From NCBI GenBank assembly GCA_964646765.1, contig CAZYIA010000001.1, forward strand, positions 341,621 through 405,620: a stretch of 64,000 nucleotides of DNA, written 5' to 3'. This document shows positions 1 to 64,000 of the stretch, piece after piece (positions within the stretch are counted from its first letter, which is position 1; each line of letters opens with the position of its first letter). Position numbers and translations under genes: made by a program. The notes beneath the pieces are model-generated. The model worked only from the letters and a program-made list of their open reading frames with translations, was not told the origin of the DNA and ran no database searches. Source of the stretch: an uncultured Candidatus Saccharibacteria bacterium (GTDB lineage Bacteria > Patescibacteriota > Minisyncoccia > Phycocordibacterales > UBA9973).

Positions 1-466
1 ATATGGTGTGGCTGCTCACTTTGCGTACAAGGAACGAATTAAAATCGACAAAAAATCTGACCAGTACGCCTGGATCGAACAACTTAAAAACACTCAGGAA
101 GGAATTATTGATACCGAAGAATTTTTCAGCTCACTCAAGATGGATTTTTTTAAAAACCGAGTATTCGTGTTTACCCCACTTGGAGACGTTATCGACCTTC
201 CTGAAGGTGCTTCGGTGCTCGACTTTGCCTACAGCGTTCACTCTGATATCGGCAACCACGCAAATGGGGCAAAAGTGAACGGAAAATTTGTTGCTCTCGA
301 CACCAAACTTCATAATGGCGATATTTGTGAAATCACAGTCCAAAAAACCGCCAAGCCTTCTTCAAAATGGCTCGATTTCGTAAAAACCTCTATTGCTCGA
401 AACCGCATAAAACAAGCACTTAAGGGTAAGTCACTTGCTGATAAATTTCGCGACTTTCTTCGTTAA
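1..466 (+). CDS. (p)ppGpp synthetase/hydrolase RelA/SpoT family, C-terminal part with TGS domain. The 5' end is truncated by the window edge.
   Basis: ORF 8..466 contains a TGS-like segment, VFVFTPLGDVIDLPEGASVLDFAYSVHSDIGNHANGAKVNGKFV. The reading frame continues to the window start with no upstream start codon. Confidence 0.6.
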   Translation, partial: YGVAAHFAYKERIKIDKKSDQYAWIEQLKNTQEGIIDTEEFFSSLKMDFFKNRVFVFTPLGDVIDLPEGASVLDFAYSVHSDIGNHANGAKVNGKFVALDTKLHNGDICEITVQKTAKPSSKWLDFVKTSIARNRIKQALKGKSLADKFRDFLR

Positions 467-1500
467 AGAGAAAAGTTCTTAATGTTGTAGAGATCGGTGT
501 CTTCTTCTGACTGTTTCTTTTCTTCAGCTGAACGATCATCGAGTGCCACTTCCGAAATAGCCTCTGCTACTGGTAGCGATGCCGACTGTTCACCAATAGT
601 TTCTTCCTTTTGAGGTGCCGCTGGTGTAACTGTAGCTTCATATTTTGCCATCAAGTTGACATCACCCACTTTCTCACGATTAGCCTCCATAAGCGTCACG
701 AGAGTTGAAAGATCGTCGTTTGAGAAGAAGTCGATAGTAATTGAACCACCAGTTTCGCGCTTTTCTACATGTACTCGTGTACCAAGCGTTTCTTGCAATT
801 TACGTTCTACTTCCAGAACTTCTGGATCAACGACATATTCTTTCTTACGTACTTTATCAGTAGCAATGCGACGAGAAATGCGTTCTGCTTCACGAACACT
901 AATCTTCTTATAGAGAATTTCTTTAAACAAAACTAGTTGCTCTTCTGGTCGATCCCCAAGCATCATAAGAGGACGAGTGTGACCTTCAGTGATTTTTCCT
1001 TCAGATAGAGCATTGAGAATTTCTTCTGGAAGTTGCAGTAAGCGAAGTGTGTTTGCCACATACTCACGACTCTTCCCTACTTTTTTACCAATTTCAGCAT
1101 GAGTGAAATGAAACTCATCAACGAAGCGAAGAAATGCTCGAGCACGTTCAACAGGATTAAGGTCTTCACGTTGGAGGTTTTCAATAATGGCGAGCTCAAG
1201 TTTAGCCATTGCATCATCACCGGTTCGTATGATAACTGGAACTTGAACGAGCCCTGCAAGTTTTGAAGCACGCAAACGACGTTCACCAGCAATCAATTCA
1301 TATTCAGTAACAAGACCACCATCTTCTTTGACTCGCTCAACACGAGAAACAACCAGTGGCTGAAGCACCCCATACTGACGAATTGATTCTGCAAGATCAC
1401 GAAGTGGGCCTTCTTGGAATTCGCGGCGTGGCTGGTAAGGATTTGCCTTGATTTTGTCGGTTTCGACAAAGAAAATTGAGTTGGAGTACAGATTCGACAT
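463..1500 (-). CDS. parB: Chromosome partitioning protein ParB/Spo0J
   Basis: ParB N-terminal box ELIAGERRLRA plus an HTH region. The protein is 345 aa. Confidence 0.85.
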   Translation of the reverse strand: MSNLYSNSIFFVETDKIKANPYQPRREFQEGPLRDLAESIRQYGVLQPLVVSRVERVKEDGGLVTEYELIAGERRLRASKLAGLVQVPVIIRTGDDAMAKLELAIIENLQREDLNPVERARAFLRFVDEFHFTHAEIGKKVGKSREYVANTLRLLQLPEEILNALSEGKITEGHTRPLMMLGDRPEEQLVLFKEILYKKISVREAERISRRIATDKVRKKEYVVDPEVLEVERKLQETLGTRVHVEKRETGGSITIDFFSNDDLSTLVTLMEANREKVGDVNLMAKYEATVTPAAPQKEETIGEQSASLPVAEAISEVALDDRSAEEKKQSEEDTDLYNIKNFSL

Positions 1501-1573
1501 GGGGCGATTGTAGCATATTTATCAAATGAGAAAAATTGTTATTTTTTCTATTTTCAGTAGAATAATGCTACTT

Positions 1574-1656
1574 GCCCAGGTGGCGGAATGGTAGACGCGA
1601 TGGACTCAAAATCCATTGATGGCAACATCATGAGAGTTCGAGTCTCTCCCTGGGCA
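1574..1656 (+). tRNA. tRNA-Leu(CAA), type II with a long variable arm
   Basis: Acceptor stem GCCCAGG/CCTGGGC. Anticodon loop CTCAAAA. T-arm GAGAG-TTCGAGT-CTCTC. The cloverleaf was folded by eye. Confidence 0.85.
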
Positions 1657-1659
1657 CAT

Positions 1660-2091
1660 ATGGAAAAGGATACTAATGTGCATTCCCACCTGGGAGTATA
1701 TGCTCGTATTTTTCGAGATGGAGATAAAAATGAACTCTTGGTTATAAAAAAAATAAGAGGTCCATATACAGGATTGTACGACTTGCCAGGTGGTAGTTTA
1801 GAGCCCGAGGAACTAATTGAAGAAGCTTTAAGACGAGAAATTTACGAAGAAACTGGCTGCGAGATTTTAACTCAGGAACAATTAGGTAGTGGGAGTATTC
1901 GCTACAAATACAAAAATAACGACACTCAATCAGTACTGAGACATATCGGTATATTTTTTGAGGTAAAAATAAAAGGTACTCCTAAAGAAGATACAGACAA
2001 CCAAGATAGCGGTGGTTGTATTTGGATTCCAATAGAGAGACTCACAAAAGAAACCGCCACACCGTTCGTACTTGAAATACTTACTAAATGA
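1660..2091 (+). CDS. NUDIX hydrolase
   Basis: Nudix box GSLEPEELIEEALRREIYEETG. The start was moved to ATG 1660 so that the gene does not overlap tRNA-Leu. Confidence 0.75.
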   Translation: MEKDTNVHSHLGVYARIFRDGDKNELLVIKKIRGPYTGLYDLPGGSLEPEELIEEALRREIYEETGCEILTQEQLGSGSIRYKYKNNDTQSVLRHIGIFFEVKIKGTPKEDTDNQDSGGCIWIPIERLTKETATPFVLEILTK

Positions 2092-2999
2092 ATTTAGCTA
2101 GAAAACCAAAACTCATCGCCATTGTTGGCCAAACGGCAACAGGCAAAACAGCTCTTGCAATAAAGCTTGCAAAAAAAATTAATGGCGAGATTATTTCGGC
2201 TGACTCACGCCAACTATATAAAGGTTTAAGACTGCTATCGGGCCAACCAACCAAAAAAGAAATGAGTGATATTCCCCATCATCTTCTGGGTACTGAAAAC
2301 CCAAAGAGGATTTTTTCGGTCGCCTTGTATCAAAAGAAAGCGTACAAAATAATCGACGATATTATTGCTCGCGGCAAAGTTCCAATCCTCGTTGGCGGAA
2401 CAGGCCTTTATATTGATGCAATTGTGAAAGGCACCGTACTTCCAGACGTTCCTCCGAATCCTAGACTTCGTCAAAAACTCCAAAATAAATCTAATTCTGA
2501 ACTTTTCTCTATTTTACAAAAACTTGACCCGCGACGAGCAAATGAAATTGACCATCATAACCCCGTTCGTTTACTGCGAGCGATTGAAATAGCGCAAGCT
2601 ATCGGCAAGGTACCTGAAGAAAAGTATGAACCGAGATATAACGTACTCAGTGTTGGTGTCACCATTCCTGAAAAAATACTTTCGGCAAAAATAAAAAAAC
2701 GTATTAGCGAACGACTACAGAAAGGTATGCTTCGAGAAGGAGCGAGACTACACAAAAATGGACTTTCGTATAAACGACTTGAAGCCCTTGGTTTAGAGTG
2801 TCGCTTTACCTCACTATTCCTACAGAAGAAAATAACTAGGAGCGAGTTTGAGAAAGAACTTTTTACAGCAACTCTCCAATACGCCAAACGCCAAAAAACT
2901 TGGTTTAAAAAAGGAACAACTATCTGGATTCCACCAAAAACCTCAGTTCTTCTTCCGATGGTACTTAATTTTCTCTTCAAAAATCTTTCTGTCTTCTAG
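2088..2999 (+). CDS. miaA: tRNA dimethylallyltransferase MiaA
   Basis: P-loop IVGQTATGKT followed by ISADSRQLYKGL, which is the typical IPT-family N-terminus. Confidence 0.85.
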   Translation: MNLARKPKLIAIVGQTATGKTALAIKLAKKINGEIISADSRQLYKGLRLLSGQPTKKEMSDIPHHLLGTENPKRIFSVALYQKKAYKIIDDIIARGKVPILVGGTGLYIDAIVKGTVLPDVPPNPRLRQKLQNKSNSELFSILQKLDPRRANEIDHHNPVRLLRAIEIAQAIGKVPEEKYEPRYNVLSVGVTIPEKILSAKIKKRISERLQKGMLREGARLHKNGLSYKRLEALGLECRFTSLFLQKKITRSEFEKELFTATLQYAKRQKTWFKKGTTIWIPPKTSVLLPMVLNFLFKNLSVF

Positions 3000-3680
3000 A
3001 TCGGCGCGAGCACGAGTAAGCATTTCGCTTACGGTATTTGGCTTCACCCGCGCGAGAACGATAGGATACGCAAGAAAAATAACTTTTCCAAACTGCGCGA
3101 TTCGATTTGAGAGAAAATTATCTTCGAGCCAGTAAGTTAACCCGGAAGATTCTTTTAGTCGAAAGAGTTCTTCGAAACCACCAACTTTTTCGTATGCACT
3201 TCGGCGTACAGCAAAACTGGGACCCCAAAATTCCGGATCACGTTTGATACAATTTTTATTCCAAAGGAGAATTTGCGCGATAGTTGATGCAGGCACAATA
3301 AGCGCATTACCAGTGTAGATAACCGGAGAACCTACACCAACAACTTCTTGGTCTTCAAACTCCTTAGTTAGAGCTTCTACCCAATTTGAAGGCACAACAG
3401 CGTCACCATCGGTTGAAAGAATGATATCGCCCGTAACCCGAAGAAACCCTTCGGCTCGGGCATAGGCGGTACCTTTCGGACCATTATATTCATCAAGAGT
3501 AAGCCAAGGAAACTTTTTAGCGATCTCCACGGTTTTATCGGTACAGTTATGAGCTACCAGCACAACTTCGTTAGGTTTTTGTGTTTGCTGTTCAATTGAC
3601 CGCAGACACCGCTCAATCAGCTTTTCTTCATTGTGGGCAATCAGAAATACAGATACCTTTGGTATAGTTGGCGTTACCAT
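2943..3680 (-). CDS. Family 2 glycosyltransferase
   Basis: GT2-like segments VSVFLIAHNEEKLIERCLRSI and DGD. The start was trimmed to an internal Met to avoid overlap with tRNA-Trp. Confidence 0.65.
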   Translation of the reverse strand: MVTPTIPKVSVFLIAHNEEKLIERCLRSIEQQTQKPNEVVLVAHNCTDKTVEIAKKFPWLTLDEYNGPKGTAYARAEGFLRVTGDIILSTDGDAVVPSNWVEALTKEFEDQEVVGVGSPVIYTGNALIVPASTIAQILLWNKNCIKRDPEFWGPSFAVRRSAYEKVGGFEELFRLKESSGLTYWLEDNFLSNRIAQFGKVIFLAYPIVLARVKPNTVSEMLTRARADLEDRKIFEEKIKYHRKKN

Positions 3681-3709
3681 CACAATAGTATATACTCTCG
3701 ACGACATTT

Positions 3710-3780
3710 GGGCGATTAGTTTAGTGGTAGAACAACGGTCTCCAAAACCGTTGGCGGAAGTTCGATTCTTCCATCGCCCG
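3710..3780 (+). tRNA. tRNA-Trp(CCA)
   Basis: Acceptor stem GGGCGAT/ATCGCCC. Anticodon stem ACGGT/ACCGT with loop CTCCAAA. T-arm GGAAG-TTCGATT-CTTCC. Confidence 0.8.
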
Positions 3781-3935
3781 CGATAGTGAGCCAACTGCTT
3801 GGCTCACGTGGAAGGATCGAAAGGCTTTTCCATACGAGGCTCTGCGAGGCGGAAAAGCACCTGCTGGTGTAATCGACGATTCTCCTCGCCCGCACAAAAT
3901 AGAAAAAGCCCCTCTCAGGGCTCTTTCTTGTAGCT

Positions 3936-4097
3936 TTATTTTGATTGCTTGAAAACCACGTGCTTGCGGAGCTTTGGAGAGTACTTTTTGAGTTCAAGCT
4001 TGCGCTGAATACCTTTCTTACTCTTCTTTGGCTTCTTAGTATAGAGGGTTTCCTTGCTCTCTTTACTGGTGATTTTGATGACGTTATCTTGAGACAT
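3936..4097 (-). CDS. rpmG: 50S ribosomal protein L33. This is a short ORF that is absent from the supplied ORF track.
   Basis: Manual translation gives MSQDNVIKITSKESKETLYTKKPKKSKKGIQRKLELKKYSPKLRKHVVFKQSK. The motif KLELKKY.PK.RKH is L33-like. The Cys4 zinc ribbon is absent. Confidence 0.65.
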   Translation of the reverse strand: MSQDNVIKITSKESKETLYTKKPKKSKKGIQRKLELKKYSPKLRKHVVFKQSK

Positions 4098-4117
4098 GGA
4101 AGGAATGTAACACACTT

Positions 4118-5140
4118 TTAGAGCCTTCGCAAGCGATTACGAACGTACTCGATAATAAAGTTTTTCACATATGCGAGCGGGCGAATCACCAAGTCGTGCG
4201 CATGAAGATACGCAAAGTCTTTTCCGCCAAATCCTCGTTTAAAAATCGAAATTGGGTAAAAACGATGCTTGATTTGCCCAAGAGGAGCGACACCCCAGAA
4301 GTTGTGCACTTTGATTCCACGACGCTTTGCCTCTCGTATTGCTTCCCATTGGATCATGTACGCTCCTGGATGCTTACGGCCCGCCTCGGTACTTGCACCA
4401 TAATGATATGCAGATTCAGTGCCATAAAAAATAATAAAAGCGTAAGCTAAAACATCACTTCCAAGTGTTGCTGTATAGAGCACTGCATGGCCACTCTCGG
4501 TAAAAATTTTGAATTGCTCATGTAAAAATTCGTAGCTAAACGGCACAAAGCCTTGGCGTTTTGCCGTCTCACATTGCACATCATAAAACGGACGAATAGC
4601 ATTAGGGTCAGTTGTTTGCGATACGGTAATTCCCTCTTTGATACCTTTTCTAATTTCTGCTCGAGTTTGCTTACGCATGTTCGCCATCAAAGCCTCTTCA
4701 TCAAGCGTAATATCGAGCTGTGAAGTAAGTTCAGCGTGTAAATGCGATGGAGCTCCTCGGAAACCAAGACGAGAGAAGAGTGCTCTCGTTTCTGACGTAT
4801 CTTCAATTTGTGGTCTGACGCGAACAAATGCGGCCTGCTCTTTGTGAGCGACCTCTTTCATAGTCGCAAGAATAGCAGCAACAACCTGATCATTATGCCA
4901 ATCAATAATTGGCCCCGCGGGAACCGTTACATAGATTGCCCGACGGGACTTCTCAACCACAAGAAGCATGACACCCACAAGCTTTTCGTTATCATAAAAA
5001 CCAAATCGATGAATGGATTTTTTTAGTGCCTTATGAAACTCACCCCAGTACCACGAATGCAAGAAGTTGGCTTCAGGCCGCGTAGTAAGAAATGTTTCCC
5101 ATTCTGCCTTATTGATTATTTCTTTTGAGAGGATTGCCAT
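4118..5140 (-). CDS. FemAB-family peptidoglycan interpeptide bridge aminoacyltransferase
   Basis: FemAB/FemX-like sequence over the full 340 aa. It lies next to other cell-wall genes. Confidence 0.7.
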   Translation of the reverse strand: MAILSKEIINKAEWETFLTTRPEANFLHSWYWGEFHKALKKSIHRFGFYDNEKLVGVMLLVVEKSRRAIYVTVPAGPIIDWHNDQVVAAILATMKEVAHKEQAAFVRVRPQIEDTSETRALFSRLGFRGAPSHLHAELTSQLDITLDEEALMANMRKQTRAEIRKGIKEGITVSQTTDPNAIRPFYDVQCETAKRQGFVPFSYEFLHEQFKIFTESGHAVLYTATLGSDVLAYAFIIFYGTESAYHYGASTEAGRKHPGAYMIQWEAIREAKRRGIKVHNFWGVAPLGQIKHRFYPISIFKRGFGGKDFAYLHAHDLVIRPLAYVKNFIIEYVRNRLRRL

Positions 5141-6294
5141 GTCGTTACGTATTTGCTGATATACTCTGCGATTTCTGGAGTAATTCCTATGTGCGTCGGC
5201 AGGTTCATGCTCTTTGTCGCTAACTGCCGCGCCCCAAGGGCTGTGTGGCCTTGATCAAACGCGGCCCAGAATCGTTTCGGCGAAACAGGGACATCATACC
5301 AGATATCAGAAAGATAGATGTTTTGTGAATGAAGATAAGCAACGAGAGCACCACGGTTGTCAATGACAAGCGGAAAACGTAGGCACGTAGAAAATGGAGT
5401 GAGAGGATTAGAACCAAAATACTTTTCATATACACCAGCAATTGTTCGACGATGTTTAAGCTGTGCCTGTAGCTCATTGAATCGCAATAAAACTAATCCC
5501 GCATACCAACCTGGCAACCCTTGGACTGGAGATTTTTCTAGTGTCGCAACCGGTTTTGGAAATAAACCGATGAGTGCAAAAAAACGGTGAAGTATTTTAC
5601 CGAGACCAAATGAATATGTTTGACGAACTAAAAGCGTAACTAGAGGATATAAACGGTCACGCAATTGTTGCTTAAAGGATACAGAAGTAAAAACAGGAGG
5701 TTCTAGGGTGAACTTTGTATTTCGAATAACTAGCGCTCCCCCGGAAACCGCATCGAGAATTTTATCTTGAGAAAATGAAAATACGACGCAGTCGCCAACC
5801 GTACCCATGACTTTTCCATTTACATATGTTCCCCCAACACTGTGAGCAATATCCTCAATGAGCACAAGATTTTTCTCAGCGCAGATTTTCTGAATTGGCT
5901 CAATATCGGCAGGATATCCCAACGTATTTTGGATAATAACAGCTTTGGCATCTGGATGAACTACGAGAACGTTAGCAAGTTCTTGAGCGGAAAAGTTAAC
6001 GTTTGGAGCGGTAATATCAACATACACTGGCACAAGCCCTGCATGCGAAACAGCAATAACTACTGCGGCACAAGTATACCCGGAGACAATAACTTTTGAC
6101 TGCGGCGGCAACTTTGCCGCAAGGAGTGCGAGCGTTAGAGCTTCACGGCCTTTATAGGTAAGATACGCTCTACCCCCATACTCTCGCTCTAAATATGCAC
6201 TAAGCATTTCCTTATTATTTTCAGCACGCGCAAAAAACGTTTGCCAGGCAAACTGCCACGTATAATTTGATCCAATTGAATTAAAAACCACCAT
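5116..6294 (-). CDS. DegT/DnrJ/EryC1/StrS family PLP-dependent sugar aminotransferase
   Basis: The family-typical layout is present, including FSFSQDKIL, which carries the putative Lys that binds PLP. Confidence 0.7.
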   Translation of the reverse strand: MVVFNSIGSNYTWQFAWQTFFARAENNKEMLSAYLEREYGGRAYLTYKGREALTLALLAAKLPPQSKVIVSGYTCAAVVIAVSHAGLVPVYVDITAPNVNFSAQELANVLVVHPDAKAVIIQNTLGYPADIEPIQKICAEKNLVLIEDIAHSVGGTYVNGKVMGTVGDCVVFSFSQDKILDAVSGGALVIRNTKFTLEPPVFTSVSFKQQLRDRLYPLVTLLVRQTYSFGLGKILHRFFALIGLFPKPVATLEKSPVQGLPGWYAGLVLLRFNELQAQLKHRRTIAGVYEKYFGSNPLTPFSTCLRFPLVIDNRGALVAYLHSQNIYLSDIWYDVPVSPKRFWAAFDQGHTALGARQLATKSMNLPTHIGITPEIAEYISKYVTTWQSSQKK

Positions 6295-7000
6295 GACTGA
6301 GAAATGATTGTACCTGATTAAAAACTTCTTGTGGATGCGTTACATGCGGAGAATGTCGTGCACCGTCAATAATTACAAGTTGGGAGTTCGCAATTCCCTC
6401 CTTAAAACGGTATCCATCGGAAAGTGGAGTGGAACCGTCATTCTTACCCCAAATAAGTAACGTGGGTGCTGTAATGGCTTGAAACACCGGAGCGAGGTCA
6501 ACACTGATCAGATTCGCCATGGTTTTACGCATTACTGGCGTAGCTTTTTCGTAATCGTGCTCGCGAGCCAGTTTATAGAGAATACGGCGCAAAAATTCGA
6601 TGCTGCCCAACAGCTTGCCGACACTCGCCAGAGTGCCAAAGATTGCACGCTTCAGACGAATGCGGAAGTCGTTGTGATATATACCCGCCGCTCCAATCAG
6701 TATAAGCGCGCGAACTTTTTCGGGATATCGGCTGGCAAACAATGTACTAATTCTTCCTCCGTTGGAGTGTCCCAACAGAATCACTGGTTCCGTTTCGTCT
6801 TTCAACGTATCTTTGAGCCACACAACATAATCATCGAGCGTCCACGGCCGATCAATTGGTGCGGTAAGTCCGGGCACCGAAAGAAGTACTGGCGTATACC
6901 CCGCTTTCGTAAGAAGTTCATAAAACTCTTTCCAGCCACTCGTGTCATAAAGCCAGCCATGTACGATATAGATTTTTTTTGTTTTTTCTAAAGCCCCCAT
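6281..7000 (-). CDS. Alpha/beta hydrolase
   Basis: Nucleophile elbow GHSNGG. The overall length and pattern fit the alpha/beta hydrolase fold. Confidence 0.6.
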   Translation of the reverse strand: MGALEKTKKIYIVHGWLYDTSGWKEFYELLTKAGYTPVLLSVPGLTAPIDRPWTLDDYVVWLKDTLKDETEPVILLGHSNGGRISTLFASRYPEKVRALILIGAAGIYHNDFRIRLKRAIFGTLASVGKLLGSIEFLRRILYKLAREHDYEKATPVMRKTMANLISVDLAPVFQAITAPTLLIWGKNDGSTPLSDGYRFKEGIANSQLVIIDGARHSPHVTHPQEVFNQVQSFLSHGGF

Positions 7001-8253
7001 TGTGCTCGACGATCATCCCAAATCTTTCCGCGACGGCAGAGAAGATTTCGATCGTTTGTATTATACAAAAGATGTTCGATCACACCTTCAAGAAACCGGG
7101 CTCCTTTAAATAAAAGTGCTTCACCTCCCTGAATGTTTTTTTTGAGATACTCTAACGCTTCTTTTGGCGTTTCAAATGAGACTATATCTTTCGCGAAATC
7201 TGATTTAAAAAGTATTGGGTAGGTATACTCATGCAGCCGTGGTCCAACGAGCACAACGCGCTCAGGTGCAAAAGCAATGATATGCTGGGCGAGTTTTTCA
7301 TGCTCTTCGCGCTCATAGGCACCGAGCTCAATCATGTCGCCCAACACCAGCCACTTATGTTCGGCTGGATACTCTTTAAACAGAGTAAGCATGGCAACCA
7401 TACTCTTAAGCGACGCATTGTATGAACTATCGATAATGGTAAGGCCGTTAATTCCTTGTAGAATTGTCCCTCGAGACGGCGGCAAGTGGAAACCTGGAAA
7501 TGACGGATTGAAAATAATTCCTAACTCGCTGCAAAGTAATTTCGTCATACAAACAGCTACTGCGACTTCTTTCGGTACCAGCGCCGGAACTTGTATTGTT
7601 TCCCCATCTTTAAATATGAAATGAGTTTCAGATTTTGTGAGCTGATAGGAAGAAAGTTCTTCGCTTGGTCGCATCTCAATAACTTTTTTTGCTTTGGTCC
7701 GAGAAAGTTCTCCAATGATTTCTGGAACATCCCCATTCACCAACACTAGATCTTGTGTTTTTTCTATAAAATATCCAAACTCATGCGCAGTTGCTTGCTC
7801 GATAGTCTCACCTTGTTTTGATACAAAATTGCGACTATGTGTTCTACTCAAACTTCCCCACAAAGTTATGTGTGGACGAAGCAGCTCTGCAAGAAATTGA
7901 CCTTCTCGCGGTCGCTCACAGTCAGCTTCAACAACATATATTTTTTCTTCAGGAAGTTTTGTAAAAAGTTGGAAAGGTGCACGAATGAAAAAAATCGGCC
8001 ATTCGATGAGGCTAAATGATTTTCGTTCCAATCCTAAAATATGAAATGGAATGCCAAAAGCGCTATTGGCATGATGAGAATAGATCGCCTTACCGCCAAA
8101 TTGCGTTTCCACCATATGGAGCAAGGTTGTTTTGCCAGAAGAGCCAGTAATGACAATGATTTTGGGCTGCCAATGGCGAAGTCGAATTGCAGCAAAAAAA
8201 CGGAAATATCCGGCAACAAAAAAATAGAAAAACCGCTTTAGCCTCGAAACCAT
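6988..8253 (-). CDS. Mur ligase family protein (MurF-like)
   Basis: P-loop IIVITGSSGKTT plus Mur ligase middle and C-terminal-like regions. Confidence 0.7.
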   Translation of the reverse strand: MVSRLKRFFYFFVAGYFRFFAAIRLRHWQPKIIVITGSSGKTTLLHMVETQFGGKAIYSHHANSAFGIPFHILGLERKSFSLIEWPIFFIRAPFQLFTKLPEEKIYVVEADCERPREGQFLAELLRPHITLWGSLSRTHSRNFVSKQGETIEQATAHEFGYFIEKTQDLVLVNGDVPEIIGELSRTKAKKVIEMRPSEELSSYQLTKSETHFIFKDGETIQVPALVPKEVAVAVCMTKLLCSELGIIFNPSFPGFHLPPSRGTILQGINGLTIIDSSYNASLKSMVAMLTLFKEYPAEHKWLVLGDMIELGAYEREEHEKLAQHIIAFAPERVVLVGPRLHEYTYPILFKSDFAKDIVSFETPKEALEYLKKNIQGGEALLFKGARFLEGVIEHLLYNTNDRNLLCRRGKIWDDRRAQWGL

Positions 8254-8295
8254 AGAGACATCCTAGCATGAAATGCTATACAATGATGCGCACTG

Positions 8296-8367
8296 GCTTC
8301 CGTAGTTGAATGGATACAATATCTCCCTCCGAAGGAGGAGGTCCCGGTTCGATTCCGGGCGGAAGCA
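8296..8367 (+). tRNA. tRNA-Arg(CCG)
   Basis: Acceptor stem GCTTCCG/CGGAAGC. Anticodon stem TCTCC/GGAGG with loop CTCCGAA. T-arm CCCGG-TTCGATT-CCGGG. Confidence 0.75.
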
Positions 8368-8374
8368 CTCGGAT

Positions 8375-11300
8375 CTACTGTCCTTCTAACACTGCATTCA
8401 CCTGTGTACGTGTAACCGGACCAAAGTAGCCTTTAGCTGGAGAAATACGGTGAGCTTTTTGATAAGCAGCTAGGGCGCGCGTTGTTTTGCGGCCAAAGAA
8501 TTTCGTTTCGTGGCCAGGAGAACCTCCACCAGTTGTTGCTATCGAGAAATTATTATCATTGAGATACTTTTGAAGCAGCAGCACGTCTTGGTCAGTCATT
8601 CCCTCTTTCAAATTCTTTAAGAAGAGATGTGGCTGTTTTTTTTCAGGCTGCGGTGATTGAGTATCTGTTTTTACCGAACCAATAGTTCCCCCAATTGGAG
8701 AAAGTGGGCTGCTAACTAAAGTAACAATACCTCCACCAGAACTACCAGAACTTAATCGGAACGAGTAGCTACTATCATTACCAACTTCAACCCAGCCAAG
8801 CGCTGACTCACTATCACCTTCATTACTTACCGTGCTTACAATCCAATAATAGGTTCCGGGTAAAAGTGTTTGCCCTGGATTGCCTTGATAGTAAGTTCCA
8901 CCAAGAGCTTGCTGGCCAACCCTAAAGGAACTTGGGCCTGCTTCACCTAAAGCAGATTCGTACGTGATGAGTGTGTTGTTATCCATCAATGGATACGTAT
9001 TTCCAAGTGCAAACATATAGCCAACATGGGCAAGAGGATCGGTATGAGATGTCGTAAAGGTAAATGTTGGCTGAGTATCGTGGGTACTACCATTATTTAT
9101 TAGTGTTGCTGGACCAAGATTCGTTGGCACTCCTGGTGTACCAGCACAAGTAACATGAATAGTTACCATACCAATATCGGTGCCGCCGTGTTGGTCATCA
9201 ATGTTGTAGGTAAAACTGTCTGTGCCACAAAAATCAGAATCTGGAGTGTAGAATCCCACTCCAGTTCCTGGCGAAATAGAAGCTTCACCATGAGCTGCCT
9301 GGGTTTCTAAGCCATCTCCCAAAGAGTCGCCATCAGGATCAGTGTCGTTATCAAGAACTGCAATCATTACGCCTTCACGCTGTGGTGTGGTAACTTCATC
9401 ATCAACAGCAACTGGATTTTGATTCGGACAAGTAACAGTCACATGTACCGTAGCGTTAGCTGTCGCGTTTGAGGTATCAGAAATTGTATACGTAAATGAG
9501 TCAGAACCACAGAAATCTTCTTGGGGAGTATACAGAATGCTGCCATCAGAATATTCTGTATTAGCGTGACCAGAAAAACCAACGCCAGTGAGGGTAATTG
9601 CATCAAGGTCAGGATCAGAGTCATTTGCCCGAACATCGAATAGTGTTGGTGTGTTTATAGCAATAGTAAACGAATCATCAACGGCAAGTGGAGAATCATT
9701 AACCGGCGGTGGAGGCGGTGCAATATCACAGTGAACAGTAATCGTCACTGTCGCAGTAGCTGTATCAGTTCCATCAGATACCGTGTACTCAATCGTATCG
9801 TCACCGCAGAAATCTGTGTTAGGCGTATAGCTAAATCCCGAACCCGTACTCGTAGCATCGCCATGATGGGTAGTAAAATCAGTTATAGAAAGAGAATCAT
9901 CATCCGCGTCGGAGTCATTTACCAGAGCATCAAGTGCGTTCAATGAGGAATTTTGTTCTACAGTATATGCGTCATCAACAGCAACTGGTGCAGTATTTCC
10001 CCCACCACCTCCACCACCAAGTGCATCAACAGTGAGGCTCGCAGTATCAGTATCGATAGAAAATGCTGTGGTGCCGCCATTGGTAGTTGTATCTACGCTG
10101 GCTCCATGGCTACCGCTTGTTTGATCCCAAGCTCGGAAAGTAATAATGTCGCTAATAGTACCGCTATACCCTGGGTTTGGCTCACAATAAATGCGATCAG
10201 TCGTTGAAAGTAGCTGCGCAGAATCGTCAGCTACAGCGCCAAATAAATTCCACGTACTACCAGAATCAGTCGAGTAACGACAGGTTGTGTTAACGGAATC
10301 TATTCCAGTCACAGCGATACCGTACAATGCTCCTGAATCAACATCGGTAACATTATCCAATCCACCAATAATAGTAGCCGAGTCTACTAAATTAGAAACT
10401 AATGTTCCTACCGCACCACTAGGTGCGCCATCACCTTCAGTAACCGAATTAAAGACTGGGCTTTTTGAGTTGTCTAGCACGGGCGCATCGTTTACTGGAG
10501 TTACAAAAAGACCAATAGTATCCGTAGTATTTGAAAACGCAGTCGTCCCGCCGTTAATAGAAGGATTAGCTGTCCCCCCGTCACTACCGCTTGTTTGATC
10601 CCAAGCCCTGAAAGTTAATGCTGTGAATGATCCACTAGCATCGGCATTCGGTTGGCAGTAGATGCGGTTATCTGCATCCGCGGTAAGCAATCGAGCTACT
10701 GTAGCCGACACGGAGCCGAACAAAGACCATGTGGTTCCACCGTTTAGTGAATAGTAACAAGTTAGGCTGGAATCCTGCGCAATAACTGCGATACCAAGCT
10801 GGGCGCTACTATCACTATCTGTTACGTTATCAACTTGCCCAACAGGAGAAGCGAAGTCAACCAAAGATGCCACAAGCGTGCCAACTGCACCGCTTGGAGC
10901 TGAAGCATCTTCACTTACTGATGAGAGAGTTGGGCTCTTGGAAGCGTCGAGAACTGGTGCATCGTTTACTGAAGTACCTGTCATAGCCTTACTACCTGAT
11001 ATAGACAAAGCGCCGTCGCTAACGTTTGTTGTAATAGTAAAGTTGCTGCTGAAATTTGCCGACGGAGTAAACGTAAGGGCCGCAAGCAGTGTATTCACAT
11101 CCGCAATTGCACCACTGGCAGTCCAAACGCCAGTACCGGCGTTATACGTTGAGGTGACGGCGTTTGAAGTGGCGGTATTAAAACTTCCAGCTGCTGCATT
11201 TGAAAGAGTGAGTGTAGCGGTAACGTTTGCACTATCTACATCGCTTACAATAATATCGGTCAAATTCTGAGCCACATCTTCAGTGTATGTTTCAGCAGCA

Positions 11301-13141
11301 CTTAAGTTTGTAGCTGTCGGTGCATCATTAACCGCAGTACCGGTCACAGCTTTTGCTCCTGTCACCGCAGCAGCAACGCCATCACTTACTGATGTACTGA
11401 TAACAAAATTACTATTGAAGTTTGCCGTTGGAGTAAAGGTAACACTTGCAAGTAAAGTATTCACATTGGCAATTGCACCACTGGCAGTCCAGACACCAGT
11501 ACTAAACGTTGAGGTCACTGCTCCGGAAGTCCCTGTTGAGAGTGAACCGGCCGAAAGATTTGAAAGAGTCAACGTGGCAGTAACCGAGGAACTATCAACA
11601 TCTGTTGCCACAATATCTATGAGATTGAGTGGTGTATCTTCTGTGTATGTTTCAGCGGCGCTCAAGTTAGTTGCAGTCGGAGCATCGTTAACAGCTACTC
11701 CCGTCATTGCTTTCGAGCCAGTTACGCTTAGTGAACCATCACTTACGCTCGTGGTAATTGTAAAAGGACTATTGAAGTTAGCTGCGGGAGTAAACGTAAG
11801 TGCTGCAAGTAATATATTTACATTCGCAATTGCACCACTGGCAGTCCAAACACCGGTGCCGGCATTGTATGTAGATGTTACGGCCCCAGAAGTAGCAGTA
11901 TTAAAACTTCCGGCTGCAGTATTAGAGAGAGTGAGCGTCGCGGTAACGTTTGCACTATCTACATCACTCACAACAATATCGGTAAGATTAAGCGAAGTAT
12001 CTTCAGTATAGGTTTCTCCGGCACTAAGATTAGTTGCTGTCGGAGCGTCGTTAACCGCTACTCCTATCATTGTCTTTGAACCAGTTGCACTCAACGAACC
12101 ATCGCTCACGCTTGTCGTAATAGTAAAAGAGCTATTAAAATTCGTTGCCGGAGTAAATGTCAGCGCTGCTAACAACACATTCACATCCGCAATCGCACCA
12201 CTCGCAGTCCAAACACCAGTACCGGCGTTATACGTTGAGGTGACGGCGTTTGAAGTTCCGGTGTTGAGACTTCCAGCTGCAGTATTAGAGAGTGTGAGCG
12301 TGGCGGTTATATTTCCCCCATCAACGTCACTCGCAACAATATCAGTTAGATTAAGTGGTGTATCTTCCGTATACGTTTCAGCAGCGCTTAAGTTGGTTGC
12401 AGTTGGAGCACTATTGGCTGGTTTTAAAATCACAGTAAGGACAGCTCCGTAACCAGCGTTTGTGTTAGCTGTTGCCGTCAAACTTCCAGTAGCTGTTGCA
12501 CTTGTTTGAAGAAGGTAATCACTTTCCATTGAGATACCTGAAGTATTTGGCGTAGTAAGAGAGGAAAGATCGGATGACTCTGTCATGCCCGCAGGTGGTG
12601 TCCATGTACTAGAATGTTCATACTCAAAAAAACTCAACACCATAGCTCCATTTACGCTTGGAGTAACACTACCAACGGTGTGTGAGAGACTAGACGCAGT
12701 ATCTGTTCCCAAGTACGTATCTATCGGGCTACTCGTATCCCCTCCGGAAAATGCCATTGTGCTGCCGACAACACCAGTGTTCGTGCTTACTGTCCAAGTA
12801 TAGGAACTCGGCTCTGATCCAGTTGCAACCTTGTAATACACAGAGAGCCTTGTTGAAGTATTATTTGTATTAAGTACCGTTTGTATAGTCGTCCAGCCGG
12901 AAGGAGCAGTTATAGTTGCAGTTGATGAACGCACTGAAACTGCCGTAATAAGTATGTCGCCAGACGTTGTGCCAGTTGGTTTAGCTATTGAAAGACTCCC
13001 ACTTGTTCCGGTATCTGTGCTTACTGAACGATAACTGAGAGCCGCAAAAGCATTACTTGGCTTAAAAACAAATACGCAAAATGCAATGACAAGAAAGATA
13101 AATGGTGAGATTCTTTTCATGATTAAACTACTGTCGAGCAA
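8375..13141 (-). CDS. Giant secreted cell-surface protein of about 1580 aa. It carries tandem NDAP/cadherin-like repeats, sialidase-like (BNR-like) regions and a C-terminal peptidoglycan-binding domain.
   Basis: The N-terminal signal peptide is MKRISPFIFLVIAFCVFVFKPSNAFA. There are four tandem units of about 122 aa. The C-terminus has a PG_binding_1-like motif, LLLQKYLNDNNF...[11 protein letters not shown]. The true start may be the second Met. Confidence 0.8.
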   Translation of the reverse strand: MLDSSLIMKRISPFIFLVIAFCVFVFKPSNAFAALSYRSVSTDTGTSGSLSIAKPTGTTSGDILITAVSVRSSTATITAPSGWTTIQTVLNTNNTSTRLSVYYKVATGSEPSSYTWTVSTNTGVVGSTMAFSGGDTSSPIDTYLGTDTASSLSHTVGSVTPSVNGAMVLSFFEYEHSSTWTPPAGMTESSDLSSLTTPNTSGISMESDYLLQTSATATGSLTATANTNAGYGAVLTVILKPANSAPTATNLSAAETYTEDTPLNLTDIVASDVDGGNITATLTLSNTAAGSLNTGTSNAVTSTYNAGTGVWTASGAIADVNVLLAALTFTPATNFNSSFTITTSVSDGSLSATGSKTMIGVAVNDAPTATNLSAGETYTEDTSLNLTDIVVSDVDSANVTATLTLSNTAAGSFNTATSGAVTSTYNAGTGVWTASGAIANVNILLAALTFTPAANFNSPFTITTSVSDGSLSVTGSKAMTGVAVNDAPTATNLSAAETYTEDTPLNLIDIVATDVDSSSVTATLTLSNLSAGSLSTGTSGAVTSTFSTGVWTASGAIANVNTLLASVTFTPTANFNSNFVISTSVSDGVAAAVTGAKAVTGTAVNDAPTATNLSAAETYTEDVAQNLTDIIVSDVDSANVTATLTLSNAAAGSFNTATSNAVTSTYNAGTGVWTASGAIADVNTLLAALTFTPSANFSSNFTITTNVSDGALSISGSKAMTGTSVNDAPVLDASKSPTLSSVSEDASAPSGAVGTLVASLVDFASPVGQVDNVTDSDSSAQLGIAVIAQDSSLTCYYSLNGGTTWSLFGSVSATVARLLTADADNRIYCQPNADASGSFTALTFRAWDQTSGSDGGTANPSINGGTTAFSNTTDTIGLFVTPVNDAPVLDNSKSPVFNSVTEGDGAPSGAVGTLVSNLVDSATIIGGLDNVTDVDSGALYGIAVTGIDSVNTTCRYSTDSGSTWNLFGAVADDSAQLLSTTDRIYCEPNPGYSGTISDIITFRAWDQTSGSHGASVDTTTNGGTTAFSIDTDTASLTVDALGGGGGGGNTAPVAVDDAYTVEQNSSLNALDALVNDSDADDDSLSITDFTTHHGDATSTGSGFSYTPNTDFCGDDTIEYTVSDGTDTATATVTITVHCDIAPPPPPVNDSPLAVDDSFTIAINTPTLFDVRANDSDPDLDAITLTGVGFSGHANTEYSDGSILYTPQEDFCGSDSFTYTISDTSNATANATVHVTVTCPNQNPVAVDDEVTTPQREGVMIAVLDNDTDPDGDSLGDGLETQAAHGEASISPGTGVGFYTPDSDFCGTDSFTYNIDDQHGGTDIGMVTIHVTCAGTPGVPTNLGPATLINNGSTHDTQPTFTFTTSHTDPLAHVGYMFALGNTYPLMDNNTLITYESALGEAGPSSFRVGQQALGGTYYQGNPGQTLLPGTYYWIVSTVSNEGDSESALGWVEVGNDSSYSFRLSSGSSGGGIVTLVSSPLSPIGGTIGSVKTDTQSPQPEKKQPHLFLKNLKEGMTDQDVLLLQKYLNDNNFSIATTGGGSPGHETKFFGRKTTRALAAYQKAHRISPAKGYFGPVTRTQVNAVLEGQ
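10980..12445 (-). repeat. Four near-identical tandem repeats of about 366 bp inside the giant gene's coding sequence
   Basis: The DNA motif ...gcagtccaaac.ccagtaccggcgttatacgttgaggtgacggc... recurs at about 11120, 11480, 11840 and 12210. The encoded protein repeats begin NDAPTATNLSA(A/G)ETYTED. Confidence 0.75.
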
Positions 13142-13226
13142 CTAAAAAACCAGCGGGATAAAAAACCTTCAAAAATTTCATACCGGAATTGTACTAAATG
13201 GAGAGTGAAATGACTATGGAAAAGTG

Positions 13227-13345
13227 ACGGGAAGAATTTTCCCTCGCCTCTTGCTGTGCCGTCGCACAGCTCGGGCTGGGCACCGCCTCGCGGTTTGCTT
13301 TGCTAAGCAAACAACGCTCCGGCGTTCGAATCCTTACGGAAGCAA
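13227..13345 (+). other. Copy 1 of a duplicated structured element of about 100 nt. It is a candidate ncRNA of unknown class.
   Basis: It is about 85% identical to 26871..26990. Its hairpins are CTGTGCCGTCGCACAG and TTTGCTTTGCTAAGCAAA. A TTCGAATCC T-loop-like motif follows. Confidence 0.4.
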
Positions 13346-13364
13346 TTCAAATTGCTTCCTCCCA

Positions 13365-13396
13365 GCGCACAGAAGAAAAAAGCTGTCCTAAAAGAC
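13365..13396. terminator. Bidirectional intrinsic terminator hairpin
   Basis: Sequence AAAAAAGCTGTC-CTAAAA-GACAGCTCTTTTT. U-tracts are present on both strands. Confidence 0.5.
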
Positions 13397-13520
13397 AGCT
13401 CTTTTTCAACGTGTGCAGCGTAGTAAAGGATATTAGAACTGAACTTATGAAAGTTAGCCCTAGTCTTTATGTGCCAAATTTGAGTGTTTGGTCGGAGTAG
13501 TAAGCAATAATTTACTTTGT

Positions 13521-14495
13521 TCAGCAATTTTCAATCAAATACTTCCTTACCATTGCCATTTCCTTATCCCTACCAGTCATATGCCAATATCGGAATTTCA
13601 TATAAGCGCTTAGAACGACGGCCGCGTGCAATGCTGATTTGTCATATGATGTATTGTCTGAGAAATAGCCTTCTTTTAATTTTTCAACATGGTCATAGTT
13701 GCCTAGTGCACTCAATATCTGAAGACTACGTCCGATGTCTATAATCGGATTATTGAACATTGGGTCTGGATCGATGATCGTGGGAGGGACAGATGCCATA
13801 ATATCGTCTACACAAAAATCCATATGACAATAAGAACTCTTTGGATTGCGTTCATCATAAGCAATAAGAGTGTCAATCACATTTGAGACTGGCCAAAGTT
13901 TCGTATCTAACAAACCAGCCTCCTCAACGTATTTGATTTTATTTTGCACTTTTTCACTCCTAATCCAATCCTTAAATGTCTTGTATTCTGCCTTACCATC
14001 CACAAGGTAGCCGTAACCTTCAGCGCTGGGCTTGTGCATAGTAAAAAGAATCTTTCCTAGATCGACCCATATATCACTCTTCACGAGGCCACTATTTATT
14101 GCTTCTGAAAGAACGGGTGCATCGATAAAGCTCATGAGTATGTAGGAGTAGTCTCCTAGTTTTCCCTCCTTATATATATGTGGCACAGTTACTCCAACAT
14201 CTTCCCATTTCTTTAAGAACAGAGCTTCTCCTTCGGCGTCAGGTTTCAAGGGAATTTTAAGAACATACTTATTAGTGCCTGCTTCAATAAATGCCACTAA
14301 GGCTGAGACACCTTGGTGGGAAAATTCCACGGAGATATCCTTACCAACGAACATTTCATCAGAAGAGAAAAAAGATTCTATAAGCGGAACAAGTGCTACG
14401 CGCCGATCATTGAATGTCTTATCAAACTCATGCTCTGAAAACCTTGGCTTATTTTTGTAATGTATCTGGGACATTAGGAAATTATAACGGAACAA
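13521..14495 (-). CDS. Phosphotransferase of the APH/choline-kinase fold
   Basis: Brenner-type catalytic motif HMDFCVDDIM and a downstream IIDPDPMF (DxD). Confidence 0.65.
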   Translation of the reverse strand: MFRYNFLMSQIHYKNKPRFSEHEFDKTFNDRRVALVPLIESFFSSDEMFVGKDISVEFSHQGVSALVAFIEAGTNKYVLKIPLKPDAEGEALFLKKWEDVGVTVPHIYKEGKLGDYSYILMSFIDAPVLSEAINSGLVKSDIWVDLGKILFTMHKPSAEGYGYLVDGKAEYKTFKDWIRSEKVQNKIKYVEEAGLLDTKLWPVSNVIDTLIAYDERNPKSSYCHMDFCVDDIMASVPPTIIDPDPMFNNPIIDIGRSLQILSALGNYDHVEKLKEGYFSDNTSYDKSALHAAVVLSAYMKFRYWHMTGRDKEMAMVRKYLIENC

Positions 14496-14542
14496 GAAAC
14501 CTGAGTGAAATTATGGAAAATAGTTTTGTGCGCCGGGAAGGA

Positions 14543-14557
14543 ATTTCTCGGCTTACA
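14543..14557. repeat. 15-bp direct repeat of the tRNA-Tyr 3' region. It is a putative attL/attR core.
   Basis: GTGCGCCGGGAAGGA is identical at 14543..14557 and 18876..18890. Confidence 0.5.
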
Positions 14558-14663
14558 GCCGCAGTACACCTTTTCGGCGAATTCAAAACAAGTTTCTCAT
14601 TTGCAGCGAAAAGCTCTTAGAATCCTTCCCGCGACTGAAGCAGTTCAGTCGCTCCGGCCACGT

Positions 14664-14689
14664 AAAAAACGGCCTTGAAGCCGTTTTTT
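14664..14689. terminator. Bidirectional terminator hairpin
   Basis: AAAAAACGGC-CTTGAA-GCCGTTTTTT. Confidence 0.55.
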
Positions 14690-14692
14690 AGT

Positions 14693-14890
14693 GTGTCTCT
14701 ATTGTACCAAGTTAGAACCTATTTCCAAAATAAATAAAGCGGACGAATTTTTGCGAAACAATTTTTCTGGGGAAAAGGATTCGCAAAAATTCGGCTGATT
14801 TTTTTTGAAATTCGGACTCGCCCGCGCGGAGGAGGGGTCTGGGGAGGAATCCGCGCGGGCTTCGGCTTTTTGTTTTTTGGCGGGGCGGGC
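14693..14890. repeat. IR1-L, a 198-bp perfect inverted repeat whose partner is 16809..17006
   Basis: Comparing the two arms by eye, they are exact reverse complements. Each arm contains a GC-rich hairpin, GCCCGCGCGGA...TCCGCGCGGGC, followed by a T-tract. Confidence 0.9.
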
Positions 14891-14928
14891 AAATAGAAAA
14901 AACAGCGAAAAAATGATAAAATGAATTT

Positions 14929-15423
14929 ATGGAAAATCCAGAGTTAAATCACGAAAAACCTCCTATTGCTGTTGAGAAAATATCTCACATTTTTTCGTCT
15001 AATGCCGAAAAGCGTATTTGTGTTGTTGGTGCAAGCTGTGTAGGAAAATCTACTTTACTTCGGTTTTTGCCAGAAGCTGTTGATATGGACGATTTGCTTT
15101 TCGGCAACAAACAAAAAGGAATTGAGCCATTACTTACACAACAAGAAAGAGATTATGTCTGTGGGCCTTGGACACCAGAAGTCGGTCAATTTATGACCAA
15201 GAAAGCCCACGAACTTATAAAAATTGAAGCAGGTCATCCAGTTTTCGGCACAATCGTTTTTCCATCAGATTTAGTAATTGAAGTGTCTGTTCCCGACGAT
15301 ATTTTACGAGAAAGGATTAGGCGAAGAAACTCAAATGAGCAAGATGTTTTTAACATGAAAGCACAAATTGAATCTGAAATTGAAAAGTCGGGTATAGAGA
15401 AAATTGTTATTGAAAATATATGA
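14929..15423 (+). CDS. Small P-loop NTPase (kinase-like)
   Basis: Walker A motif VVGASCVGKST. The protein is 164 aa. Confidence 0.45.
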   Translation: MENPELNHEKPPIAVEKISHIFSSNAEKRICVVGASCVGKSTLLRFLPEAVDMDDLLFGNKQKGIEPLLTQQERDYVCGPWTPEVGQFMTKKAHELIKIEAGHPVFGTIVFPSDLVIEVSVPDDILRERIRRRNSNEQDVFNMKAQIESEIEKSGIEKIVIENI

Positions 15424-16043
15424 AAATAATTCTCGCCTCAGATTTAAGTTTTCTTTTGAAATACGGTTATGATTTAACTGGCATTCCAAAGTCCGAAATG
15501 AAAATCGGATATATTACAACCGCTTCAAAAGGATCAAGAGATACGGCATTTCTTGAAAAAGTTAAAAATGCGATGAAAGAAAACGGTATTGATTTTGAGG
15601 AAATTGATATTGAGGGTAAAAGCAAAGATGAAATACTTAACTTTTTCAAGAACAAAAACATTATTCATGTTGAGGGCGGAAATACTTTTTATTTGCTAAA
15701 AGCAATTAGAGAAAGTGGTTTTGCAGAGGCACTGAAAGAATTATTGAACGAGGGGAAAATTTATATCGGCACAAGTGCGGGAGCGTATGTTATGTGTCCA
15801 ACTATTGAAGTAGCAAACTGGAATGAAACTGGTAGAGATAGATTTGGTTTAACTGATTTTTCAGCGTTAAATTATGTACCTTTTGTTTTGAAAGTCCATT
15901 ACAAAGACGAAATGGAAAATACAGTGAAAGAAAAAATGAGAACTCTAAAATATCCGCTTAGAATTTTGCGAGACGGACAAGGGATTTTGGTCGAAAATGG
16001 TGAATATGAATTTGTCGGAGATAATCCCGAAGTAATTTTTTAA
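15420..16043 (+). CDS. Peptidase family S51 (dipeptidase E / cyanophycinase-like)
   Basis: The family-typical HVEGGNTFYLL motif and IGTSAGA (Ser nucleophile region) are present. Confidence 0.6.
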   Translation: MKIILASDLSFLLKYGYDLTGIPKSEMKIGYITTASKGSRDTAFLEKVKNAMKENGIDFEEIDIEGKSKDEILNFFKNKNIIHVEGGNTFYLLKAIRESGFAEALKELLNEGKIYIGTSAGAYVMCPTIEVANWNETGRDRFGLTDFSALNYVPFVLKVHYKDEMENTVKEKMRTLKYPLRILRDGQGILVENGEYEFVGDNPEVIF

Positions 16044-16047
16044 ATTT

Positions 16048-16788
16048 ATGATTAAGCCCATTATTCTTGCAAAAGGAAATTTTAAGCCAGAAGATTTAAT
16101 GACAACAGTCAGTGAATCTAATAGGAAAATTGATCCGAACAGAGAAAATCAATTAAACACTCTTTGGGCGGAAAAAGAGAAGAATGCCAAAGAAAAGGGC
16201 AAATTAATATATAACGGACTTTCTTATCGCTTAAATAGCTTAAAAGCTGAAAATGGTAAATTGTTTTTAGATTTTGGAATTTTTGATTTTAAAACTAGAG
16301 AATGTTTACCGGAAACTCCCGGATTTTACGAAACGACGGAAGAATATTGGCGTAAAGGATGCCATACTATTGCTACAGTTAAAACCTCTGACGATAGGTA
16401 TTTAATGGTGGAACTTTCTGGAAAATCAATGAATAAAAACACAATTGAATTTTTGGGTGGCATAATGGAAACAGAACCACCAATAAAATTAGGTAAGGAC
16501 ATTTTCCATTCGTTATATAAAGAATTGGAAGAGGAAGCGTTTATTACTGAATCAGATATTGCCGATTCTAATTTAAAAATGGTTTATATAAATTGGAATA
16601 CAAATGTTGGTTTTTATTTTGAGATTTTATTAAAACTTACTTCAGAACAATTACAAGAAAGATTTAATGAACAAACAAAAGAAATTGATATTAAATCTCT
16701 AAAAATTATGTCTCGCCCAGAATATATCAATGTGTTAGAGAATCATAACCCTAATAAACAATTTTTAGCGAAGCAAATAGAGATTTAA
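16048..16788 (+). CDS. Hypothetical protein with a weak Nudix-like KELEEEAF segment that is not convincing
   Basis: The ORF is 246 aa. It is the third gene of the IR1-flanked cassette. Confidence 0.35.
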   Translation: MIKPIILAKGNFKPEDLMTTVSESNRKIDPNRENQLNTLWAEKEKNAKEKGKLIYNGLSYRLNSLKAENGKLFLDFGIFDFKTRECLPETPGFYETTEEYWRKGCHTIATVKTSDDRYLMVELSGKSMNKNTIEFLGGIMETEPPIKLGKDIFHSLYKELEEEAFITESDIADSNLKMVYINWNTNVGFYFEILLKLTSEQLQERFNEQTKEIDIKSLKIMSRPEYINVLENHNPNKQFLAKQIEI

Positions 16789-16808
16789 TAACCCCTTTTA
16801 GATTTTAA

Positions 16809-17006
16809 GCCCGCCCCGCCAAAAAACAAAAAGCCGAAGCCCGCGCGGATTCCTCCCCAGACCCCTCCTCCGCGCGGGCGAGTCCGAATTTCAAAAAAAA
16901 TCAGCCGAATTTTTGCGAATCCTTTTCCCCAGAAAAATTGTTTCGCAAAAATTCGTCCGCTTTATTTATTTTGGAAATAGGTTCTAACTTGGTACAATAG
17001 AGACAC
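16809..17006. repeat. IR1-R, a 198-bp perfect inverted repeat
   Basis: It is the reverse complement of 14693..14890. Confidence 0.9.
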
Positions 17007-17148
17007 CAGAATTTTACTAATCGGTTTTTTGGAAGCCCCAATGCGGGACGCGCGAAGCGCGTCCCAAGGATTCCCGCCGATTTTTCCTAATGAATTTGGA
17101 GCGTCGCCTTCGGCGACGCGCACTGTTTTCTCGCCAAGAAGCAGGTTC
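17004..17148. repeat. IR2-L, a 145-bp perfect inverted repeat whose partner is 18733..18877
   Basis: It is the exact reverse complement of IR2-R. It contains hairpins GGGACGCGC-GAA-GCGCGTCCC and GCGTCGCC-TTCG-GCGACGC. It overlaps IR1-R by 3 bp. Confidence 0.9.
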
Positions 17149-17344
17149 AAAATCAGAAGCAATTTTGACTCAGAGTATTTGCTTTGATACAAAAAGAATT
17201 TTTGCCTTTTTTCTAAAAGTAGTATAATGACCTTGCGCAAACTTACGGAAGGTCTATTTTAATGGCCGTCTTGGACTTATCTAGATCTTCTAGGTTTGCG
17301 CACCAGGGCGGCCATTTAAGTTTTATCAATTAATTTTTATTTCT

Positions 17345-18919
17345 ATGCAAAAATTCTTTTTGTATGCTCGCAAGTCAACCGATGTTGAAGATAAACAAGT
17401 GTTATCAATAGACGCTCAACTCACCGAATTGCGGGAGTTCGCCAAGAGAGAAAATTTAGTCATCGCCCGTGAGTTTATAGAAAAACAATCTGCTAAAATT
17501 CCAGGTCGTCCCGTTTTTAATGAAATGATGAAGTGTATTGAAAAGGGCGATGCAGATTGTATTCTCTCTTGGCATCCAGATCGTCTTGCCCGCAATTCAG
17601 TTGATGGTGGCAAGATTATTTACTTTTTAGACATCGGATTGCTTGCGAGCCTCAAATTCCCACAGTTTTGGTTTGAAAGTACGCCACAGGGCAAATTTAC
17701 GCTTTCTATGGCATTTGTACAAAGCAAATACTATGTAGATTCTCTTTCCGATAACACGAAAAGAGGACTTCGCCAAAAAGTACGCATGGGAATATTCCCA
17801 AGCCAAGCGCCAATCGGTTATATAAACGACAGTCGCACCAAAACGATTGTGGTAGAAAAGAAGAAAGCAAAAATCTTGCGCTTGGCTTTTGAACGATATG
17901 TGAAAGGAAATCAAAGGTTAGAGGATATCGCAACTTTTTTGGCAAAGAACGGAATATCTACGCGTTCCGGAAAGAGAATCTCAAAAACGAGAGTGGCTTT
18001 CATTTTGTCCAATCTGTTCTATGTCGGACTTTTTAACTATGCCGGTGAACTTCACGAGGGTAAGCACGAGCCAATCATTTCAAAGAAACTTTTTGATGAA
18101 GCACAGGAAATGCTGAAACTTCGTGGACAACCAGAGCGTAAACCACAAAATGAACCCCAATCTTTCTGCGGACTCATTTCCTGTGCCTCATGCGGGATGA
18201 TGATAACTGGCGAATACAAGGTGAAGAAACAGAAAAATGGCAATGTCCACAATTACACCTACTACCACTGCACGAAAAAACGCAAAGATATGAAATGTCC
18301 CGAACCTTGTATTCGGGAAGAAGAATTAGATCGCCAGTTATCATCTCTAATCAAAAAAGTTTCTTTGCCCAAAGACTGGGCGGAGGAATTGTTAAAAATG
18401 GCAGAAAACGAACATGGAAATTCCGCCCAGTCTTTGACTGCTTGTGTGAAAGAGAACGAAACAAAAATATCGGTCATTTCACAAAAGTTGGAGCGACTTC
18501 TTAATGGATATTTAGAGCAAGATATTGAAAAAGAAGTTTATCGCATAGAAAAAGCAAAACTTGTGTTGCAAAAGAAGTCGCTTGAAGAAGAAATGACCTC
18601 TCTTTCACACAAGCAGAATGATTGGCTCGAACCCTTTACCGAATGGGTGAAAGCCGCTCAATCATTGGACAAAATTGCTTCTGATGATGACCTTTTTGCA
18701 AAAAAGGTCAAAGCCAAAGAAATCTTTGGCTCGAACCTGCTTCTTGGCGAGAAAACAGTGCGCGTCGCCGAAGGCGACGCTCCAAATTCATTAGGAAAAA
18801 TCGGCGGGAATCCTTGGGACGCGCTTCGCGCGTCCCGCATTGGGGCTTCCAAAAAACCGATTAGTAAAATTCTGGTGCGCCGGGAAGGATTCGAACCTTC
18901 GCAGCCCGAAGGCGCTTGA
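17345..18919 (+). CDS. Large serine recombinase (resolvase/invertase catalytic domain, recombinase domain and zinc ribbon)
   Basis: Catalytic region YARKSTDVEDKQ..SIDAQ and W.PDRLARN. There is a Cys-rich zinc ribbon, CGLISCASCG...YYHCTKKRKDMKCPEPC. The 3' tail is encoded by IR2-R and runs antisense into tRNA-Tyr. Confidence 0.85.
   Translation: MQKFFLYARKSTDVEDKQVLSIDAQLTELREFAKRENLVIAREFIEKQSAKIPGRPVFNEMMKCIEKGDADCILSWHPDRLARNSVDGGKIIYFLDIGLLASLKFPQFWFESTPQGKFTLSMAFVQSKYYVDSLSDNTKRGLRQKVRMGIFPSQAPIGYINDSRTKTIVVEKKKAKILRLAFERYVKGNQRLEDIATFLAKNGISTRSGKRISKTRVAFILSNLFYVGLFNYAGELHEGKHEPIISKKLFDEAQEMLKLRGQPERKPQNEPQSFCGLISCASCGMMITGEYKVKKQKNGNVHNYTYYHCTKKRKDMKCPEPCIREEELDRQLSSLIKKVSLPKDWAEELLKMAENEHGNSAQSLTACVKENETKISVISQKLERLLNGYLEQDIEKEVYRIEKAKLVLQKKSLEEEMTSLSHKQNDWLEPFTEWVKAAQSLDKIASDDDLFAKKVKAKEIFGSNLLLGEKTVRVAEGDAPNSLGKIGGNPWDALRASRIGASKKPISKILVRREGFEPSQPEGA
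18733..18877. repeat. IR2-R, a 145-bp perfect inverted repeat
   Basis: It is the reverse complement of 17004..17148. It ends within the CACCA 3' end of tRNA-Tyr. Confidence 0.9.
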
Positions 18920-18958
18920 TTTACAGTCAAGTGCGATTGACCACTCCGCCACCGACGC
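18873..18958 (-). tRNA. tRNA-Tyr(GTA), type II, with CCA encoded
   Basis: Acceptor stem GCGTCGG/CCGGCGC. Anticodon stem CTTGA/TCAAG with loop CTGTAAA. There is a long variable arm. T-arm GAAGG-TTCGAAT-CCTTC. The 3' end is ACCA. Confidence 0.8.
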
Positions 18959-19120
18959 AACTTTGCGACATAAGGTCGCAATCCTCTCTAATGCTCGCCA
19001 CGCTGCGTCGGTGTCGGCCACCTTCGCTACGCTTCGGATAAAAACTGAAGCAGTCCAGTTTTTATCCACCGACGCAATAGAAAACTCTACTAGTATAGTC
19101 AAAAATCGCTTTTTGTCACG

Positions 19121-20314
19121 CTATCGAATGGTTCTTTGACTTTGGCTACTGCGTTGGTTAACTGAATACTTATACGGAATAAGAGTAACTGTTTTAGCGA
19201 TATCAGCCGTTAACTCGTCAACAAGTTGTCTGCCACCTGGAATATATGGATTAACTATATTTGAAGTAAAAATTGCAAAATATAGTGAACCATTCGTGGT
19301 ATTCATCACTCCTGCGGCTGTTTGCGCATGAAAAACATAGCCGGTTTTAACTACTAATGATGGTCCAATTCCCAAGAAACGGTTATGGACTGTTCCTGAG
19401 TCAATGGTTGGCACAACTAATACGTCTGGCAATGTTTTACCGAGAGCGACTAACTTTTTCTCTATATGCTTGAGCACTGAAAGCGTTAACCTGCATGACG
19501 TCGTCGTATCATGCGTTCCTGAACCAGTATCGAATGAAGCATCGTTTCCCATAGATCCGTATGTAGTTAGAAGATATTTGTGTAACGCCTCCTTACCACC
19601 CAACTTTGCAAACAGCGTATCAGCAATAACATTATTTGAGTAGTTATTCATTTCTTTAAGTAAGGTAAGTAGCGGAGATGATGAAAGCGTAAGACGAACC
19701 TTGGAAAGAGGGACAACAAGTGGACGATAACGGACTTTAATCGTGCGTTTAAAATACGCCTTAGCGTTGGTAGCAATCGTTGTTCCAATTAAGGTAGGAG
19801 AAGTTTGCCAATTAACAATCACATTACGATCAAAGACAATAGTCGTAAGAGATGACTTCTCAGTTTTTGTTAATCGAGAAAAAATAACCTTAAGATCAGC
19901 TTCAGAAAGTTCAGGATCACTTCCTCCCATAATACTCAGGACGCCCTTTGAGTAATACACCTTTGTTGTAAAACGATACTCTGGTGAATACATCGAAAGT
20001 GCCCAATCTGTAACGTAGAGTTTAGCAACTGAGGCAGGAATAGCGGGTAGAGCATCTTGAAATGAAGCAAGCAACACACCGTTTTGCTCAGCACAAAATA
20101 CCTGAGACGGTGGTGAAAAACCATACTCAGATATTGTGTTGAACATCTCGTGCTCAAGAGTATTTTCGGCAAACACGGAATGCGGAATGAGAAAAGTAAC
20201 TAGAAAAACAAGAACGAGGGAAAATCGAATACTAGCTATGAGCCATACTCTTATGGCTGATCTGGCTTGCGCCTTTTCGGCCACGGGCTTTTTTAAGTTC
20301 AATAAATAGCTCAT
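19121..20314 (-). CDS. Serine-type D-Ala-D-Ala carboxypeptidase / PBP4-like (S13/S11-like)
   Basis: An SxxK motif (PASVAKLY) follows an N-terminal membrane anchor. The annotated start overlaps the clpB 3' end, so the true start is uncertain. Confidence 0.45.
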
Positions 20315-22922
20315 GGTTTTTCATGGTTACCTGCACCATATCCCCTTTGCTAACACCCTTAGAGATAATGAAGGAAGCAACCGGATTCAAAATTTTATTT
20401 TGAATCAAACGATTGAGCGGTCGCGCACCATAATGAGGGTTGTATCCTTCTTTTGCGAGGTAATCGAGAGCTTCAGGAGAAAGTTCAAGTGTAATTCCCT
20501 TTCCAAGTAATCGTTCCCGAACTTGGGCAACACGAAGATCAACAATAGTACGAATAACAGTAGGCGTAAGAACATCGAAGGTAATGATTTCGTCGATACG
20601 GTTCAAAAATTCTGGGCGGAAGTGTTCTTTTAGGCTTTCAGATACTTTTTCTTTCACTCGAGCATAATCCTGTTCTGGGCTCTGGTTATTAGTGAATCCC
20701 ATTGCCTCCATTTTCTCAATAAATTGAGAACCAAGATTTGAAGTCATAATGATAACGGTATTCTTAAAGTTCACCACGCGGCCTTTGCCGTCAGTTAGCC
20801 GACCATCATCAAGAACCTGAAGTAACAGATTAAATACTTCTGGATGTGCCTTTTCAATTTCATCAAAGAGTACAACTGAATATGGACGATGGCGGATTGC
20901 TTCAGAGAGCTGACCACTTTCATCGTAACCAACATAGCCTGGCGGTGAGCCAACTAATTTGGAAACACTATGACGTTCCATGTATTCACTCATATCAACA
21001 CGCACGAGTGCTTTGTCATCATTAAACAAGAACTCAGCGAGGGCTTTGGTGAGCTCAGTTTTACCTACACCGGTTGGACCCAAGAAAATAAATGAACCAA
21101 TTGGACGATTTGGATCTGAAATTCCAGCTCGTGAGCGACGAATCACATCAGCCACTTTTTTAATAGCCTCATCCTGACCAACGACGCGCTTATTAAGCTC
21201 ATCTTCCATACGCTCAAGCTTAGCGCGTTCTTCTTCCATCATTCTCGTAAGAGGGATACCAGTCCAACGAGCAACAACAGAGGCAATATCTTCAGCGGTA
21301 ATTTCCTCTTTCAAAATGCGGCGAGACTTCTGGAGTTTTGAGAGTCGAGCAAGTTTCTGGTCGAGATCTTTCTGGAGTCCTGGAATTTTTCCGTAACGAA
21401 TTTCTGCCGCTCGCGCGAGATCAACGCGCATTTCTGCACTCTCTGCCTCAAGACGAGCTGCTTCGAGATCTTTCTTGATTTTACGAATATCCTCAACGAG
21501 AACTTTTTCATTTTGCCACTTGAGTTCAAGTTCTTTTGTTTTTTCGTGAAGGTTAGCAATTTCAGCATCGAGCTCTTTGATGCGCTCTTTGGTTTCCTTA
21601 TCGTTGTGGTGCGCTTCAAGATCTTTTTTCAGCGCCTGCTTTTCAATTTCAAAGCGCATAATCTTTCGGTGTGCTTCTTCAAGGGGCTGTGGTTTATTCT
21701 CGAGGTTAATACGAAGTGCTGAAGCTGCTTCATCAATGAGATCAACCGCCTTATCCGGTAAGAAGCGATTAGTGATGTACCGAGTTGAAAGATTTACAGC
21801 AGCAACAATAGCATCGTCAGTAATGCGAACACCGTGATAGAGCTCGTACTTTTCTTTGAGTCCTCGCAGTACAGCAATAGCGTCTTCTATTCCTGGTTCA
21901 TCAACATACACTGGCTGAAAACGACGTGCCAGCGCAGGATCTTTTTCAATATGCTTTTGGTATTCCTTGAGCGTGGTTGCACCAATTGCTCGAAGTTCTC
22001 CACGAGCAAGAGCTGGCTTTAACATATTGGAAGCATCAAGCGAACCTTCGGAAGCACCTGCCCCAACAAGAGTATGAATTTCGTCAACGAAGAGAATAAC
22101 TTTGTTATCTGAGCGCTCAATTTCTTTCATAATAGCTTTCAAGCGCTCTTCAAATTCACCACGATACTTTGTCCCCGCAACCAAGAGACCAAGGTCAAGA
22201 GAAACGATTTCTTTATCTTTGAGCGATTCTGGAACATCTGCTTTTGCGATGCGCTGAGCCAGTCCTTCAACAACCGCCGTTTTCCCCGTTCCCGCTTCTC
22301 CGATGAGAATTGGATTGTTTTTTGTACGACGAGAAAGAATTTGCATGATGCGCATAATCTCACTATCGCGGCCAATAACCGGATCGAGTTTATCTTCACG
22401 AGCGAGGGCAGTGAGATTACGAGTATACTTTGAAAGGTTGCGAGTCTTTTTCACTGAGCTCGTATCGGAAATATTCTGACTACGGAATTCTTCAATAACT
22501 TTTACTACAGCATCACGAGTGATGCGGAATCGAGTAAGGAGTTCACGAGCTTCTGACGGCACTTCTAACAACGCCACAAAGAGGTGTTCGGTCGAAACAA
22601 ACTCATCTTTCATATGAGCTGTAATTTTGCTCGAAAGTTCAATAACCTGTGCCAAGTCAGGTGTCAGGTAAATCTGATACGATGGCGACATCGTTGATTT
22701 AGCTTCGGGAGCTTCAATAACCTCTAAAATACCGTCAGTTAAAAGTGCAGTATCAATTTCAAGGTTATCGAGAATTGAAACAACCATCGATTCTTCCTGG
22801 AGAACCAAGGCGGCTAAGAGATGTACCGAATTCACGTGGTTTTGGCCGCGCTCGATAGCAAGCTCGTGGCTTTTACGAATAGCTTCTTTGGCTTTAGTTG
22901 TGAAATTGCTGAATTGAGGCAT
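20232..22922 (-). CDS. clpB: ATP-dependent chaperone ClpB
   Basis: A Clp_N domain, two AAA+ modules (GEAGTGKT and GPTGVGKT) and a long coiled-coil middle domain. The start was set at MPQFSNF. Confidence 0.85.
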
Positions 22923-22936
22923 ATGTATAGTATACA

Positions 22937-24148
22937 CTACCGTGCAAGTCCTTCTTCATGAAGAAGAGCACGTATATCTTCTAGAGCTTTGAGAGTACCT
23001 ATAATGTCGTTTTTTGTTGTTGTTCGTCCGAGAGAAAATCGAATGCCGCCACTTCTCCCGCCATCTTTTTTTCCTAAAGCTCCTATAACATGAGACGGTT
23101 CCTCACTCTCGCTCTTACAAGCACTTTTTTCGGAAACGGAAATTCCACGAGCATCAAGGTAGAGCATGAGCGTTTCACTTTCTAATCCAGGAAAGGTCAC
23201 ATGCACGTTATTGGGTAGTCGCTCATCCTGTGAACCATTTATTTCAATATCAGGAAATAGTGCTTTTAATTTTGTAAAGAAAAATGTTTGCAGTTTACGT
23301 AAACGTTGTACTTCTTTCTCTTTCATTTTTTGGGTAATCGTTAGTGCTTCAGAAAACGCCACACTTCCAGCAACATTTTCGGTGCCAGGCCGACGATTCC
23401 CTTCTTGTAGTCCTCCATGAAAGAGTGAACCGAAAGCCACAGACTTAGAAACAAAAAGTGCTCCGGTTCCTTTGGGGCCATATATTTTTGAACCGTTGAG
23501 TGTCATGAGATCTACTCCTAGTGACGGCACGCGAAGTGAGAGATAATTTGCCGCCTGTGTTGCGTCAGTATGAAAATATGGCCACAACGGGTGCACTTTC
23601 TCTGTGTGCATCTTTCTAAAGTGGCGAATACTTTTTGCAAGTTCGCGAATTGGCTGCACGGTACCAATCTCATTGTTAGCATACATAATAGAAACTAAAA
23701 CAGTTTCTGGGCGAAGTAATTTTTTAAATGCGTCTATATCTATAATGCCTTGAGAAGTTACTGGCGCATAGGAAACCGTAGCTATACCTTCTTTTTCGAG
23801 TGCTTTCGCTGTCTCAATAATAGCTGCATGTTCAATGGCCGAAACAATGATGTGCGGTTTTGCCCCCTTTAGGTAACTTTGAACACTTGGATCTCGGAGC
23901 ACTCCAAGTACCGCTAAGTTATCACCTTCAGTACCTCCTGAAGTAAAAACAATTTCATGCGGCAATACTTCAAGTACCTGAGCTACTCTAATCCGAGCTT
24001 CTTCGAGAGCTTGCTTTGCGACAACTCCCCCCTTATGTAGTGCACTCGGATTGGCCCAATAGACCTTAGCGGTTTTGGTATATACGGTAAGCACTCTCGG
24101 ATCAATCGGGGTAGCGGAAGCAAAATCTAAATAAATCGATTTTCTCAT
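22937..24148 (-). CDS. Cysteine desulfurase (NifS/IscS class V aminotransferase)
   Basis: SGGTEGDN, and an [17 protein letters not shown] segment containing the putative Lys that binds PLP. Confidence 0.8.
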
Positions 24149-24231
24149 AAGTTCTTACGTTATAACTTGATTACCGAAATAACGCAAAAGCCGTGCAAAA
24201 TAGGGCTTTTTAGTGTATACTCGCCTCCTGT

Positions 24232-24684
24232 ATGGATACTACTCTTATCATCGAAATTGTTTTGGCCATTCTCATTCTTGTCGCCCTTATTTGGCTGATT
24301 CGTGTTGAGCAACGTCTTTCTCGTCTCTTCCGTGGAAGTAAAGCCGAAAGTCTTGAGGGACATTTTTCAGCACTTACGGAACAAGTGGAGAAACTAACTG
24401 ATGCTGAACGTGAACTCTTTGACCGACTCAACAAAACAGATGCTCGATTAAAGAAAAGTATCCGCAACATCGAAACCATTCGTTTCAATCCATTTCCGGG
24501 TGAAGGCAGTAACCAAAGTTTTGCTGCTGCATTAGTAAACGATGAAGGAAACGGTATTGTGTTCTCCAGCTTATATTCTCGGGAGCGTATGAGTGTATTT
24601 GCCAAGCCAATCCAAGGTGGAAAATCAGAGCACGAATTAACCGAAGAAGAACTTGAGGTTCTTTCTCGCGCACAAAATGTATGA
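24232..24684 (+). CDS. Membrane-anchored hypothetical protein (DUF4446-like)
   Basis: N-terminal TM helix followed by a coiled-coil. Its stop overlaps the infB start. Confidence 0.4.
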   Translation: MDTTLIIEIVLAILILVALIWLIRVEQRLSRLFRGSKAESLEGHFSALTEQVEKLTDAERELFDRLNKTDARLKKSIRNIETIRFNPFPGEGSNQSFAAALVNDEGNGIVFSSLYSRERMSVFAKPIQGGKSEHELTEEELEVLSRAQNV

Positions 24685-26186
24685 CCGACAAAAAACACAA
24701 CAAAATACCAAGACCGCCGGTAGTGGTTGTGATGGGTCATATCGACCATGGTAAAAGCACACTCTTAGACTATATCCGTAAAACAAACGTCGTTGCCGGT
24801 GAAGCTGGCGGCATTACGCAGCATATTGCTGCCTATGAAGTGCCTCATAAAGACGAGCATGGTGAACTTCGAAAAATAACTTTCCTTGATACTCCTGGGC
24901 ACGAAGCATTTTCAAAAATGCGAGCTCGTGGCGCAAATGCTGGCGACATCGCTATTTTGGTTGTCTCCGCTGAAGACTCAGTAAAAGCTCAAACTATTGA
25001 AGCTTGGGAAACTATCCAAAAAGCAAAACTACCAGTTGTTGTTGCTATCAATAAAATTGATAAGCCAAACGCAAACGTAGAAAAGACAAAGATTGATCTT
25101 GCCGAAAAAGGAATCTACCTCGAAGGCTACGGCGGGGATATTCCTTTTGCTCCAATTTCTGCCAAAGCGGGTACTGGGGTTGATGAACTGCTCTCGCTCA
25201 TTCTCTTGGTAGCTGAACTCAACGAATTTACTGGTGATCCAACTATGGCAGCAGAAGGTTTCGTCATCGAAAGTAAACTTGATCCAAAGCGTGGTATTTC
25301 TGCCACACTTATTATCAAAAATGGAACGCTTTCGAAAGGTGACTATATTGTTGCGGAAAATGCCATGGTTGGTACCCGCATTTTAGAAAACTTCCTTGGA
25401 AAAGCAATCGAGAGCGCAACGTTCTCTTCTCCAATTCAAGTTGTCGGATTTGATAAAGAACCCACTGTCGGTAGTATTTTTGTTAGTTGTGGAACCAAGA
25501 AAGAAGCGGAAGCTTCATGTCGTGCAAATCTCGCTGAATCGCGCCAAAAGGAAATGAGTGAAGAAAGTATTGATGCGAGCGCCGCGGTTGTTCCCCTTGT
25601 TATTAAAACTGATGTTGCTGGAAGTGGTGAAGCGATTGTTTCAGAAATCAAAAAATTAGAACTGCCAACACTTAAGTGGAAAGTGATTAGTACTGGAGTT
25701 GGTGCCATTTCTGAGGCTGACATGAAACTCGCTCAAGCCGACCCAAACACCATCATCATTGCTTTTAACGTAGGCCAAGATGCTCGTGCTCGTGATATTG
25801 CTGAAAAGAGTGCGATTCCTATTAATACGTTTAATATTATCTACAAGCTCTCAGATTTTCTTAAAGAAGAAGCTGAGAAGCGTCGCCCTCGAGTTACCAC
25901 CCTTGAAACAACTGGTATAGCTAAAGTGCTAAAAATTTTCGCTGTCACGCGAGATCGCCAAGTGGCTGGTGGTAAAGTAACCACGGGATCAATGACACAA
26001 GGAGCCATCGTTCATATTAAACGTGGCGAAACAGAAATGGGTAAAGGAAAACTTATTGAAGTGCAGCAGAATAAGGAAAAGGTAAAAAGTGTTGAATCCG
26101 GGAAAGAATTCGGTTTCGCCCTTGAATCATCTATCGAAATTACCCCTGGAGACACATTAGAAATAATTACCGAAACGGTACGTTAA
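24681..26186 (+). CDS. infB: Translation initiation factor IF-2, short form
   Basis: G-domain motifs [20 protein letters not shown] and NKID, plus the C-terminal IF-2 fold. It is only 501 aa. Confidence 0.85.
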
Positions 26187-26189
26187 ACC

Positions 26190-26513
26190 ATGATAGACAA
26201 TGAAAGAAATGAAAAAATGACCGAGATTATTAAACGAGGCGCAGCTAGTTTTTTTGAACGCGAAAGCAATCGCGATGCTCTTGTTTCAGTAACCAACGTG
26301 ATGCTTACTCCCGACGGTAAGCGAGCTATGATTTACCTCTCTGTAATGCCAGAAACAAAAGAGGCAGGAGTGTTGGATTTTGCCAAGCGAAAACGAGGCG
26401 AGCTGCGAGAATATTTATTCAAACAAGTCCGTGCGCGTTCCCTTCCCTTCCTTGACGTTGCGATAGATCTTGGTGAAAAAAATAGACAGCAATTAGATAG
26501 CATATTAAGATAG
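26190..26513 (+). CDS. rbfA: Ribosome-binding factor A
   Basis: It has the size and position of rbfA, lying directly downstream of infB, and the sequence is RbfA-like. Confidence 0.6.
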   Translation: MIDNERNEKMTEIIKRGAASFFERESNRDALVSVTNVMLTPDGKRAMIYLSVMPETKEAGVLDFAKRKRGELREYLFKQVRARSLPFLDVAIDLGEKNRQQLDSILR

Positions 26514-26541
26514 CTGGAGTTCGAGAAAGTTAAATTAATAC

Positions 26542-26613
26542 GGCCTAGTCGCCAAGTGGTAAGGCAAGGGTCTGCAAAACCCTTATACGGCGGTTCGATT
26601 CCGCCCTAGGCCT
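26542..26613 (+). tRNA. tRNA-Cys(GCA)
   Basis: Acceptor stem GGCCTAG/CTAGGCC. Anticodon stem AGGGT/ACCCT with loop CTGCAAA. T-arm GGCGG-TTCGATT-CCGCC. Confidence 0.8.
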
Positions 26614-26620
26614 CAACAAC

Positions 26621-26655
26621 AAAAAACAACTAGAGAATACCTCTAGTTGTTTTTT
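26621..26655. terminator. Bidirectional intrinsic terminator between convergent tRNA genes
   Basis: AAAAAACAACTAGAG-AATAC-CTCTAGTTGTTTTTT. Confidence 0.65.
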
Positions 26656-26659
26656 GTTG

Positions 26660-26741
26660 TGCCGGGGAGAGGACTTGAACCTCCATGCCTTGCGGCGCTT
26701 GCTCCTAAGGCAAGTGCGTCTGCCAATTTCGCCACCCCGGC
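26660..26741 (-). tRNA. tRNA-Leu(TAG), type II
   Basis: Acceptor stem GCCGGGG/CCCCGGC. Anticodon stem CTTGC/GCAAG with loop CTTAGGA. There is a long variable arm. T-arm GGAGG-TTCAAGT-CCTCT. Confidence 0.8.
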
Positions 26742-26761
26742 AAATTCTATTTAGTTTTGTG

Positions 26762-26842
26762 CCCAGGGCGGGAGTCGAACCCGCACGGCATTGCTGCCTG
26801 GGGATTTTAAGTCCCCTATGTCTACCAATTCCATCACCCGGG
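26762..26842 (-). tRNA. tRNA-Leu(TAA), type II
   Basis: Acceptor stem GCCCGGG/CCTGGGC. Anticodon stem GGGGA/TCCCC with loop CTTAAAA. T-arm GCGGG-TTCGACT-CCCGC. Confidence 0.8.
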
Positions 26843-26870
26843 CAAGAAGTTTTATTCTAGCAAAAAAATA

Positions 26871-27035
26871 AAATGCGAGGGATCTCCCTCGCCTCTCACT
26901 GTGCCGTCGCACAGTTCGGGCTGGACACCGCCTCACGATTTGCTCTGCTGAGCAAATATCGCTCCGGCGTTCGATCCCTACTCGCACGCCACGCAGGTGG
27001 CGTGCTTGGGCAGGACAAAGAGCGCTTCGCGATTT
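26871..27035 (+). other. Copy 2 of the duplicated structured element. It extends into a hairpin-rich segment that abuts tRNA-Lys.
   Basis: It is about 85% identical to 13227..13345 over roughly 95 nt. There are compensatory changes in two hairpins. The motif GTTCGATCCCTAC is identical to the T-loop and stem of the adjacent tRNA-Lys but in inverted orientation. Read on the minus strand, it ends in GCGAGGGA-GATC-TCCCTCGC followed by a T-tract. Confidence 0.4.
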
Positions 27036-27108
27036 GTCCGCCCAGTAGGGATCGAACCTACGACCGTACGCTTAAGAGGCGTCTGCTCTACCAACTGAGC
27101 TATGGGCG
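27036..27108 (-). tRNA. tRNA-Lys(CTT)
   Basis: D-arm GCTC-AGTTGGTA-GAGC. Anticodon loop CTCTTAA. T-arm GTAGG-TTCGATC-CCTAC. Acceptor stem CCGCCCA/TGGGCGG, with C1:G72 and a G27.A43 mismatch. Confidence 0.7.
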
Positions 27109-27170
27109 GATGTATCTAAATACAGGAGAGACTCTAACAAAAATACCCTTATTTTTCAATACTTATTTAC

Positions 27171-27199
27171 TTGACTTTAGTCAAATTTTAGGGTATAAT
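27171..27199 (+). promoter_or_regulatory. Consensus sigma-70-type promoter
   Basis: TTGACT, then a 17-nt spacer, then TATAAT. It lies about 120 bp upstream of the ORF at 27321. Confidence 0.5.
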
Positions 27200-27320
27200 T
27201 TTATAGATTTCCTTGAAAAAGGAGTATTTCCTCCGCTCCCTTCAAAAACTCAGTTTTTGGGAAGAGTGGAGGCAATACAACTCTATAAACTTAAATTACT
27301 AACCAAAACAAATAATTGTT

Positions 27321-27755
27321 ATGTTCAAAAAAGGCTTAATCGCAATTTGCACCCTTGTTGTAATAATTGCACTTTTCATCTTTTGTCGTGTACTTTTCGG
27401 CCATTCAGACTTGCTTAAAAAAGCAAAGAATAATGGCGGCTGTTACACAACCACTATTAGTGGATCACCCACCCGATTGGAGTGGAAAAACACCGATTGG
27501 AACTTCCAAGTTCCTCCTGGAGTTACTTGTATCGTTGATTATCGGGAACCATATCCGGTGCTTGAAATCTGCGGTATCTGGATAGTGCGCAGTTCTATAA
27601 CTGGAACTGCAAGTTTTAATTCCAATCGTTGGATTACTCCCTTACCTTGTGGTTTAGGAAAAGACTACCCGGTTTACTGTAAATTCCGGACAAAAAATGG
27701 ACAGAAGGTGCCGCTCACTTGCACGATTCTAAAAGAGTGGGAAGAAGAAAACTAA
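27321..27755 (+). CDS. Small Cys-rich secreted/membrane hypothetical protein
   Basis: N-terminal TM helix and eight Cys residues. Confidence 0.4.
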   Translation: MFKKGLIAICTLVVIIALFIFCRVLFGHSDLLKKAKNNGGCYTTTISGSPTRLEWKNTDWNFQVPPGVTCIVDYREPYPVLEICGIWIVRSSITGTASFNSNRWITPLPCGLGKDYPVYCKFRTKNGQKVPLTCTILKEWEEEN

Positions 27756-27780
27756 ATCTCAAACGCAAAAAAAAATTAAA

Positions 27781-28890
27781 ATGGAAACTCAAGAAACCGT
27801 ATTAATCACCAAACAAGGTACTAACTGGATACAGAGGTTATTATTTCCTTTAGCCAACAAAGTACTTTTTCATTCGCCAGAAGAAAGCTTGATTAACAAA
27901 AAAATCTTCAACGTTATCGTAAGCATACTTCTTGGTTTAATTCTCTCAACTGTTATAACCTTACTACTGACGTTACTTCCTGAAGTGGAGGGATACGCCT
28001 GGTATATCTTTGCAGGCACTTTCTTTTTACTGTTTATTCTTTTTGTTTTTTCAATGGGAGTAGACGATGAAAAAAGACTGGTGGTCATTGGATATAACGA
28101 GGCAGTGCCCTTAGCACTGTTCGGAGTAAAAACCGGAGCCTGGCTGTTTATGGGAAAATATTACATGTGGTTATGGTTTTCTGCTGATGAAAGTGAGAAA
28201 GTTAATCTTGAAAAACAAGAACTGAAAATCACTATTAGCGAAAAACTTTCTGCTGACGGTGAACCCATGTTTATGGACGCGACATACGTGTACATGAAAG
28301 ACCCGACCCGTCTTCCGATATGGGCAAAAACAAACCAGGCAGATTTTGAAAGAACTGCTGAACCCACAATCAGTAATGAACTTTTGAAAGTGATAGGAAA
28401 AGGTAACTACAACACTGACGAACTTACAGGTGATACTTCCTGGATTGCTACCAGTATCATTGGTAAGCGTGGCCCTAAAGGCGAGCTTTCTAAAGAAACT
28501 GATGGTACCGGCAAGTTGATTAACCAGCCTAATGAGCAAATCAAGGCTTTAGAGGCCTTCGGTGTACTTTCGATTGCACTTGTCATTAACGAATTCGAAA
28601 GCGTTAATGTTAAGAACGGTACAAGCACCAAGGCGATGCTGAAACAGATTGGGGAAATCCTGATGCAGTTGGTTGTTAAAAATCCTACTCTTTCAGGGAA
28701 GGCTTTGCATGAAGCTTACCAACTCGCCTTGAGCAGCAACAAGTATTCTGACGAACAATTACAACAACTAAGCGAAAGAGCTGAAACCCAGTGGAATCGC
28801 TTAAACGGTAAAACTACAGAACAACGGATATTTACCGCAGGCGGTGATAATCAGGTTCTGAAATTTTTGAATCTCGACAAAAAACAGTAA
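27781..28890 (+). CDS. Membrane hypothetical protein, possibly SPFH/band-7-like
   Basis: Two N-terminal TM helices followed by a soluble domain. Any homology is weak. Confidence 0.35.
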   Translation: METQETVLITKQGTNWIQRLLFPLANKVLFHSPEESLINKKIFNVIVSILLGLILSTVITLLLTLLPEVEGYAWYIFAGTFFLLFILFVFSMGVDDEKRLVVIGYNEAVPLALFGVKTGAWLFMGKYYMWLWFSADESEKVNLEKQELKITISEKLSADGEPMFMDATYVYMKDPTRLPIWAKTNQADFERTAEPTISNELLKVIGKGNYNTDELTGDTSWIATSIIGKRGPKGELSKETDGTGKLINQPNEQIKALEAFGVLSIALVINEFESVNVKNGTSTKAMLKQIGEILMQLVVKNPTLSGKALHEAYQLALSSNKYSDEQLQQLSERAETQWNRLNGKTTEQRIFTAGGDNQVLKFLNLDKKQ

Positions 28891-28909
28891 CGAGTAATCG
28901 TTACCAAAC

Positions 28910-28945
28910 AAAAATGCCTCTGCAGCTAAGCAGAGGCATTTTCTT
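28910..28945 (+). terminator. Intrinsic terminator
   Basis: AAAAATGCCTCTGC-AGCTAA-GCAGAGGCATTTTCTT. Confidence 0.6.
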
Positions 28946-28955
28946 ATCTCTAGAG

Positions 28956-29345
28956 TTAGAGTTGTCTTCCGAAGTTCTGTGATTTTGGAATTTGATTTTC
29001 GATTTTCTGGTTTTGACTATTCTTCAAATCAAACGTTCGAGAAATGAGAGCCATCAAACCGTATACCGAAACCATAATCACCAAACCAACAATTCCCCAA
29101 ATCATGTGCCGCTTTCCATCGGCAATTTTCGCCTCTTCCCCATTATTTTGGTTTACCAAAAACTGGATAACTCCCCAAATAAAGAGCACGAGAGCAAGTG
29201 TCATGAGGAGCGCTATCAAAGGATCAATAATGTAAGAACCAATCCTACAAATGATAGTATCGATGCGCGTCGTCGGAGGATTACAGTAAGAAAGTCCAAC
29301 TACGGCCGCATGTGCCACTTGTGCTGTGGGAAAAAGAAAAAACAT
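28956..29345 (-). CDS. VirB2/TrbC-like (T4SS-type) pilin family protein
   Basis: C-terminal two-TM module with the loop GEEAKIADGKRH. It is one of five tandem paralogs. Confidence 0.55.
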   Translation of the reverse strand: MFFLFPTAQVAHAAVVGLSYCNPPTTRIDTIICRIGSYIIDPLIALLMTLALVLFIWGVIQFLVNQNNGEEAKIADGKRHMIWGIVGLVIMVSVYGLMALISRTFDLKNSQNQKIENQIPKSQNFGRQL

Positions 29346-29364
29346 GAAACCGATTTAGAAAGTT

Positions 29365-29775
29365 TTAGTAACTTTGACAACCGTTAAGTGGATCGTTATC
29401 AGTATCAACAACACAAGGGATCACTGTCTGACCACCCTGACCAATTCCGAGAGCCTGACCAAGAAGGGCGATAATACCCCAGATAGACATCATCACGAAG
29501 AGACCGATAATGATGTAGATCATGAGACTTTTCGCACCAGCACGTTCCTCTTCATTTTTGTTCGTAACGAACTGGATGATAGTCCAAGCAAGGAGAATAA
29601 AGCCGATAGTAATAACAATCGGAACAACGTAGTTCAGGATGTTCTGAACGAACTTAATGATACCAATGATCTGGTCTTGACCAGCGTTAGCAGCAAACGC
29701 AAAAAGCGGTAAGCTGAGAGCACCGACTGAACCAAGAGAAATAATAACTTTTTTCATACTAACGTATAAATGCAA
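29365..29775 (-). CDS. VirB2/TrbC-like pilin family protein
   Basis: Signal peptide plus a C-terminal two-TM module with the loop NEEERAGAKS. Confidence 0.55.
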   Translation of the reverse strand: MHLYVSMKKVIISLGSVGALSLPLFAFAANAGQDQIIGIIKFVQNILNYVVPIVITIGFILLAWTIIQFVTNKNEEERAGAKSLMIYIIIGLFVMMSIWGIIALLGQALGIGQGGQTVIPCVVDTDNDPLNGCQSY

Positions 29776-29871
29776 CTTCTAATAAAGACCTACTAATACC
29801 TCAAGTATACAGGATTTTAGGGCGCGAGCTACCCCCTTGGGGAAAACGGAGCCTTTAATATAAGGCTATTT

Positions 29872-30762
29872 TTATAGACCAAGAGCAAGTTTGAAGAGTC
29901 TTACGAGACCCCAGACACAGACGATAACGAAAAGGGCGATTAGGCCGTAAATGATGATATTACGAGCTTTTTTCCGCTCCTCAGCATTTCCTGTTGCCAC
30001 AACATACTGGCTAACTCCCCAAGCAAAGTAAATGAAGGCAAGAGTAATAAGCAACTGGATAATAAACGTATTAATGATACAAACAATGTAGTAAATAATA
30101 TCGCTAAATGTTTTGAGCGTGCGGCTACATGTTCCAGGAGAAGAAGAGAGGTGAACCCCGTTACTAAACAGATCAGACGTTCCAAACTTAAATTGCTTCA
30201 GTTGGCTTGCTTTTGTCTTATCGAACGTATCGTTAAGAGTTGCTGTGTAATCCGTCCCATTTGGATCGTTATAATCTCCTGACCATGATTGAAAGGTGGA
30301 ATTATTAAAAAGCCCTTGCTGCCATGGGTCGTACTGGTTATGACCTAACCCAATAAACGGATTAAAGTTATCGTAAGAAACATTATATTGATCGTTTAAA
30401 AAGTACCCATAATTTGCATTTGGATCAGTAAGATTTTGGGCAGTATTAACATTCTGCTGATCATTCACATAATTCTGCTCCGCTAGATTTTGATCTTGAG
30501 AATTAGCATTTATCTGATCATTTGCATTTGTATTTTCATTAACATTAGTTTCCTCGTTAACATTCGCATTCTCGTTAGGATTCTGATTCTGGTTAACGTT
30601 TGCGTCGGTATTGGGATTATTTTGATCATTAACTTGTCCTCCCGTAAACGGATTTGCTTCCGTATTTACATAGGTACCAGTATTTGGATCCTGCTGAGCG
30701 AAAGCCACTCCAGAGAGAACAAGGAGGCTCGCGATACTAAGAGTGATAAAAAATGTTCGCAT
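29872..30762 (-). CDS. VirB2/TrbC-like pilin family protein with an N/Q-rich low-complexity ectodomain
   Basis: A signal peptide, then long N/Q/D-rich repeats, then the C-terminal two-TM module (GNAEERKKARN). Confidence 0.55.
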   Translation of the reverse strand: MRTFFITLSIASLLVLSGVAFAQQDPNTGTYVNTEANPFTGGQVNDQNNPNTDANVNQNQNPNENANVNEETNVNENTNANDQINANSQDQNLAEQNYVNDQQNVNTAQNLTDPNANYGYFLNDQYNVSYDNFNPFIGLGHNQYDPWQQGLFNNSTFQSWSGDYNDPNGTDYTATLNDTFDKTKASQLKQFKFGTSDLFSNGVHLSSSPGTCSRTLKTFSDIIYYIVCIINTFIIQLLITLAFIYFAWGVSQYVVATGNAEERKKARNIIIYGLIALFVIVCVWGLVRLFKLALGL

Positions 30763-30764
30763 AC

Positions 30765-31196
30765 TTATTTTGCAATTGCAGAGATGGTATCACTCACAAT
30801 CTGAGTTAATGCCCACGCACCAAGTAAAATTGCTGCTCCCAAGAGAGTATAAATAAATGTTCGTTTAGCTGCTTCAAGTTTTTCGGTACTACCACGAGCG
30901 CTAACAAAGAGGAAGCCAGAATAAATAATCGCAAGAGCAATAATAGGAATTGCGATCTTAATAACGGTATCTACAACAGACTTAATAAAATCTGTCAGAC
31001 TTGTAACTTTTAAAGGATTTTCTAAGTATTCAACAGTTGGAGCACTTGAAGGTGTTGGGGGACAATTTGTAGAAGTACTAACACCACCATTTGCTTGTCC
31101 GGGACAGGTTGCCTGTACTTTAGTTGCTCCTCCAATAAGTGCAAAAACAAAGAAACTTAGAATCAACAAATATTGGACAAAATATATTTTCTTCAT
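30765..31196 (-). CDS. VirB2/TrbC-like pilin family protein
   Basis: A signal peptide, a Cys pair, and the C-terminal two-TM module (GSTEKLEAAKR). Confidence 0.55.
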   Translation of the reverse strand: MKKIYFVQYLLILSFFVFALIGGATKVQATCPGQANGGVSTSTNCPPTPSSAPTVEYLENPLKVTSLTDFIKSVVDTVIKIAIPIIALAIIYSGFLFVSARGSTEKLEAAKRTFIYTLLGAAILLGAWALTQIVSDTISAIAK

Positions 31197-31198
31197 AC

Positions 31199-32815
31199 CT
31201 ACTGCTGTAATAACTTATAAGAAGCGGCACTATCTGCTTTCAAGAGAGTATCCAAAATAAGATTCACGATAAGCCATGCACACAAAATACAGATAAGACC
31301 AATGAGCATATTGATAATAACATGCTTCGCGCGGCTGCGAGCTTCTTCGCTGCCTCCTTTGGCAATGAAGAGGAAGCCAATATATACAAAACCAATAGCC
31401 ATAATTGGAATCGCAATAACAATGAGCCATTTGATCACATTATTTACGAGCTGTATCAGATAAGCAAACGTACACGGCTGCCATCGAGATCCATCACAGG
31501 GCACCAAGTTACCCGGAGCAACTAAAGGCGCTGACGGCCCGACTCCAGAATTAGTCCCTCCACTCGTACTGGAAGCTCCTCCGGTTGTACTACCAGCAGG
31601 AGTAAGAGTTGCCGTAAACGTTTTCGGCGACATATATGCTTTTGCCGGGTCATCGAAATTTACGAAGGTATAGTAGTAGGTATGGTTAGGTAAAAGCGAG
31701 TGCATGACAAATGGAAAAGTATCCGTATCACCCGCATTCATAATTCGGAAAAATACAGGATTTTCCCATAACTTATTCATAGAACTTGGAGAATCTCCCC
31801 AAACAAGACCAACTGAATAAGAATCCCCTTTGTAAATTTTAACTGACGCAGTACCACTTGCTTGACGATCGGTACCCGACGCATCCATAGCAACGGTAAT
31901 TGCGTTATCAGTAGTTACATCAATACATCGTCCGGTTATGGCTGGCGGTGGAATTGGTTGACCGTTTAGGCCTATAAGCGGCTGAGCATTACAGTTTGGA
32001 TCAAGTGAGAGTAGCTGAGTACCGTACGGGCCTCCAATAATAATGTGATCTGATACTGAAGCTTGATCAGTATCAATTGATTCAGACCACAACGCTGTAC
32101 TTTGACCTGAGAGATAAACCTCTACTTGATATGTTGAGGAAGGATCGAGGCCTGAAAGGGTAACATTAAACGGATACTCCTGCCCATACGTTACCATCTG
32201 TGAAAAAACCCCTGGTCCAGAAACTGTCTGGGGTTGTCCCCCACTTTTCGTATAATGAACTTCAAGATTAACTTGCGTTGAAAGACTTGAGCGCAACATA
32301 CCCGCAAGCACAATTGAAGTACTTGATTGAGTGTAATCTACCTCTGGAGTACTTCCATACGCTCCGGAAGGTTTTCGTATCTCAATTTCTGGAATGTCAC
32401 TCAACGTTTGAACTGCTGGTGGTGTTGCAATAAGATCTGCTGAATCACTTGTATCAAAAAAAGCAAAATCGTATGAAGTATTCGGAGTTAAGCTACCAAT
32501 CGTTACGGTAAATGGAACTGGTGTATTGAGTGCAACGCTTGATTGGCTGACAATATCATTTGAGACAACATAGGTATACTGTCCTCCAGTAACTCCCCAC
32601 TTTACTCGTAGATGTATTGGTGCATGCTGCCCAGGTGGATTGATGATGCTATGAATCGTAACAGTGCCAGCAAAATCCACTGAATTGATATGTGGGGTAA
32701 TTGAAGAAAAAGCAATATCTCTTTGGACATACGCAAAGGTATGTTGGGGTACCGACAAAAAGAGACCGAGTGCTAGGGTGAGAAGTGCGGCAAAACGAAA
32801 CGTTCGTTTGAGCAT
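31199..32815 (-). CDS. Large secreted protein (538 aa) whose C-terminus is a VirB2/TrbC-like pilin module
   Basis: A signal peptide and a large ectodomain of about 430 aa. The C-terminal two-TM module (GGSEEARSRAKH) is homologous to the four downstream genes. Confidence 0.55.
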   Translation of the reverse strand: MLKRTFRFAALLTLALGLFLSVPQHTFAYVQRDIAFSSITPHINSVDFAGTVTIHSIINPPGQHAPIHLRVKWGVTGGQYTYVVSNDIVSQSSVALNTPVPFTVTIGSLTPNTSYDFAFFDTSDSADLIATPPAVQTLSDIPEIEIRKPSGAYGSTPEVDYTQSSTSIVLAGMLRSSLSTQVNLEVHYTKSGGQPQTVSGPGVFSQMVTYGQEYPFNVTLSGLDPSSTYQVEVYLSGQSTALWSESIDTDQASVSDHIIIGGPYGTQLLSLDPNCNAQPLIGLNGQPIPPPAITGRCIDVTTDNAITVAMDASGTDRQASGTASVKIYKGDSYSVGLVWGDSPSSMNKLWENPVFFRIMNAGDTDTFPFVMHSLLPNHTYYYTFVNFDDPAKAYMSPKTFTATLTPAGSTTGGASSTSGGTNSGVGPSAPLVAPGNLVPCDGSRWQPCTFAYLIQLVNNVIKWLIVIAIPIMAIGFVYIGFLFIAKGGSEEARSRAKHVIINMLIGLICILCAWLIVNLILDTLLKADSAASYKLLQQ

Positions 32816-32848
32816 AACCTTTAGAAGTATAGCATGGCTCTATCTTTT

Positions 32849-34168
32849 TTACAGAGCGAGTTGTAATTGGCTTCGAGCTTTAGAAAGTGCTTCAGAAGGA
32901 GTTGCCGCCCCTCGGACAATGTCATCAATCAATCCACTCATGATTGGATCAGAAAAATAGTCTCCTGGGTCGTACCAACCACGTGCCATTAACCCGGAAG
33001 CATAAATAGTAGTAGCGTACGCTGGTGTTTCCGGTGGAGTACCAATAAGATCACGCCGGGCTGGCGCAAGTGGTGCTGCTTCAGAAAGAGTACTTACCAA
33101 TGTTTGAGAATTTTCTGGACTAGAAATAAGCGTTGCTAAAGAAAGTGCTTGCTGCGGATTCTTCCCTGCTTTAATGACCCCAAGCGCATATACTTTACCA
33201 AAAGTTAGATTCAACTTACCTTGTGGTAACTGAGGAACTTTTATTATGTCGAAGTTCAGATTCGGGTTCTTTTCTGAAATTGCAGGAAGTTCACTAGCAT
33301 ACCCAAAATAGAATACGAGAGATTCTCGGATAAAGGCATCACGCGCTGGTACTTGTGCTTTATTCCATGTATAGGCTTTTGAAACAGGGTCAGAAAATTG
33401 GGTAAAAAATTGAAGAACAGCTTGAGCTGGTGAAACATCGGTACCATTATCAAATCCAAGTGTTGCACTAAATCCTTCATTTTGTTTAGCAACAATAGGC
33501 TCACCTACTTGAATAAAAAGCATTGAAAGGATGTCCTTGGCATTGTTTAGATTACTATAGACTCCAAATGGAACGGCACTTTGGTTAATAGTGAGGTCTC
33601 CTTGCTTTTTAGTCAGTGACGGCGTAATGCCAGTAAGCACATCCCAGGTTTTTGGTGGTACTGAATACCCTGCATTTTCAAGCAAGTTCTTGTTGTAGTA
33701 CATCACTATTGGATCAACCGCGACTGGCAAACCTACAATACCGTCTGGAAGCATGAACAAACTTCCTTCCTCAATGTACGTATTTCGAAATGTTTGTTCT
33801 GGCAAACTACTATACGGAATGTGAACGAGTTTCGCTTGATTCTGAAGAATATCTTCTTGCGACATAAGAATAAGATCAGGACCTACACCAGAAGCAATTG
33901 CTTCAGCTAGTTCAAGTGAAAACGTTCGTGGATCTTTAGCAAGATAATTTATTTTGAGACCAGTATTAGAAACACTTAGACTATCAAAAAAGTCTCGCAG
34001 ACCATCTGCTTTAGCTGTGCCCCAAATTACAAAATTACCAGATAGCTTTCCACCATCAGAACTTCCTTTTCCTATAGGAATAATGCCAGAAAAAATAAGT
34101 ACGGCGAAAGCAATAACAACAATAGAGAAGATGAGGATCCCGATTTGAAAAGCGGAGACGTTTTTCAT
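32849..34168 (-). CDS. Extracellular solute-binding protein (ABC transporter SBP-like)
   Basis: An N-terminal anchor, and size and composition consistent with an SBP_bac_1-like domain. This is a weak assignment. Confidence 0.35.
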   Translation of the reverse strand: MKNVSAFQIGILIFSIVVIAFAVLIFSGIIPIGKGSSDGGKLSGNFVIWGTAKADGLRDFFDSLSVSNTGLKINYLAKDPRTFSLELAEAIASGVGPDLILMSQEDILQNQAKLVHIPYSSLPEQTFRNTYIEEGSLFMLPDGIVGLPVAVDPIVMYYNKNLLENAGYSVPPKTWDVLTGITPSLTKKQGDLTINQSAVPFGVYSNLNNAKDILSMLFIQVGEPIVAKQNEGFSATLGFDNGTDVSPAQAVLQFFTQFSDPVSKAYTWNKAQVPARDAFIRESLVFYFGYASELPAISEKNPNLNFDIIKVPQLPQGKLNLTFGKVYALGVIKAGKNPQQALSLATLISSPENSQTLVSTLSEAAPLAPARRDLIGTPPETPAYATTIYASGLMARGWYDPGDYFSDPIMSGLIDDIVRGAATPSEALSKARSQLQLAL

Positions 34169-34189
34169 TCTATATAGTGTAGCGTGTTT

Positions 34190-34717
34190 TTACTTCTTTT
34201 TAAAGATGAAGCCATAGTGGTGAGTTCCTCCGTCGAGTTCGCGCTCTTTTAAGAATCCATGCTGCGAAAATATCAAGAGGGCTTTCTCTGGAGATACCAA
34301 CCGATCTGCTTTTGGTCCAATTGGGTCTAGAGTATCCGCCCAATCAATAAAATATACATGACCTCCCGGCTTTACCACTCGAGCAAGCTCTCGTAAAAAG
34401 GCTTCTCGATCACTTGTTTGAAATAACACATTCGCAACAATTGTTCCATCAAGTGTAGCATCAGCAAGTTTGGTTCCACCTTTTCGTTCAGCATCAGCCC
34501 AAATACAAGAAAAATTCGTCAGCGACCGAGCCTCAGCTTCTTTTCGTAGACGTTCAACTAAACCACGCTGCACATCACAGGCATAAACTTTTCCTTTGGG
34601 TCCAACCATTTGAGCTGCGGCAAGTGCAAAGGTGCCACTGCCAGCACCAATGTCAGCAACATGCATTCCAGGTGTGATACCAAATTGTTTTACAAGAGTA
34701 ACAGGATCAATGAACAT
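34190..34717 (-). CDS. Class I SAM-dependent methyltransferase
   Basis: Motif I VADIGAGSG and an acidic motif after a beta-strand. Confidence 0.65.
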   Translation of the reverse strand: MFIDPVTLVKQFGITPGMHVADIGAGSGTFALAAAQMVGPKGKVYACDVQRGLVERLRKEAEARSLTNFSCIWADAERKGGTKLADATLDGTIVANVLFQTSDREAFLRELARVVKPGGHVYFIDWADTLDPIGPKADRLVSPEKALLIFSQHGFLKERELDGGTHHYGFIFKKK

Positions 34718-34770
34718 ATACGTACCAAAAATGGTGTACTTAATTGTACACCATTTTGTCTAGTTCCCTA

Positions 34771-37245
34771 CTATATTGTGGTGATAGAGGCTGCGGCATC
34801 ACCTGGACGAAGTTTCATAATTGAAACCCCTTGTGTTTGTCGGCCAAGTGATGGTACGGCAGAAAGTGCTGTGCGAATCACCTGCCCTTTTTTACTCATC
34901 GCAATAAGCTCAGTTTCTTCGGCGGTAATTACCTTTCCGATAATAAGTTCACCAGTCTTGGGAGTAACTTTTGCGGTTTTAATTCCAGAACCTCCACGTT
35001 TTTGTACCTTATACTCACTAACTTTGGTTTTCTTTCCCATGCCGGTTGCAGAAACAACAAGAAGTTCGGCTTCTTTTACTTGTTCTTTAGTAACTACATC
35101 AACACCAACAAGACGATCGCTTTTACCAAGCTTCATGGCGCGAACTCCGCCAGCCGTGCGGCCCATTTCACGAATATCACTTTCTTTGAAACGAACACTC
35201 TGGCCTTTTGCGGTTACGAGCATGAGTTCATCAGTTTTTTCAACCAACAAGGCCGCTTTAAGTGAGTCATTTTTATCGAGACGAATAGCAATGAGACCAC
35301 TTCGGCGCACATCCTTAAATTGGGAATAGGCCATTTTCTTTGCTGTACCATTTTCAGTAACAAGCATCAGGTAATGATCTTTCTGTTTTGCTTCTTTTGA
35401 AACCGGCAAAATAGACATCACCTTTTCTTCACCTTGTAGGGAAAGGAAATTCATGACCGACTTTCCCTTGGTTGCCCGTTTACCTTCTGGAATATCAAAC
35501 ATGCGCAACTGGTAGGCCTTTCCAAGGTTCGTGAAGAAAAGAAGATCATCATGTGTATTTGCCCCAACGAGCATTGTGATGAAATCTTCTTCTTTGGTTT
35601 CAAGATCGATAACACCAACACCGCCGCGCTTCTGAGCACGATATTCGGCAGGATCGGTACGCTTTACATAACCACCAGAAGTGTATACGAGAACACTTTC
35701 CTTCTCAGGAATAAGATCTTCTTCTTTAATTTCTTTGACGCCACCTTTTATAACGCGAGTTCTGCGAGTGTCACCATACTTTTCTTTTACTTCTATAAGT
35801 TCTTTAGAGACGACGCCGCGAATTTTTTTCTTGCTTCCCAGAAGATCTTTCAGTTCAGCAATAATTTTTTGCTTTTCTTTCAGCTCATCTTCTACAGCTT
35901 TGCGCTCAAGACCAGCAAGTTTCTGAAGGCGCATTTCCAAAATAGCGGTAGCCTGAAGGTCAGAGAATCTAAATTCTTTAATGAGGTTTAATTTTGCAAG
36001 CGCTGCATCTTTTGATCCACGAATGATCGTGATAACCCGATCAATATGATCAAGGGCCTTCTTTAAACCAAGCAAAATATGTTCACGCTCTTCGGCTTTC
36101 GTCAGATCAAACTGTGTACGGCGACGAATCACTACTTCACGGTGAGCAATAAATGCCTCGAGCATGCTCTTGAGCGAAAGTGTTTGCGGGATACCATCAA
36201 CGAGCGCCACGAGGTTATAGTGGAACGTAGTTTCAAGTTGTGTGTGCTTGTATAGATAGTTCAATACTTTCTGAGGGAAGACACCACTCTTAAGATCAAT
36301 AACAATGCGGATATCTTTTGTTGATTCGTCCCGAAGTCCTTTAATACCTTCAATTTTCTTTTCTTGTGCAAGCTCAGCAATCGATGTAATAAGATCGGCT
36401 TTGTTAACACGGTACGGGATTGAAGTAATGATAATTTGCCCATGGCCGGCCTTCTCCTCAACAATCTCGGCTTCACCTCGAGTAACAACTCCTCCGCGGC
36501 CCGTGGTATACGCATACTTCATATCAGAAGAGCCATACACGATGCCACCAGTTGGGAAATCAGGACCAGAAATAAATTTCAACAAATCTTCAGTTGTTGA
36601 TTCTGGTTCATCAATAAGTGCGAGTGTTGCATCTACCACCTCAGTTAAGTTGTGTGGCGGAATGTTAGTTGCCATACCAACAGCAATACCAAGCGTTCCG
36701 TTTAAAAGAAGATTTGGCACCGCTGCCGGAAGGACTGATGGCTCTTTACGGGTAGCATCATAGTTAGGACGAAAATCAACCGTGTCTTTTTCAAGGTCAC
36801 GGAGCATTTCGCCAGCGAGTTTAGACATTTTCGCTTCGGTATAACGCATCGCAGCTGCTGGATCACCATCAATAGAACCGAAGTTACCTTGGCCAATGAT
36901 AAGCGGATAGCGATACGAAAATTCTTGAGCCATACCAACCATCGAATCGTATACGGCAACATCACCGTGCGGATGATATTTACCAAGCACGTCACCAACC
37001 ACCGTTGCACTTTTGCGAGTTTTTGCTGAAGCGGTAAGACCGATATCGTGCATGGCATAAAGAATACGGCGATGCACCGGCTTTAAACCATCTCGAACGT
37101 CAGGAAGCGCACGACTGGTAATAACCGACATCGCGTAGCTGATATAGCTCTCTTGCATTTCCTGAGTGATATCAATTGGAACAACACTTACTCGTTCCGT
37201 GCCACTCTGGTTGCTATTTTCTTTTTCGTCTTTCTTTTTTGCCAT
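34771..37245 (-). CDS. gyrA: DNA gyrase subunit A
   Basis: [29 protein letters not shown]. The conserved segment in the quinolone-resistance region is present, and there are C-terminal beta-pinwheel repeats. Confidence 0.9.
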
Positions 37246-37254
37246 ATGTATTTC

Positions 37255-37527
37255 TTAGTTAGTACTCATTGTATTTGCAGTGCTTTCGAATAACCCGCTG
37301 AAGTTATCTCCAATGATGGAAAAAGGAGAGTCGCTTTTGTTACCTTCCGCTAGAGTAGCCGTACTACTATTTTTGAATATTCCAATAGTAAGCGTAACGA
37401 GAACAAGCACAACCGTAATTCCGAGAGCAATTCCAATCTGAATCATCTTCCGTACTGCAAACGGTTTTGCTCGGAGTCTCTCTTCCATTTTTGGTTGTAC
37501 CGGCTCCCCTTCCATACTATCCTTCAA
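37255..37527 (-). CDS. Small membrane protein, hypothetical
   Basis: One TM helix. The ORF is 90 aa. Confidence 0.3.
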   Translation of the reverse strand: MKDSMEGEPVQPKMEERLRAKPFAVRKMIQIGIALGITVVLVLVTLTIGIFKNSSTATLAEGNKSDSPFSIIGDNFSGLFESTANTMSTN

Positions 37528-38128
37528 TCAGAACCATTACTTCTCCTTCTTTACCAGCAAGGTCTTTTTTCTTCACTACCAATTTTTCAGTTCGTTCATT
37601 TTTCTCACCTCCAGCTTCTTTCAAAAATGCTTTCAGAGTGGTTTCATCATAATCGATAGGAATAATAACCCCCGGCTCAAGAGATACTGCGAGTTTATAC
37701 GCTGCTGCGGCACTTAAACCTGAAAGTGGCACAAATAAAATATCAGCCTGTTCTAGTCCTTCACGATCTTTAGCTTCAGGCGCCTCGGTAATTGGACCAA
37801 TAATCGCAAGCTGTAACCCATCCATCTCAACACTGTAGAGCGATGCGATGTATGGTTTTTTATCGAGTTCAGTTTTTACTCCTGTGCCATGAATAAAAAT
37901 TCCCTGCACTTCATAATCGCCAGGACCAGAAATAACTACTGGCTCTCGCTCGCCATACGTAACTGCTTCTACTCCATTATAGTCAGGATGATTAGCAGTG
38001 ATGAGCGCAAGATCAGCACCAAAACGAGTTTGTTTGGCTTTGCTTTCTTTTGAAATTGGATTAACAGCAATAACTGTTTCGCCTTGGGTAAGCTTTAAAA
38101 AACCCTTACCGTGGTAAGTGATAACCAT
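37517..38128 (-). CDS. Metallo-beta-lactamase-fold metal-dependent hydrolase (UPF0173-like)
   Basis: An H.DH-type motif (ITANHPDYNG) and a fold-typical length. Confidence 0.55.
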   Translation of the reverse strand: MVITYHGKGFLKLTQGETVIAVNPISKESKAKQTRFGADLALITANHPDYNGVEAVTYGEREPVVISGPGDYEVQGIFIHGTGVKTELDKKPYIASLYSVEMDGLQLAIIGPITEAPEAKDREGLEQADILFVPLSGLSAAAAYKLAVSLEPGVIIPIDYDETTLKAFLKEAGGEKNERTEKLVVKKKDLAGKEGEVMVLIEG

Positions 38129-38348
38129 GCGCCAATGGTAGCATAAAAAGCTTGAAAAATGAACTTGTTTTTCTCTTTTTGTGTGCTCAAAAATACTTGC
38201 GTGATTCCCTTTTCTATGGTATCTTCACTCCATTACCAGTCGGACTTCGGGCAACCGAAGAAACCTTACGGAGAATAATCCCTTGGGCATACTCGAGGAG
38301 CTCCGAAAGACACAATCCGCACATGGCGGATTTTTTTATACCCATTTT

Positions 38349-39446
38349 ATGTCTACAGCTACTACAGCAGAACCACAGGCTCCAGTGAGCGCACTTCGTC
38401 TCTTGATTGATAAGGGACCGCAACCACTCTCACTCGACATGCTCGTGGAAGGACCAGTAATCGATATCGCGAAGAGCTCTGTATATATTGACCTTCGCCC
38501 ATTCGGTACCGGTATCATCTACGGCCGCGAATTTATCGCTGCCCGCGATATCATCAAGAAAATTAACATCGGTGATTTAGTAAAAGCTAAAATCGTTGAC
38601 GTTGAAAACGAAGACGGTTACATCGAACTTTCTCTTAAGGAAGCCAAGCAAGCTCTTATTTGGAGCGAAGCTGAAAAAGCTCAGAAAGGAAAAGTGCAGC
38701 TTGAAATTGCTGTTAAGGACGCAAACAAAGGTGGCCTTATTCTTGATTGGCAAGGTATCCCAGGATTCCTTCCAGCATCACAGCTTAAGAGTGAGCACTA
38801 CCCTCGCGTAGAAGATTCTGATAAGGAAAAAATCTTAAAGGAACTCCGTAAGATCGTTGGGAAGAAACTTACTGTTACCATCATTACCGCAAATCCGAAG
38901 GATGGAAAACTCATCTTCTCAGAAAAGGACTCAAATCCAGATGAGAAGAAGGAAATGATTTCAAAGTACGCCGTTGGTGACGAAGTTGAAACAGCTGTTT
39001 CTGGCCTCGTTGACTTCGGAATCTTCTTGAAACTTGAAGAAGGTCTTGAAGGTCTCGTGCACATTTCTGAAATCGACTGGGGTCTTGTTGAAGATCCAAA
39101 GGGAATGTTCCGCCTCGGTGACAAAGTGAAAGCTAAAATCATCGAAATCAAGGACGGCAAGGTTTCTCTCTCAATCAAGGCTCTCAAGGAAAACCCTTGG
39201 ACCGAATTTGAAGGAAAACTCAAGAAGGGCGACATTGTGAAAGGTGCAGTTATCAAGTTCAACAAGCACGGCGCGCTCGTTTCTATTAAGGAAGGTGTTG
39301 CTGGTCTTGTTCATAACTCAAACTTCGGCGGTGAAAACAAACTCCGCGAAAAGCTTGAGCTCGGTAAGATCTACAACTTCCAGATTACCCTCTTTGAACC
39401 AAAGGAGCATCGCATGACGCTCGCACACGTTGAAGAGAAGAAATAA
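38349..39446 (+). CDS. rpsA: 30S ribosomal protein S1
   Basis: Four S1 RNA-binding repeats, for example GDLVKAKIVDVENEDGYIELSLKEA. Confidence 0.75.
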   Translation: MSTATTAEPQAPVSALRLLIDKGPQPLSLDMLVEGPVIDIAKSSVYIDLRPFGTGIIYGREFIAARDIIKKINIGDLVKAKIVDVENEDGYIELSLKEAKQALIWSEAEKAQKGKVQLEIAVKDANKGGLILDWQGIPGFLPASQLKSEHYPRVEDSDKEKILKELRKIVGKKLTVTIITANPKDGKLIFSEKDSNPDEKKEMISKYAVGDEVETAVSGLVDFGIFLKLEEGLEGLVHISEIDWGLVEDPKGMFRLGDKVKAKIIEIKDGKVSLSIKALKENPWTEFEGKLKKGDIVKGAVIKFNKHGALVSIKEGVAGLVHNSNFGGENKLREKLELGKIYNFQITLFEPKEHRMTLAHVEEKK

Positions 39447-39462
39447 ATTTCTGATCGTAACT

Positions 39463-39490
39463 AAAAAATCCGCCGTACGGCGGATTTTTT
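39463..39490. terminator. Bidirectional intrinsic terminator
   Basis: AAAAAATCCGCCGTACGGCGGATTTTTT. Confidence 0.65.
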
Positions 39491-39506
39491 AGTTGGTAAC
39501 ATAAAC

Positions 39507-40277
39507 TTACTTTTTGTTTTGTTCTACTAATTCCTTTGCAACTTCACGAGTTAAAGAAAGACGGGTTATGAGATCCTTGAAAAAAAGATCTTTCTTTTCT
39601 TCCACTGAAAGAGACTGAGCATGATGTGAGGAAAAGTATTCATCTAATTCAGAGAGGTTAGAATCAGGAAACGCCTTTTGGAAAGCAGCATCTAATAAAG
39701 ATTTGTCTTTAAAATTATTCTCAAGAAATTGATCAACTTTCTTAGCAAGAACGGTGGCAATACTATGAATTGCAGTCTGAGAATCCTTTTCTGTAAGTAA
39801 AGAGGCGTCTTCAGTAAGCCATTTCTTAATGCTTTCTTTAAACTCTTCGCCATCAGTAGTAAGTACATTAAAATAACTTTTTGCTCCTTCAAATGCATCA
39901 ACATCAAAAATTGAATACCGCTTCATGTCTTTATCGAAAACGACATTCTTAAACTCAAGAGTTTTATTCTTTCTTTTTGGGTCATCATGAAGCCCATGAT
40001 CACTATCCTGGAAAACGTGATGGAGGATAAGACCGTCGGCAATAAATTGAGCTGGCGCATCATCATGAGGTGGAAGTGTCTCAAGTCGCTGTTTGTGAGA
40101 AAAATAACGATCCCCCTCTTGTACAATTTGGGAAACATTCATAACCCCACGAGCAAGCATAGATGCAAGATACTGTGAACGAGGAAAACTAGTGACTTCG
40201 AAAAACTTCTCACCTTTCTCTTTTGAGAGCATCGAAGTTTGTTCAGGATTAAGCTGAGACATAGGAAATTTTTCCAT
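39507..40277 (-). CDS. Hypothetical protein
   Basis: The ORF is 256 aa. No motif was recognised. Confidence 0.35.
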   Translation of the reverse strand: MEKFPMSQLNPEQTSMLSKEKGEKFFEVTSFPRSQYLASMLARGVMNVSQIVQEGDRYFSHKQRLETLPPHDDAPAQFIADGLILHHVFQDSDHGLHDDPKRKNKTLEFKNVVFDKDMKRYSIFDVDAFEGAKSYFNVLTTDGEEFKESIKKWLTEDASLLTEKDSQTAIHSIATVLAKKVDQFLENNFKDKSLLDAAFQKAFPDSNLSELDEYFSSHHAQSLSVEEKKDLFFKDLITRLSLTREVAKELVEQNKK

Positions 40278-40284
40278 ACTATTT

Positions 40285-40881
40285 TTACAGCGAATTACCT
40301 ATACTCATCGCTTTTGGTAGTCCGTCTGTAACCCAAATTTCAACCGCTTCTGCTATTCGTTTAGTTATTTTTTTAAGCTCGGCAACTTCACTCTCTCGAA
40401 ACTCTTTCATCAGAAAATCAATCACTGCTTCTTCGCCATGTGGCTTTTTTTGTTTACCGGTGGGTGTAGCTGGACAAATACCAACACGTACACGAGCAAA
40501 TTCTTGTGAACGTACTTTGCGAATGATTGACTCGAGCCCGTTATGGCCACCAGAACTGCGATCAAAGGATATTTTTATTCGGCCAAGAGAAAGATCAATG
40601 TCATCGTATACAACGAGCAGCTTCGCTAAGTCTTTTTTCTCTGCTAGAAGCGGCGCAACACTGCTGCCAGAGTTATTCATGAAATTATTTGGCAACAGAA
40701 ATGTCACACTCTTTCCTTCAATCTTCCCTTTTGAAACGAGTGCTTTTATTTTTTGATCTTCCTTCCAATCAGAAAAATCATACTTCTTTGCAAGCACTTG
40801 AAGTACGAAACGCCCAACGTTGTGGCGTGTACCAGCGTACTCAGGTTCTGGATTTCCTAAACCAACAATGAGGTATGACAT
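40285..40881 (-). CDS. pth: Peptidyl-tRNA hydrolase
   Basis: LIVGLGNPEPEYAGTRHNVG is the typical Pth N-terminus. Confidence 0.8.
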   Translation of the reverse strand: MSYLIVGLGNPEPEYAGTRHNVGRFVLQVLAKKYDFSDWKEDQKIKALVSKGKIEGKSVTFLLPNNFMNNSGSSVAPLLAEKKDLAKLLVVYDDIDLSLGRIKISFDRSSGGHNGLESIIRKVRSQEFARVRVGICPATPTGKQKKPHGEEAVIDFLMKEFRESEVAELKKITKRIAEAVEIWVTDGLPKAMSIGNSL

Positions 40882-40981
40882 AGGTGCGCATAGTGTAGCA
40901 TACGAGACAATAATGAAGAGAAACCGAACAACAACATAATTAAAGTGGTGTCAAGTTAGTTTCCGTATTATACTAACCACC

Positions 40982-41566
40982 ATGGAAAATAACGTGGATC
41001 TTCCGAAAAACGGAGATGTACAGAAAGAGGAATCGTGGTGGGAACTTATACGATTTGCCATCATTGTTCTTATTATTGCTATTGGTGTTCGAGTGTTTGT
41101 TGCTCAGCCATTCATTGTTTCAGGTGCATCAATGGTGCCAACGTTTCAAGACCATAACTATCTGATTGTTGACGAAATCTCCTACCGATTTGAGAAACCA
41201 CAACGTGGTGATGTCATCATTTTTCATCCACCCGGCCAACCAACCGGCATCTACTATATTAAGCGTATCATTGGTCTTCCAGGAGAAACAATAAAAATTA
41301 CTGCAGGAAAGGTAAGCATTATTAACAGTGAGCATCCAGACGGTTTTGTTTTAGACGAACCTTATCTGAAAAATATTTCGTACGAAACGATGAGTAAAAC
41401 ATTGGGTACCAGCGAATATTTTGTTATGGGAGATAATCGTCCGGAAAGTTCTGACTCTCGTGTCTGGGGTACTCTTCCAGCACAAAATATTGTTGGCCGA
41501 GCATTCCTTCGACTTTTGCCATTTACTGATGTTGGAGTTTTTCCTGGCACCTATCATTCGTACTAA
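40982..41566 (+). CDS. lepB: Signal peptidase I
   Basis: S26 motifs GASMVPT, RGDVIIF and GDNR. Confidence 0.8.
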   Translation: MENNVDLPKNGDVQKEESWWELIRFAIIVLIIAIGVRVFVAQPFIVSGASMVPTFQDHNYLIVDEISYRFEKPQRGDVIIFHPPGQPTGIYYIKRIIGLPGETIKITAGKVSIINSEHPDGFVLDEPYLKNISYETMSKTLGTSEYFVMGDNRPESSDSRVWGTLPAQNIVGRAFLRLLPFTDVGVFPGTYHSY

Positions 41567-41605
41567 CAGTTTCCTTATTAGTTTAAAAATTTAAAGCAAG
41601 AAGTT

Positions 41606-42907
41606 ATGGCAGACAAACCAAAGAAAGGCGGGGCCGCTCCCCTTGCCGCACCGAAAGGAATGCGCGATATCCGCGGAGATGAGTATTATCTCTTTCAGGG
41701 ATTTTTTGAAAAAGCCCAAGAAGTTGCTCTCTACTATGGATTCTCACCAATAGAAACACCAATTCTTGAACACGAAGGAGTATTTACTTCGGCAATTGGC
41801 ATTGGCACCGATGTTGTTGATAAGGAAATGTATACCTTAAAAACCAAAGGTGGTGACCACCTCGCCATGCGTCCTGAACATACCGCAGCATTAATGCGTG
41901 CGTATATTGAACAAGGCATGCAGAGTGAACCACAGCCAGTACTGTTTTATCAGTATGGTCCAGTGTTCCGTCACGACAAACCACAACGCGGTCGTTATCG
42001 CCAATTTTGGCAGTTTGATGTCGATGCACTAGGATCAGAAAAAAGTATCGTTGACGCGTTGGTGCTAAAAACGGTCTACACCATTCTCGAAGACGCTGGT
42101 GCGACAAACCTCTCAGTTGAAATAAATTCAATTGGCGACAAAGAGTGCCGTCCTCAGTATATTCGTGAACTCACGAACTACTATAAAAAACACATTTCCT
42201 CTCTTCCGCCAGTTGACCGCGAACGATTAAAAACAAATCCACTTCGCATTCTTGATTCAAAGGAAGAAAAAACAAAAGAGATTAACGAAGGCGCTCCAGA
42301 TTCTATCTCCTACCTCTGCCCTGCATGTAAAAAACACTTTAAAGAAGTACTTGAGTACTTAGAAGAGATCGGTATTCCGTACACCATCAACAAAAATCTT
42401 GTTCGTGGTCTTTCCTACTACACCCGCACCGTATTTGAAATTATTGAAAACACCGCGGGAGAAGACGGTGCGCCACTTACTATTGCTGCTGGCGGGCGCT
42501 ACGACTATCTTGGTAAGCAACTAGGTTCTAAAAAAGATGTACCAGCTATTGGTATTTCAATGGGTGTTGATCGTATCTTAACTATGCCATGGTACAAGAA
42601 GCACACACCACGAATCATGAAGAAGCCAAAAATTTACTTCATCCAGCTTGGTGCAGATGCGAAACTCAAGAGTTTAAATGTTATCGAAGTACTCCGCAAA
42701 GCTCATATTCCAATCATGCAAGCCCTTTCAAAGGATAGTTTGGGTTCACAGCTTGCGGTAGCGGAAAAACTTGGTGTCCCCTACACAATTATTTTCGGCC
42801 AGAAAGAAGCTATCGAAAATTCTGTTATTGTTCGCAATATGCAGAGTCGCTCACAAGAAACCGTAAAACTTCCAAAACTTCTTGAATATTTGAAAGAACT
42901 AAAATAG
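41606..42907 (+). CDS. hisS: Histidine--tRNA ligase
   Basis: Class II aaRS motifs and the HisRS-specific segment FRHDKPQRGRYRQFWQFDVD. Confidence 0.85.
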   Translation: MADKPKKGGAAPLAAPKGMRDIRGDEYYLFQGFFEKAQEVALYYGFSPIETPILEHEGVFTSAIGIGTDVVDKEMYTLKTKGGDHLAMRPEHTAALMRAYIEQGMQSEPQPVLFYQYGPVFRHDKPQRGRYRQFWQFDVDALGSEKSIVDALVLKTVYTILEDAGATNLSVEINSIGDKECRPQYIRELTNYYKKHISSLPPVDRERLKTNPLRILDSKEEKTKEINEGAPDSISYLCPACKKHFKEVLEYLEEIGIPYTINKNLVRGLSYYTRTVFEIIENTAGEDGAPLTIAAGGRYDYLGKQLGSKKDVPAIGISMGVDRILTMPWYKKHTPRIMKKPKIYFIQLGADAKLKSLNVIEVLRKAHIPIMQALSKDSLGSQLAVAEKLGVPYTIIFGQKEAIENSVIVRNMQSRSQETVKLPKLLEYLKELK

Positions 42908-42990
42908 AACTAAGACATAAGTAGTAAGACGTAAGACAAGGCATCGGATTCACTTTATTACTACTTACGTCTTACTACTTACTACTTTGT

Positions 42991-43542
42991 ATGTCTTCTC
43001 TTACCATTATTCAATCGGGGCACCCAGCGTTACGAAAAAAATCAGCGCCGGTACCGATTAAAGAAATATCTTCGCCTAAGATTCAAGATATCATTCGGCG
43101 AATGAAAGATGCCCTCGCTACCCAGGCTGATGGTGTGGCTATTGCTGCTCCCCAAATTGCCGAAAATGTACGCATTTTTGTGGTATCTGGCAAAGTGTTT
43201 GATGATCGTTTTAAACGCGGTAAAGGTATACCGGCTGGCGAAAAGCCAAATCACCCTGATCAGGTATACATCAACCCTGAGTTTGTAAAAATTTCAAAGA
43301 AAACATTGTGGCTCGAAGAAGGTTGTCTCTCAGTACGCCCACTCTATGGTTTAGTAAAACGATCCACCAACGCCACCGTAAAAGCGTACGATGAACATGG
43401 AAAAAAATTTGAACGTGGTGGTGGTGGACTTCTCGCCCATATTTTCCAGCATGAAATTGATCACCTTGATGGCACACTCTTTATCGACAAAGCAAAAGAC
43501 ATTCACGAGAATGGAGTAGATAAAACTGCTGATCCCGCGTAA
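42991..43542 (+). CDS. def: Peptide deformylase
   Basis: EGCLS and QHEIDHLDG motifs. Confidence 0.8.
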   Translation: MSSLTIIQSGHPALRKKSAPVPIKEISSPKIQDIIRRMKDALATQADGVAIAAPQIAENVRIFVVSGKVFDDRFKRGKGIPAGEKPNHPDQVYINPEFVKISKKTLWLEEGCLSVRPLYGLVKRSTNATVKAYDEHGKKFERGGGGLLAHIFQHEIDHLDGTLFIDKAKDIHENGVDKTADPA

Positions 43543-43557
43543 AATGGGCGTATCTCT

Positions 43558-44397
43558 ATGAAGATCGCTTTCTGGGGTACTCCCCCGCTTACCATCACTA
43601 TTTTAGATGCACTCAAAGATGCTGGTTACACTCCGGTAGTTATTGTTACTGGCCCTGACAAAAAAGTTGGCCGTGGCCTCACTCTTACATCCCCTGAACC
43701 AAAACTATGGGCAGAAAAAAACAATATTCCCGTTCTTCAGCCTGAGAAACTGGATGAAACTTTTTTTGAGGAACTAAAAAAATACAACCTCGATCTTTCT
43801 ATCGTTGTTGCCTATGGAAAAATACTACCGAAAAAAACTATCGATCTCCCAAAACATGGTACATGGAATATTCACTATTCTCTTCTTCCTCGCTGGCGTG
43901 GTGCTACTCCAGTTGAAGCAGCAATTTTAGCCGGTGATAGCGAGACCGGAGTTTCAATTCAACAAATGGCACCAAAACTCGATAGTGGTGATGTTTTAAA
44001 TGAAACACGCATGACACTCTGGGGAAACGAAAAAGCTCCTCTACTTCGCGAAGAACTGAATAAGCAAGCTGCCTCATTACTTATTGAAACCATTACCAAA
44101 CTTACTAACGGTTCGCTTGTTCAAAATCCTCAAGACGAAGAATTTGCTACACACTGCGGCAAAATGAGTAAAGCTGACGGTGAAATAAATCCTGATGGTA
44201 ATCCTATAGAAAACGATCGCAAGTTTCGTGCCTACTTTGCTTGGCCAGGTACTTACTTTTTTGTAGACCGTGGTGGCAAGAAAGTTCGTGTCATTGTTAA
44301 AGACGCCGTTTTTGAAAACGGGAAATTTAGCATCAAACGAGTCTTACCTGAAGGCAAGAAAGAAATTTCGTACGAAGAGTTTCTTCGCTCGCTTTAA
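43558..44397 (+). CDS. fmt: Methionyl-tRNA formyltransferase
   Basis: A formyltransferase fold with the HYSLLPRWRGA motif. It lies downstream of def. Confidence 0.8.
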   Translation: MKIAFWGTPPLTITILDALKDAGYTPVVIVTGPDKKVGRGLTLTSPEPKLWAEKNNIPVLQPEKLDETFFEELKKYNLDLSIVVAYGKILPKKTIDLPKHGTWNIHYSLLPRWRGATPVEAAILAGDSETGVSIQQMAPKLDSGDVLNETRMTLWGNEKAPLLREELNKQAASLLIETITKLTNGSLVQNPQDEEFATHCGKMSKADGEINPDGNPIENDRKFRAYFAWPGTYFFVDRGGKKVRVIVKDAVFENGKFSIKRVLPEGKKEISYEEFLRSL

Positions 44398-44398
44398 G

Positions 44399-44800
44399 CT
44401 ACTCCATCTCTACTTTCGAGGTAAAGGGATTTCGTTTTGAAATACCTTTAAGCATCTTTTTAATACTACGTGCACCGCGAATAATGAGTGTACGTGCGCG
44501 ATCGCGCTTGCCAGTAAGTTCTCGGATGAGTTCTTCTCGAACTTCATCAATTGCTGCGTAGATATGATCTTTTTCAGCTCGAGCAAAAAATTGGCGGCCA
44601 TTTACTGAAAGAGTCACTTCTGCCCGAAAAATATCGCCTTGTTTGTGGTGGTTAGTTGTTTTTGCAAGAAGAAGTTGAAGGGTATGAATATTTTCACGTT
44701 CATGAAGATATTTTTCGATACCGGATAAACGCTTCTCGGCATACTCCGTAAGTGCCTGAGTTTCATCAACACCTTGAGTTTGAATAGAGATGGTAGCCAT
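44399..44800 (-). CDS. hpf: Ribosome hibernation promoting factor (HPF/RaiA family)
   Basis: MATISIQTQGVDETQALTEYAEKRLSGIEKYL.., which is an S30AE-family pattern. Confidence 0.7.
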   Translation of the reverse strand: MATISIQTQGVDETQALTEYAEKRLSGIEKYLHERENIHTLQLLLAKTTNHHKQGDIFRAEVTLSVNGRQFFARAEKDHIYAAIDEVREELIRELTGKRDRARTLIIRGARSIKKMLKGISKRNPFTSKVEME

Positions 44801-44842
44801 ACAATTTACGATTATTCGTCATACTGACGACATACTACTAAC

Positions 44843-45064
44843 TTAACGCAATTTAAATAATTTTTGAGAGTGATGATGACCTTTTATCAACATCAGATCT
44901 GCAGGTTTCTTTTTATAAAATGCTGCAACAAGTTCCATAACTCTCGCATTTGCTCTGTTTTCTTCTCTCGGTTCCCGAACAGAAACCAGGAGGACACCAT
45001 TTTTCTCCTGAACCACTTCAGTTTTTGCAGAAGCGGTTACTTTTACCCGAATGAATTCTGGCAT
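44843..45064 (-). CDS. DUF167 (YggU-like) small protein
   Basis: A VKVTASAK...LLVSVREPREENRAN-like pattern. The start was set at MPEF. Confidence 0.4.
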   Translation of the reverse strand: MPEFIRVKVTASAKTEVVQEKNGVLLVSVREPREENRANARVMELVAAFYKKKPADLMLIKGHHHSQKLFKLR

Positions 45065-45216
45065 CCCTTTACAGTATACTACTTTTTTTGGTAGGATGGC
45101 CGCTGTACGTTCTTTTCGCAAGTTTACCCTTGAGAAATCAGTGGGTAGACACACTTCGAAAGTATGTTCTCATTTTGGCTTCGGCTACTGTGCGAATGTG
45201 CGCTCGAAGTGCACAT

Positions 45217-45288
45217 TCCGCGGTAGCTCAGCGGTAGAGCGTCCCGCTGTTAACGGGAGGGTCCCTGGTTCGAATCCAGGCCGCGGAG
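45217..45288 (+). tRNA. tRNA-Asn(GTT)
   Basis: Acceptor stem TCCGCGG/CCGCGGA. Anticodon stem TCCCG/CGGGA with loop CTGTTAA. T-arm CCTGG-TTCGAAT-CCAGG. Confidence 0.85.
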
Positions 45289-46995
45289 CATAGTAGAAAA
45301 AACTGGCGAAAACTCGCTGGTTTTTTCGTTTAAGCTTTTCATATCAAGCCAATTCTTAGGTTCGGACTTTTGAAATTCGCTTTCCATCAAAGAAACTACT
45401 TCAAAGAGCTTCTCAACTGATTTTTGCTTGATAACACTAACTTTTTCTTCATCCCACACTAGGTTCGTACCAAGTCTATGAAGTAGTGATTTTTTAGCTT
45501 TTAATTGACCATTCTGCATTACATCAAAGAACTCTTGAGACAGGTCAATAATCTCATTTGCTCTCTTGGTCCAGTCAAAGGTATTAGTTGGCTTATTAGA
45601 GGTCTTAAAACGCTCCTCAAGGTCTCTTAAATCGCTTTTGTATTCATCTTCGGTGATAAGCTCATTAGCCAATATTTTACGCATCTTCCTCTTCATATCC
45701 TCATATTCATCCGATTGCTTTAAGGCTATTTCTTCCTTAAGAAGATTTTCATTAATCTCATTGTCTCTAAGCTCGCTTATGAACTTTCTAGCCCAATCAG
45801 CTACTTTCTGAGACATAGGTATTTTACCTTTTGCATCAGCAAGTAAGGCGGTCATTATTTTGTCAGAATTAATAGACTTAACTCCTAGTTTTTTCTTCTT
45901 ACGAGTTATGTTGTAGTAGTAAGAGTAATCTAAATACTTTGGTTTTTCCATTTTATCTATCTCAATACCACACTGAGGGCATTGAGTTTTGTCTCTGTAA
46001 GGAAATTTGTTTTTGCAATCACAGATAACCTGATACTTCTTATCAAGCCCAATGTATTCACCATTTGGAGAAGATACAAAACCTACAAAAACATCATCGT
46101 GTGTTTGTGTCTTTGGGATATTTCTCCTTTGTAAGATTGCTTTTATTTTATTGTGTTCATCTTCCGTGATTAAGCGAGGCAACTCTTTATCTAGTTCATA
46201 TCTTTCACCTCCATAGAAAAAGAAACCAGCGTAAATTGGGTCTGTAAGTATTTCATATATTCTTGATAGTTGAATGAGTTCACCTCCAATTCTTTTTCTT
46301 CTAACAGTAGTGAGCTTAAGGTCTTTTGTTGCATATCCGTGTAGCTTGCCAGCGGACCATTCACCAGTTAAAAAAGTTTTCAGTATCTGTTGTATTTTGG
46401 GAAGTCTTTCCTTATCAACTAACCATTTTCTATTTCCTTTTTCTTCTGTTTTGTCGTTTAGAAAACCGAGAGAAGCAACTCCGTGAGGTATACCCAGTGT
46501 TGCTTTCTTGGTCTGACCACGTTTAACATTTATAGATAAATCTTTTACAAACTGTTTACCTTGCCCAAATTCAACAGACATAAGTAAAACATTGTCAGTT
46601 GGATAATAAACCTTATCGTGAGTAATAATTGCTTTTAGAACACCAGAGCTTAGTAAATCAATCAACATTCCTCCCTCGGTCATATTTCGTGCCAATCGGT
46701 CAAGTTTCCAACACACAATGGCATCAATTACACCGCTTTTTATCATAGCTATCATCTCGCCAAATTGAGGTCTAACAAACTCTTTTTTGGCTGATTTCGC
46801 TTCTTGAAATATTTGTATAAACTTTGGGAGCTTATAGTACTCAGCAATCCTTTGAGCTTCTTCAATTTGCGAAACCACTGAAAGCATTTGCTTATCTTCA
46901 CTCTCAGAAGACTTTCTGTTGTAATTTACTGGCTTTAATTTTGTGAAATCAAGTTGTATATAATTATTCATAAATAAAAATGAGGTAACGACCAT
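45250..46995 (-). CDS. Large serine recombinase/integrase, paralogous to the one at 17345..18919
   Basis: Catalytic segment NRKSSESEDKQ and W.LDRLARN, a recombinase domain, and a zinc ribbon CDCKNKF...CPQCG. The last 13 codons overlap the tRNA-Asn 3' half. Confidence 0.85.
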   Translation of the reverse strand: MVVTSFLFMNNYIQLDFTKLKPVNYNRKSSESEDKQMLSVVSQIEEAQRIAEYYKLPKFIQIFQEAKSAKKEFVRPQFGEMIAMIKSGVIDAIVCWKLDRLARNMTEGGMLIDLLSSGVLKAIITHDKVYYPTDNVLLMSVEFGQGKQFVKDLSINVKRGQTKKATLGIPHGVASLGFLNDKTEEKGNRKWLVDKERLPKIQQILKTFLTGEWSAGKLHGYATKDLKLTTVRRKRIGGELIQLSRIYEILTDPIYAGFFFYGGERYELDKELPRLITEDEHNKIKAILQRRNIPKTQTHDDVFVGFVSSPNGEYIGLDKKYQVICDCKNKFPYRDKTQCPQCGIEIDKMEKPKYLDYSYYYNITRKKKKLGVKSINSDKIMTALLADAKGKIPMSQKVADWARKFISELRDNEINENLLKEEIALKQSDEYEDMKRKMRKILANELITEDEYKSDLRDLEERFKTSNKPTNTFDWTKRANEIIDLSQEFFDVMQNGQLKAKKSLLHRLGTNLVWDEEKVSVIKQKSVEKLFEVVSLMESEFQKSEPKNWLDMKSLNEKTSEFSPVFSTMLRGLDSNQGPSR

Positions 46996-47425
46996 TACTT
47001 AAGTTGCTACACCAAGTGGGTCATTACCTCGTTTTTATCCACAAAAATACTTAATTATAGTAAAAGTATTTTTATGATATTCACCTGGTGTAGCACTTAC
47101 ATTTTATCACAGTTGTAAGTATCTGTTTATCTTTACTCTATCCAAAAAGATAGTTAAAAGCCCTATATAATAGATGCTTTACTTAACCGTTTGATGATTA
47201 TTTTTATTCTCATCTCAAGTACGGAAACTATATTTTCCTTATTCAGTATTGCTATTACCACAATACAACTTAGACCTTATGTAGTTCTTAGTATCGGGTA
47301 GGATTATAGTTTTACATTGTTCCTATTTATCCCGCTTTTCTTTACTCCCTCCAACTAGGATTGCTGTCCCAGACATCAGTTATAAAGTCCTTATATTTTT
47401 ACAGCTATAAGGTCCGCCCACCGTT

Positions 47426-47471
47426 AGAGTCATTACTGACTCTGTACTGTCTACTGCAATAGACAGTACAG
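47426..47471. repeat. Twin perfect palindromes inside the AT-rich noncoding block
   Basis: AGAGTCA-TTAC-TGACTCT is directly followed by CTGTACTGTCTA-CTGCAA-TAGACAGTACAG. Confidence 0.6.
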
Positions 47472-47660
47472 AATTAGCAATTATTTTCTATTCTTAACTT
47501 CAAACCTTGAGCCATAATTTCAAGAAACAACTGACCTAAATGGTCCAGTTCTTCTTCTGATAAAGAATTAACAAAAACCTCTCCATATTCTTTCTGGAGA
47601 ACTTCTTTAAGTTCAGTTAATGCTTTGTTACTAAGACTCATAGTTTGAGTCCTCTCGTAT

Positions 47661-47686
47661 GCAAAAAGCAGTCTAGAGGACTGCTT
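47661..47686 (-). terminator. Intrinsic terminator for the minus-strand gene ending at 47724
   Basis: The minus strand reads AAGCAGTCCTCTAGACTGCTTTTTGC. Confidence 0.5.
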
Positions 47687-47723
47687 ATATTGTCGTATTT
47701 ATCTCTATTTACCTCAGCCCCTT

Positions 47724-48557
47724 TTAAGGGATTTGCTTAAATAATCCAATTTTAATTTGAGTCTTATTTTTCTTTGCTTTTTCTATAATTGCCTTAACAT
47801 AGTCAGCCTTATAAGGTCCATTTTTAGGTGATTTTAGATTAAATCTGTGGAAAAGATAATGTGCTATTAATTCGTATTTTGCTCTATACAAGGCAATTCT
47901 TTTACCGTTTGGTGAAAAATGTGATTTGTATTCTGTGGGAAATTTTAAAGCAAAAGCATCTCTTATTTCTTCAGAGCTAAATGTATCTAAAACACGGACC
48001 CATAAATCAAAATTATAACTTTCTTCTTTTCTAGCACGATTTTTTTGTCTTTTAATGCTAACTCCAATTTCCTTGAACTTATTTATTAGGTTATTTTCTT
48101 TTTTATTTAAAAAATCTGCAATTTGTTTTTTGTCTCCTCCTGGAAGTATTTTTAGATAAAGTGCCTTTTCTTTGTCGTTACTAACAAACCAAGAGATATT
48201 CTCAAAGGGTACTTCTGTATCGTATTGAATACCACCAAATAAAAGAATTTCTTGCACTACAAAATTCCAATCCTCTCTCATAATCAGGTATTGGTATTCA
48301 GGATATTTTTTTGCTAAAGCCTTACGAAAATTTACAAAAGCTTTTTCAAGCTTAGAATTTGTGTTGATTATATTACTAACAAAATCTTTTCTATACAAAA
48401 AAGAAGTCCATTCATATTTATCAATCAAAAAATCAAATTGATGACCATCTATACCACCAATTTTTCTGTACTTTTCAGCGATAACTTCAGTTTCTAAACT
48501 GTCTATTTTTTCTAGAGCTAATCTTTTTCTTTTGTCACTTGGTGTAGCATTTTTCAT
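47724..48557 (-). CDS. Hypothetical protein encoded immediately downstream of res
   Basis: The ORF is 277 aa and lysine-rich. No motif was recognised. Confidence 0.4.
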   Translation of the reverse strand: MKNATPSDKRKRLALEKIDSLETEVIAEKYRKIGGIDGHQFDFLIDKYEWTSFLYRKDFVSNIINTNSKLEKAFVNFRKALAKKYPEYQYLIMREDWNFVVQEILLFGGIQYDTEVPFENISWFVSNDKEKALYLKILPGGDKKQIADFLNKKENNLINKFKEIGVSIKRQKNRARKEESYNFDLWVRVLDTFSSEEIRDAFALKFPTEYKSHFSPNGKRIALYRAKYELIAHYLFHRFNLKSPKNGPYKADYVKAIIEKAKKNKTQIKIGLFKQIP

Positions 48558-48565
48558 AAACGAGT

Positions 48566-51214
48566 TTATAATAATTCTTTTTCAAAAGTTTCTCCAAAAA
48601 GATTTTCATCTCCATTGTTGTAAAAAGGCATACCCCAGACAGTGTATTTTCTATCCTCCCAAAGCTGTTCAATTTTATGTTCTTTTTTAAGGGATACCAA
48701 GAAGTTTTGCTTCCAAGCATCTGCTTGTTTTAAGTGATTTCCTTTTGGTTCTACAAACACCTGATAGTGAAGACTCTTTGGTTTTGCTTTTTGATATAGG
48801 AATAGTACGAAATCCGGTTCCAGTGGTCTTCCATCATCAAAGTTATAGAGTTTGAAAAATCTTTCGTTACGAACCAAGTAAACTTCATCATATTTTTCAC
48901 GAAGTTGGTTATAGATTTTATCTATATATTTTATGAAATACTTTTCTTCTGAAGTACCAAAGCAGTCATTGAATACATACCAAGATTTATTACTGAGGTC
49001 CAAATAAATACTAGTTTCCTGAGCATTATTAATTGATTTACCAAACTCCTTATCCTCACTTTCATTTTCAGCAAAATTAAGGACCTTTTCTGAAATTTTA
49101 TCCTTAATCATATAAGGTTTAAATTCCTTGCTTCCTTTATACTCTAGTTTTTCACTAGATACGCTCTTAGAAACCTGTTCTAGAACCTGTAAAACAGCGT
49201 CTAGGACATCATCAGGGCTTAAGGCTTCTAGTTGGCTAGATAAGCCTGAAATAGTCATCTTAAGGCTTCCTAGGTAGTTTTTATCAGTTATAAACTCATC
49301 TAAACTCTCAAGGTTCGGGAAATAAGTTTTAAGGTTTGAGAATGAGTAAAACTCAAGCTTATAGATAGCTTTTTTAACTACTGTTTTATTAAAATCTTTG
49401 ATAGAAAAATCTTTCTCCGCCTTGTTTACGCCTTTCTTTGTTTGTTCTTCAAATAGTCCGCTAGAGAGGTTAAATCCGGTTCTAAGAGAAACTCGGTAGA
49501 GAGTGTCTCTTACTGAAGACGGTAATCCGAAAACATCTTCTCTGGTATATTTTTGTTGTTCATTTAAGAAAAGCATACCGGATTTATAGAATTTACTTTC
49601 TTTAAAATCATCTTTAATTTTAAAATCTCTTTTGACTGTCTTATCAGCAACAATACCGGTTTTTACTAGAGCAGAATTAAGCTCTTGAATGTATTTGGGG
49701 TTATAAGTACTGTGATAGTAAAGCTCCTCACAAATTCTCATTTCATTTGTTACATCTCCGTCAAATTTTCTCTTTGATGCTTGGTCAGTCTCATTAAGTT
49801 TAAATGGACAGTATCTAGCACCACGCCCAATAAGTTGAGCTTCTTTTATAGTTGTTTCTCCTGGTTTATTGTTTTTTGCATCACGAGTATCATAAAGACG
49901 AACAATATCAAAAAGATTAAGGACATCCCAACCCTCATTAAGTTTATCTACAGCGAAAACAGCTCTATACTCATTGTTGGGAGCTTCTAGGGTATTAATA
50001 GCTAATTGTTTCTCTTCACTTTCTTCCTTACTGTTTACTGAGATAGTTTTTTCAGCGGAAAAATCTTCCTTTAGTTCAGCTACTAAGTTCTCAAGTGTAA
50101 TTTTCTGAGTATCAAAATACTCAAACATTTTAACTAGGACCTCGTCTTTTGCATTAGCTTTAATACTACTTAATTTTTTAACAGTAAGTGCTTCTATTCC
50201 CTTAATAAACTCTTCTTGAAAGTCTTTACTATCAGCAATAGTCTTTGATTTGAATAACAGGACCGGTTTAATAACTTGTTTATTTCTCTCAAAAATCTTT
50301 CTACGATACTGACTGAGTAAGATAGCTTGTAATGCACGGTCAAAAAGGTCCGCATCAGCCTGAAGAACTTTTACATCTTTAGAATATCCATCTATACGAA
50401 ACTGCTTCAAAGGATAATCAAATACAAGTCTTTCAGCGTACTTCTTGGCTATGTTTGTATTAGTAAAATCAACAGTAGCGGTAAATTCTAAAAGTACATT
50501 CTGAGGGTTAGCATTAAAAATTCTGTTTACTGTACTTTCCCAAGAGATAATCTCTTCAGCTTCTTCTTTAGACACCTGACCGTTAATAGCCACACCACCA
50601 AACACATCGGTACGGAGACCAGCTTTTGTCTCAACATTTATATGGTGAGCTTCATCAGAAATAAGTACTATTTTCTTATCTTGAAAATCATCATAAGTTA
50701 GACTATTTTCCTGAGGATTTGTGAGTCTTGTATGAAGTCCTTGAATAGTAGAGAAGCAGATATTAATACAGTCATCATTACCGGCTTGGAAATTAGTTAC
50801 TTCTTTGAGAGTTATTTTCTTATCTCCCAAAGAAACATTCTTATTAAAAAGATATTTGATTGATGAGTCGTTGAAAAAATTATCTCGTGTTTTATCTATA
50901 ATATTTGTACTGTTTACGAAAAAGAGAAAGTTTCTATATCCTTGTTCATACAGATAGAGAATAAGACCAGCCATAATAAGTGTCTTACCGCTACCAGTAG
51001 CCATATGGAAAAGGAGTTGAGATTTGGCTGGTTTACCATCAAATTTTTCATTCCAGTAATTTAGGAAATACTGAAAAGCCCTCTCTTGATAAGGTCTAAT
51101 TTCAAAGTTCTGATTGAGGTTTTTAGTTATAAATTCAGGGACTGGAGTAGCTTCTATTCCACGCTTACCAAACTCAGACTCAAGTATTTTGTTTAATGTC
51201 TTAATCTCGTCCAT
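48566..51214 (-). CDS. res: Type III restriction enzyme Res subunit
   Basis: Helicase motifs I (HMATGSGKT) and II (LISDEAHH), a long C-terminal region, and 14-nt overlap coupling with the mod gene. Confidence 0.8.
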   Translation of the reverse strand: MDEIKTLNKILESEFGKRGIEATPVPEFITKNLNQNFEIRPYQERAFQYFLNYWNEKFDGKPAKSQLLFHMATGSGKTLIMAGLILYLYEQGYRNFLFFVNSTNIIDKTRDNFFNDSSIKYLFNKNVSLGDKKITLKEVTNFQAGNDDCINICFSTIQGLHTRLTNPQENSLTYDDFQDKKIVLISDEAHHINVETKAGLRTDVFGGVAINGQVSKEEAEEIISWESTVNRIFNANPQNVLLEFTATVDFTNTNIAKKYAERLVFDYPLKQFRIDGYSKDVKVLQADADLFDRALQAILLSQYRRKIFERNKQVIKPVLLFKSKTIADSKDFQEEFIKGIEALTVKKLSSIKANAKDEVLVKMFEYFDTQKITLENLVAELKEDFSAEKTISVNSKEESEEKQLAINTLEAPNNEYRAVFAVDKLNEGWDVLNLFDIVRLYDTRDAKNNKPGETTIKEAQLIGRGARYCPFKLNETDQASKRKFDGDVTNEMRICEELYYHSTYNPKYIQELNSALVKTGIVADKTVKRDFKIKDDFKESKFYKSGMLFLNEQQKYTREDVFGLPSSVRDTLYRVSLRTGFNLSSGLFEEQTKKGVNKAEKDFSIKDFNKTVVKKAIYKLEFYSFSNLKTYFPNLESLDEFITDKNYLGSLKMTISGLSSQLEALSPDDVLDAVLQVLEQVSKSVSSEKLEYKGSKEFKPYMIKDKISEKVLNFAENESEDKEFGKSINNAQETSIYLDLSNKSWYVFNDCFGTSEEKYFIKYIDKIYNQLREKYDEVYLVRNERFFKLYNFDDGRPLEPDFVLFLYQKAKPKSLHYQVFVEPKGNHLKQADAWKQNFLVSLKKEHKIEQLWEDRKYTVWGMPFYNNGDENLFGETFEKELL

Positions 51215-53108
51215 AGAATTTTTTATTCAAAGCTATGTCTTCTTTAGAGATTTTATATGTCTTATCTTCAATTTCAGAATAAGGTACATAGAGCATATTT
51301 TTGTCTAGGGTAGAGATTAAGAATTTTTGTTGGTCCTCAAATGAAAGACTCTCAAAATCTTTCTTAGTGGCATCAATTTCTTCAGGCTTTACTTTATAAC
51401 TCAAAAAAGCAGTCTTCTTCATTTCATCCCATACCTTAAGAAGTTCTTTTGTGTTTTTTGAGTCTTGGATTTTATCTACAAAAAGCTGGTTAGCTTGTGT
51501 TAGTTCAGCATAAACAAAACTACCTTTCTTTGCCTCTTTTATTACTCTGTATACTCTTTCTCTAGTAACTTTTTCTATGTAGTCCATTTGTTCACAGATA
51601 ATAAATTTTCTATTACCTTTATCTTCATCATTCAAGGCAAGTACAGCGTGTGCTGTTGTACCACTTCCACCAAAAAAGTCTAAAACAATGTCATCATCAG
51701 AAGTCATTATCTTTAAAGTATCAAGAACGGTGTATAAAGATTTTGGATAACTAAATAAATTACCCCCTAAGATTTTTTTGAGTAAGTTTGTGCCATTAAA
51801 TTCAGACTGATATTTTTTGTCTGTCCACACATTCTTATAAACCTGCTGTTCTCTTAGTTTGTGATAAATTACTATTTTATTATTTTCCTCTTTAGCAATG
51901 AAATAATCATCGTGATTTAATTCATCAAATGATTGCTTGATATTTTTCCAAGCCATTTCTTTACCGTTATTGGTAATAGGAAAAATCTCGTGATAACCTG
52001 ATTTCTTTTCAGAAGTTATTGTTTTTAAATCTTTGCTTACATAAATCGGATACCAGTTATTTGGCTTATTTTGTCTAGACCAAACTGTTCTGGCTCTTAG
52101 GAATGGCTCATATCTAAAACTACCATCATCATCACTTTCTGAGAAAGACTCTTTAACAGCCTCATCAATAGCAACTTGGTTAAATTCTGCTTGTTCAACA
52201 TTCTTTGCGTATACAAGCATAAATTCACTATTTGGAGAGAAAAATTTAGAAAGATTTCTACCTTTTGGATTATGTAAGACAGTTACAACTCCCACACGGT
52301 TTTCTCTACCAAAAATTTCATCGGCTAAAGCACCTAAATAAAATAATTCGGCGTGGTCAATGGCAATAGCAATAAATCCATCCTCAGTAATAAAATCTTT
52401 AGCAACTTCAAGCCTATTTTTCATAAAAGTAAGCCAGGTTGAATGTTTAAATGTATTGTTATATGCGAAAGTATCACCATCAGAACCTGTGTTGTATGGC
52501 GGGTCAATATAAACAAGTTTAACTTTTTGCTTATATTTATTTCTTAGAGAATATAGACTTAACAAATTATTTCCCTTAATAATCAAATTATCCTGAAGAC
52601 TTATTTCATTGACTGTTTTTGCTCCTTTTTCATCAAATTTTTTAAAGTTTGTAAGAACTTTTGGTTCAAGAAGTTTATCAATTTCGTCCGGTGCAAGTGT
52701 CTCATTCCAGAATATCTCCTCGCGATTTGCATCTTCCTGATTTTGTCCACCCTCAAGAATAGCGTCTTTATATGGAAAAGCTAAAACAACCTCATCGTTG
52801 TCTGTGAGATATTGCTTATCAGAAGTAAGACCTACTTTATTTTTGTACTCAGTAAAACTATCCGGCAAAAATTGTTTATTAGAAACAAAACTTTGAAATT
52901 TCGCTTTATCAAAAATAAGGACACCATCTACTTCCTGAAAGAAAGTTTTATTTAGGTCCTTTGAGGAACGGAGTATTTTAAGCAAATCAACATCAAGTTG
53001 AAGAGCAAGTTCAATAACTTTGTTTTTAGCAAGTTTACCGTCAATAACAAGACGGTCATCTTTTGAGAGTTTTTCTATAAGTTCTTGGTGTAGCTTCATA
53101 TAAAGCAT
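51201..53108 (-). CDS. mod: Type III modification methyltransferase Mod subunit (N6-adenine, beta-class)
   Basis: Motif IV VYIDPPYN precedes motif I DFFGGSGTT. Confidence 0.8.
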   Translation of the reverse strand: MLYMKLHQELIEKLSKDDRLVIDGKLAKNKVIELALQLDVDLLKILRSSKDLNKTFFQEVDGVLIFDKAKFQSFVSNKQFLPDSFTEYKNKVGLTSDKQYLTDNDEVVLAFPYKDAILEGGQNQEDANREEIFWNETLAPDEIDKLLEPKVLTNFKKFDEKGAKTVNEISLQDNLIIKGNNLLSLYSLRNKYKQKVKLVYIDPPYNTGSDGDTFAYNNTFKHSTWLTFMKNRLEVAKDFITEDGFIAIAIDHAELFYLGALADEIFGRENRVGVVTVLHNPKGRNLSKFFSPNSEFMLVYAKNVEQAEFNQVAIDEAVKESFSESDDDGSFRYEPFLRARTVWSRQNKPNNWYPIYVSKDLKTITSEKKSGYHEIFPITNNGKEMAWKNIKQSFDELNHDDYFIAKEENNKIVIYHKLREQQVYKNVWTDKKYQSEFNGTNLLKKILGGNLFSYPKSLYTVLDTLKIMTSDDDIVLDFFGGSGTTAHAVLALNDEDKGNRKFIICEQMDYIEKVTRERVYRVIKEAKKGSFVYAELTQANQLFVDKIQDSKNTKELLKVWDEMKKTAFLSYKVKPEEIDATKKDFESLSFEDQQKFLISTLDKNMLYVPYSEIEDKTYKISKEDIALNKKFYGRD

Positions 53109-53263
53109 TTTACCAAAAATTCTTTAATTAAGAAAGAAAATTTGCTATACTGAAAAAACAATTTAATAGACGACCTAACCCGATAGGAATTTCCTAGCGA
53201 TATGGTCATAAACACCGCAAAAGTATAAAAACCCCTTAGTCTAGGGTCACTTTTGCGGTCACA

Positions 53264-53620
53264 TTGGGAAACTGGTGTGGGTGGGTAATACCATCGTCCT
53301 GGCTAAGGGATTTTTGTATGGAAAATTCTATGTCAGGCTATAAATCCGCAAAAGTTTTTATGACAAAATATGATATTGGTTTAATGTTGATTATCTTTGC
53401 AATAGGTTTTGATTTAGTTTCTTTAAGAAAAGAGGTTCGTAGATTAAGTATCAAACTTATGAATAAATTAGATAAGCCAACAGAATTAGAAAAGCAAATT
53501 GAAGAGAGAAAAAAGAAACCTTATTTAACAAAAGAGGAATTAGATAAGGTTATGACTCCTGAGGAAAAAGAAATAAGAAAGAAATTATTCGGCAGTGAAT
53601 ATCCAAAAGAAATTGATTAA
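53264..53620 (+). CDS. Small membrane or coiled-coil hypothetical protein
   Basis: One TM helix and a K/E-rich C-terminus. Confidence 0.3.
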   Translation: MGNWCGWVIPSSWLRDFCMENSMSGYKSAKVFMTKYDIGLMLIIFAIGFDLVSLRKEVRRLSIKLMNKLDKPTELEKQIEERKKKPYLTKEELDKVMTPEEKEIRKKLFGSEYPKEID

Positions 53621-53621
53621 A

Positions 53622-54023
53622 TTAGAGGTTGTCTTTAAATTTATTTACAATTCTGTCAGAAAGAACATCATAATCTAATCCTCTAGTGAACATAGGTGGA
53701 AAATCGTAGAGGTCCGAAGTATCAAACCTAGCATTTGAACTCCAATCATTTTTAAACTTCCTTTCAAGTATCCAGGCTGTTGCTTTCCAATCTTTTTCTC
53801 CAGCTTTTTCAATGCGTTTGAGTAGTTTTTGTTTGTACTCAATCATTTTTTGACCCATTTGTTCTGAAAATTCTGAATTGTGTCTTTTCCATAAACAGAT
53901 GGTATCTTCAGAAATACCAGCAAGTAAGGCACAGTCACGCTGTGTCATTCCATTAGCTAAACCATCAAGAATTATTGCAACTCTTTCAGGTGTCATCTTA
54001 TAAGGTTTGTTAGTTTTCGCCAT
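53622..54023 (-). CDS. HTH protein resembling the N-terminus of phage terminase small subunits
   Basis: MTPERVAIILDGLANGMTQRDCALLAGISEDTICLWKRHNSEF. Confidence 0.45.
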   Translation of the reverse strand: MAKTNKPYKMTPERVAIILDGLANGMTQRDCALLAGISEDTICLWKRHNSEFSEQMGQKMIEYKQKLLKRIEKAGEKDWKATAWILERKFKNDWSSNARFDTSDLYDFPPMFTRGLDYDVLSDRIVNKFKDNL

Positions 54024-54119
54024 AGCAAATAAGTTTAATTACTTAATAATTGCTATTGCAGTAGCTCTTTACATTATATCAAAAAGTCGTGAAAAATGTT
54101 AAAGTAGACTTACTTTTCA

Positions 54120-55238
54120 ATGCAGAATACAACAGACAACAAAAATATACCTGACATAAACAAAACTCTTGTTGCCCCAAGTGTGGCACTTGTAATTGTT
54201 GGTAAAACTTCATTAAAAAAGAAGCGAAGAAAAAGAAAAAAGGATATAAAAGAGTACTTAAGAAGAAAAGCTGAAAAAGCACTCCGTAGAAAGAGAAGAA
54301 AAAAGTTAAGAGGTAAAAGACAAAGTCTGATACTAACCCCGAAGAAAAAGAACAGTCACACAAAAAAGTCAGTACCTGCTAATTTTTCTTTAGTAAATAA
54401 TACTGAAGAAGTTATTGGGTATTTTAAGGATGTTGGAAAAACTTTTGCTAATAGAGAGCAAGTAGCTTTTGACCTAGAGGGAGTTGAACAACTTTCACCT
54501 GATGCGATTGCTCTTCTTGTTGCAAAGGTTAATGATGTTAATTTTACACGAGGTCTAAATATGATTGGAAACAGTCCTCTAAAAGCGGAAATAAAGAAGA
54601 TATTTGATGACTCTAGATTTCTAGAACACGTGCAAGCCAGATATACTCCTCCACCAAATGAAAGTAATTTATTAATCCACCAAAAAACACAGAAAAAAGT
54701 TCATCCAGAAATTGCTAAACAAGTTGGAGAACTTGCGGTCCGGCATACTTTTAAAGATACAAGAAAGTTTCAGCCAATTTTTAAAATGATGATTGAGTGT
54801 ATGGCAAACACAGACAATCACGCCAACCTAAAATTAGAAGGTTTTTATGACTGGTGGATATTTACTTATTGTGACCCAGATACTAACATAACATCATTTT
54901 CTTTCTTGGACTTGGGTGTAGGTATCTTTAATAGTAATCCTGTTAATAGCTACAAGCAAAAATTTTTGAACACTATTCAATCTGCAACAGGTTTAAATGT
55001 GAGTAATAATTCAAAATTAGTTCCAAAGCTATTCTCTGGAGAAATATATACATCAAGAACTAAGGATAAAACTAGAGGACAAGGACTTCCTAGTCTTAAA
55101 GAATGTGCTGAGAACTCTCATATTAAAAATATGACAATTATCACAAATAATGTTAAAATAAGCTTACCTAGCTTAGTGACAGTTGAATTAAGTAATAAAT
55201 TTAATGGCACTTTTTTGTATTGGGAGTTACACCCTTAA
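54120..55238 (+). CDS. GHKL-family (histidine-kinase-like) ATPase with a highly basic N-terminal tail
   Basis: N-box ECMANTDNHANL, G1 box FLDLGVGIF and G2 box TRGQGLPSL. The N-terminus is KKKRRKRKKD...RRKRRKKLRGKR. Confidence 0.45.
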   Translation: MQNTTDNKNIPDINKTLVAPSVALVIVGKTSLKKKRRKRKKDIKEYLRRKAEKALRRKRRKKLRGKRQSLILTPKKKNSHTKKSVPANFSLVNNTEEVIGYFKDVGKTFANREQVAFDLEGVEQLSPDAIALLVAKVNDVNFTRGLNMIGNSPLKAEIKKIFDDSRFLEHVQARYTPPPNESNLLIHQKTQKKVHPEIAKQVGELAVRHTFKDTRKFQPIFKMMIECMANTDNHANLKLEGFYDWWIFTYCDPDTNITSFSFLDLGVGIFNSNPVNSYKQKFLNTIQSATGLNVSNNSKLVPKLFSGEIYTSRTKDKTRGQGLPSLKECAENSHIKNMTIITNNVKISLPSLVTVELSNKFNGTFLYWELHP

Positions 55239-55576
55239 TTAATATGGAACAGATTAAAATCATAGTTGCGACAGAATTCTCAGATGCACCTGGTGCAAGG
55301 TTTATTTCCGATGGAGAAAATTCAGGGGAACTTTTCTATAATACTTTACTGAAAGATAGGTTTACTGAGGCAAAAAATGCAAATACCAAACTCCTCATAG
55401 ACCTTGATAATACTTGGGGTTATGCTTCTTCTTTTATATCAGGTGCTTTTGGTAGACTAGCTGATGAATTCGGTAAAAATACTGCAATTAAACATCTTGA
55501 TATTAAATCAGATGATGACCCTACTTTGTTCCAAAAAATAAAAGATGAGATTAACAAGTCTAGTAATAATGCTTAA
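55220..55576 (+). CDS. Small partner protein of the GHKL ATPase (possibly STAS/DUF4325-like)
   Basis: It is 118 aa and overlaps the ATPase gene at the 3' end, which suggests translational coupling. It contains IIVATEFSDAPGARF...LLIDLDN. Confidence 0.35.
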   Translation: MGVTPLINMEQIKIIVATEFSDAPGARFISDGENSGELFYNTLLKDRFTEAKNANTKLLIDLDNTWGYASSFISGAFGRLADEFGKNTAIKHLDIKSDDDPTLFQKIKDEINKSSNNA

Positions 55577-56165
55577 ATCTATTGGTAAACATCTCCATAC
55601 AATCATTATCTGGATACTCATTTTTCTAGGTGGATTTGTTGCTGGAAGAATAGTTAAAGATATTCCATATTTAACTCTTGAAACAAAAGTTGGCATAGGC
55701 GATATTGCAAATTTTGTCATTGCGACTGTGGTTGCTGTGCTTATCCCTGTATCGCTAAGTCCTATTCTTAAAAACAAAAGAGTTATTAAAGACTTTCTTA
55801 TTGATGAGGTAAAAGACTGTATTGATTTCCTAACCTCAATTAAAGCATCTGTAGATGATATGGCTATTAGAGGAAGTAGCGAGGAAAGTGACCGTGTGAA
55901 AATAAATTCAATGATTGCTCAAGACTTAGGAATGAAAATCGGCTCTCTCGCAGAACAGCTTGAGGTATCTTTCAAAAATAAGTGTCCTGAAATCAAAACA
56001 GCTCTTACTGAGAGATATGGCGAATATTGGAGAGAAATGACTGGTGGTGACCTAATGTCACAGAATTTCACATTCAGTCTTGGTTTTCGTGCTACACACG
56101 ATAGAAATTACGCTAAATTACAGGCTTGTCTAAAAAAGACAATACACGAGATAAATAACTTTTAG
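55569..56165 (+). CDS. Membrane hypothetical protein
   Basis: Two to three N-terminal TM helices. The start was set at an internal Met to limit overlap. Confidence 0.35.
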   Translation: MLKSIGKHLHTIIIWILIFLGGFVAGRIVKDIPYLTLETKVGIGDIANFVIATVVAVLIPVSLSPILKNKRVIKDFLIDEVKDCIDFLTSIKASVDDMAIRGSSEESDRVKINSMIAQDLGMKIGSLAEQLEVSFKNKCPEIKTALTERYGEYWREMTGGDLMSQNFTFSLGFRATHDRNYAKLQACLKKTIHEINNF

Positions 56166-56336
56166 TTTATATTTTCCTCTATTATTGCCTTTCGCACTTC
56201 GTCCCAAGTTCGGAGCTCTAATTTGACTAAATATTTTTTCGTGTTAAAGTGCGATTGAGCGCTGTTTTTTGATACATGTTTTATGGTTGCCAGAAGAGGC
56301 AATTCCCTTTTGTGGTAACCATAAAACTATTAGAAG

Positions 56337-56846
56337 ATGAACTTATCAAACCCGATCACCACTGTTGATGCAATGGCAGATTTTATTTGGGATTTCAAAT
56401 TGTTATTAGAAATTGAACTTACGATAACAGAACAAAATCCCCATGAGAAGACAGCGGCTGCTATCCAAACTTTTACTAAGCTACACGAGGAACTTAATGT
56501 TATTTTTTTACCAAAATCTACATCTACTACAGCCGGAGGATTTTTCTTACCTGCAGATATGGAGTTCCCTGCTGAAGCAACTGAAATTCTCTCTCAAATG
56601 CAGAAGACAATTAAAGATGCCGAATTTAAGGGACTAAACGTATTTGCACTTATTAAGAATAAGGGTGTCATGGAAGGATATCAAAGCCCTCCTGGCTGTC
56701 ACCGACACAAGTGCCCAAAATGCAATACCATCTGGGAACACAGCGACTCTCCGTGGCAATTTTGGAAAACTCATAATTGCCCTAACTGCGGCACAAAACA
56801 GTTATATCGATACTTTGGACCAGAACAACCTCATCTGTGGGCGTAA
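56337..56846 (+). CDS. Zinc-ribbon hypothetical protein
   Basis: C-terminal CHRHKCPKC...HNCPNCG. Confidence 0.4.
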   Translation: MNLSNPITTVDAMADFIWDFKLLLEIELTITEQNPHEKTAAAIQTFTKLHEELNVIFLPKSTSTTAGGFFLPADMEFPAEATEILSQMQKTIKDAEFKGLNVFALIKNKGVMEGYQSPPGCHRHKCPKCNTIWEHSDSPWQFWKTHNCPNCGTKQLYRYFGPEQPHLWA

Positions 56847-56863
56847 AGCCAACACTTACCTTA

Positions 56864-56900
56864 CCGGTATGCACCATGTTTATGGAGCATACCGGTTTTT
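56864..56900 (+). terminator. Intrinsic terminator
   Basis: CCGGTATGC-(loop)-GCATACCGG-TTTTT. Confidence 0.55.
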
Positions 56901-56920
56901 CTCTGAGAGAGCTGCTTGAC

Positions 56921-56941
56921 GTATACCCCCTAGGGGTATAC
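56921..56941. promoter_or_regulatory. CsoR-type operator palindrome overlapping the putative csoR promoter
   Basis: GTATACCCCCTAGGGGTATAC lies between a TTGACG -35-like hexamer at 56915 and the csoR start. Confidence 0.5.
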
Positions 56942-56960
56942 GATGTTTCGTATGAAATAC

Positions 56961-57227
56961 ATGGAGGAAAAAACAAAAGCGAAATTAATCAAGCAACTTA
57001 AACGCATCGAGGGTCAAGTGCGCGGGCTACAAAAACTTATTGATAATGACACCTATTGTATCGATATCATCACTCAAACTTCTGCCGTGAAGCAGAGTCT
57101 TTCAAGTGTTGAAGATACCCTTCTTGAAAACCACTTAGGTCATTGTGTACACCACCAAATGTCTTCTGGTCAGGTCGGAAAAGCAAAGGAAGAAGTACTC
57201 AAAGTTTATAAACTTAAACGAAAATAA
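56961..57227 (+). CDS. csoR: Copper-sensing transcriptional repressor of the CsoR/RcnR family
   Basis: LKRIEGQVRGLQKLIDNDTYCIDIITQTSAVKQSLSSVEDTLLENHLGHCV. The start was set at MEEKTK. Confidence 0.75.
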   Translation: MEEKTKAKLIKQLKRIEGQVRGLQKLIDNDTYCIDIITQTSAVKQSLSSVEDTLLENHLGHCVHHQMSSGQVGKAKEEVLKVYKLKRK

Positions 57228-57228
57228 T

Positions 57229-59538
57229 ATGGCGGTACAAAAAATATATAAAGTGAGTGGTATGCACTGTGCAAGCTGTGTCGCCCTCATTGAGGATAAG
57301 GTAAAGAAAGTACCAGGAGTGACGGCAGCTTCGGTAGCACTTACCAATGAAAAGGCAAAAATTGAATTCTCTGGTAGCGAACTGCCACTTGAAACATTGA
57401 ATAATGCCATCTCCCCGTTTGGCTATACGTTTGAAGATACAACAAAGGAAAATATGGATCACGGGCACGATCACGGCAGTATGTCAGAAATGAATCACGG
57501 CGAACCAAACAAGGAAGACGGTTTGGCCCTTGAAATGAAATTTGTTATTCCAATGGTTGCCATTTCATTTATCATGATGCTCTGGACTGTGCTTTCAGAC
57601 AACCACATCATTCCTACAATGTCTGAAACGGTATATGAATTTTTTCACCACTTGATGCCGATTTTTGCATCATTCGTACTTTTTGGCATTGGTCGCCGAT
57701 ACATTAAAGCGACGTGGATATTTCTCAAGACAGGTACAGCGAATATGGACGTACTTGTTGGTATCTCTACTATCGTTGCCTTTCTATATTCGTTCATCAT
57801 AACGGCATTCGAAAAAAATCTTGCGCCCTACCTGAACGTTACCTCAAATTTTTATGATGTGGTCATTATCGTAATCGGTCTTATCGCACTCGGCCAATTT
57901 TTTGAAGCGCGAGCAAAACGCAAGACAAATGAGGCACTTAAGCGCCTTGCTGAGCTTTCAAGTAAATCTGCGCTCGTACTTCGAAACGGAAAAGAAGTTG
58001 AAATTCCAATTGAGAAAGTAACAATGGGAGATGTTGTTATCGTTAAACCAAACGAACGTATTCCCGTTGACGGTATCATTGAAACTGGCTCATCAAGTAT
58101 TGATGAATCAAATCTTACTGGTGAATCTATACCCGTAGACAAAACTATCGGTATGCCTGTCTTTGCCGGAACACAAAATTTTCAGGGGCTGTTGCATATT
58201 AAAGTTACCAAAGATACAAAAGATACCGCGCTGGCACACATTATTTCTATCGTTGAAGAAGCGCAGAACTCCAAAGCGCCTATTGAGCGCACAGCTGATA
58301 AAATCTCCAGCTACTTTGTCTATATTGTTCTTATTCTCGCTGTCGTTACTTTCGCTACATGGATGATCTTTGGTCCGGCAACACTCGGTCTTTCTAAATC
58401 ATTTGCCTTTGCTCTTTCAACAATGATGGCAGTACTCGTTATCGCCTGCCCTTGTTCATTAGGGCTCGCCACTCCGACAGCTATTATCACTGGCGTTGGT
58501 ACTGGTGCCCGCCGTGGCATCCTCATAAAAAATGCCGAGAGCCTCGAGAAACTTGCAAGTGTGCAAGCATTGGTTTTCGACAAGACTGGCACGCTTACTG
58601 AGAACAAGCTTTCGATCGAAGGTATCTTTTGTAAAGACACCGACCACGTGTGCGATGACGAACATAAAGCATTCAAACAGTCTCTCATTTACGCAATGAC
58701 AAAGGCATCGAAGCATCCAATCTCCGCGAGCATCGCACAGTGGCTTACTGATATAAAAGTAAAAGAAGTATCAGTTTCTGCAATTTCGGAGTTGGCAGGT
58801 AAAGGTCTGGTGGGAACTCATGAGGGCACACAATATTATCTTGGTTCAATTACCTACGCAGCAGAGGTAATAAAACGTTCTGAAGAAACTATTCGTAAGG
58901 ATTTTCACAATGAACGTTTTGCAAGTGGCCGAGAGCTCTACTTATTTTCTGAGAAAGAAATTCTCTCGCTGGTAAAAGTGCACGACACCCTAAAGACTGA
59001 AGCGCGAGAAGAGATCGAAAAACTCAAACATCTCGGGCTCACCGTTATCATGGCAACCGGTGATCACCAAAAGACAGCCGAGGTTGTGGCGAAAGGTCTT
59101 GGTATTGATAAAGTATTTGCCAATGTACAGCCTGAAGACAAACTCAATATTGTTAAAGATTTACAAAAGAAAGGCCTCAAGGTTGCTATGATTGGTGACG
59201 GAGTTAACGACTCTCCAGCACTTGCACAAGCAGATGTAGCGATTTCAATGAGTGATGGTTCTGATATTGCTATTGAAAGTTCTGATATTGTCCTTCTTCA
59301 AGGTGATATTGCTAAAGTAGCTGAAGCAGTTACTCTTGCAAAGAAAACAAATCGTATCATTTGGCAAAATCTTATTTGGTCATTTGGATATAATTCTCTT
59401 GGAATTCCAATTGCTGCAGGTATTCTCTACCCTTTCTTTGGATTTCTACTTAATCCCGCTATTGCTGGATCAATCATGGCATTTGAAAGTGTGACAGTTG
59501 TTATGAACTCACTGCGTTTAAAAAAAACAACATTGTAA
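57229..59538 (+). CDS. copA: Copper-translocating P1B-type ATPase
   Basis: HMA domain GMHCASCV, transmembrane CPC, DKTGTLT and GDGVNDSPAL. Confidence 0.9.
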   Translation: MAVQKIYKVSGMHCASCVALIEDKVKKVPGVTAASVALTNEKAKIEFSGSELPLETLNNAISPFGYTFEDTTKENMDHGHDHGSMSEMNHGEPNKEDGLALEMKFVIPMVAISFIMMLWTVLSDNHIIPTMSETVYEFFHHLMPIFASFVLFGIGRRYIKATWIFLKTGTANMDVLVGISTIVAFLYSFIITAFEKNLAPYLNVTSNFYDVVIIVIGLIALGQFFEARAKRKTNEALKRLAELSSKSALVLRNGKEVEIPIEKVTMGDVVIVKPNERIPVDGIIETGSSSIDESNLTGESIPVDKTIGMPVFAGTQNFQGLLHIKVTKDTKDTALAHIISIVEEAQNSKAPIERTADKISSYFVYIVLILAVVTFATWMIFGPATLGLSKSFAFALSTMMAVLVIACPCSLGLATPTAIITGVGTGARRGILIKNAESLEKLASVQALVFDKTGTLTENKLSIEGIFCKDTDHVCDDEHKAFKQSLIYAMTKASKHPISASIAQWLTDIKVKEVSVSAISELAGKGLVGTHEGTQYYLGSITYAAEVIKRSEETIRKDFHNERFASGRELYLFSEKEILSLVKVHDTLKTEAREEIEKLKHLGLTVIMATGDHQKTAEVVAKGLGIDKVFANVQPEDKLNIVKDLQKKGLKVAMIGDGVNDSPALAQADVAISMSDGSDIAIESSDIVLLQGDIAKVAEAVTLAKKTNRIIWQNLIWSFGYNSLGIPIAAGILYPFFGFLLNPAIAGSIMAFESVTVVMNSLRLKKTTL

Positions 59539-59542
59539 ATCT

Positions 59543-60568
59543 ATGAAAAAAACACTCACATTTCATGTTCATGGTATGCACTGCAACTCCTGTGTTCTCC
59601 TAACTGAAAGCAAGATCGGAGATTTGCCGAATGTAAACAAGGCAACGTCGAATTTGAAGAACCATACTATTGAAGTTACGGGAGACTTTGGAGACATGAA
59701 CGAAACTCAGACTGCTGACATGCTTACTGATGTCGTTAAAAGCTATGGCTATACAATTTCCACCGAGAAACTGGTGCAAAATATTACACAATGGTCGGAA
59801 TTTAAAATTGCTGTACCAATCGCGATTGGCTTTGCAATCCTTTTCGTCCTCCTTCAGAAACTCGGCATCGTAAATCTTGTTGGTGGTGGATCAGTAACAT
59901 ATGGCACGGCATTTGTTATCGGTATCATCGCTTCCCTCTCAACATGCATGGCTGTTGTTGGTGGGCTTCTTCTTTCGATGTCTGCAACATTTGCGAAAGA
60001 AGGAGATACAGTCCGTCCACAACTACTCTTCCATGGTGGACGTCTAATTTCGTTCTTTATCTTTGGGGGTATCATCGGTGTACTTGGTTCAGCCTTCACA
60101 TTAAGTACAACCACTACCGTTGTCTTAAGTATCGTTATCGCTTTGGTGATGATTATGCTGGGTATCAATCTTCTCGACGTTTTCCCTTGGGCAAAGCAAT
60201 TGCAACCTGCGATGCCAAAATATATCGCACAACGAGCACACGGTATTTCAAATCTCAATCACACACTGACACCACTTCTCGTCGGTATTGCGACATTCTT
60301 TTTGCCATGCGGATTTACCCAATCAATGCAACTCTACACGCTTACTACCGGAAATTTTCTGCAAGGATCGCTTACGATGTTCTCCTTCGCGCTCGGAACA
60401 CTACCAATCCTTGCTCTCATCTCTTTTAGTTCATTTAGTATTCGAGACAGTAAGTATGCAGGAATATTTTTCAAGAGTGCCGGACTGATCGTTATATTAT
60501 TTGCCTTATTTAATTTTATTAACGCACTGGTGATTATCGGCATCGTTCCACCAGTATTTAACTTCTGA
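59543..60568 (+). CDS. HMA-domain membrane protein with a DsbD/CcdA-like transmembrane region
   Basis: N-terminal GMHCNSCV and a polytopic membrane domain with Cys residues (STCMAVVGG, FLPCGF). Confidence 0.5.
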   Translation: MKKTLTFHVHGMHCNSCVLLTESKIGDLPNVNKATSNLKNHTIEVTGDFGDMNETQTADMLTDVVKSYGYTISTEKLVQNITQWSEFKIAVPIAIGFAILFVLLQKLGIVNLVGGGSVTYGTAFVIGIIASLSTCMAVVGGLLLSMSATFAKEGDTVRPQLLFHGGRLISFFIFGGIIGVLGSAFTLSTTTTVVLSIVIALVMIMLGINLLDVFPWAKQLQPAMPKYIAQRAHGISNLNHTLTPLLVGIATFFLPCGFTQSMQLYTLTTGNFLQGSLTMFSFALGTLPILALISFSSFSIRDSKYAGIFFKSAGLIVILFALFNFINALVIIGIVPPVFNF

Positions 60569-60576
60569 GTATATCT

Positions 60577-60975
60577 ATGAAAATAGCTATCGCGATTCTT
60601 ATAGCAGGTCTACTTATTGCAGGATCAATTGTGCTTACTAAAAATAATTCCATTTCCCAACAACCAAACAAAGTAGCCGAAAATATACCAAACGTCAGTA
60701 TAGTAAACGGAACACAGATTATCGAAATTAGAGCTAAAGGAGGCTACACTCCCCGAATAAGTGTTGCTAGAGCTGGGATTCCAACGACCCTTCGATTTAA
60801 CACTAACGGTACTTTTGATTGCTCTGCTTCCGTGCGTCTTCCAAGCATGGGAATCTCTGAAATACTTCCAAACTCCGGCACAAAGGATATTAGTCTTGGC
60901 AGTCCTAAAGCTGGAACGCTTCAAGGTACTTGTGGAATGGGAATGTATCCATTTGAAATACAATTTCAGAGCTAG
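60577..60975 (+). CDS. Membrane-anchored cupredoxin-like copper-binding protein
   Basis: An N-terminal TM helix and a C-terminal TCGMGMYPFEIQF. A Cys/Met cupredoxin_1-like ligand set is present. Confidence 0.5.
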   Translation: MKIAIAILIAGLLIAGSIVLTKNNSISQQPNKVAENIPNVSIVNGTQIIEIRAKGGYTPRISVARAGIPTTLRFNTNGTFDCSASVRLPSMGISEILPNSGTKDISLGSPKAGTLQGTCGMGMYPFEIQFQS

Positions 60976-61039
60976 AAAACTATACGGTTTGACTTCTCCT
61001 ATCAACAACTGAAAAATCGCCTATGGTATACTTTTAAGT

Positions 61040-61390
61040 GTGAAAAATATACTCATTTATTTCATCACGGGTGGATTATTTACGACCCTTATTGTTACTC
61101 TTGAGCAAAGTGGTCTTCGACTACTATCGGGATTAATGGCTCTCATCCCTGTATTCACTTTGGTTTCATATATTTTTATTGGACAATCACAGGGTGGGTT
61201 GGCAGTAAGTCAACATTCACAATTTGTTCTATGGGGTACAATCGTATCTTGGATACCTTATATGATTGCTGTTGCTTACTTCGCACCAAAAATTGGCGCA
61301 CATAACGCGATTATTGTTGGAATGGTTCTATTCTTTGTTCTCGCAATTACTTTCATTCTCATAACTTCCCACTATCACCTCTTTCAGTAA
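61040..61390 (+). CDS. Small polytopic membrane protein, hypothetical
   Basis: Four predicted TM helices in 116 aa. Confidence 0.35.
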   Translation: MKNILIYFITGGLFTTLIVTLEQSGLRLLSGLMALIPVFTLVSYIFIGQSQGGLAVSQHSQFVLWGTIVSWIPYMIAVAYFAPKIGAHNAIIVGMVLFFVLAITFILITSHYHLFQ

Positions 61391-61425
61391 AAGAATTTTA
61401 GGAGATACTGAAATTCAGAATATAG

Positions 61426-61453
61426 AAAACCACCCGCATTGACGGGTGGTTTT
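61426..61453. terminator. Bidirectional intrinsic terminator
   Basis: AAAACCACCCG-CATTGA-CGGGTGGTTTT. Confidence 0.65.
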
Positions 61454-61476
61454 CTATTATGCACAGAATAGTTTGA

Positions 61477-64000
61477 CTACTTTCCTTTCGCTAGGATGTT
61501 GTTGAAATATTCTCTCGTAACCGGACCAAAGTAACCAATCGCCGGAGAAATATGCACGGAAGCCTGATATTTTGCTAATGCTTTTTTCGTTAATACTCCA
61601 AATCGAGTTGTTTCATTTCCGGGAGAACCGGCACCAGAAACTGCAATGAGAAATCCTTTTCCATTGAGGAATCTTTGCAACTCCCTTACATCTTCACCCG
61701 TCGCCCCAACACTTAAATTTCGAGTAAATACAAAGTTGTCATTTTTTTGTGCTGTAACTCTGAGTGGAGAGGTTAATTGCACGGTTGGTATAAGAAAAAC
61801 TGATCCTGACGAAGTAGGAAGATTGTTAGTGGTTGCATGAACTTCATCAGAAACATCCCCTACACCATTAGTATTAATCGCTGACACGCGATAATTGTAT
61901 TGTGTTCCGGCTGTAAGCCCAGTATCTGAATAGGTTGTTCCTGTTGTTCCTGTGTCTGCGACAAGTGTAGTAAATCCCCCACCTACCGGTGACTCTCGTT
62001 CGATTTTATAACCAGTAATTGCAGACCCGCCATCAGACGTCGGAGCAGTCCAAGAGAGATCGATCTGCGAAGTTGATATTGTTGTAGCGGTAAGCCCGTT
62101 TGGATCACCAGGCGCGGACACAACGGTAATTGTCACTGTTCCAGTATCTGTATCTGTGCCATCCGAAACAGTGTAATCAAATGTTTCTACGCCTAGGAAA
62201 TGCGGAGCTGGAGTATATCCAATATATTGTCCGCCTAAAATAATTTGCGCATCACCGCCATGATTAGGAATACTGACAGCAACAACAGTCAGTGTGTCAT
62301 GATCTGCATCAGTATCATTTGAAAGTACGTCCAAAGAAGATCCACCTCCAGCAGAAGTATTGTGAGTAGACACATCATCAACAGCAACGGGAGCATTGTT
62401 TGCAGGTGGAGTCACTGTAATGCTCGCTGTATCTGTTGCTGATGAAAAAGCTGTCGTGCCACCATTTAAGGCCGTGCTTGCTAGCGCGCCATTCGTTCCA
62501 CTTGTCTGATCCCAGGCCCGAAATGTAACTGAACTCGTTCCAGCAAAGCTTGGATTTGGATAGAAGTAGAGACGATTAACTGGAGAAGTTGTTAAAAGTC
62601 GTGCCGAACTTGATGTGACAGCACCAAGAGGCGACCATGTTGTGCCTCCGTTTGTAGTGTAATACCAAGTACCATTCGTAGTATCCGCATCTGTAATCGC
62701 AACACCTAACTGAGCACTCGAGTCAACATCGATAACGTTATCAAGGCCACCTGCTGGTGGTGTGGAATCCACGATGGTTGCAACTGGAGTTCCTACTACA
62801 CCCACCGGCGCACTCGCGTCGTGCGCTATTGATAATAGAACTGGGGTCTTTGTATTATCTAAAATTGGCGCATCATTGATTGCTGTTATGGTAAGACTCG
62901 CTCCTTCTGTATTTGACGAAAATGCCGTTGAGCCACCGCTTGTTGAGGTGTCTACAGTACTTCCATCTGAACCACTCGTTTGATCCCACGCACGGAAGGT
63001 AAACGCGTCAGTAAATGATCCACTAACGTCAGCTAACCCGCGACAGTACACACGATTATCGGCATCCGCAGTAAGCAACCGCGCTGAAGATGTTGTCGGG
63101 GTACCGAGCGCGTTCCATGAAGTACCACCGTCGAGTGAATAGTAACAACTGAGACTCACATTAGTTCCAACAATCGCTATACCCAATTGAGAACTTGAAT
63201 CAATGTCTGTCACATTGTCTACCTGACCAGAAGGCGCAGCAAAATCGACGATTGCGGAAACAAGGGTACCAACAGCACCAGTAGGAGCTATCGCATCTTC
63301 TGTAATAGTTGAAAGAGATGGGCTCTTGCCTCCATCAAGCACCGGGGCATCGTTGACTGGAAGTACAGTTACATCGGCGGTATCTGAGGCAGTTGAGAAG
63401 GAAAATCCACTACCATTATTGGAGGTGTCAGCAAGATCTCCTTCACCAAACTCGGTTGCATCCCAAGCCCTAAAAGTAAGGGCGACTGTAACTGTCCCGT
63501 TATAGTCAGCGGGTGGCTGACAATAAACTCTACTTTGTGTATCTGCCGTAATTAATCTGGCTGAAGAATCAGAAACAGTGCCAACAGCAGCCCAAGTATC
63601 ACCATTATCAAGAGAATAGTAGCAAGTTAGAGTTGCATCTACTCCAGTTATAGCCATACCAGCAATTGCTCCACCATCAGAATCTGTTACGTTATCAAGT
63701 CCTCCAGGAGGAGAGACAAAATCTACAAGTGATGAAACAAGCGTACCTACTGCTCCACTTGGAGCACCTGAATCTTCGTTGATAGCATTTAGTACTGGCG
63801 TTTTAGTGCTATCCAAAACTGGGGCAGAGTTTCCAGGACTCACTATTATTGAAGCTGTATCTGTTGCTGTTGAAAACGCAGTTGATCCTCCTGAGGTAGA
63901 TGTGTCAACGATACCTCCAACTGTTCCACTTGTTTGATCCCAAGCACGGAAAGTAATGGCATTAGAAACTGTTCCAAAAAATGGAAACGTTGGCTGGAAA
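61477..64000 (-). CDS. Giant cell-surface protein, paralogous to 8375..13141. It has BNR-like/NDAP repeats, an FN3 domain and a C-terminal peptidoglycan-binding domain. The N-terminus lies beyond the window.
   Basis: The repeats [12 protein letters not shown]...[10 protein letters not shown] are shared with the first giant protein. FN3 region: [22 protein letters not shown]-terminal [10 protein letters not shown]...[11 protein letters not shown]. The reading frame is open through to position 64000. Confidence 0.8.

Follow-up and report, generated by a model that had tools for sequence, protein, structure and literature searches.

Two paralogous genes and their surroundings

The window, i.e. 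the whole stretch of 64,000 nucleotides analysed here, harbors two paralogous genes, hereafter gene 1 and gene 2, both encoded on the minus strand as stated in the first-pass annotation. Their modules and immediate flanks are arranged as follows.

8296..8368, plus: tRNA-Arg(CCG), oriented convergently to gene 1, with 6 nt between its 3' end and the stop codon of that gene
8375..13120, minus: complete gene 1 coding sequence, 1581 aa plus stop; the open reading frame reaches a TTG at 13141
13043..13120, minus: gene 1 Sec signal peptide, MKRISPFIFLVIAFCVFVFKPSNAFA followed by AL after the cut, with an AXA cleavage motif as read from the sequence
12416..13042, minus: gene 1 N-terminal head of ~209 aa, an all-beta sandwich without a Pfam model
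10967..12415, minus: four tandem cadherin-like repeats of ~121 aa in gene 1, period 360-366 nt
10019..10966, minus: two 158-aa units of gene 1 with an Asp-box-like motif, the module common to gene 2
9152..9997, minus: three Big_9/tandem-95 Ig-like domains of gene 1, with a Cys pair in each
8747..9151, minus: gene 1 domain of ~135 aa without assignment, with a low-complexity linker (8627..8746) on its C-terminal side
8387..8626, minus: gene 1 C-terminal PG_binding_1 domain (PF01471)
61477..64000, minus: 3' 2.5 kb of gene 2, 840 of 970 codons within the window
62404..64000, minus: gene 2 units 2-4 (62404..63831), preceded by the last part of unit 1
62125..62400, minus: single Big_9 domain of gene 2 (Pfam, 64.2 bits)
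61837..62103, minus: fibronectin type III domain of gene 2 (PF00041, 54.4 bits vs a gathering score of 25)
61486..61734, minus: gene 2 C-terminal PG_binding_1 domain
61422..61457, minus: intrinsic terminator after gene 2, 16-bp stem, -29 kcal/mol, z=-7.6

The open reading frame of gene 1 (8375..13141, minus strand) encodes 1588 aa if counted from the TTG and 1581 aa from the ATG at 13120, which is likely the true start, in agreement with the approximately 1580 aa assigned earlier. A database entry (P0001) of 1581 aa is 100% identical. Two independent short-read assemblies match window positions 5000..11159 at 100% identity and both end at 11159, within the array of 121-aa repeats, so that the repeat number of gene 1 rests on one assembly. 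The frame of gene 2 is open up to the window edge, and a contig (L001) that shares 7.4 kb with the window at 100% identity supplies the complete gene (L001:4874-7786) of 970 aa, with 130 codons, including the signal peptide, located outside the window. Both frames are intact and backed by independent assemblies, rather than the frameshifted pseudogenes named as a refuting case in the first-pass annotation. The term giant, as used there for both, is an overstatement; gene 2, at its 970 aa, is large.

At the protein level the paralogs share 55% identity over 408 aa (E=9e-122). Their DNA is 65-72% identical in short patches and exact matches extend to at most 17 nt, rendering recombination between the two genes unlikely; the idea that such exchange varies the surface was therefore abandoned. 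The genes had also been thought to bracket the whole region, an impression created by the window. The interval between them holds ParB, ClpB, IF-2, GyrA, HisRS, S1, FemAB and Mur-ligase in addition to an inserted low-GC island, i.e. core chromosome and an unrelated insertion, and a role for genes 1 and 2 as island borders was rejected on these grounds. The adjacency of gene 1 to tRNA-Arg holds, with the two convergent rather than the gene being downstream, and separated by 6 nt rather than 8. Of the strong terminators assigned to both genes, only that of gene 2 stands, and this is probably bidirectional, also serving the convergent gene at 61040..61390, as an A-run and a T-run border the stem. 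The region 3' of gene 1 contains no terminator, just the antisense of tRNA-Arg (z=-1.4), and a comparison of the gene 1 upstream region to Rfam yielded nothing credible.

Modular architecture of the two proteins

Approximately 85% of each protein is a repeat stalk, in which Pfam and NCBIfam recognise Cadherin_5, Cadherin_4, Big_9/tandem-95 and fn3 (cadherin-like and tandem-95 models NF012211, PF17963, PF17892 and PF17803). Gene 1 reaches 195 bits for Big_9 over three stretches, 160 bits for Cadherin_5 and 197.9 bits for tandem-95 (NF012211, cut-off 90), while gene 2 exceeds the Pfam cut-offs but, at 61.7, remains below the latter whole-protein cut-off because it has just one such domain. On one isolated 121-aa repeat of gene 1, Cadherin_5/Big_9 barely exceeds the gathering score; these repeats are 71-78% identical to each other in DNA, and share 70-80% aa identity with repeats in many phyla. 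The domain at 8747..9151 has no Pfam or PHROG match, and a counterpart of the region is found in a homolog (P0041). The overall layout recurs in many full-length homologs.

The module common to both proteins is a unit of 158-159 aa, present in two copies in gene 1 and four in gene 2 (three and a fragment in the window). The earlier description of shared units separated by NDAP is retained, with N[DS]AP present at every unit boundary and the length revised from approximately 150 aa. The units display the motif C/W-Y-Y-S/T-x-[DN]-x-G-x-[TS]-W plus a second motif of 10 residues. Across 103 units compared, the Cys pair covaries with Trp/Phe (C/C in 35, W/F in 42, mixed pairs being rare), and a structural contact is therefore indicated. 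The unit is modelled by AF2 as a small beta-sandwich (pLDDT 95.7), without a Pfam match and without a significant PDB match by sequence or, using the model, by Foldseek. The previous label 'BNR-like' does not hold, as the unit scores 14.3-20.2 bits vs the gathering score of 27 for Pfam BNR (PF02012), and sialidase matches in a PDB profile search with the unit all have E>2. A BNR/sialidase-type beta-propeller was accordingly rejected, with one sub-threshold Asp-box per unit and a sandwich in the AF2 model.

Both proteins possess an AXA-type cleavable Sec signal peptide; in the mature form, cysteines make intradomain pairs and the pI amounts to 4.05. A scan of the gene 1 protein revealed no hydrophobic run besides the signal peptide, and an LPXTG motif (searched by regex) and a second hydrophobic segment are absent from both proteins. 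Sortase-mediated anchoring was hence rejected, neither protein having the motif, a C-terminal hydrophobic segment or a charged tail. An RTX/type I-secreted, LapA-like adhesin was likewise rejected, since RTX nonapeptide repeats (PF00353) have no Pfam match in either protein and both carry a classical Sec signal peptide instead.

The head of gene 1 is also modelled as a beta-sandwich (AF2, pLDDT 96.9), for which the PDB holds no significant match, by sequence or by Foldseek on the model. In BFVD, 83 matches were obtained at E<1e-3 (TM 0.77-0.85). The head further matches the phrog_3329 profile (E=1.8e-11), and tblastn detected minor tail proteins of Rhodococcus and Gordonia phages (33-44% over parts, E down to 4e-8), within a family of 38,963 cluster representatives that is mostly cellular. 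Weak similarities are seen to carbohydrate-binding or jelly-roll modules and to phrog_13624, annotated as 'hydrolase' (1.3e-5). In gene 2 a distinct head domain is absent. Head and 158-aa unit represent two abundant, confidently foldable families still lacking a Pfam model.

Judged by sequence, the C-terminal ends of both proteins are genuine PG_binding_1 domains. Pfam annotation, a check named beforehand, places PF01471 over its gathering score of 23 in both whole proteins (30.1 bits in gene 1, 28.8 bits in gene 2); the isolated gene 1 domain scores 39.1 bits, and 11 out of 11 C-termini of the family match. A profile of the family C-termini (A4) matches solved peptidoglycan-binding domains at about 1e-11, including those of phiKZ gp144 (3bkh, 8e-12), SleB (6tci/4fet), the LD-transpeptidase 4lpq and the S. 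albus DD-carboxypeptidase (1lbu, 5e-11). Only this profile gave matches, a PDB sequence search with the single domain returning nothing significant. Genes 1 and 2 depart from the motif at its second canonical 'DG', where they read KGYFGP and IGYFGP. The domain is chiefly familiar from wall hydrolases rather than from adhesins.

Organism and related surface proteins

Judged by its GyrA, which is nearest to those of Pacebacteria, Paceibacterota and Nomurabacteria, the organism falls among Paceibacteria-type Patescibacteria, and its genome contains the wall genes FemAB, Mur ligase, S13 DD-carboxypeptidase and VanY. GTDB representatives scanned with whole gene 1 include no close relative. The 158-aa unit has a wide distribution among giant proteins of diderm phyla. 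In a set of 79 unit-bearing loci that were retrieved, the diderm versions comprise 2000-4800 aa and are without PG_binding_1, whereas the fusion to PG_binding_1 occurs only in three loci named as CPR (Patescibacteria, Taylorbacteria and Nomurabacteria) and in one unclassified MAG. In other CPR neighbours a PG_binding_1-type C-terminal module follows LamG, FBA-lectin, Big_5 or Big_13, and across CPR genomes PG_binding_1 apparently serves as a C-terminal display module in general use. The positional ortholog of gene 2 is 49-62% identical, compared to 93% for GyrA.

A literature search for Patescibacteria with PG_binding_1, or for Paceibacteria cadherin adhesins, retrieved nothing relevant. The PGBD/Ig-like proteins of Ca. 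Paceibacteria (Ca. Yanofskyibacterium, Minisyncoccaceae; Kuroda et al., mBio 2024, PMC10936435) come from the same bacterial class and resemble genes 1 and 2 by description, being secreted, combining a PGBD with Ig-like/PKD-type beta-sandwiches and proposed for attachment. Genes 1 and 2 are an ordinary instance of a type already noted in the CPR group. In these archaea-parasitising Paceibacteria such extracellular proteins are highly expressed; the 158-aa unit, the 121-aa repeat, tandem-95 and the phage-tail-like head are not described there. In Saccharibacteria, several adhesins are essential (PMC10633639).

Diderm fibrillar repeat adhesins (tandem-95/cadherin-like/DUF4347/RTX-type, LapA-like) employ the same stalk blocks and acidic NDAP junctions, the 121-aa repeats being 70-80% and the 158-aa units 50-64% identical to versions in Planctomycetota, Burkholderiales, Nitrospira and others. 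Unlike these, genes 1 and 2 have a Sec signal peptide and a PG_binding_1 C-terminus, are 2-5 times shorter, and are devoid of RTX nonapeptides, a T1SS signal and a T9SS or PEP-CTERM/MYXO-CTERM end. Monoderm non-covalent wall proteins (LysM, SH3b, GW, CWB, PGB1), in which PF01471 is counted among the wall-binding modules (Desvaux et al. 2018, PMC5817068), follow the same plan of Sec signal, functional or stalk region and wall-binding module. However, PGB1 of Firmicutes and Actinobacteria is mostly associated with wall hydrolases, while in genes 1 and 2 it terminates long adhesin-type stalks. Sortase-anchored MSCRAMM/Ig-fold adhesins likewise present a head, an Ig-like stalk and a C-terminal wall anchor with the N-terminus out, but anchoring of genes 1 and 2 would be non-covalent, without LPXTG. 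Actinobacteriophage minor tail proteins (phrog_3329) share the gene 1 head in sequence and predicted fold, in the context of a virion tail rather than of a cellular surface fibre.

Proposed wall-anchored fibres and alternative explanations

Based on the domain assignments and the comparisons to known systems, we consider it fairly probable that the products of both genes are Sec-exported fibrillar proteins on the surface of a Paceibacteria-like member of the Patescibacteria, held non-covalently at its wall and most likely acting as adhesins. The domain and sequence evidence supports the large wall-held surface proteins suggested in the first-pass annotation, and the attachment lifestyle that it regarded as fitting is probable. 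We propose the following arrangement. Signal peptidase I would cut between AFA and A in gene 1, or AHA and A in gene 2, and with the signal peptide cleaved no membrane anchor is left on either protein. The three-helix PG_binding_1 domain, placed behind a flexible linker of 30-40 residues, would then bind the peptidoglycan of the producing cell as the sole retention device, with the chain of beta-sandwiches pushing the N-terminus outward. In gene 1 this chain would be formed by four cadherin-like repeats, two 158-aa units, three Big_9 domains and one unnamed domain, and in gene 2 by four units, one Big_9 and one fn3. At approximately 4-4.5 nm per module, the predicted reach is roughly 45-50 nm for gene 1 and 25-30 nm for gene 2. 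The cadherin-style acidic junctions (xNDAP/DxD) probably bind Ca2+, as suggested by the motifs, which would yield a stiffer rod, and one intradomain disulfide (or Trp/Phe pair) may stabilise each module. Binding itself would be performed by the distal lectin-like or phage-tail-like beta-sandwich head of gene 1; gene 2 is without a separate head, and in it this task would fall to the distal units. The term adhesive rests on analogy here, as the PDB offers no structural relative for the 158-aa unit or for the head.

Alternatively, PG_binding_1 may recognise the peptidoglycan of a partner or host, with a secreted or loosely held protein gluing the epibiont to the host wall. Epibiontic life on walled hosts is frequent among CPR bacteria (PMC11665869), PGBD proteins were proposed for host attachment by Kuroda et al. 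(PMC10936435), and PG_binding_1 of phage endolysins (compare the 3bkh match) binds foreign walls from outside. We nevertheless regard such bridging as quite unlikely: once the signal peptide is cut, nothing else could hold the protein on its producer, and the module is always C-terminal behind varied N-terminal binding domains, the pattern of an anchor rather than of a warhead. The Paceibacteria of PMC10936435 are parasites of methanogenic archaea; Methanothrix is not known to possess peptidoglycan, and the ligand in that case can thus not be host peptidoglycan. A non-adhesive coat (a phage or predator shield, spacing or a hydration shell), or a device for capturing polysaccharides or nutrients, is unlikely as well. 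It would suit the weak resemblance of the head to carbohydrate-binding or jelly-roll modules, the LamG and FBA lectin domains of related CPR proteins and the missing head of gene 2, and phage- or immune-type pressure would fit the divergence of the gene 2 positional ortholog relative to GyrA as well as host tracking does. However, the stalk is built from modules of known fibrillar adhesins, and the phage relatives of the head belong to tail proteins, which recognise cell surfaces.

That the genes encode a secreted wall-active enzyme or toxin appears very improbable. Hydrolases are the commonest partners of PG_binding_1, and a catalytic domain could be sought in the two gene 1 regions without Pfam assignment, or in the head in view of its faint 'hydrolase' similarity, but the head, like the unit, is an all-beta sandwich without a catalytic-family match in Pfam, NCBIfam or the PDB, and the stalk occupies most of each protein. 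We give still less credence to an assembly artefact or a decaying pseudogene in the repeat region, as might be suspected from the two short-read assemblies stopping at 11159. Both frames run without interruption, an independent assembly contains an identical gene 2, and many full-length homologs have the same layout; repeat collapse or chimerism is unlikely because of the limited DNA identity among the 121-aa repeats.

As putative wall-anchored fibres, genes 1 and 2 provide concrete candidates for work on partner attachment in uncultivated Patescibacteria outside Saccharibacteria. They do not overturn current views, yet constitute a clean, complete example of an apparently general CPR display scheme, in which interchangeable modules for binding and for the stalk are placed between a Sec signal and a PG_binding_1 anchor at the C-terminus; stalk modules of giant diderm proteins with other C-termini sit here on that anchor. 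More speculatively, and at low confidence, the gene 1 head may represent a surface recognition module of actinobacteriophage-tail type, displayed 45-50 nm from the wall and selecting a specific host envelope. If so, proteins composed of a signal peptide, binding module, stalk and PGB1 would be host-range determinants of Paceibacteria, and the head and repeat region would diversify quickly because host range is tracked. The low identity of the gene 2 positional ortholog relative to that of GyrA would fit such diversification.

Architecture of the two genes

Gene 1, on the minus strand at 8375..13141, is an open reading frame of 1588 codons, and the database entry of its protein (P0001), starting from the ATG at 13120, counts 1581 aa, in agreement with the roughly 1580 aa of the first-pass annotation. 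Its N-terminus, MKRISPFIFLVIAFCVFVFKPSNAFA/AL, has all the marks of a classical Sec signal peptide, the cleavage site being of the AXA type. Positions 5000..11159 of the window, covering the 3' 2.8 kb of the gene, are matched exactly by two further short-read assemblies (Logan; SRR11845633 and SRR11845619). Both stop exactly at 11159, within the fourth 121-aa repeat, and the repeat count thus depends on a single long contig. After the signal peptide, the modules are, in order:

head domain, about 209 aa
four cadherin-like repeats, about 121 aa each (period 360-366 nt; 71-78% DNA identity)
two 158-aa units
Gly7 spacer
three Big_9/tandem-95 domains
domain of about 135 aa without assignment
low-complexity linker, about 40 aa
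C-terminal PG_binding_1 domain

Gene 2 was listed as a minus-strand ORF at 61477..63843; its frame is open up to base 63999, with a further copy of the unit's ten-residue motif inside, so the gene continues past the window, as already described. Via a small gene adjoining it, we reached a Logan contig (L001), 100% identical to the window across 7,397 bases, on which the gene is complete, encoding 970 aa with the N-terminus MKFINKRILLIIGFVLFMGSVNLAHA/ANSAP. Its modules are, in order:

four 158-159-aa units
one Big_9 domain
one fn3 domain
linker
PG_binding_1 domain

Both genes are intact. The two had been called giant paralogs: their kinship stands, the common units being 55% identical over 408 aa (E=9e-122) and the PG domains 51%, but gene 2 is, at its complete length, large rather than giant. 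The unit motif had been described accurately, and the NDAP seen between units recurs as N[D/S]AP at every module boundary of both genes. The label 'BNR-like' was dropped, as the single Asp-box-like motif per unit scores 14-20 bits against a Pfam cut-off of 27, short of what defines a BNR propeller. The 158-aa unit finds no sequence match in Pfam, NCBIfam or PDB, and its AF2 model (pLDDT 95.7), a small beta-sandwich with an extended segment ahead of it, no significant structural neighbour in PDB. Every cysteine of the mature proteins is paired within a domain, which fits an extracytoplasmic, disulfide-stabilised protein; across 103 units the two Cys sites of CYYS...IYC hold either Cys or Trp/Phe in a covarying manner (C/C in 35, W/F in 42, mixed pairs rarely).

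The head of gene 1 has no relative in Pfam or PDB. AF2 models it as all-beta with very high confidence (pLDDT 96.9), and the model has 83 matches among predicted viral structures at E<1e-3 (TM up to 0.85), including mycobacteriophage 'minor tail proteins'. The head also matches phrog_3329 (E 1.8e-11), and tblastn links it to proteins of Rhodococcus and Gordonia phages that are annotated as minor tail proteins, a context that fits a putative role in surface recognition. Since an exhaustive profile search returned 38,963 cluster representatives, in which the domain often recurs within one protein, the head is a very large unnamed family, with phage tail proteins as one context of it.

Proposed anchoring to the cell wall

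The PG_binding_1-like end noted on both genes is confirmed by PF01471, matched by 11/11 C-termini of their protein family, and by a profile of these C-termini (A4), which finds solved peptidoglycan-binding domains at E around 1e-11, namely those of phage phiKZ endolysin gp144 (3bkh), SleB, the Streptomyces albus DD-carboxypeptidase (1lbu) and an LD-transpeptidase. The C-termini are hence PG_binding_1 members, with peptidoglycan binding itself predicted. The closest named relatives by GyrA, 75-77% identical (Candidatus Pacebacteria, Paceibacterota, Nomurabacteria), place the source, which is not among the species representatives of GTDB, as a Paceibacteria-type member of Patescibacteria (CPR), and as peptidoglycan-related genes are present in the window and L001, the cell has a wall for such a domain to hold.

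Sequence scanning and Pfam revealed no membrane segment, LPXTG motif or RTX/T1SS end in either mature protein, and membership of the RTX and LPXTG (sortase-anchored) families, for which these are defining, was rejected. This leaves the C-terminal PG_binding_1 domain, which follows a flexible linker, as the one plausible means of retention. Cleavage of the signal peptide would leave neither protein with a membrane anchor, and with no other anchor at hand we propose that PG_binding_1 binds the producer's own wall non-covalently, the N-terminus pointing outward. Cadherin and Ig domains span about 4-4.5 nm each; rods of 10 (gene 1) and 6 (gene 2) beta-sandwich modules would accordingly reach roughly 45-50 nm and 25-30 nm. 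The xNDAP/DxD motifs at module junctions, together with a pI of 4.05, point to linkers that may be stiffened by Ca2+ in a cadherin-like manner.

Alternatively, the PG domain may bind the wall of a partner. This reading is weakened by the position of the domain, which is always C-terminal and behind many different N-terminal domains, and by the lack of a second anchor in the two proteins. In addition, Methanothrix is not known to have peptidoglycan. It is among the methanogenic archaea parasitised by related Paceibacteria with highly expressed PGBD proteins (PMC10936435). In other secreted proteins of these CPR loci, the same C-terminal module follows LamG, FBA-lectin, Glug, Big_5 or Big_13 domains. 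On the simplest reading, PG_binding_1 would be a general C-terminal display anchor of this CPR lineage, to which widely circulating stalk modules are joined.

Among monoderm surface proteins, PF01471 is already recognised as a module for wall binding (PMC5817068), extracellular PGBD and Ig-like proteins of Paceibacteria have been named as candidate attachment factors (PMC10936435), and a Saccharibacterium in culture has several adhesins that are essential (PMC10633639); genes 1 and 2 thus belong to an already known protein type. Their predicted way of working is that of Gram-positive wall-bound fibrillar adhesins, and their stalk parts are those of diderm tandem-95/cadherin-like giants. Useful by-products are the anchor swap, specific to this lineage, and two abundant families of domains, the 158-aa unit and the head, for which Pfam has no model.

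Distribution and divergence of the modules

Scanning GTDB species representatives for TF[RH]AWDQT gave at least 598 stretches, 593 of them confirmed by tblastn; among the matches listed, most lie in Planctomycetota, Burkholderiales, Nitrospirota, Verrucomicrobiota and Flavobacteriales, in ORFs of 2000-4800 aa. Judged by this motif, the unit is very common among bacteria. A PG-binding module at the end of the same ORF occurs in 4 of 79 kept loci (Patescibacteria, Taylorbacteria, Nomurabacteria and one unclassified 'bacterium' MAG). Likewise, 11 of the best 120 protein homologs carry the PG module (938-1581 aa); the others are longer, some with Pfam hits to RTX (PF00353), a T9SS sorting domain (PF18962) or DUF4347 (PF14252), and the few named ones are from diderm phyla.

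The 121-aa repeats of gene 1 (10967..12415) are 70-80% identical in protein to repeats of P0002, P0004, P0015, P0016 and other homologs from unrelated phyla (Tahibacter, Methylobacter, Planctomycetia and others), a similarity close to that among the four repeats themselves. This points either to unusually strong constraint or to a repeat cassette that has spread horizontally.

Recombination between the paralogs had been put forward as a source of surface variation. Their DNA is, however, 65-72% identical in patches, with a longest shared exact stretch of 17 nt, and they cannot readily recombine. JGI contigs carrying a GyrA (93% identical) and P0037 are both 55,444 bp and were taken as one close relative. 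P0037 is the positional ortholog of gene 2, with glyoxalase, VanY, cytidylyltransferase and RNA methyltransferase as common upstream neighbours. At 1245 aa it is 49-62% identical to gene 2 and differs in module order (two units, two cadherin-like repeats, two units, one cadherin-like repeat, fn3, PG), so the surface protein evolves much faster than the core genome. These alignments indicate a locus plastic over longer times, which changes as modules are gained, lost or substituted and not through exchange between the two resident paralogs.

Flanks and chromosomal neighbourhood

The features near the two genes are:

8296..8368, plus, tRNA-Arg(CCG), 6 nt from the gene 1 stop codon
17345..18919, plus, large serine recombinase
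18873..18958, minus, tRNA-Tyr
45217..45289, tRNA-Asn
45250..46995, minus, serine recombinase
48566..53108, type III restriction-modification pair
53172..53295, plus, LOOT RNA (Rfam RF03000)
57145..59538, P-type Cu-ATPase

Of the strong terminators ascribed to both genes, that of gene 2 is present, a GC-rich 16-bp hairpin with flanking A- and T-runs (61457..61422, -29 kcal/mol, z=-7.6), probably a bidirectional terminator common to the convergent gene 61040..61390; 3' of gene 1, hairpin folding found none, and the antisense of tRNA-Arg(CCG) comes next. This tRNA does adjoin gene 1, but not at the 8 nt reported. The apparent bracketing of the region by the two genes is an effect of where the window was cut, the interval being ordinary chromosome (ParB, FemAB, Mur ligase, ClpB, IF-2, GyrA, S1, HisRS, DD-carboxypeptidase) plus a low-GC, probably inserted island.

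The island (45217..56000; 32-34% GC vs about 42%) begins at tRNA-Asn, holds the serine recombinase and the type III pair beside unassigned ORFs, and probably represents a mobile element that has integrated; in the ~24 kb listed of the close relative's contig, no gene of the island lies between HisRS and P0037. The LOOT RNA match, full-length at 74.5 bits (gathering score 46.4), sits inside it, right next to the type III methylase gene. Gene 2 is followed directly downstream by a copper-handling cluster (56337..61390), made up of a CsoR-type repressor, the Cu-ATPase, an HMA-DsbD_2 protein, a cupredoxin and a GlpM-like membrane protein. The relative (JGI, 55,444-bp contig) lacks this cluster at the syntenic position.

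A GC-rich segment of ~140 nt (13222..13362) forms five hairpins in a row (folding z-score -4.0 on the minus and -4.6 on the plus strand); it is flanked by the promoter-like site of gene 1 on one side and, on the other, by the terminator (13381..13400) of a kinase-like gene upstream. No Rfam family matches it. Its plus strand carries a T-arm-like string, GTTCGAATCC, and candidate identities are a small RNA, the remnant of a tRNA and an att site. A second lower-GC patch (14000..18958; 37-38% GC) contains the large serine recombinase, and as the 3' end of this gene overlaps tRNA-Tyr, a further integrated element may lie a few kb upstream of gene 1. At 31199..32815 on the minus strand, a 538-aa protein has a T4SS_pilin domain (PF18895) at its C-terminus and also an Ig domain resembling purple-acid-phosphatase-N. 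It is probably a further component of the surface or of an appendage, of a sort typical for CPR genomes.

Follow-up and report, generated by a model that had tools for sequence, protein, structure and literature searches.

The 64-kb stretch of DNA analysed here (the window) holds two related copies of a folded element. A covariance model built in this work places them at 13232-13335 (copy 1) and 26877-26980 (copy 2), where a preliminary description made from the sequence had located them, and finds no third type A copy in the window (Table 1). Their cores are identical at 78 of 88 positions (89%), and a core 26-mer occurs exactly twice in the window, once in each copy, against zero expected occurrences in 100 shuffles.

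Copy 2 lies within a minus-strand tRNA operon and ends in a terminator, as first described. Read in the direction of the operon, it follows tRNA-Lys(CTT), and its AGTAGGGATCGAAC is the exact reverse complement of the GTTCGATCCCTACT of that tRNA. Within this segment, AGGGATC provides the 5′ strand of closing helix P1 and GAAC forms the junction. Upstream, GTCCTGCCCAAG is a partial inverted copy of the tRNA-Lys acceptor 3′ strand (expected TCCGCCCAG). The core folds into two arms, P2 (GCCGGAGC...GCGAGGCGGTG) and P3 (CCAGCCCGA...GAGAGGCGAGGGAG), each with a tandem G·A internal loop. Of the direct repeat of the tRNA 3′ end, only a 7-nt match is left and the remainder is lost. The terminator precedes two tRNA-Leu genes. 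Its hairpin uses sequence that also makes up the base of P3 and the P1 3′ strand, so that the two folds are mutually exclusive.

Copy 1 is matched to tRNA-Tyr(GTA), from which it is separated by 5.5 kb comprising a serine-recombinase island, a smaller 'type B' element and a gene. Twelve consecutive bases of its inverted copy, GTAAGGATTCGAAC, match the tRNA-Tyr sequence GTTCGAATCCTTCC, and its direct repeat is decayed, with about 13 of 18 positions matching; this last stretch (13224..13239) also folds as a weak terminator-like hairpin, GGGAA..TTCCC. The bidirectional hairpin upstream of copy 1 sits where the family has its 'X' hairpin. The island is inserted exactly after the CCA end of tRNA-Tyr, with nested perfect inverted repeats at its bounds. 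A contig from a strain without the island (L131) is 99.6% identical up to the tRNA end and has tRNA-Tyr directly followed by the element; the window island is a separate, later insertion at the tRNA CCA end. The region downstream of tRNA-Tyr differs at the strain level. Homologues of the type B element occur in L131, L002/L003 and L108.

Table 1. Features of the two element copies and their tRNA genes in the window
Feature	Position	Strand	Sequence or basis
P1 3′ strand and decayed direct copy of tRNA-Tyr 3′ end	13224..13239	-	AAATTCTTCCCGTCAC vs GAATCCTTCCCGGCGCAC
Conserved core of copy 1, arms P2 and P3	13240..13323	-	model match 111.9 bits
Inverted copy of tRNA-Tyr positions 53-66, GTAAGGATTCGAAC	13324..13337	-	P1 5′ strand and GAAC junction
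Partial inverted copy of tRNA-Tyr acceptor 3′ strand, leading into hairpin H	13338..13371	-	TGTGCGCTGGGAGG
Hairpin H of copy 1	13359-13338	-	GGAAGCAAT TTGA ATTGCTTCC
Bidirectional terminator hairpin, upstream of copy 1 in the minus-strand sense	13375..13405	.	
Type B element, tRNA-Tyr-matched, smaller core	14528..14652	-	
Type B, direct tRNA-Tyr 3′-end copy	14547-14528	-	
Type B, inverted T-arm copy	14630-14617	-	
Type B, hairpin	14652-14631	-	
Island: large serine recombinase (17345-18919) and three cargo genes	14693..18872	.	Pfam
tRNA-Tyr(GTA), matched to copy 1 and the type B element	18873..18958	-	
Terminator-like hairpin GCGAGGG AGAT CCCTCGC and T-run	26862..26892	-	sequence, alternative folds; stem 26892-26875, then T-run
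P1 3′ strand of copy 2, GATCCCT	26878..26884	-	direct copy of tRNA-Lys 57-63
Conserved core of copy 2	26885..26968	-	model match 114.2 bits; covariation
Inverted copy of tRNA-Lys positions 53-66, AGTAGGGATCGAAC	26969..26982	-	14/14 complementary to tRNA-Lys
Hairpin H of copy 2, CACGCCAC CTGC GTGGCGTG	26985..27004	-	splits inverted tRNA 3′-end copy
Spacer after tRNA-Lys; 3′ part GTCCTGCCCAAG	27005..27035	-	read from sequence
tRNA-Lys(CTT), matched to copy 2, upstream on same strand	27036..27109	-	ARAGORN and Rfam; T-arm GTTCGATCCCTACT

The differences between the two copies preserve pairing at every paired position. The ten core differences comprise three double compensatory changes (six positions), two one-sided changes from C-G to U-G and two changes at unpaired positions; the closing helix adds two more double changes. 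The hairpin CTGTGCCGTCGCACAG and the compensatory pair TTTGCTT..AAGCAAA versus TTTGCTC..GAGCAAA are present as noted at the outset, and the selection on structure proposed from them is supported, for a single-strand fold, by these structure-preserving differences and by covariation. The original assignment to the plus strand needs revision: folding, G·A mismatches and U-G pairs make the minus strand, that of the adjacent tRNAs, most likely the structure-bearing one. On the plus strand, two U-G pairs of copy 2 would become A·C mismatches, as would a G-U pair in P1 of copy 1. The sequences described as a 5′ hairpin (GGGAAGAATTTTCCC versus GCGAGGGATCTCCCTCGC) both exist, but on the minus strand they are the 3′ end of the element, where they overlap the closing helix and, in copy 2, also a terminator. 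Similarly, the reported T-loop matches to tRNA-Lys and tRNA-Tyr are real and the link of the element to tRNAs is supported, but the motif on the minus strand is the complement of T-loop and T-stem, not a mimic. This complement is the 5′ strand of the closing helix, and its partner is a direct copy of the tRNA 3′ end.

At the gathering threshold, no known RNA family of Rfam 15, riboswitches and self-cleaving ribozymes included, is matched by either copy. The element is none of tmRNA, SRP RNA, 6S RNA and RNase P RNA, to which the preliminary description could not match it by eye. At E values up to 10, the two regions searched alone gave only chance matches on the flanking terminator, and typical members at other loci matched no Rfam family. 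Identity with 5S rRNA, SRP RNA, tmRNA, tRNA-Sec or a permuted or split tRNA was rejected on the grounds of no model match, wrong motif order and a complete upstream tRNA. The same tool did detect genuine group I introns in neighbouring tRNAs; CPR tRNA group I introns lie within the anticodon loop and are unrelated to the element (PMC13011429).

Both copies are members of a large family of folded tRNA-attached elements of ~105 nt that extends across the Patescibacteria (CPR). The family is real and apparently undescribed: it is absent from Rfam 15, and we found no description in the searchable literature. A 23-base conserved pattern retrieved 114 stretches from species-representative genomes, about 95 of them CPR species with the full element. 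With a second, metagenome scan, whose figures hold among the matches listed and are lower bounds, there are more than 200 homologues with a covarying non-tRNA core. Some 45 core positions hardly vary even between very deep CPR lineages, a conservation that is partly an ascertainment effect since the searches relied on conserved patterns. Core variants track host taxonomy, and some loci appear orthologous, with compensatory change. No copy was found among 2.9 million viral contigs or in phage and plasmid records, and a phage or plasmid origin is rejected on this basis.

The common fold is a GC-rich three-way junction with closing helix P1 and arms P2 and P3, an aptamer-like fold in which each of the two core arms has a tandem G·A loop and the closing helix is variable. 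Covariation at homologous loci is strong and structure-preserving: 90.0% of cells are paired, as against 74.6% after shuffling and about 38% in slid controls, and double changes number 464 against 131. In an independent set, 33 of 36 pairs have double changes. For the family as a whole, the paired share of cells is 90-91%. These results refute chance similarity or decayed tRNA pseudogene fragments without a conserved element, a reading to which we give almost no credence. This reading has on its side the tRNA origin of the flanks and the universality of GTTCGA among tRNAs, but the 26-mer shuffles, the covariation in both sets, the number of homologues and a core that matches no tRNA model all stand against it.

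The choice of strand also holds for the family. The tRNA-sense strand folds better in 81 of 86 members, and it has 157 G·A mismatches versus about 11 C·U. The count of G-U against A·C pairs (56 versus 48) is overall uninformative as a strand test; with G-U not the commoner, a fold at the DNA level is as compatible with the count as a fold of RNA. Hairpin H has at least 6 bp in 139 of 149 members, 42 of which have a CTGC loop. Kissing of this loop with the P2 loop was considered and is inconsistent across members. A K-turn for the internal loops was likewise rejected, these having tandem G·A with at most one bulged base and not a 3-nt bulge.

About 80% of members lie 22-80 nt downstream of a co-oriented tRNA or tmRNA; a co-oriented tRNA is upstream in 72/91 of the genome set and, among the matches listed, in 86/105 of the metagenome set. 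The tRNAs represent 17 specificities in the genome set and at least 18, with two 'tRNA-Stop' calls, in the metagenome set. The union, with His and Asn added, comes to at least 19 amino-acid specificities and the two 'tRNA-Stop' calls, and tmRNA is used too. In the direction of the tRNA, the parts follow in the order spacer, inverted copy of the acceptor 3′ strand, 9-bp hairpin H, inverted T-arm copy, core and direct copy. The inverted T-arm copy consists of the T-stem 3′ strand and T-loop complement, ending in GAAC; the direct copy, directly preceded by a conserved purine, runs from T-loop position 57/58 to the tRNA 3′ end (17-20 nt); and the two pair to close the three-way junction. Over 71 pairs, the inverted copy matches its cognate tRNA at 12.1 of 14 positions versus 10.0 for non-cognate tRNAs (s.d. 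0.13), and the direct copy at 14.4 of 20 versus 8.9 (s.d. 0.21), so that the match to the neighbouring tRNA far exceeds universal T-loop similarity. Even an unusual tRNA T-loop, GTCCAATTCCC, is mirrored in its element as TGGGAATTGGAC.

The insert is usually 150-180 nt long and without genes. Among 80 well-kept pairs, 55 have a repeat that begins at T-loop position 57/58 and stops 1-5 nt beyond position 72; repeat tails of up to 55 nt and whole tandem units also occur. Preservation of the direct copy is bimodal, with at least 18 of 20 matches in 32/71 members and decay in the others, and the closing helix is kept even where the remaining repeat has decayed. CCA is found, in gene-encoded cases only, in 20/80 pairs, with copy-only CCA in eight more, and its status is concordant between gene and copy in 69/80. 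Neither gene nor copy has CCA in 49/80, and reverse transcription of a mature tRNA by a primer-binding-site logic was rejected on this count. A terminator-like hairpin stands ahead of the element in about half of members (56/113). Many have a second terminator downstream, mostly separate and after the direct copy; the mutual exclusion of closing helix and terminator is present in copy 2 and weak in copy 1.

Copy number, counted per locus, is two or three in many loci and reaches five in 8 kb in one (L112), where four tRNAs are each followed by an element and a fifth element lies near the locus start. Tandem arrays occur at L041, L099, L106, L080, L179 and L197, and the covariance model also finds low-scoring, degenerate copies. 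Only some tRNAs of a genome bear an element, and the set differs between relatives. Among syntenic relatives found through RbfA, L002-L007 bear another type of core in this position and L008-L013 lack any, the tRNA-Lys of L008 being without an element; the tRNA cluster of L008-L013 is rearranged, and for type A we found no clean filled and empty pair of otherwise identical loci. The similarity between cores at different tRNAs of one genome is 0.93 in L051 and L125 and 0.88 in the window, against a median of 0.77. Near-identical cores at different tRNAs of one genome nonetheless have different closing helices. A nearest-neighbour test of within-genome spread is weakly positive; in the window and L051, within-genome similarity is not above that to the best other genome.

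Our leading reading, offered tentatively and short of being called probable, is that the family is a miniature, non-autonomous, tRNA-homing element whose folded tRNA-sense single strand would be active. New copies would arise at the T-loop of tRNA genes, and insertion would leave the 17-20-nt direct repeat of the tRNA 3′ end, so that the tRNA remains intact; the repeat would later decay, except for the part required for the closing helix. The active strand could be a read-through RNA or single-stranded DNA, with a stem that reproduces the target duplex by a logic like that of integron attC and CTX-phage attP(+) sites, and the conserved core may be the handle for a putative conserved trans-acting factor, cellular or element-encoded.

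Several observations count for a mobile element. First, tandem arrays of up to five copies in 8 kb, together with intact and decayed repeats, suggest duplicative homing to tRNAs. Second, degenerate copies and the strain differences 3′ of tRNA-Tyr, near-identical cores with different closing helices in one genome, and the position of half of members behind a terminator-like hairpin would all be in line with it. As in MITE and REP elements, there are multiple copies, but constant terminal inverted repeats are absent, P1 varying with the tRNA; structure on one strand and an inverted-repeat stem are both found, as in a folded single-stranded DNA site. Against a mobile element, clustering of open reading frames at about 90 loci gave no enrichment of recombinases, transposases or reverse transcriptases near elements and no adjacent IntI/Xer-type recombinase, and viral, phage and plasmid records are without a copy. 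We know of no mechanism that yields both an inverted and a direct copy of its target. The near-invariant core, the taxonomy-following variants and the orthologous-looking loci are what would be expected of a host-functional RNA, and the within-genome similarities in the window and L051 likewise argue against mobility.

A host-serving role is captured by an alternative that we consider unlikely, if well worth weighing, in which the element acts in cis as the 3′ trailer RNA of a tRNA transcript. The tRNA itself and the downstream copy would compete for the complement of the tRNA 3′ strand, the choice being made by the conserved junction, perhaps bound by a factor or ligand, and this would control tRNA folding, 3′ maturation or downstream read-through. 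The element does lie on the same strand as the tRNA at a constant short distance, its junction and internal-loop nucleotides are extremely conserved across the superphylum, and the purine-rich tandem G·A loops on the tRNA-sense strand are typical of RNA motifs. The closing helix outlasts the decay of other parts of the repeat; in copy 2, the sharing of the P1 and P3 3′ strands with the terminator before two tRNA-Leu genes has a terminator/antiterminator layout; and a CCA-adding-enzyme-like gene follows the element in about ten related loci. A trailer would not be expected behind a terminator-like hairpin, where half of members are, nor with tandem duplicates and degenerate copies. Occupancy of only some tRNAs, differing between relatives, and G-U pairs not enriched over A·C are further points against it, as are a variable downstream context and the second terminator after many members. 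The aptamer-like fold would suit a riboswitch, but the element does not occupy the 5′ leader of a consistent gene set: for copy 1, the promoter-like site of the next gene comes only after the element, and downstream genes vary across the family. With this site 3′ of the element and no constant downstream gene in the family, a role for copy 1 as leader of the adjoining 1588-aa gene was rejected.

The antisense segment could instead act in trans, and we regard as decidedly unlikely that the element is an independent small RNA acting on its cognate tRNA or tRNA gene through 14-24 nt of antisense. Such an RNA would be guide-like with a protein-binding scaffold and serve modification, cleavage or sequestration, or it would be the scaffold and 3′ guide of an RNA-guided enzyme. 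That the antisense follows the tRNA even at the 'invariant' GAAC, for which the element itself offers no pairing partner, would be explained, as would a scaffold followed by 17-20 nt identical to the genomic target with a constant GTTC preceding the target. 'Solo' elements also stand behind promoter-like TGGTACAAT boxes, but these boxes are part of an inserted-island arm. Moreover, no candidate effector gene is linked to the element at the about 90 loci clustered. Base pairing within the element already occupies the antisense segment, and in older members both copies of the tRNA end show decay of their acceptor part.

A direct repeat from the T-loop to the tRNA 3′ end, with tmRNA included among targets, is the classical signature of tRNA-targeting integrases. 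The element repeats show this signature beside an intact tRNA, in the window only in decayed form; it would be accounted for if the elements were scars of integrase-borne islands or prophages in tRNA genes, the repeats being attL and attR and the core a surviving conserved island end. The serine-recombinase island between tRNA-Tyr and its elements and the inserts of at least 0.8 kb at the same place in L017 and L021 point the same way. We nevertheless find such scars very unlikely. The usual insert is short and geneless, and no integrase is enriched nearby, at the about 90 loci clustered, or found within the repeat-bounded segment, nor was any full-length relative found with one beside the conserved end. 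One core that covaries on one strand is shared by at least 19 tRNA specificities, and we know of no single integrase family that serves so many. The window island is a later arrival at the CCA end, to judge from the 99.6%-identical strain, and to our knowledge serine recombinases do not generate such tRNA-end repeats. The preliminary description had itself named a decayed att site or tRNA fragment at integrase targets as a counter-reading; half of this holds, in that the flanks look like tRNA-derived insertion footprints, whereas the conserved covarying core is not a tRNA fragment and no integrase accompanies the element.

The order of parts brings a further alternative into view. An engineered trans-splicing group I ribozyme consists of guide, core and exon in that order. 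As a small ribozyme, the element could replace or mend the 3′ end of its own tRNA, with a guide complementary to the region around T-loop position 56/57, a catalytic core and a 'replacement 3′ exon' (tRNA 57-76). This order, a copy boundary fixed in the T-loop, the conserved purine just before the copy and tandem units of a rolling-circle-like kind agree with such a ribozyme, which we hold to be highly improbable. Neither RF00028 (group I) nor self-cleaving ribozyme models match at E values up to 10, the core has only about 95 nt, the upstream tRNA is already complete, and the acceptor part of the 'exon' is decayed in half of members, including both window copies. It is doubtful, too, that the element is a new kind of nucleic-acid-guided, protein-light mobile or repair module for tRNAs. 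In such a module a conserved ~95-nt core, catalytic or recombinogenic, would be programmed by T-arm antisense and carry a spare tRNA 3′ end of 17-20 nt; it would use its folded strand to home into tRNA genes, or else swap the 3′ end of its tRNA.

Known systems share some but not all of these traits. Like the attL and attR sites of elements that integrate into tRNA and tmRNA genes, the family has a direct repeat from T-loop to 3′ end, an intact tRNA, a tmRNA among its targets and tandem arrays; it is set apart by a 150-180-nt insert without integrase, a single core family found with 19 or more tRNA species, the further, inverted copy of the tRNA end and a conserved core that forms a covarying three-way junction. 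With integron attC and CTX-phage attP(+), it would share function in one folded strand, and it has imperfect inverted repeats about 90-100 nt apart, a stem imitating a double-stranded partner site, structure kept by covariation, and a tolerance of purine mismatches that is confined to one strand. The sequence of attC is little conserved, whereas the element keeps about 45 near-invariant positions and a stem that varies with the tRNA. REP/BIME, BOX, Correia and ERIC sequences and IS200/IS605-derived PATEs are also small, non-coding, multi-copy, intergenic and stably folding, often after terminators; they have constant ends, are confined to the genus level and are scattered over many kinds of intergenic site, whereas the element spans a superphylum, is tied to the 3′ ends of tRNAs and copies its own ends from the target.

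Among RNA systems, group I guide logic (P1/P10) and trans-splicing ribozymes likewise have a 5′ guide across one site, a core and downstream sequence, but the element has no group I core, half the minimal size and an uninterrupted tRNA. The omega RNAs of TnpB and IscB also present a scaffold followed by about 17-20 nt identical to the insertion flank, with GTTC before the target; the element differs in having no TnpB or IscB gene nearby, a 'guide' partly base-paired internally and a scaffold unrelated to known omega RNA families in Rfam. Finally, as in the tRNA-like domain of tmRNA, viral tRNA-like structures, mascRNA and bacterial Y RNA, the ends of intact members can form an acceptor/T-stem-like coaxial helix ending in NCCA. 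The 5′ strand of the element is nonetheless the Watson-Crick complement of its 3′ strand and not the 5′ strand of the tRNA, a T-loop is lacking, and about half of the family, both window copies included, has lost the acceptor copy or retains it in decayed form.

Patescibacteria account for a substantial part of bacterial diversity, and their tiny genomes hold little non-coding DNA. Even so, many of them devote 150-200 nt per tRNA gene to this element, sometimes after most tRNAs of a region. If mobile, it would be a tRNA-homing parasite that spares its target by copying the target's end, apparently without a linked enzyme; this would point to a new insertion mechanism and would account for the rearranged tRNA clusters and assembly breaks of CPR genomes. 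Should it be an RNA acting on its tRNA, it would add a further, new level to tRNA maturation or control in organisms whose repertoire of RNases and modifications is reduced. The covariance model can annotate hundreds of loci together, and the tRNA-matched flanks allow elements displaced by islands, such as copy 1, to be assigned to their tRNA.

Copies 1 and 2 of the element, a folded motif of about 105 nt found after tRNA genes, align over ~95 nt, as the preliminary description had claimed, and each hairpin and both T-loop matches that it reported (copy 1 to tRNA-Tyr, copy 2 to tRNA-Lys) are present. A core 26-mer occurs exactly twice in the window against a chance expectation of 0. With the structure derived here, the two cores are identical at 78 of 88 positions; six of the ten differing positions make up three double compensatory changes, two turn C-G into U-G and two are unpaired, and P1, the closing helix, adds two further double changes, bearing out the compensatory changes noticed earlier. 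Both copies are more stable than shuffled sequence, the minus strand more so (z = −3.0 and −5.0).

Alignment of 85 distinct cores gives a three-way junction formed of P1, a GAAC junction, arm P2, GUG and arm P3. P2 runs through CGCC, a GGA-GA loop, a variable stem and apical CCAGCAGG, and P3 through CCC-A-GCC-C, a GA-GA loop, a variable stem and apical GCGACGGC, closed by GGC-G-N-GGG. In this first alignment, from the genome set of species-representative genomes, 90.0% of cells are paired, versus 74.6% in shuffles and 36–45% with slid partners; double changes number 464 versus 131, and one long-range pair alternates between C-G (61) and G-C (19). Homologous loci from independent metagenomes, in an alignment fitted to the model and among the matches listed, are 91.1% paired, with double changes in 33 of 36 pairs. 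Of 149 members, 139 have a 9-bp hairpin, H, 0–3 nt before P1, its loop often CUGC. Covariation, for which an analysis had been suggested earlier, is seen in both sets and shows a conserved single-strand fold.

The strand carrying this fold is most likely the minus strand, that of the neighbouring tRNAs; the structured element stands, and its proposed plus orientation probably does not. On the tRNA-sense strand, 81 of the 86 family members are predicted to fold more stably, by 6.8 kcal/mol on average, and non-canonical oppositions are G·A (157) far more often than C·U (about 11). One-sided changes between the copies give U-G on the minus strand and would be A·C mismatches on the plus strand. 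Family-wide, G-U (56) and A·C (48) are equally frequent, and the fold could therefore be usable as RNA or as single-stranded DNA.

Several lines of evidence tie the element to tRNA genes. First, a co-oriented tRNA ends 22–80 nt upstream in 72 of 91 cases in the genome set and in 86 of 105 in the metagenome set, among the matches listed; the ARAGORN calls over both sets cover at least 19 amino-acid specificities as well as tmRNA, and two further calls are ‘tRNA-Stop’. Where this tRNA is missing, there is in most cases a contig end, a group I intron in the tRNA or an insert between; a place behind a tRNA or tmRNA gene is obligatory. Group I introns were seen at L090:3372–3643 and L098:2179–2462, two of the ~8-kb comparison loci, inside tRNAs preceding the element, which ARAGORN missed because they are interrupted. 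Elements form tandem arrays and recur in many copies per genome, as counted within 8-kb loci; one locus (L112) has an element after each of four tRNAs in 8 kb and a fifth at its edge.

Second, the flanks copy the tRNA. P1 lies outside the conserved core: its 5′ strand plus GAAC is the reverse complement of tRNA positions 53–65, a stretch complementary to the acceptor 3′ strand sits further upstream, past H, and the 3′ strand of P1 opens a direct copy running from position 57/58 to the tRNA end. Matches to the neighbouring (cognate) tRNA versus non-cognate ones average 12.1/14 versus 10.0/14 for the inverted copy and 14.4/20 versus 8.9/20 for the direct copy, and a tRNA-Phe with the unusual T-loop GTCCAATTCCC is followed by TGGGAATTGGAC. 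In 55 of 80 well-kept pairs the direct repeat stops 1–5 nt beyond position 72, and repeats that run further are tandem units or take in a terminator; matches in the repeat are bimodal, with at least 18/20 in 32 of 71 and the remainder decayed. Gene and copy agree in CCA status in 69 of the 80 pairs, 49 having no CCA, so the copy derives from DNA and an origin in mature tRNA is ruled out.

We tentatively propose that the repeats are footprints of a miniature element that would home to the T-loop of tRNA genes and leave the tRNA intact, its active form being the folded strand, whose stem would reproduce the target duplex as in integron attC and CTX-phage attP(+). The weak points are that no enzyme gene is linked to the elements in the related loci, that the inverted copy lacks an explained origin and that the sequence is conserved so deeply, a pattern at least equally suited to a host function. 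The main rival, which we consider unlikely, is a cis-acting trailer RNA whose anti-tRNA segment would switch from pairing with the tRNA to pairing with the copy downstream. In its favour, a terminator overlaps the element in copy 2; against it, half of the family has a terminator placed between tRNA and element. Less likely rivals are a trans-acting guide-like RNA and a ribozyme exchanging the 3′ end: the element has the part order of scaffold-plus-guide RNAs and of trans-splicing ribozymes, but no linked effector and no model match were found. Scars of integrase islands are a further, also less likely, rival: classical tRNA-integrating islands share the direct repeat from T-loop to 3′ end, but their other defining features are absent, as no integrase accompanies the element and a single family occurs at many tRNAs. 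Miniature repeats are of comparable size and copy number, whereas the ends of the element vary; its conservation pattern recalls riboswitch aptamers, but it is not a leader.

The suggested Infernal scan of both copies returned no Rfam 15 family at gathering threshold or with E up to 10, and no description was found in Rfam 15 or the freely searchable full-text literature. We file the element as an orphan structured motif or tRNA-associated repeat, a new form of known kinds, with a minority chance that it is categorically new. Further copies abound: a pattern of 23 specified bases, run over one-genome-per-species contigs, found 114 stretches, about 95 of them from CPR of many classes with the whole element (Saccharibacteria, Uhr-, Paceibacterota, Magasanik-, Kaiser-, Moran-, Vogel-, Taylor-, Gribaldo- and Kerfeldbacteria), and the element also occurs in a few MAGs labelled as other than CPR. 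GC-rich non-CPR matches were rejected as chance because the flanking blocks are absent. The window itself is assigned to the Patescibacteria (CPR), near the Paceibacteria/Nomurabacteria, by a short IF2, by RbfA and by its homologues. The metagenome set came from a second pattern, drawn from the 3′ half. Viral contigs, phage records and plasmid records yielded no element. Several core types share one architecture, and degenerate copies occur; the searches began from conserved stretches and the sample is biased towards well-kept copies. A divergent core at L023:6165–6255, and in L033 after tRNA-Arg(TCG), keeps the architecture and apical loops (CCAGTAGG, TTCGACGGAA) with other junction sequences, so strict patterns undercount the family. 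At L033, L023, L061, L124 and about six more loci, a CCA-adding-enzyme-like nucleotidyltransferase gene begins ~85 nt past the element following tRNA-Gly(GCC), which may be mere shared synteny of related genomes.

Features around copies 1 and 2 in the window
Feature	Position (nt)	Strand	Remark
tRNA-Lys	27109–27036	−	first in copy 2 reading order
Spacer		−	after tRNA-Lys; partial anti-acceptor
H of copy 2	27004–26985	−	
Anti-T-arm of copy 2	26982–26969	−	14/14 complementary
Core of copy 2		−	between anti-T-arm and GATCCCT
GATCCCT	26884–26878	−	after core
Terminator of copy 2	26892–26862	−	overlaps 3′ strands of P3 and P1
Two tRNA-Leu genes		−	after terminator
tRNA-Tyr	18958–18873		matched on the minus strand by copy 1, 5.5 kb downstream
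Island, ~4.2 kb	14693–18872 (18877 with the whole terminal repeat)		starts exactly past tRNA-Tyr CCA; large serine recombinase
Serine recombinase gene	17345–18919		reading frame enters antisense of tRNA-Tyr
Inverted repeat 1	14693–14890/16809–17006		198 nt, 100% perfect
Inverted repeat 2	17004–17148/18733–18877		145 nt, 100% perfect; nested with repeat 1, meeting at CAC
Type B element	14652–14528	−	tRNA-Tyr-matched; different, smaller core

Copy 2 has lost the acceptor part of its direct copy. A 181-aa ORF (26873–27418, +) spans it and tRNA-Lys in antisense; spurious ORFs of this kind form the largest ‘protein cluster’ in related loci, and gene callers may therefore annotate hypothetical proteins there. 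The Cys/Leu/Leu/Lys tRNA cluster (window 26542–27109 versus L008:3345–3765, L099 and L039) differs in order and orientation in each relative, and elements are found at these breakpoints; tRNA clusters may be reshuffled by element-to-element recombination.

Between copy 1 and its tRNA lie the island, a type B element and one gene. Type B, a second kind of element, has its own H (CTGC loop), an inverted T-arm copy (GGGAAGGATTCTAA) and a direct copy (GAAATTCCTTCCCGGCGCAC), with relatives after tRNA-Lys in L002/L003, tRNA-Arg in L108 and tRNA-Tyr in L131. This last locus, from another sample (L131:1500–1710 versus window 18870), matches the window at 99.6% identity as far as the CCA end of tRNA-Tyr, beyond which the two diverge completely, the tRNA leading directly into type B. 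The island, absent there, explains why copy 1 matches the T-loop of a distant tRNA. Contigs L128 and L132, both 100% identical, break off 25 nt beyond the tRNA end, in the island's terminal repeat, and the site is a strain-level hot spot. The nested repeats resemble either attL and attR with an intact attP in inverted orientation, or else an invertible system, and assembly of an invertible segment could account in part for their perfection. One island arm (14693–14900), which carries an outward-facing promoter-like box TGGTACAAT, is 79–90% identical to L021:4588–4986, upstream of a ‘solo’ element in another CPR genome; in other lineages, too, tRNAs and their elements appear to be separated by the insertion of related islands. 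Elsewhere in the window, a full-length LOOT RNA (RF03000, 74.5 bits; 53172–53295, +) lies within a 10-kb stretch (46–56 kb) of 32–34% G+C, versus about 42% elsewhere, which may be another foreign segment.

Follow-up and report, generated by a model that had tools for sequence, protein, structure and literature searches.

The tRNA-Tyr locus of an uncultured Candidatus Saccharibacteria bacterium is probably layered: an element encoding a large serine recombinase (LSR) appears to have landed between the tRNA gene and an older tRNA-linked module, and a 15-nt repeat of the tRNA 3' end belongs to that module as one of its strands. The DNA analysed, hereafter the window, is a stretch of 64,000 nt (GCA_964646765.1 CAZYIA010000001.1:341621-405620).

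The 15-mer, GTGCGCCGGGAAGGA, has exactly two copies in the whole window with up to two mismatches allowed, at 14528-14542 and 18875-18889, whereas 0.04 matches are expected by chance at that stringency. It is the antisense of tRNA-Tyr from U60 through the 3' strands of the T-stem and acceptor stem to A73 and C74, and thus lies within the T-arm and acceptor region, as originally predicted. The sequence had been given correctly, but its coordinates (14543..14557 and 18876..18890) were shifted, by 15 nt at the left copy and by 1 nt at the right. A near-inverted copy of the same tRNA segment, which had been placed about 75 bp further on, was found at 14620-14635 (GAATCCTTCCCGCGAC), 77 nt past the left 15-mer. 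Both copies pair in the fold of the minus strand of 14520-14700 (-68.8 kcal/mol, z = -5.1 with 200 shuffles). Given this z-score and the low number of expected matches, the repeat and the hairpin are real and not due to chance.

Anatomy of the tRNA-Tyr locus

The features of the window, with the evidence in brackets, are the following.

18873..18958, minus strand: tRNA-Tyr(GTA) (ARAGORN; Rfam tRNA, 62 bits)
14693..18874, plus strand: integrated LSR element, 4182 nt (nested inverted repeats, comparison with other loci)
14693..14890, minus strand: IR1-L, inverted copy of the P region, pairing with 16809-17006 and ending ...AGAGACAC at 14693
14929..16788, plus strand: three-gene cargo between the IR1 arms (ORFs, domain search, low GC)
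16809..17006, plus strand: IR1-R, the P region, with a promoter-like TTGGAA-16-TACAAT site at 16971-16998, just before CAC
17004..17148, plus strand: IR2-L ("tail"), 5' leader of the LSR gene, pairing with 18733-18877, with a terminator-like hairpin at 17101-17119
17345..18919, plus strand: LSR ORF, 524 aa (Pfam Resolvase, Recombinase and Zn_ribbon_recom)
18733..18877, plus strand: IR2-R ("tail'"), 145 nt, 100% complementary to 17004-17148, abutting the tRNA
14528..14692, minus strand: 3'-type tRNA-linked structured module, about 165 nt, in host DNA outside the LSR element (fold z = -5.1)
14664..14689, minus strand: intrinsic-terminator-like palindrome, next to the tRNA before the island (sequence)
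14631..14652, minus strand: hp1 signature hairpin, GCGACTGAA-CTGC-TTCAGTCGC
14620..14631, minus strand: anti-T segment CGGGAAGGATTC, 5' strand of the closing helix and inverted partial copy (sequence, fold)
14528..14542, minus strand: direct copy of tRNA-Tyr U60 to C74, 3' strand of the closing helix and thus the 15-mer (sequence)
13224..13375, minus strand: second tRNA-Tyr-derived module (anti-acceptor GTGCGCTGGGA, hp1 variant, degenerate direct copy TCTTCCCGTCAC)
3782-3897, plus strand: module behind tRNA-Trp (degenerate direct copy CGATTCTCCTCGCCCGC, then the native terminator)
26880-27035, minus strand: module behind tRNA-Lys(CTT), inside a Lys/Leu tRNA cluster (covariance model, E = 3e-5, non-seed)
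18959..19076, minus strand: 5'-type counterpart upstream of tRNA-Tyr (direct copy, hairpin, inverted copy; fold z = -5.4)

The LSR element is arranged in the order P' (IR1-L), cargo, P (IR1-R) joined to tail (IR2-L), leader, LSR gene and tail' (IR2-R), and is located exactly at C72-A73-C74 (CAC) of tRNA-Tyr, positions 18877-18875. Its ends are 14693-14695 and 18875-18877, with GTG/CAC as the only sequence common to both. IR2-R reaches 5 nt into the tRNA (CACCA), so that C75-A76 (18874-18873) lie inside it and are supplied by the element, which also gives tRNA-Tyr the terminator hairpin at 18780-18762. The two nested inverted repeats are adjacent and perfect (IR1, 198 nt; IR2, 145 nt; both 100% identical). 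IR1-R meets the tail via CAC (17004-17006) in an intact attP-like junction, and IR1-L carries its promoter-like TTGGAA-16-TACAAT at 14728-14701, directed out of the element. An invertible switch was considered in view of the inverted repeats and rejected: inversion would merely flip the LSR gene between two promoters, and P', the tRNA and the attP-type joints fit integration better.

The cargo genes encode a P-loop kinase-like protein (14929-15423), a Peptidase_S51 protein (15420-16043) and an unknown protein (16048-16788), with a GC content of 0.29-0.34 against 0.41-0.47 in the flanks. The recombinase has the three domains of an LSR (PF00239, 1.2e-19; PF07508, 2.7e-17; PF13408, 3.7e-08), and a YARKST motif was read from the ORF at its N-terminus. 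Its last 50 codons or so are encoded by IR2-R, and its stop codon is within the antisense of tRNA-Tyr. The C-terminus reads ...SKILV-RREGFEPSQPEGA-stop when joined to tRNA-Tyr, the residues GFEP coming from the T-loop antisense, and ...SKILV-SLLYQVRTYFQNK-stop when joined to P' (compare 16962-17240, minus strand). The leader from the tail to the LSR start codon (17149-17344) is conserved in 52 loci and contains paired segments.

The left copy of the 15-mer lies 150 nt outside the end of the island, in host DNA. Once 14693-18874 is removed, the module of which it is part aligns with three tRNA-Tyr loci of other organisms of the candidate phyla radiation (CPR; L123, L135, L175) and fits the alignment of the second module subfamily; covariance model R1 scores it at 81 bits, with this sequence in its seed. 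Its hp1, GCGACTGAACTGCTTCAGTCGC, then stands 40 nt from tRNA-Tyr, inside the span of 5-120 nt 3' of a tRNA or tmRNA gene that defines the family, and in its anti-T helix CGGGAAGGA pairs with TCCTTCCCG, the exact copy starting here at U60, not at C56. The subfamily motifs of the variable domain (GCTTTTC...GAAAAGGTRTACTG-hairpin-YGTAA) are present according to alignment A2 and the similarity to L175, which has GGTGTACTGC..TGTAA..GAGAAATTCCYTCCCG in common with the window. In the three tRNA-Tyr loci, the tRNA, palindrome, anti-acceptor, hp1, anti-T and variable domain are contiguous, with no island, so that the 15-mer region stays and only the LSR element is absent. The original prediction had called for an empty site without 14558..18875; the uninterrupted loci keep the module region instead. 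The LSR element was therefore inserted after the tRNA-linked module was already present, which bears out the earlier suggestion of successive insertions. The hairpin had been seen as their possible scar, but it is the conserved closing helix of a module family.

The second tRNA-Tyr-derived module was found by the covariance model at 13286-13359 (E = 0.0045, outside the seed). On the minus strand, an APH-like kinase gene (13521-14495) and its terminator stand between the direct copy of the first module and the second module. About 65 nt following each direct copy look duplicated (alignment score 43, shuffle maximum 39) and contain a promoter-like TTCACT...TAnAAT. By analogy, the APH-like gene between two modules resembles a gene cassette in an array. 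Beyond the second module, 8375-13141 (minus strand) is an ORF of 1588 aa in which a segment of some 100 aa (TATNLSA(A/G)ETYTEDT...) recurs about five times almost unchanged; the product is probably a surface protein.

On the other side of tRNA-Tyr, the 5'-type structure comprises a promoter-like site, a 10-nt copy of the tRNA 5' end (19066-19075), an hp1-like hairpin with a CTGC loop (19037-19068) and an inverted copy (19005-19014). Copies of the 5' type in L119, L157 and L186 consist of a partial tRNA up to the GG of the D-loop, hp1 and the full tRNA. With tRNA-Tyr pieces on both sides of the gene (5' 10-mer, 3' 15-mer, inverted bits), the 15-mer and its inverted copy might be read as leftovers of tRNA-Tyr, either a decayed pseudogene or a tandem duplication of the gene. 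This is highly improbable, as the interior does not resemble a tRNA, modules beside unrelated tRNAs have the same hp1 and variable-domain motifs, and the 5' strand complements the tRNA 3' strand perfectly, A73 and C74 included, and does not copy the tRNA 5' strand.

The LSR element at tRNA genes of other CPR genomes

Homologues of the LSR number in the thousands in Patescibacteria/CPR, with 67-93% identity, and the nearest solved structures are those of A118 Int and SPbeta SprA/YokA (E about 1e-9). No exact protein match was found for the LSR or for the S13 peptidase, and the search for close relatives through the flanking S13 peptidase (genome contigs) and the APH-like protein (metagenome contigs) found none. 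The empty site of this species, tRNA-Tyr joined to ACTAAAAAACGG without the element, was not seen, there being no close relative among the contigs searched; tRNA-Tyr followed directly by AAAACTATTTTCC would be the form with neither module nor island. The comparison was made over 83 loci, L001-L003 and 80 from GTDB genomes.

In almost all loci with downstream sequence, the end of the LSR core is followed by a convergent tRNA gene after discrete spacers of 110-167 nt, mostly 143 nt. These tRNAs are of at least nine identities (Leu, Arg, Val, Gly, Tyr, Ile, Lys, Glu, Cys). The 28-nt promoter-like block P and the joint P...CAC-CA-tail are conserved in unrelated genomes (L002, L085 and many others), and the inverted P' copy is found 2-3 kb upstream in L013, L020, L032, L048 and L055, as in the window. 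In L013, L032, L048, L055 and the window, P' ends in ...CAC and unrelated DNA follows at once, often with an intrinsic terminator, as in L032 and L055. The cargo varies: L055 has a zeta-toxin-like kinase and an HD protein, whereas other elements encode large unknown proteins.

The LSR frame is open across the full right arm in 67 of 68 loci, compared to 24-40 of 68 for the other five frames, and third codon positions are the most variable in this arm. For these reasons, the right arm is considered to encode the C-terminus of the LSR, with the stop beyond the junction. The tail of the protein may depend on the state of the element, being set by the partner of the right arm. The conserved frame also bears on whether the perfect inverted repeats, and hence the island structure, are artefacts of metagenome assembly. 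Both repeats are 100% identical, and 48 of 80 related contigs are broken at less than 500 nt ahead of the LSR gene, the outcome to be expected from a left repeat arm that cannot be assembled. That the repeats themselves are artefactual is nonetheless hardly credible, since imperfect arms occur in independent assemblies (95 and 99% identity in L020, 93-94% in L062, 97% in L002) and the LSR frame is kept across the right arm.

L062 (600-6800) has a more distantly related member of the family (68% identity): about 5.6 kb, including the LSR gene and repeat arms, separate tRNA-Leu(TAA) from tRNA-Lys(CTT), and IR1 and IR2 overlap by 39 nt. These tRNAs are normally adjacent in a conserved Cys/Leu-TAA/Lys-CTT/Leu-TAG cluster (see L001). 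In L085, a LAGLIDADG-type ORF (1979-2764) ends 13 nt within the 5' end of tRNA-Tyr, beside the TyrRS gene.

The distal end is readable in six elements. In four (L013, L032, L048, L055), it has no tRNA repeat of 10 nt or more; in the other two, the window and L020, a module is present, which could hint at a further link between LSR elements and modules. L020 repeats the whole architecture of the window at tRNA-Leu(CAA), with 15 nt of this tRNA and an inverted T-loop piece at its distal end, and L101 is its uninterrupted counterpart. Subtracting the element from the distance between the tRNA and its copy leaves 148 nt in the window (4330 - 4182) and 130 nt in L020 (5264 - 5134). A motif, GCCGGAGCG...TCGCG, was tried as a further link between the window and L020 and discarded, its other hits (L046, L065) being GC-rich parts of IR1 and not modules.

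In L084, L015 and L049, tail'-GTG-P' is contiguous, as it should be in an un-integrated element whose attP is reconstituted. L084 has the closest LSR (92% identical) on a contig without tRNA. Comparison of P-CAC-tail with tRNA-CAC-flank leaves GTG/CAC as the only shared core. We therefore read attB as the tRNA 3' end at C72-A73-C74 and attP as P-CAC-CA-tail, both being assignments from sequence.

Under the original prediction, 14543-18874 would be a single island in the tRNA-Tyr 3' end, with the 15-bp repeat as the core of attL and attR. Foreign DNA is indeed integrated there, the recombinase gene adjoins the tRNA and the cargo is of low GC; the 15-mer is exact and unique in the window, covers the tRNA segment typical for integrative islands and has the same arrangement in L020. 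The island of a tyrosine integrase would, however, have the repeat exactly at both ends of the unit and the integrase inside. Here the unit ends at 14693 with the repeat 150 nt farther out, neither the ORFs read from this part of the window nor the scanned cargo proteins include a tyrosine recombinase, and the sole recombinase is a serine enzyme, for which long repeats are neither needed nor made. Four of the six readable elements lack the repeat, nothing stands between tail', GTG and P' in the un-integrated joints, and segments of the 14528-14692 type follow island-free tRNA-Tyr, tRNA-Leu(CAA) and many other tRNAs. The single island is thus very unlikely. Because it lies past the end of the element, and because the module is found behind island-free tRNA and tmRNA genes, the 15-mer is not the att repeat of the island, the ends of which are 14693-14695 and 18875-18877.

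In the layered reading, the oldest layer would be the module of about 165 nt directly 3' of tRNA-Tyr, running on the minus strand from 14692 to 14528. The LSR element would then have integrated at C72-A73-C74 by recombination of attP (P-CAC-CA-tail) with attB (...GCGCAC-ACTAAAA), presumably catalysed by the LSR, with the crossover dinucleotide inside the shared GTG/CAC. The element would thereby have donated C75-A76 and a new terminator to tRNA-Tyr and displaced the module by 4.2 kb.

The element carries two inverted attP-like joints, and its LSR frame crosses the junction. In nine loci (L001, L008, L014, L016, L018, L036, L047, L066, L073), a co-oriented tRNA replaces P on the left, giving tRNA(+)-tail-LSR-tail'-tRNA(-), with tRNAs on both sides. 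This is the product that would be expected if the second attP-like joint recombined with another tRNA, and the two-sided loci imply that both joints can be presumed to have recombined with tRNA genes; such events would invert or delete the chromosome segments between tRNAs. In L203, the direct copy of a module adjoins an LSR-type element from which the LSR gene has been lost (...CGCGCAC-CAGAATAAAAC..., followed by an inverted tail remnant, GTG-P' and cargo), indicating that a module direct copy can act as attB and that the determinants of attB are within C56-C74. In our judgement, the element at tRNA-Tyr in the window would be a new LSR element, with two attP-like joints and tRNA ends as its apparent target.

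The hp1 module family

On the tRNA strand, modules comprise in order the tRNA, an optional terminator palindrome and complement of the acceptor 3' strand including A73 and C74, hp1, the anti-T segment, a variable hairpin domain and the direct copy. The hp1 hairpin has a 9-bp stem and a CTGC loop (consensus GCRAGCAAACTGCTTTGCTYG), and the anti-T segment is the complement of the T-stem 3' strand and T-loop (...AATCGAA). When 149 tRNAs of the LSR loci were scanned, self-copies of the 3' end of 15-20 nt were found 97-160 nt downstream of LSR-free tRNAs (L025, L032, L037, L038, L059; at 21 nt in L036). The 148 nt of the window and the 130 nt of L020, obtained by subtracting the element, are within this range.

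An exact-pattern scan of metagenome contigs found hp1 in at least 120 loci. Among the matches listed, 81 of 125 are located 6-120 nt downstream of a co-oriented tRNA, essentially all tRNA identities being represented, and several other copies follow tmRNA genes. In L099, L134, L147 and L189, the module stands about 40-50 nt after the tmRNA 3' end, with two in tandem in L099. A direct copy of at least 9 nt accompanies 51 of 75 of the matches listed (mode, 19 nt); direct copies start at T-loop position 3 (C56) and mostly end at the tRNA end, at the discriminator or C74. An LSR homologue is present at only 2 of the 120 hp1 loci listed, indicating that the module is independent of the LSR.

The helix between anti-T and T has 9-11 Watson-Crick base pairs and changes with each tRNA. 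The R/Y pair of hp1 covaries (123:2), and RNAalifold analysis of two subfamilies revealed compensatory changes in 28 of 43 and 11 of 22 pairs; it also showed conserved G.U pairs, which are confined to the tRNA-sense strand. The second subfamily alignment, which includes the Tyr and Trp copies of the window, gave a covariance model that retrieved two non-seed copies in the window and six in the LSR loci. Searches of Rfam with the window and nine module loci yielded no family covering the module at E ≤ 1, hp1 has no match in IMG/VR, and a literature search found no description of it. The module family is abundant, strongly structured and apparently undescribed. Group I or II intron, IS200/IS605, bridge-RNA and omega-RNA-like readings were considered and not adopted, their defining features being missing (splice-site nucleotides, an adjacent TnpB/IscB or DEDD gene; absence of target duplication).

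Whether the module is a DNA site or an RNA is the weakest part of the analysis. A role as end-piece of small cassettes that recombine into the segment of tRNA genes from the T-loop to the 3' end is favoured, on account of the decay of direct copies, the position of native terminators, the tandem arrays and the versions containing genes. Direct copies and anti-T segments are often decayed, as behind tRNA-Trp and tRNA-Lys in the window, the native terminator usually comes after the direct copy, and tandem module arrays exist. A tRNA-side arm and an inverted arm can also have genes between them: in L190 (300-3950), tRNA-Ser(TGA) with 23 nt of its flank recurs as an exact inverted copy 3.2 kb downstream, just before hp1, enclosing genes for a methyltransferase, a SMODS nucleotidyltransferase and a SLATT effector (CBASS-like defence). 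The insert would supply a working tRNA 3' part, and the displaced original would stay as the direct copy and then decay. We know of no standard insertion mechanism that accounts for the target-specific inverted copy of the module.

Alternatively, the module would be a functional non-coding trailer RNA with a helix resembling the acceptor and T-arm; selection or gene conversion would maintain its match to the tRNA, and it would not result from DNA mobility. Strict co-orientation with the tRNA speaks for it, as do the multi-helix structure with its compensatory changes, the conservation of the hp1 sequence across CPR lineages and short forms that lie within tRNA operons with no terminator in between. 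The conserved sense-strand G.U pairs belong here too, but they fit folded single-stranded DNA as well as RNA. In many copies, however, a strong terminator-like palindrome stands between the tRNA and hp1, which argues against simple co-transcription. Moreover, the decay of direct copies and anti-T segments is frequent, the tandem arrays and gene-containing versions look like DNA insertion, and Rfam holds no matching family. A trailer RNA is regarded as the less likely of the two.

A wider proposal, put forward tentatively, is that hp1 modules are previously undescribed CPR elements anchored at tRNA and tmRNA genes, with a closing helix rewritten for each host tRNA. They would be either folded-strand recombination sites that capture cassettes, attC analogues docking at the segment from the T-loop to the 3' end, or tRNA-mimicking trailer RNAs; their direct copies would multiply the landing sites for CPR-wide dual-attP LSR elements able to rearrange chromosomes between tRNA genes.

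A tRNA 3'-end repeat in CPR genomes thus need not mark the boundary of an island, and island finders that pair tRNA fragments would mis-call the ends at such loci. The LSR family is compact and very widespread, and it seemingly targets a feature that most tRNAs have in common; this has implications for host range, for rearrangements in reduced genomes and, possibly, for the development of recombinase tools. The choice between RNA and recombination site bears on how minimal bacteria acquire genes beside tRNAs.

Comparison with known systems

The window LSR is the same three-domain enzyme as those of A118, SPbeta (SprA), Tn4451 (TnpX) and SCCmec (Ccr). As in these elements, the recombinase gene is at the end of the element beside attB, and the junctions share 3 nt only, as expected for a 2-bp crossover. 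Unlike in known LSR elements, attB consists of C72-A73-C74 of tRNAs of many identities and not of one specific gene, two inverted attP-like joints are embedded in inverted repeats of about 340 nt, and the reading frame of the LSR crosses the junction; the LSR has no match among IMG/VR viral contigs. A change of the 3' end of the recombinase frame upon recombination is also known from SSV1-type integrases, in which attP is inside int, but the window LSR exchanges only its last few codons and the stop codon, and is a serine, not a tyrosine, recombinase.

The module shares with tyrosine-integrase tRNA islands and CIMEs a direct repeat of the tRNA 3' end, tandem accretion and a decaying displaced copy. 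It differs in its units of 100-280 nt without integrase, its conserved multi-helix structure, its target-specific inverted copy and a family repeat that starts at C56. Like REP/REPIN and MITE-type repeats, modules are multi-copy short hairpins after genes and near terminators, but their terminal arms are copied from the local target and differ at every tRNA, and they are strictly oriented and tRNA-linked.

The attC sites of integron cassettes are likewise structured, strand-specific elements of 60-150 nt, imperfect palindromes that follow promoterless cargo and can be arrayed. Genes at modules occupy a "loop" position in an integron-like manner, as do the APH gene in the window and the SMODS/SLATT pair in L190. 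GTTRRRY core sites are not evident, and IntI and attI were not noticed in the ORFs and sequence read. In contrast to attC, the closing helix of the module is host tRNA sequence, and the module is anchored at tRNA and tmRNA genes.

Follow-up and report, generated by a model that had tools for sequence, protein, structure and literature searches.

Large serine integrases of the phage type, exemplified by A118/LI, SPβ SprA, φC31, and Bxb1, combine resolvase, recombinase, and zinc-ribbon domains and recombine DNA conservatively, without target duplication, at sites that share a very short common core and with one attB as the chromosomal target. SCC elements such as SCCmec are small cargo cassettes served by large serine recombinases of the Ccr group and inserted at the 3′ end of rlmH (orfX), a conserved gene, usually with flanking direct repeats; they have no internal inverted copy of the attachment (att) site, and the recombinase open reading frame (ORF) stops short of that site. 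Ccr enzymes are not known to require a separate directionality factor. The tRNA-gene islands and tycheposons of streamlined genomes are small cargo-carrying elements at tRNA 3′ ends that restore the tRNA, and they use tyrosine integrases, one tRNA each, and direct repeats of partial tRNA. Yeast 2-micron (FLP) and plastid replicons have two long inverted repeats that separate two mutually invertible unique segments. In archaea, the suicidal integrases of the SSV type (SSV1, pTN3, pT26-2) carry the attachment site within their own gene, target a tRNA gene, and are altered by integration; they are tyrosine recombinases and have been reported only in that domain (PMC8371274). A second report links pTN3-type integrases to chromosomal inversions (PMC5495485).

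The window, by which we mean the whole stretch of 64,000 nucleotides that was analyzed, contains an apparent integrated mobile element of 4,185 bp (~4.2 kb) at positions 14693-18877. Its ends are two outer arms, a′ and b′, each paired with an inner arm, a or b, and the corresponding attachment halves are designated α and β. Arm a′ (α′, 14693..14890) forms the left end and is the exact reverse complement of arm a (α, 16809..17006), the two matching over 198 nt at 100% (BLAST E = 1.5e-110 within the window). Arm b (β, 17004..17148) is related in the same manner to arm b′ (β′, 18733..18877), which forms the right end (145 nt, 100%, E = 6e-79). Both repeats are therefore exact, as the first-pass annotation had stated, and a BLAST search within the window revealed no further copy of either in the 64 kb. 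The inner arms abut with an overlap of 3 nt, CAC (17004..17006), and this core is common to the a-b joint, the joint between the tRNA and b′ (18875-18877), and the joint between a′ and its flank, where it appears as the GTG that begins a′ (14693-14695). The terminus of arm a, which ends in TTTTGGAAATAGGTTCTAACTTGGTACAATAGAGA followed by CAC, represents an attP-type half-site. The entire α-β region spans 340 bp in the window and is present twice, the copies being inverted relative to each other. Read on the tRNA strand, the order in every copy is tRNA(1-71)/β-(recombinase)-β′α′-(cargo)-α/downstream.

Several smaller features accompany these arms. Terminator-like hairpins are located in arm b (17101-17119, plus strand) and in arm b′ (18780-18762, minus strand), and a consensus scan identified an outward-facing promoter-like box at the α terminus (TTGGAA-N16-TG.TACAAT, 14701..14728, minus strand) with a mirror copy at 16971-16998 on the plus strand. 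Arm b duplicates the 3′ end of the recombinase gene as a spare in inverted orientation. It is followed by the remnant of a recombinase gene that was inverted and has collapsed (17149..17205, minus strand), including a short repeat, c (17187-17205), that is the reverse complement of the first codons of the recombinase (17347-17365) and is kept in 50/60 loci. The remnant, b, and a form a minus-strand ORF (16962-17240) whose frame continues into β′ and α′, the upstream part being not consistently open.

Judged from its sequence, the 524-aa product of the recombinase ORF (R, 17345..18919, plus strand) is a genuine large serine recombinase, with resolvase-type catalytic, recombinase, and zinc-ribbon domains (Resolvase, PF00239, 1.2e-19, residues 5-149; Recombinase, PF07508, 2.7e-17; Zn_ribbon_recom, PF13408, 3.7e-8) and a YARKST motif near its N terminus. 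Comparison with known structures matched R to the C-terminal domain of A118/LI integrase (4kis, 3e-9) and to SPβ integrase (9dxh, 2e-8), the latter alignment extending to residue 426. The nearest named families, CcrB and CcrC, match far below their cut-offs, and a score of 118 bits against the CcrB cut-off of 900 (NCBIfam) led us to reject R as a Ccr equivalog. Assignment to the IS607 family of serine transposases was likewise set aside (19.8 bits against a 110-bit cut-off, with an integrase domain order), as was assignment to the Hin/Gin/Pin invertases, which are small (~190 aa) proteins with a C-terminal helix-turn-helix, whereas R has integrase-type C-terminal domains.

Residues of R from approximately 463 onward are encoded within b′, and 42 nt beyond the element, read from the antisense strand of tRNA-Tyr, supply the final 13 residues and the stop codon (RREGFEPSQPEGA, then stop). 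The minus strand of arm a codes for the native recombinase tail, SLLYQVRTYFQNK, which also ends in a stop codon. Across the family, the β′-α′ joint sits 13-16 codons ahead of the native stop of R, and both the native tail LLYQVRTYFQN and the position of the stop codon are kept. Because the ORF spans the joint, integration exchanges the last 13 residues of R. A tRNA-antisense tail is found in at least 76 of the 120 closest homologues and a native tail in at least 18 (~17% native). Upstream of R, alignments of the interval 17206..17344 reveal a promoter-like -10 box (TATAAT, 17223-17228, plus strand) and an mRNA leader whose structure includes a 19-bp stem (~17256-17274 paired with 17303-17321, plus strand). 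Analysis with RNAalifold showed compensatory changes in 21/26 pairs, with G-U pairs on the sense strand only; a search of the interval against Rfam gave no match.

The right end of the element lies in a tRNA-Tyr(GTA) gene (18873..18958, minus strand; Rfam tRNA, 62 bits). Arm b′ covers the last 5 nt of this gene, CACCA, such that positions 1-71 are chromosomal and the 3′ tail, C72-A73-CCA, is provided by the element. At the opposite end, a′ directly abuts the native region that once lay downstream of tRNA-Tyr (14527..14692), and no displaced tRNA segment was observed there. This flank, which includes a conserved module resembling a tRNA 3′ end as well as a terminator hairpin (14664-14689), matches the pattern found downstream of unoccupied tRNA-Tyr genes in ~20 metagenome loci, where the gene ends in GGCGCAC and is followed by an A-rich stretch, then a terminator, and then the conserved module. 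Empty sites also contain the tRNA-like pieces seen at 14527-14660, which are native. The empty sites confirm the boundaries of the element. The proposal of the first-pass annotation that the repeats reflect mobility rather than old duplication is correct; its suggestion of a transposition intermediate gives way to that of a completed integration at the tRNA 3′ end.

The CACCA end of tRNA-Tyr is indeed important. In related loci, a tRNA or tmRNA gene abuts the 3′ end of R in 63/66 cases, with ~20 tRNA species represented. Without exception, β starts with CACC(A) at tRNA position 72 (consensus CACCA.aA..GAACT.AacGGtTtTtt), and lineages with an identical β terminus occupy different tRNAs. The trinucleotide CAC is present at positions 72-74 in 208/237 (88%) of the free genes of targeted species and in 7/95 (7%) of those of species that are never targeted; tRNA-Cys, with CTC, is occupied in 0/61 cases even though its neighbors, tRNA-Leu genes, are hit often. 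All 10 readable joints between a and downstream DNA (10/10) also contain CAC. The joints have only CAC (or CACCA) in common, and no flanking direct repeat is made. We infer that the CAC core is the crossover region, exchange occurring at CA or AC.

A GTTC motif lies 15 nt from CACC in 57/57 tRNA joints and 19 nt from it in 11/11 α termini, an offset of 4 bp. This resembles the situation in LI integrase, for which the zinc-ribbon-domain motif is shifted inward in attB relative to attP, although by 5 bp rather than 4 (PMC3783163). Phage-type integrases may thus share with this family a motif placed approximately half a helical turn nearer the center of the chromosomal site than of the element site. 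In α, the same GTTC also encodes Arg-Thr and falls inside the promoter-like box. Protein coding (AGA/CGA ACC, Arg-Thr) and the promoter-like box, as well as recombinase binding, could each account for an α terminus that is conserved, GGTTC included, in 11/11 elements. The codon-position entropy (0.79/0.77/0.97) exhibits only a weak bias toward third positions.

Comparable loci form a large and apparently undescribed element family in Patescibacteria (Paceibacteria and relatives), for which we found no published description; a search of IMG/VR yielded no relatives, and phage genes are absent from the element. The connection originally drawn between repeats and recombinase extends to this family, as a b/b′ repeat of ~147 nt surrounds the recombinase in 61/80 related loci at 81-100% identity. 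Wherever the b repeat is intact and the flank is long enough, a second, abutting a repeat is present (12/12 loci; among them L008, L017, L020, L021, L040, L051, L066, L074, L076, and L079, with a mirror form in L036). The arms overlap by 3-8 nt in 11/11 nested loci and range from 145 to 435 nt, α being variable in length and β fixed. The first-pass annotation had not remarked on the ORF that crosses the joint, the ~20 tRNA species targeted, or the family-wide architecture.

Alternative states were observed in addition to the architecture, boundaries, and target rule established by these computational comparisons. In L009 and L164 both joints are intact and no tRNA is present, whereas tRNAs occur at both ends of L013, L053, and L011 (the last inferred from tRNA spacing only). 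The related genomes also offer the comparison that the first-pass annotation had proposed, and they contain both a recombinase gene flipped to be co-directional with the tRNA (L036, L165) and unoccupied tRNA-Tyr genes. None of the contigs was shown to be circular, and two of them (L081 and L163) end within repeats. Nor did any candidate for a recombination directionality factor come to light.

We consider it likely, with a probability of roughly 0.75, that the segment 14693-18877 represents completed integration of a mobile element at a tRNA 3′ end by R, via a duplicated, inverted α-β region. R would presumably catalyze recombination between α-β of the element and the 3′ end of the tRNA gene, with a putative crossover within C72-A73-C74. 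This reaction would join the tRNA body to β, which would contribute CACCA and a terminator-like hairpin, and would join α to the DNA formerly downstream of the tRNA. Of the two α-β copies, one is proposed to span the 3′ terminus of the R gene (β′α′) and one to lie upstream of R (αβ); integration of a presumed circular free form via the copy at the R end would generate outer arms a′ and b′ and leave the inner a-b joint whole. Two nested perfect inverted repeats with a 3-nt overlap would thus arise when one α-β copy is split and the other is kept intact, and inner arms that are contiguous with such an overlap mark an attP-type joint that is still intact, the halves of which are also the outer ends.

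Several consequences would follow from such an integration. The native last 13 residues of R would be replaced by tRNA-antisense residues, and the R and cargo segments, each lying between long inverted repeats, could flip. A flip of R would rejoin it to its native tail, and the tail swap or the inversion may have a regulatory role. The intact inner joint could also recombine with a second tRNA gene. Sites for serine integrases need ~50 bp. Because the att regions of this family extend for 300-580 bp, site function alone does not account for the duplication.

The perfect inverted repeats bracketing both unique segments might instead mark a programmed inversion switch, in which R is an invertase that flips its own gene, the cargo, or both in a form of phase variation, with its adjacency to a tRNA being incidental. 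The first-pass annotation had suggested active inversion, and part of that suggestion stands: R is found in either orientation relative to the tRNA across genomes, both types of C-terminal tail are common in close homologues, and L164 has R both ways round, flanking one cargo. A dedicated switch is nevertheless unlikely. R is an integrase-type protein of 524 aa rather than a Hin/Gin-type invertase of ~190 aa, and the arms (145-198 nt in the window, up to 435 nt elsewhere) far exceed sites of ~26 bp. The outer ends and inner joint follow att-site logic with a shared CAC core that is native in the target tRNAs, and the whole segment is an insertion by comparison with empty sites. Moreover, a flip of the cargo would leave the same 198 nt or more of context on either side, and cargo that is unrelated between loci is at odds with a dedicated switch.

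The same arms could be divided differently, as two independent units bounded by terminal inverted repeats and lying side by side, an autonomous b-R-b′ and a non-autonomous a′-cargo-a, each at CAC-type sites. L013 and L053 have b-R-b′ between two tRNAs without a′ or a, L156 has a miniature b/b′ hairpin of 53 nt beside an a′ terminus, and the α arm varies in length where the β arm is fixed. We regard this division as quite improbable, since an a repeat abuts b at the core in all 12 loci that could reveal it, and since no orphan a′-cargo-a was found in ~1.2 Mb of other Paceibacteria loci, a search limited by contig ends. In addition, the frame of R passes from β′ into α′, where its tail and stop codon are conserved, which argues that α and β are parts of one functional unit. 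An assembly artefact, whether from a fold-back chimera or from a repeat that was collapsed or chimeric, has very little to recommend it, even though such repeats do interrupt short-read assemblies, many related contigs stop within the b or b′ arm at lengths that match assembler k-mers (55, 77, 99, 141), and the 1343-nt inverted duplication in L164 may be an assembler walk. The same architecture recurs in dozens of independent assemblies from different pipelines, and its junctions make biological sense: the tRNA tail is intact, the protein tail is conserved, and the core rule holds. The arm identity of 100% may be overstated by consensus collapse in short-read assembly, but several related loci have arms that are 95-99% identical, which could not result from reuse of one sequence and indicates that the two arm copies are physically distinct.

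If integration by R is accepted, the element resembles phage-type systems in its domain set, conservative exchange, and short core, but it differs in using ~20 tRNA species plus tmRNA rather than one attB, in placing the element site inside the recombinase ORF, and in having a long, duplicated, inverted att region and no evident directionality factor. It shares with SCC elements the small cassette, the large serine recombinase, and the 3′ end of a conserved gene, although the target here is a tRNA. Like tRNA-gene islands and tycheposons, it is a small cargo carrier at a tRNA 3′ end that restores the tRNA; unlike them, it relies on a serine recombinase, replaces only C72-A76, duplicates no tRNA segment, and enters many tRNA species rather than one. 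The recombinase is encoded in one of two unique segments, as in the 2-micron plasmid, but FLP is a tyrosine recombinase that serves copy-number amplification of a replicating plasmid, whereas this element has no replication gene and its repeats double as integration sites.

The SSV-type integrases offer a parallel to an att site in the enzyme's own gene, a tRNA target, and a gene changed by integration. Integration in those systems breaks the gene in two, whereas the present element exchanges only the last 13-16 codons and retains a spare, inverted 3′ end, and its enzyme is a serine recombinase. We tentatively raise the possibility, which is open to considerable doubt, that this family of bacterial serine recombinases is the counterpart of the suicidal integrases of archaea, with universal recognition of tRNA ends, an att site in its own ORF, and an inverted spare copy. 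Were this so, recognition of the T-loop and acceptor end would permit entry into any tRNA or tmRNA gene with C72-A73-C74, integration would swap the C terminus of the enzyme, and inversion against the spare att copy and gene end would restore the native form. A live spare site could further attack a second tRNA gene, which would drive gene shuffling and the inversion of chromosome segments between tRNA genes in Patescibacteria. The inversions linked to pTN3-type integrases are much like the double-tRNA states of the present family.

The cargo segment (14891..16808, plus strand; 1918 bp, 32% GC) contains three genes: a P-loop NTPase-like gene (14929-15423, plus strand) with a weak AAA_18 match below the Pfam cut-off, a Peptidase_S51/PepE-like gene (15420-16043, plus strand; Peptidase_S51, 1.3e-33), and a gene without a family match (16048-16788, plus strand). 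Cargo is unrelated among related elements and occurs in either orientation. Aminoacyl-tRNA synthetase genes are found among the cargo of L017 and L036, and these might represent trapped chromosomal DNA rather than true cargo.

Within-window BLAST confirmed the two nested inverted repeats on which the first-pass annotation was built. The 198-nt arms at 14693-14890 (a') and 16809-17006 (a) and the 145-nt arms at 17004-17148 (b) and 18733-18877 (b') form exact, 100% complementary pairs (E 1.5e-110 and 6e-79, respectively), and no further copies of either arm occur elsewhere in the 64 kb. The inner arms are indeed contiguous, with a 3-nt overlap (CAC, 17004-17006), and b' reaches the end of the minus-strand tRNA-Tyr(GTA) gene (18873-18958), whose last five bases lie within this arm. 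We refer to the two halves of the element's attachment region as α (copies a and a') and β (copies b and b'), with a slash marking each joint. The ORF at 17345-18919, annotated as a large serine recombinase, carries Resolvase, Recombinase and Zn_ribbon_recom domains, and its product (R) is a member of that group. The closest solved structures are the A118/LI and SPβ integrases, and the nearest named families are CcrB, XisF and CcrC, with scores far under their cut-offs. The three cargo genes encode, as proposed, a weakly matching P-loop NTPase, an S51/PepE-like peptidase and a protein without known family. PADLOC gave no convincing match in this cargo, and a defence system was rejected because no gene convincingly matches a defence family.

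The same architecture recurs among relatives of R, of which a protein search returned at least 7,887, at 73-93% identity and nearly all from Patescibacteria among the matches listed. Look-ups with the exact R sequence of the window matched no recorded contig. Within a comparison set of 80 related loci drawn from species-representative genomes, 61 carry the same type of ~147-nt inverted repeat (81-100% identity), one arm residing 200-350 nt upstream of the R gene and the other forming the 3' end of the gene. A second repeat, of 150-435 nt, is present in 12/12 loci with an intact first repeat and enough flank, and its inner arm adjoins the first repeat with an overlap of 3-8 nt in each of these. 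An assembly artefact, which had been raised as a possibility, is excluded by the arms of several loci, which are only 95-99% identical. Many related contigs terminate within an arm whose length there equals the assembler k-mer, revealing that the ~147-nt repeat routinely interrupts assemblies. Contigs ending in β thus point to this repeat as the explanation for a recurrent source of MAG fragmentation.

A tRNA or tmRNA gene, convergent with R, adjoins the 3' end of R in 63 of the 66 loci with sequence beyond it, and the targets span ~20 tRNA species. On the tRNA strand, b' always starts with CACC(A) at tRNA position 72, and thus the tRNA body to which the element is joined stops at position 71, with C72, A73 and CCA coming from the element itself. 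The neighbourhood from ClpB to tRNA-Tyr is common to ~60 metagenome loci, mostly unoccupied. At these empty sites, the tRNA-Tyr sequence ...GGCGCAC is followed by an A-rich stretch, a terminator hairpin and a conserved module resembling a tRNA 3' end. The left flank of the element in the window shows exactly the same organisation when followed along the tRNA strand from 14695 downward. Because this flank matches the DNA downstream of empty tRNA-Tyr genes, the insertion corresponds to 14693-18877; positions 14527-14692 are native DNA originally located downstream of tRNA-Tyr. A left boundary at 14527-14545, where a copy of the tRNA-Tyr 3' end could be taken for the direct repeat of a larger island, was rejected, as the module is native at empty sites.

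This module is found in the window downstream of both tRNA-Tyr and tRNA-Trp (14527-14660 on the plus strand and 3782-3830), and downstream of tRNA-Tyr in related loci L087, L092, L095, L107, L109, L113, L119, L136, L138, L141, L142, L147, L159 and L160. Its parts are a terminator hairpin, the 3' acceptor strand of the tRNA itself as an inverted copy, a conserved hairpin of the GAGC..CAACTGCTTG..GCTC type and the T-arm of the tRNA, likewise inverted. The module covaries with the neighbouring tRNA between genomes, and has no match in Rfam. It could be a structured small RNA, or else serve in processing or as a decoy. The tRNA-Tyr gene is linked to ClpB in either orientation in roughly equal numbers of genomes (L083-L162), which may reflect past local inversions at tRNA-Tyr. 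A lone remnant of an α/β-type joint adjoins the 3' end of ClpB at L165:312-364, with no recombinase there, and probably derives from an element that decayed at the position where tRNA-Tyr usually lies.

On the tRNA strand, all copies share the order tRNA(1-71)/β-(R)-β'α'-(cargo)-α/downstream, in which an intact α/β joint, in reverse complement, forms the internal β'α'. The outer ends would then be the halves of a second such joint, opened through recombination with the tRNA. One intact and one opened joint would account for the nesting of the repeats, the contiguity of the inner arms and their CAC overlap, and the CAC core is present at all three joints. The best-supported mechanism is a serine integrase that inserts an element whose attachment region is duplicated in inverted orientation. 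The observations of the first-pass annotation stand, and its interpretation, active DNA inversion or possibly a transposition intermediate, is supported in part. Judged by their defining features, Hin-type switches, tRNA islands or tycheposons with tyrosine integrases, SCC elements and IS607-type elements do not fit, and a phage origin was rejected, there being no relatives in IMG/VR. As for the duplication, it might provide a spare native 3' end that inversion could bring back, a still active site for secondary recombination with further tRNA genes, symmetric transcriptional insulation of the R segment, or a flip-flop as in the 2-micron plasmid. With lengths of 145-435 nt, the arms are better suited to homologous than to site-specific recombination.

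If strand exchange falls within C72-A73-C74, only tRNA genes with a native CAC can be usable. These nucleotides are present at positions 72-74 in 208/237 free genes of targeted tRNA species, and in 7/95 genes of species never seen occupied. The tRNA-Cys gene (CTC) is occupied in 0/61 cases, though it resides beside repeatedly targeted tRNA-Leu genes; also spared are Trp and Ser (CGC), Pro (GAC) and His (CCC). The window itself holds a tRNA cluster (Cys, Leu(tag), Leu(taa), Lys(ctt); 26542-27109) without an element. Elements occur at tRNA-Leu(tag) or tRNA-Leu(taa) in L007, L016, L024, L026, L035, L036, L037, L064 and L165, and where the cluster is visible, tRNA-Cys adjacent to occupied Leu genes never carries one.

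In 57/57 tRNA joints, the T-loop GTTC lies 15 nt before CACC, and a GTTC lies 19 nt before CACC in 11/11 α termini (consensus tgaAAATAGGTTCtAaCttgGTa.aATAaAc/CACC). The β terminus has a conserved sequence of its own, and the tRNA-downstream side is merely A-rich. For LI integrase, the motif bound by the zinc-ribbon domain lies 5 bp nearer the centre in attB than in attP (PMC3783163), and the 4-bp GTTC offset of the element fits the same logic. By analogy, this offset suggests that R recognizes the T-loop region, which would account for its broad tRNA range. This binding-site reading of GTTC is weakened because the α terminus also codes for protein, GGTTC corresponding to Arg-Thr codons on the opposite strand, and overlaps an outward-reading promoter-like box. 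Codon-position entropy of the α' tail reveals a weak third-position bias. The α arms in the window additionally contain an imperfect 33+33-nt palindrome (CGGACGAATTTTTGCGAAAC...GATTCGCAAAAATTCGGCTG; 14732-14805 and 16894-16967), which recurs in the α arms of the otherwise divergent loci L021, L066, L081 and L097.

In the R reading frame, β' runs on into α' as the conserved peptide ...ILV/SLLYQVRTYFQN[KR] with a conserved stop position, the native tail being ...ILVSLLYQVRTYFQNK. In the window copy this tail is replaced by RREGFEPSQPEGA, derived from the tRNA antisense strand. Among the best 120 of at least 7,887 homologues, tails read from the tRNA antisense strand occur in at least 76 and native tails in at least 18. 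The latter group includes P0002 and P0004, the nearest relatives of the window copy (P0002-P0004 at 88-93% identity); the tail of P0003, SLLNTARTYF, is related to the native tail and was scored as 'other' by the pattern. Each β arm bears a terminator-like hairpin facing transcripts that enter from the core side, and the hairpin beside the tRNA stands in for the displaced native terminator.

The stretch separating b from the R gene is a collapsed copy of that gene in inverted orientation, in which the first codons (repeat c, kept in 50/60 loci) are fused to the 3' tail. A minus-strand mini-gene at 16962-17240 was rejected as a conserved regulator, since its upstream part contains stops or lacks a start in many loci; that the frame stays open across β' and α' follows from the way the arms are built, and we treat the mini-gene as a relic. 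The collapsed copy is followed by a promoter-like -10 box and then by a ~110-nt leader of R (~17235-17344) with a 19-bp stem. In an alignment of 38 loci (A1), compensatory changes occur in 21/26 predicted pairs, with G-U pairs on the sense strand only. The leader, which has no match in Rfam, is a candidate new cis-regulatory RNA. The alignment gives the visual impression that the leader may form a pseudoknot with a segment further upstream, and a column-wise search, hampered by alignment gaps, revealed no such helix. The leader contains GCGCACCAG, identical to the tRNA-Tyr/β joint, prompting consideration of a bridge-RNA-like guide. This idea was rejected because the leaders of 29 loci exhibit no preference for their own target tRNA, with mean longest matches to own versus other tRNAs of 4.0 versus 3.9 nt (sense) and 4.0 versus 4.1 nt (antisense).

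The majority of copies, including that in the window, have the arrangement downstream/α'-cargo-α/β-R-β'/tRNA (state I). The alternative orientation sought in related genomes is found in L036 and L165, in which R is flipped and its native tail restored (state II; tRNA/β-R-β'/α'-cargo-α/downstream). In state III, tRNA/β-R-β'/tRNA, both ends are joined to a tRNA (L013, arms 88% identical; L053, 98.9%), and the spacing of the two tRNAs flanking L011, where no arms were detected, indicates that it probably belongs here as well. This is the product expected of recombination between the internal joint and a second tRNA gene. Both joints are intact without a tRNA in L009 and L164 (state IV), the arrangement expected of a non-integrated form. 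No terminal overlap marking a circle was observed in the short native-tail contigs L081, L163 and L164, the first two of which end within the repeats. L164 also carries a 1343-nt inverted duplication (909-2251 and 5033-6375; 99.9% identity) in which the 3' two-thirds of R flank the cargo, which points either to flip-flop isomers that coexist or to an assembler that walked round a dumbbell-shaped graph. The decayed copy L156 retains only a 53-nt β/β' hairpin beside α'.

These elements resemble archaeal SSV-type 'suicidal' integrases in having the site in the enzyme's own gene and a tRNA gene as target; a 2021 review describes a site inside the integrase's own gene as exclusive to archaea (PMC8371274). 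No published description of such an element was found in the open-access full text searched, and a dedicated tRNA-gene survey of 95 complete Patescibacteria genomes makes no mention of recombinases or integrases. The element is a real, widespread and apparently undescribed variant of serine-recombinase integrative elements, unusual in both its target rule and its architecture. Should this be borne out, it represents an abundant family of mobile elements in Patescibacteria, a bacterial case of a recombinase with its site in its own gene, and the first known serine recombinase targeting the generic tRNA 3' end. It would also offer a mechanism by which these reduced genomes undergo inversion between tRNA genes, and a concrete route of gene gain, encompassing restriction-modification, toxins, transporters and even aminoacyl-tRNA synthetase genes. 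A recombinase able to use many natural tRNA 3' ends under a simple core rule might be of interest to genome engineers.

Cargo is unrelated from locus to locus and occurs in either orientation. Among its contents are a restriction-modification system, a kinase resembling zeta toxin together with an HD protein, an NYN nuclease, a transporter, a protein resembling pilin, and aminoacyl-tRNA synthetase genes, besides unknowns. The synthetase genes comprise a split TrpRS/TyrRS-type gene accompanied by a DDE transposase in L017 (2324-7510) and two class II Asp/Lys/Asn-type genes in L036 (9957-15605); both may be chromosomal DNA caught between two α ends rather than true cargo. Just upstream of the region in the window, the minus strand at 8375-13141 encodes a predicted repeat-rich surface protein of 1588 aa with tandem ~100-aa repeats.
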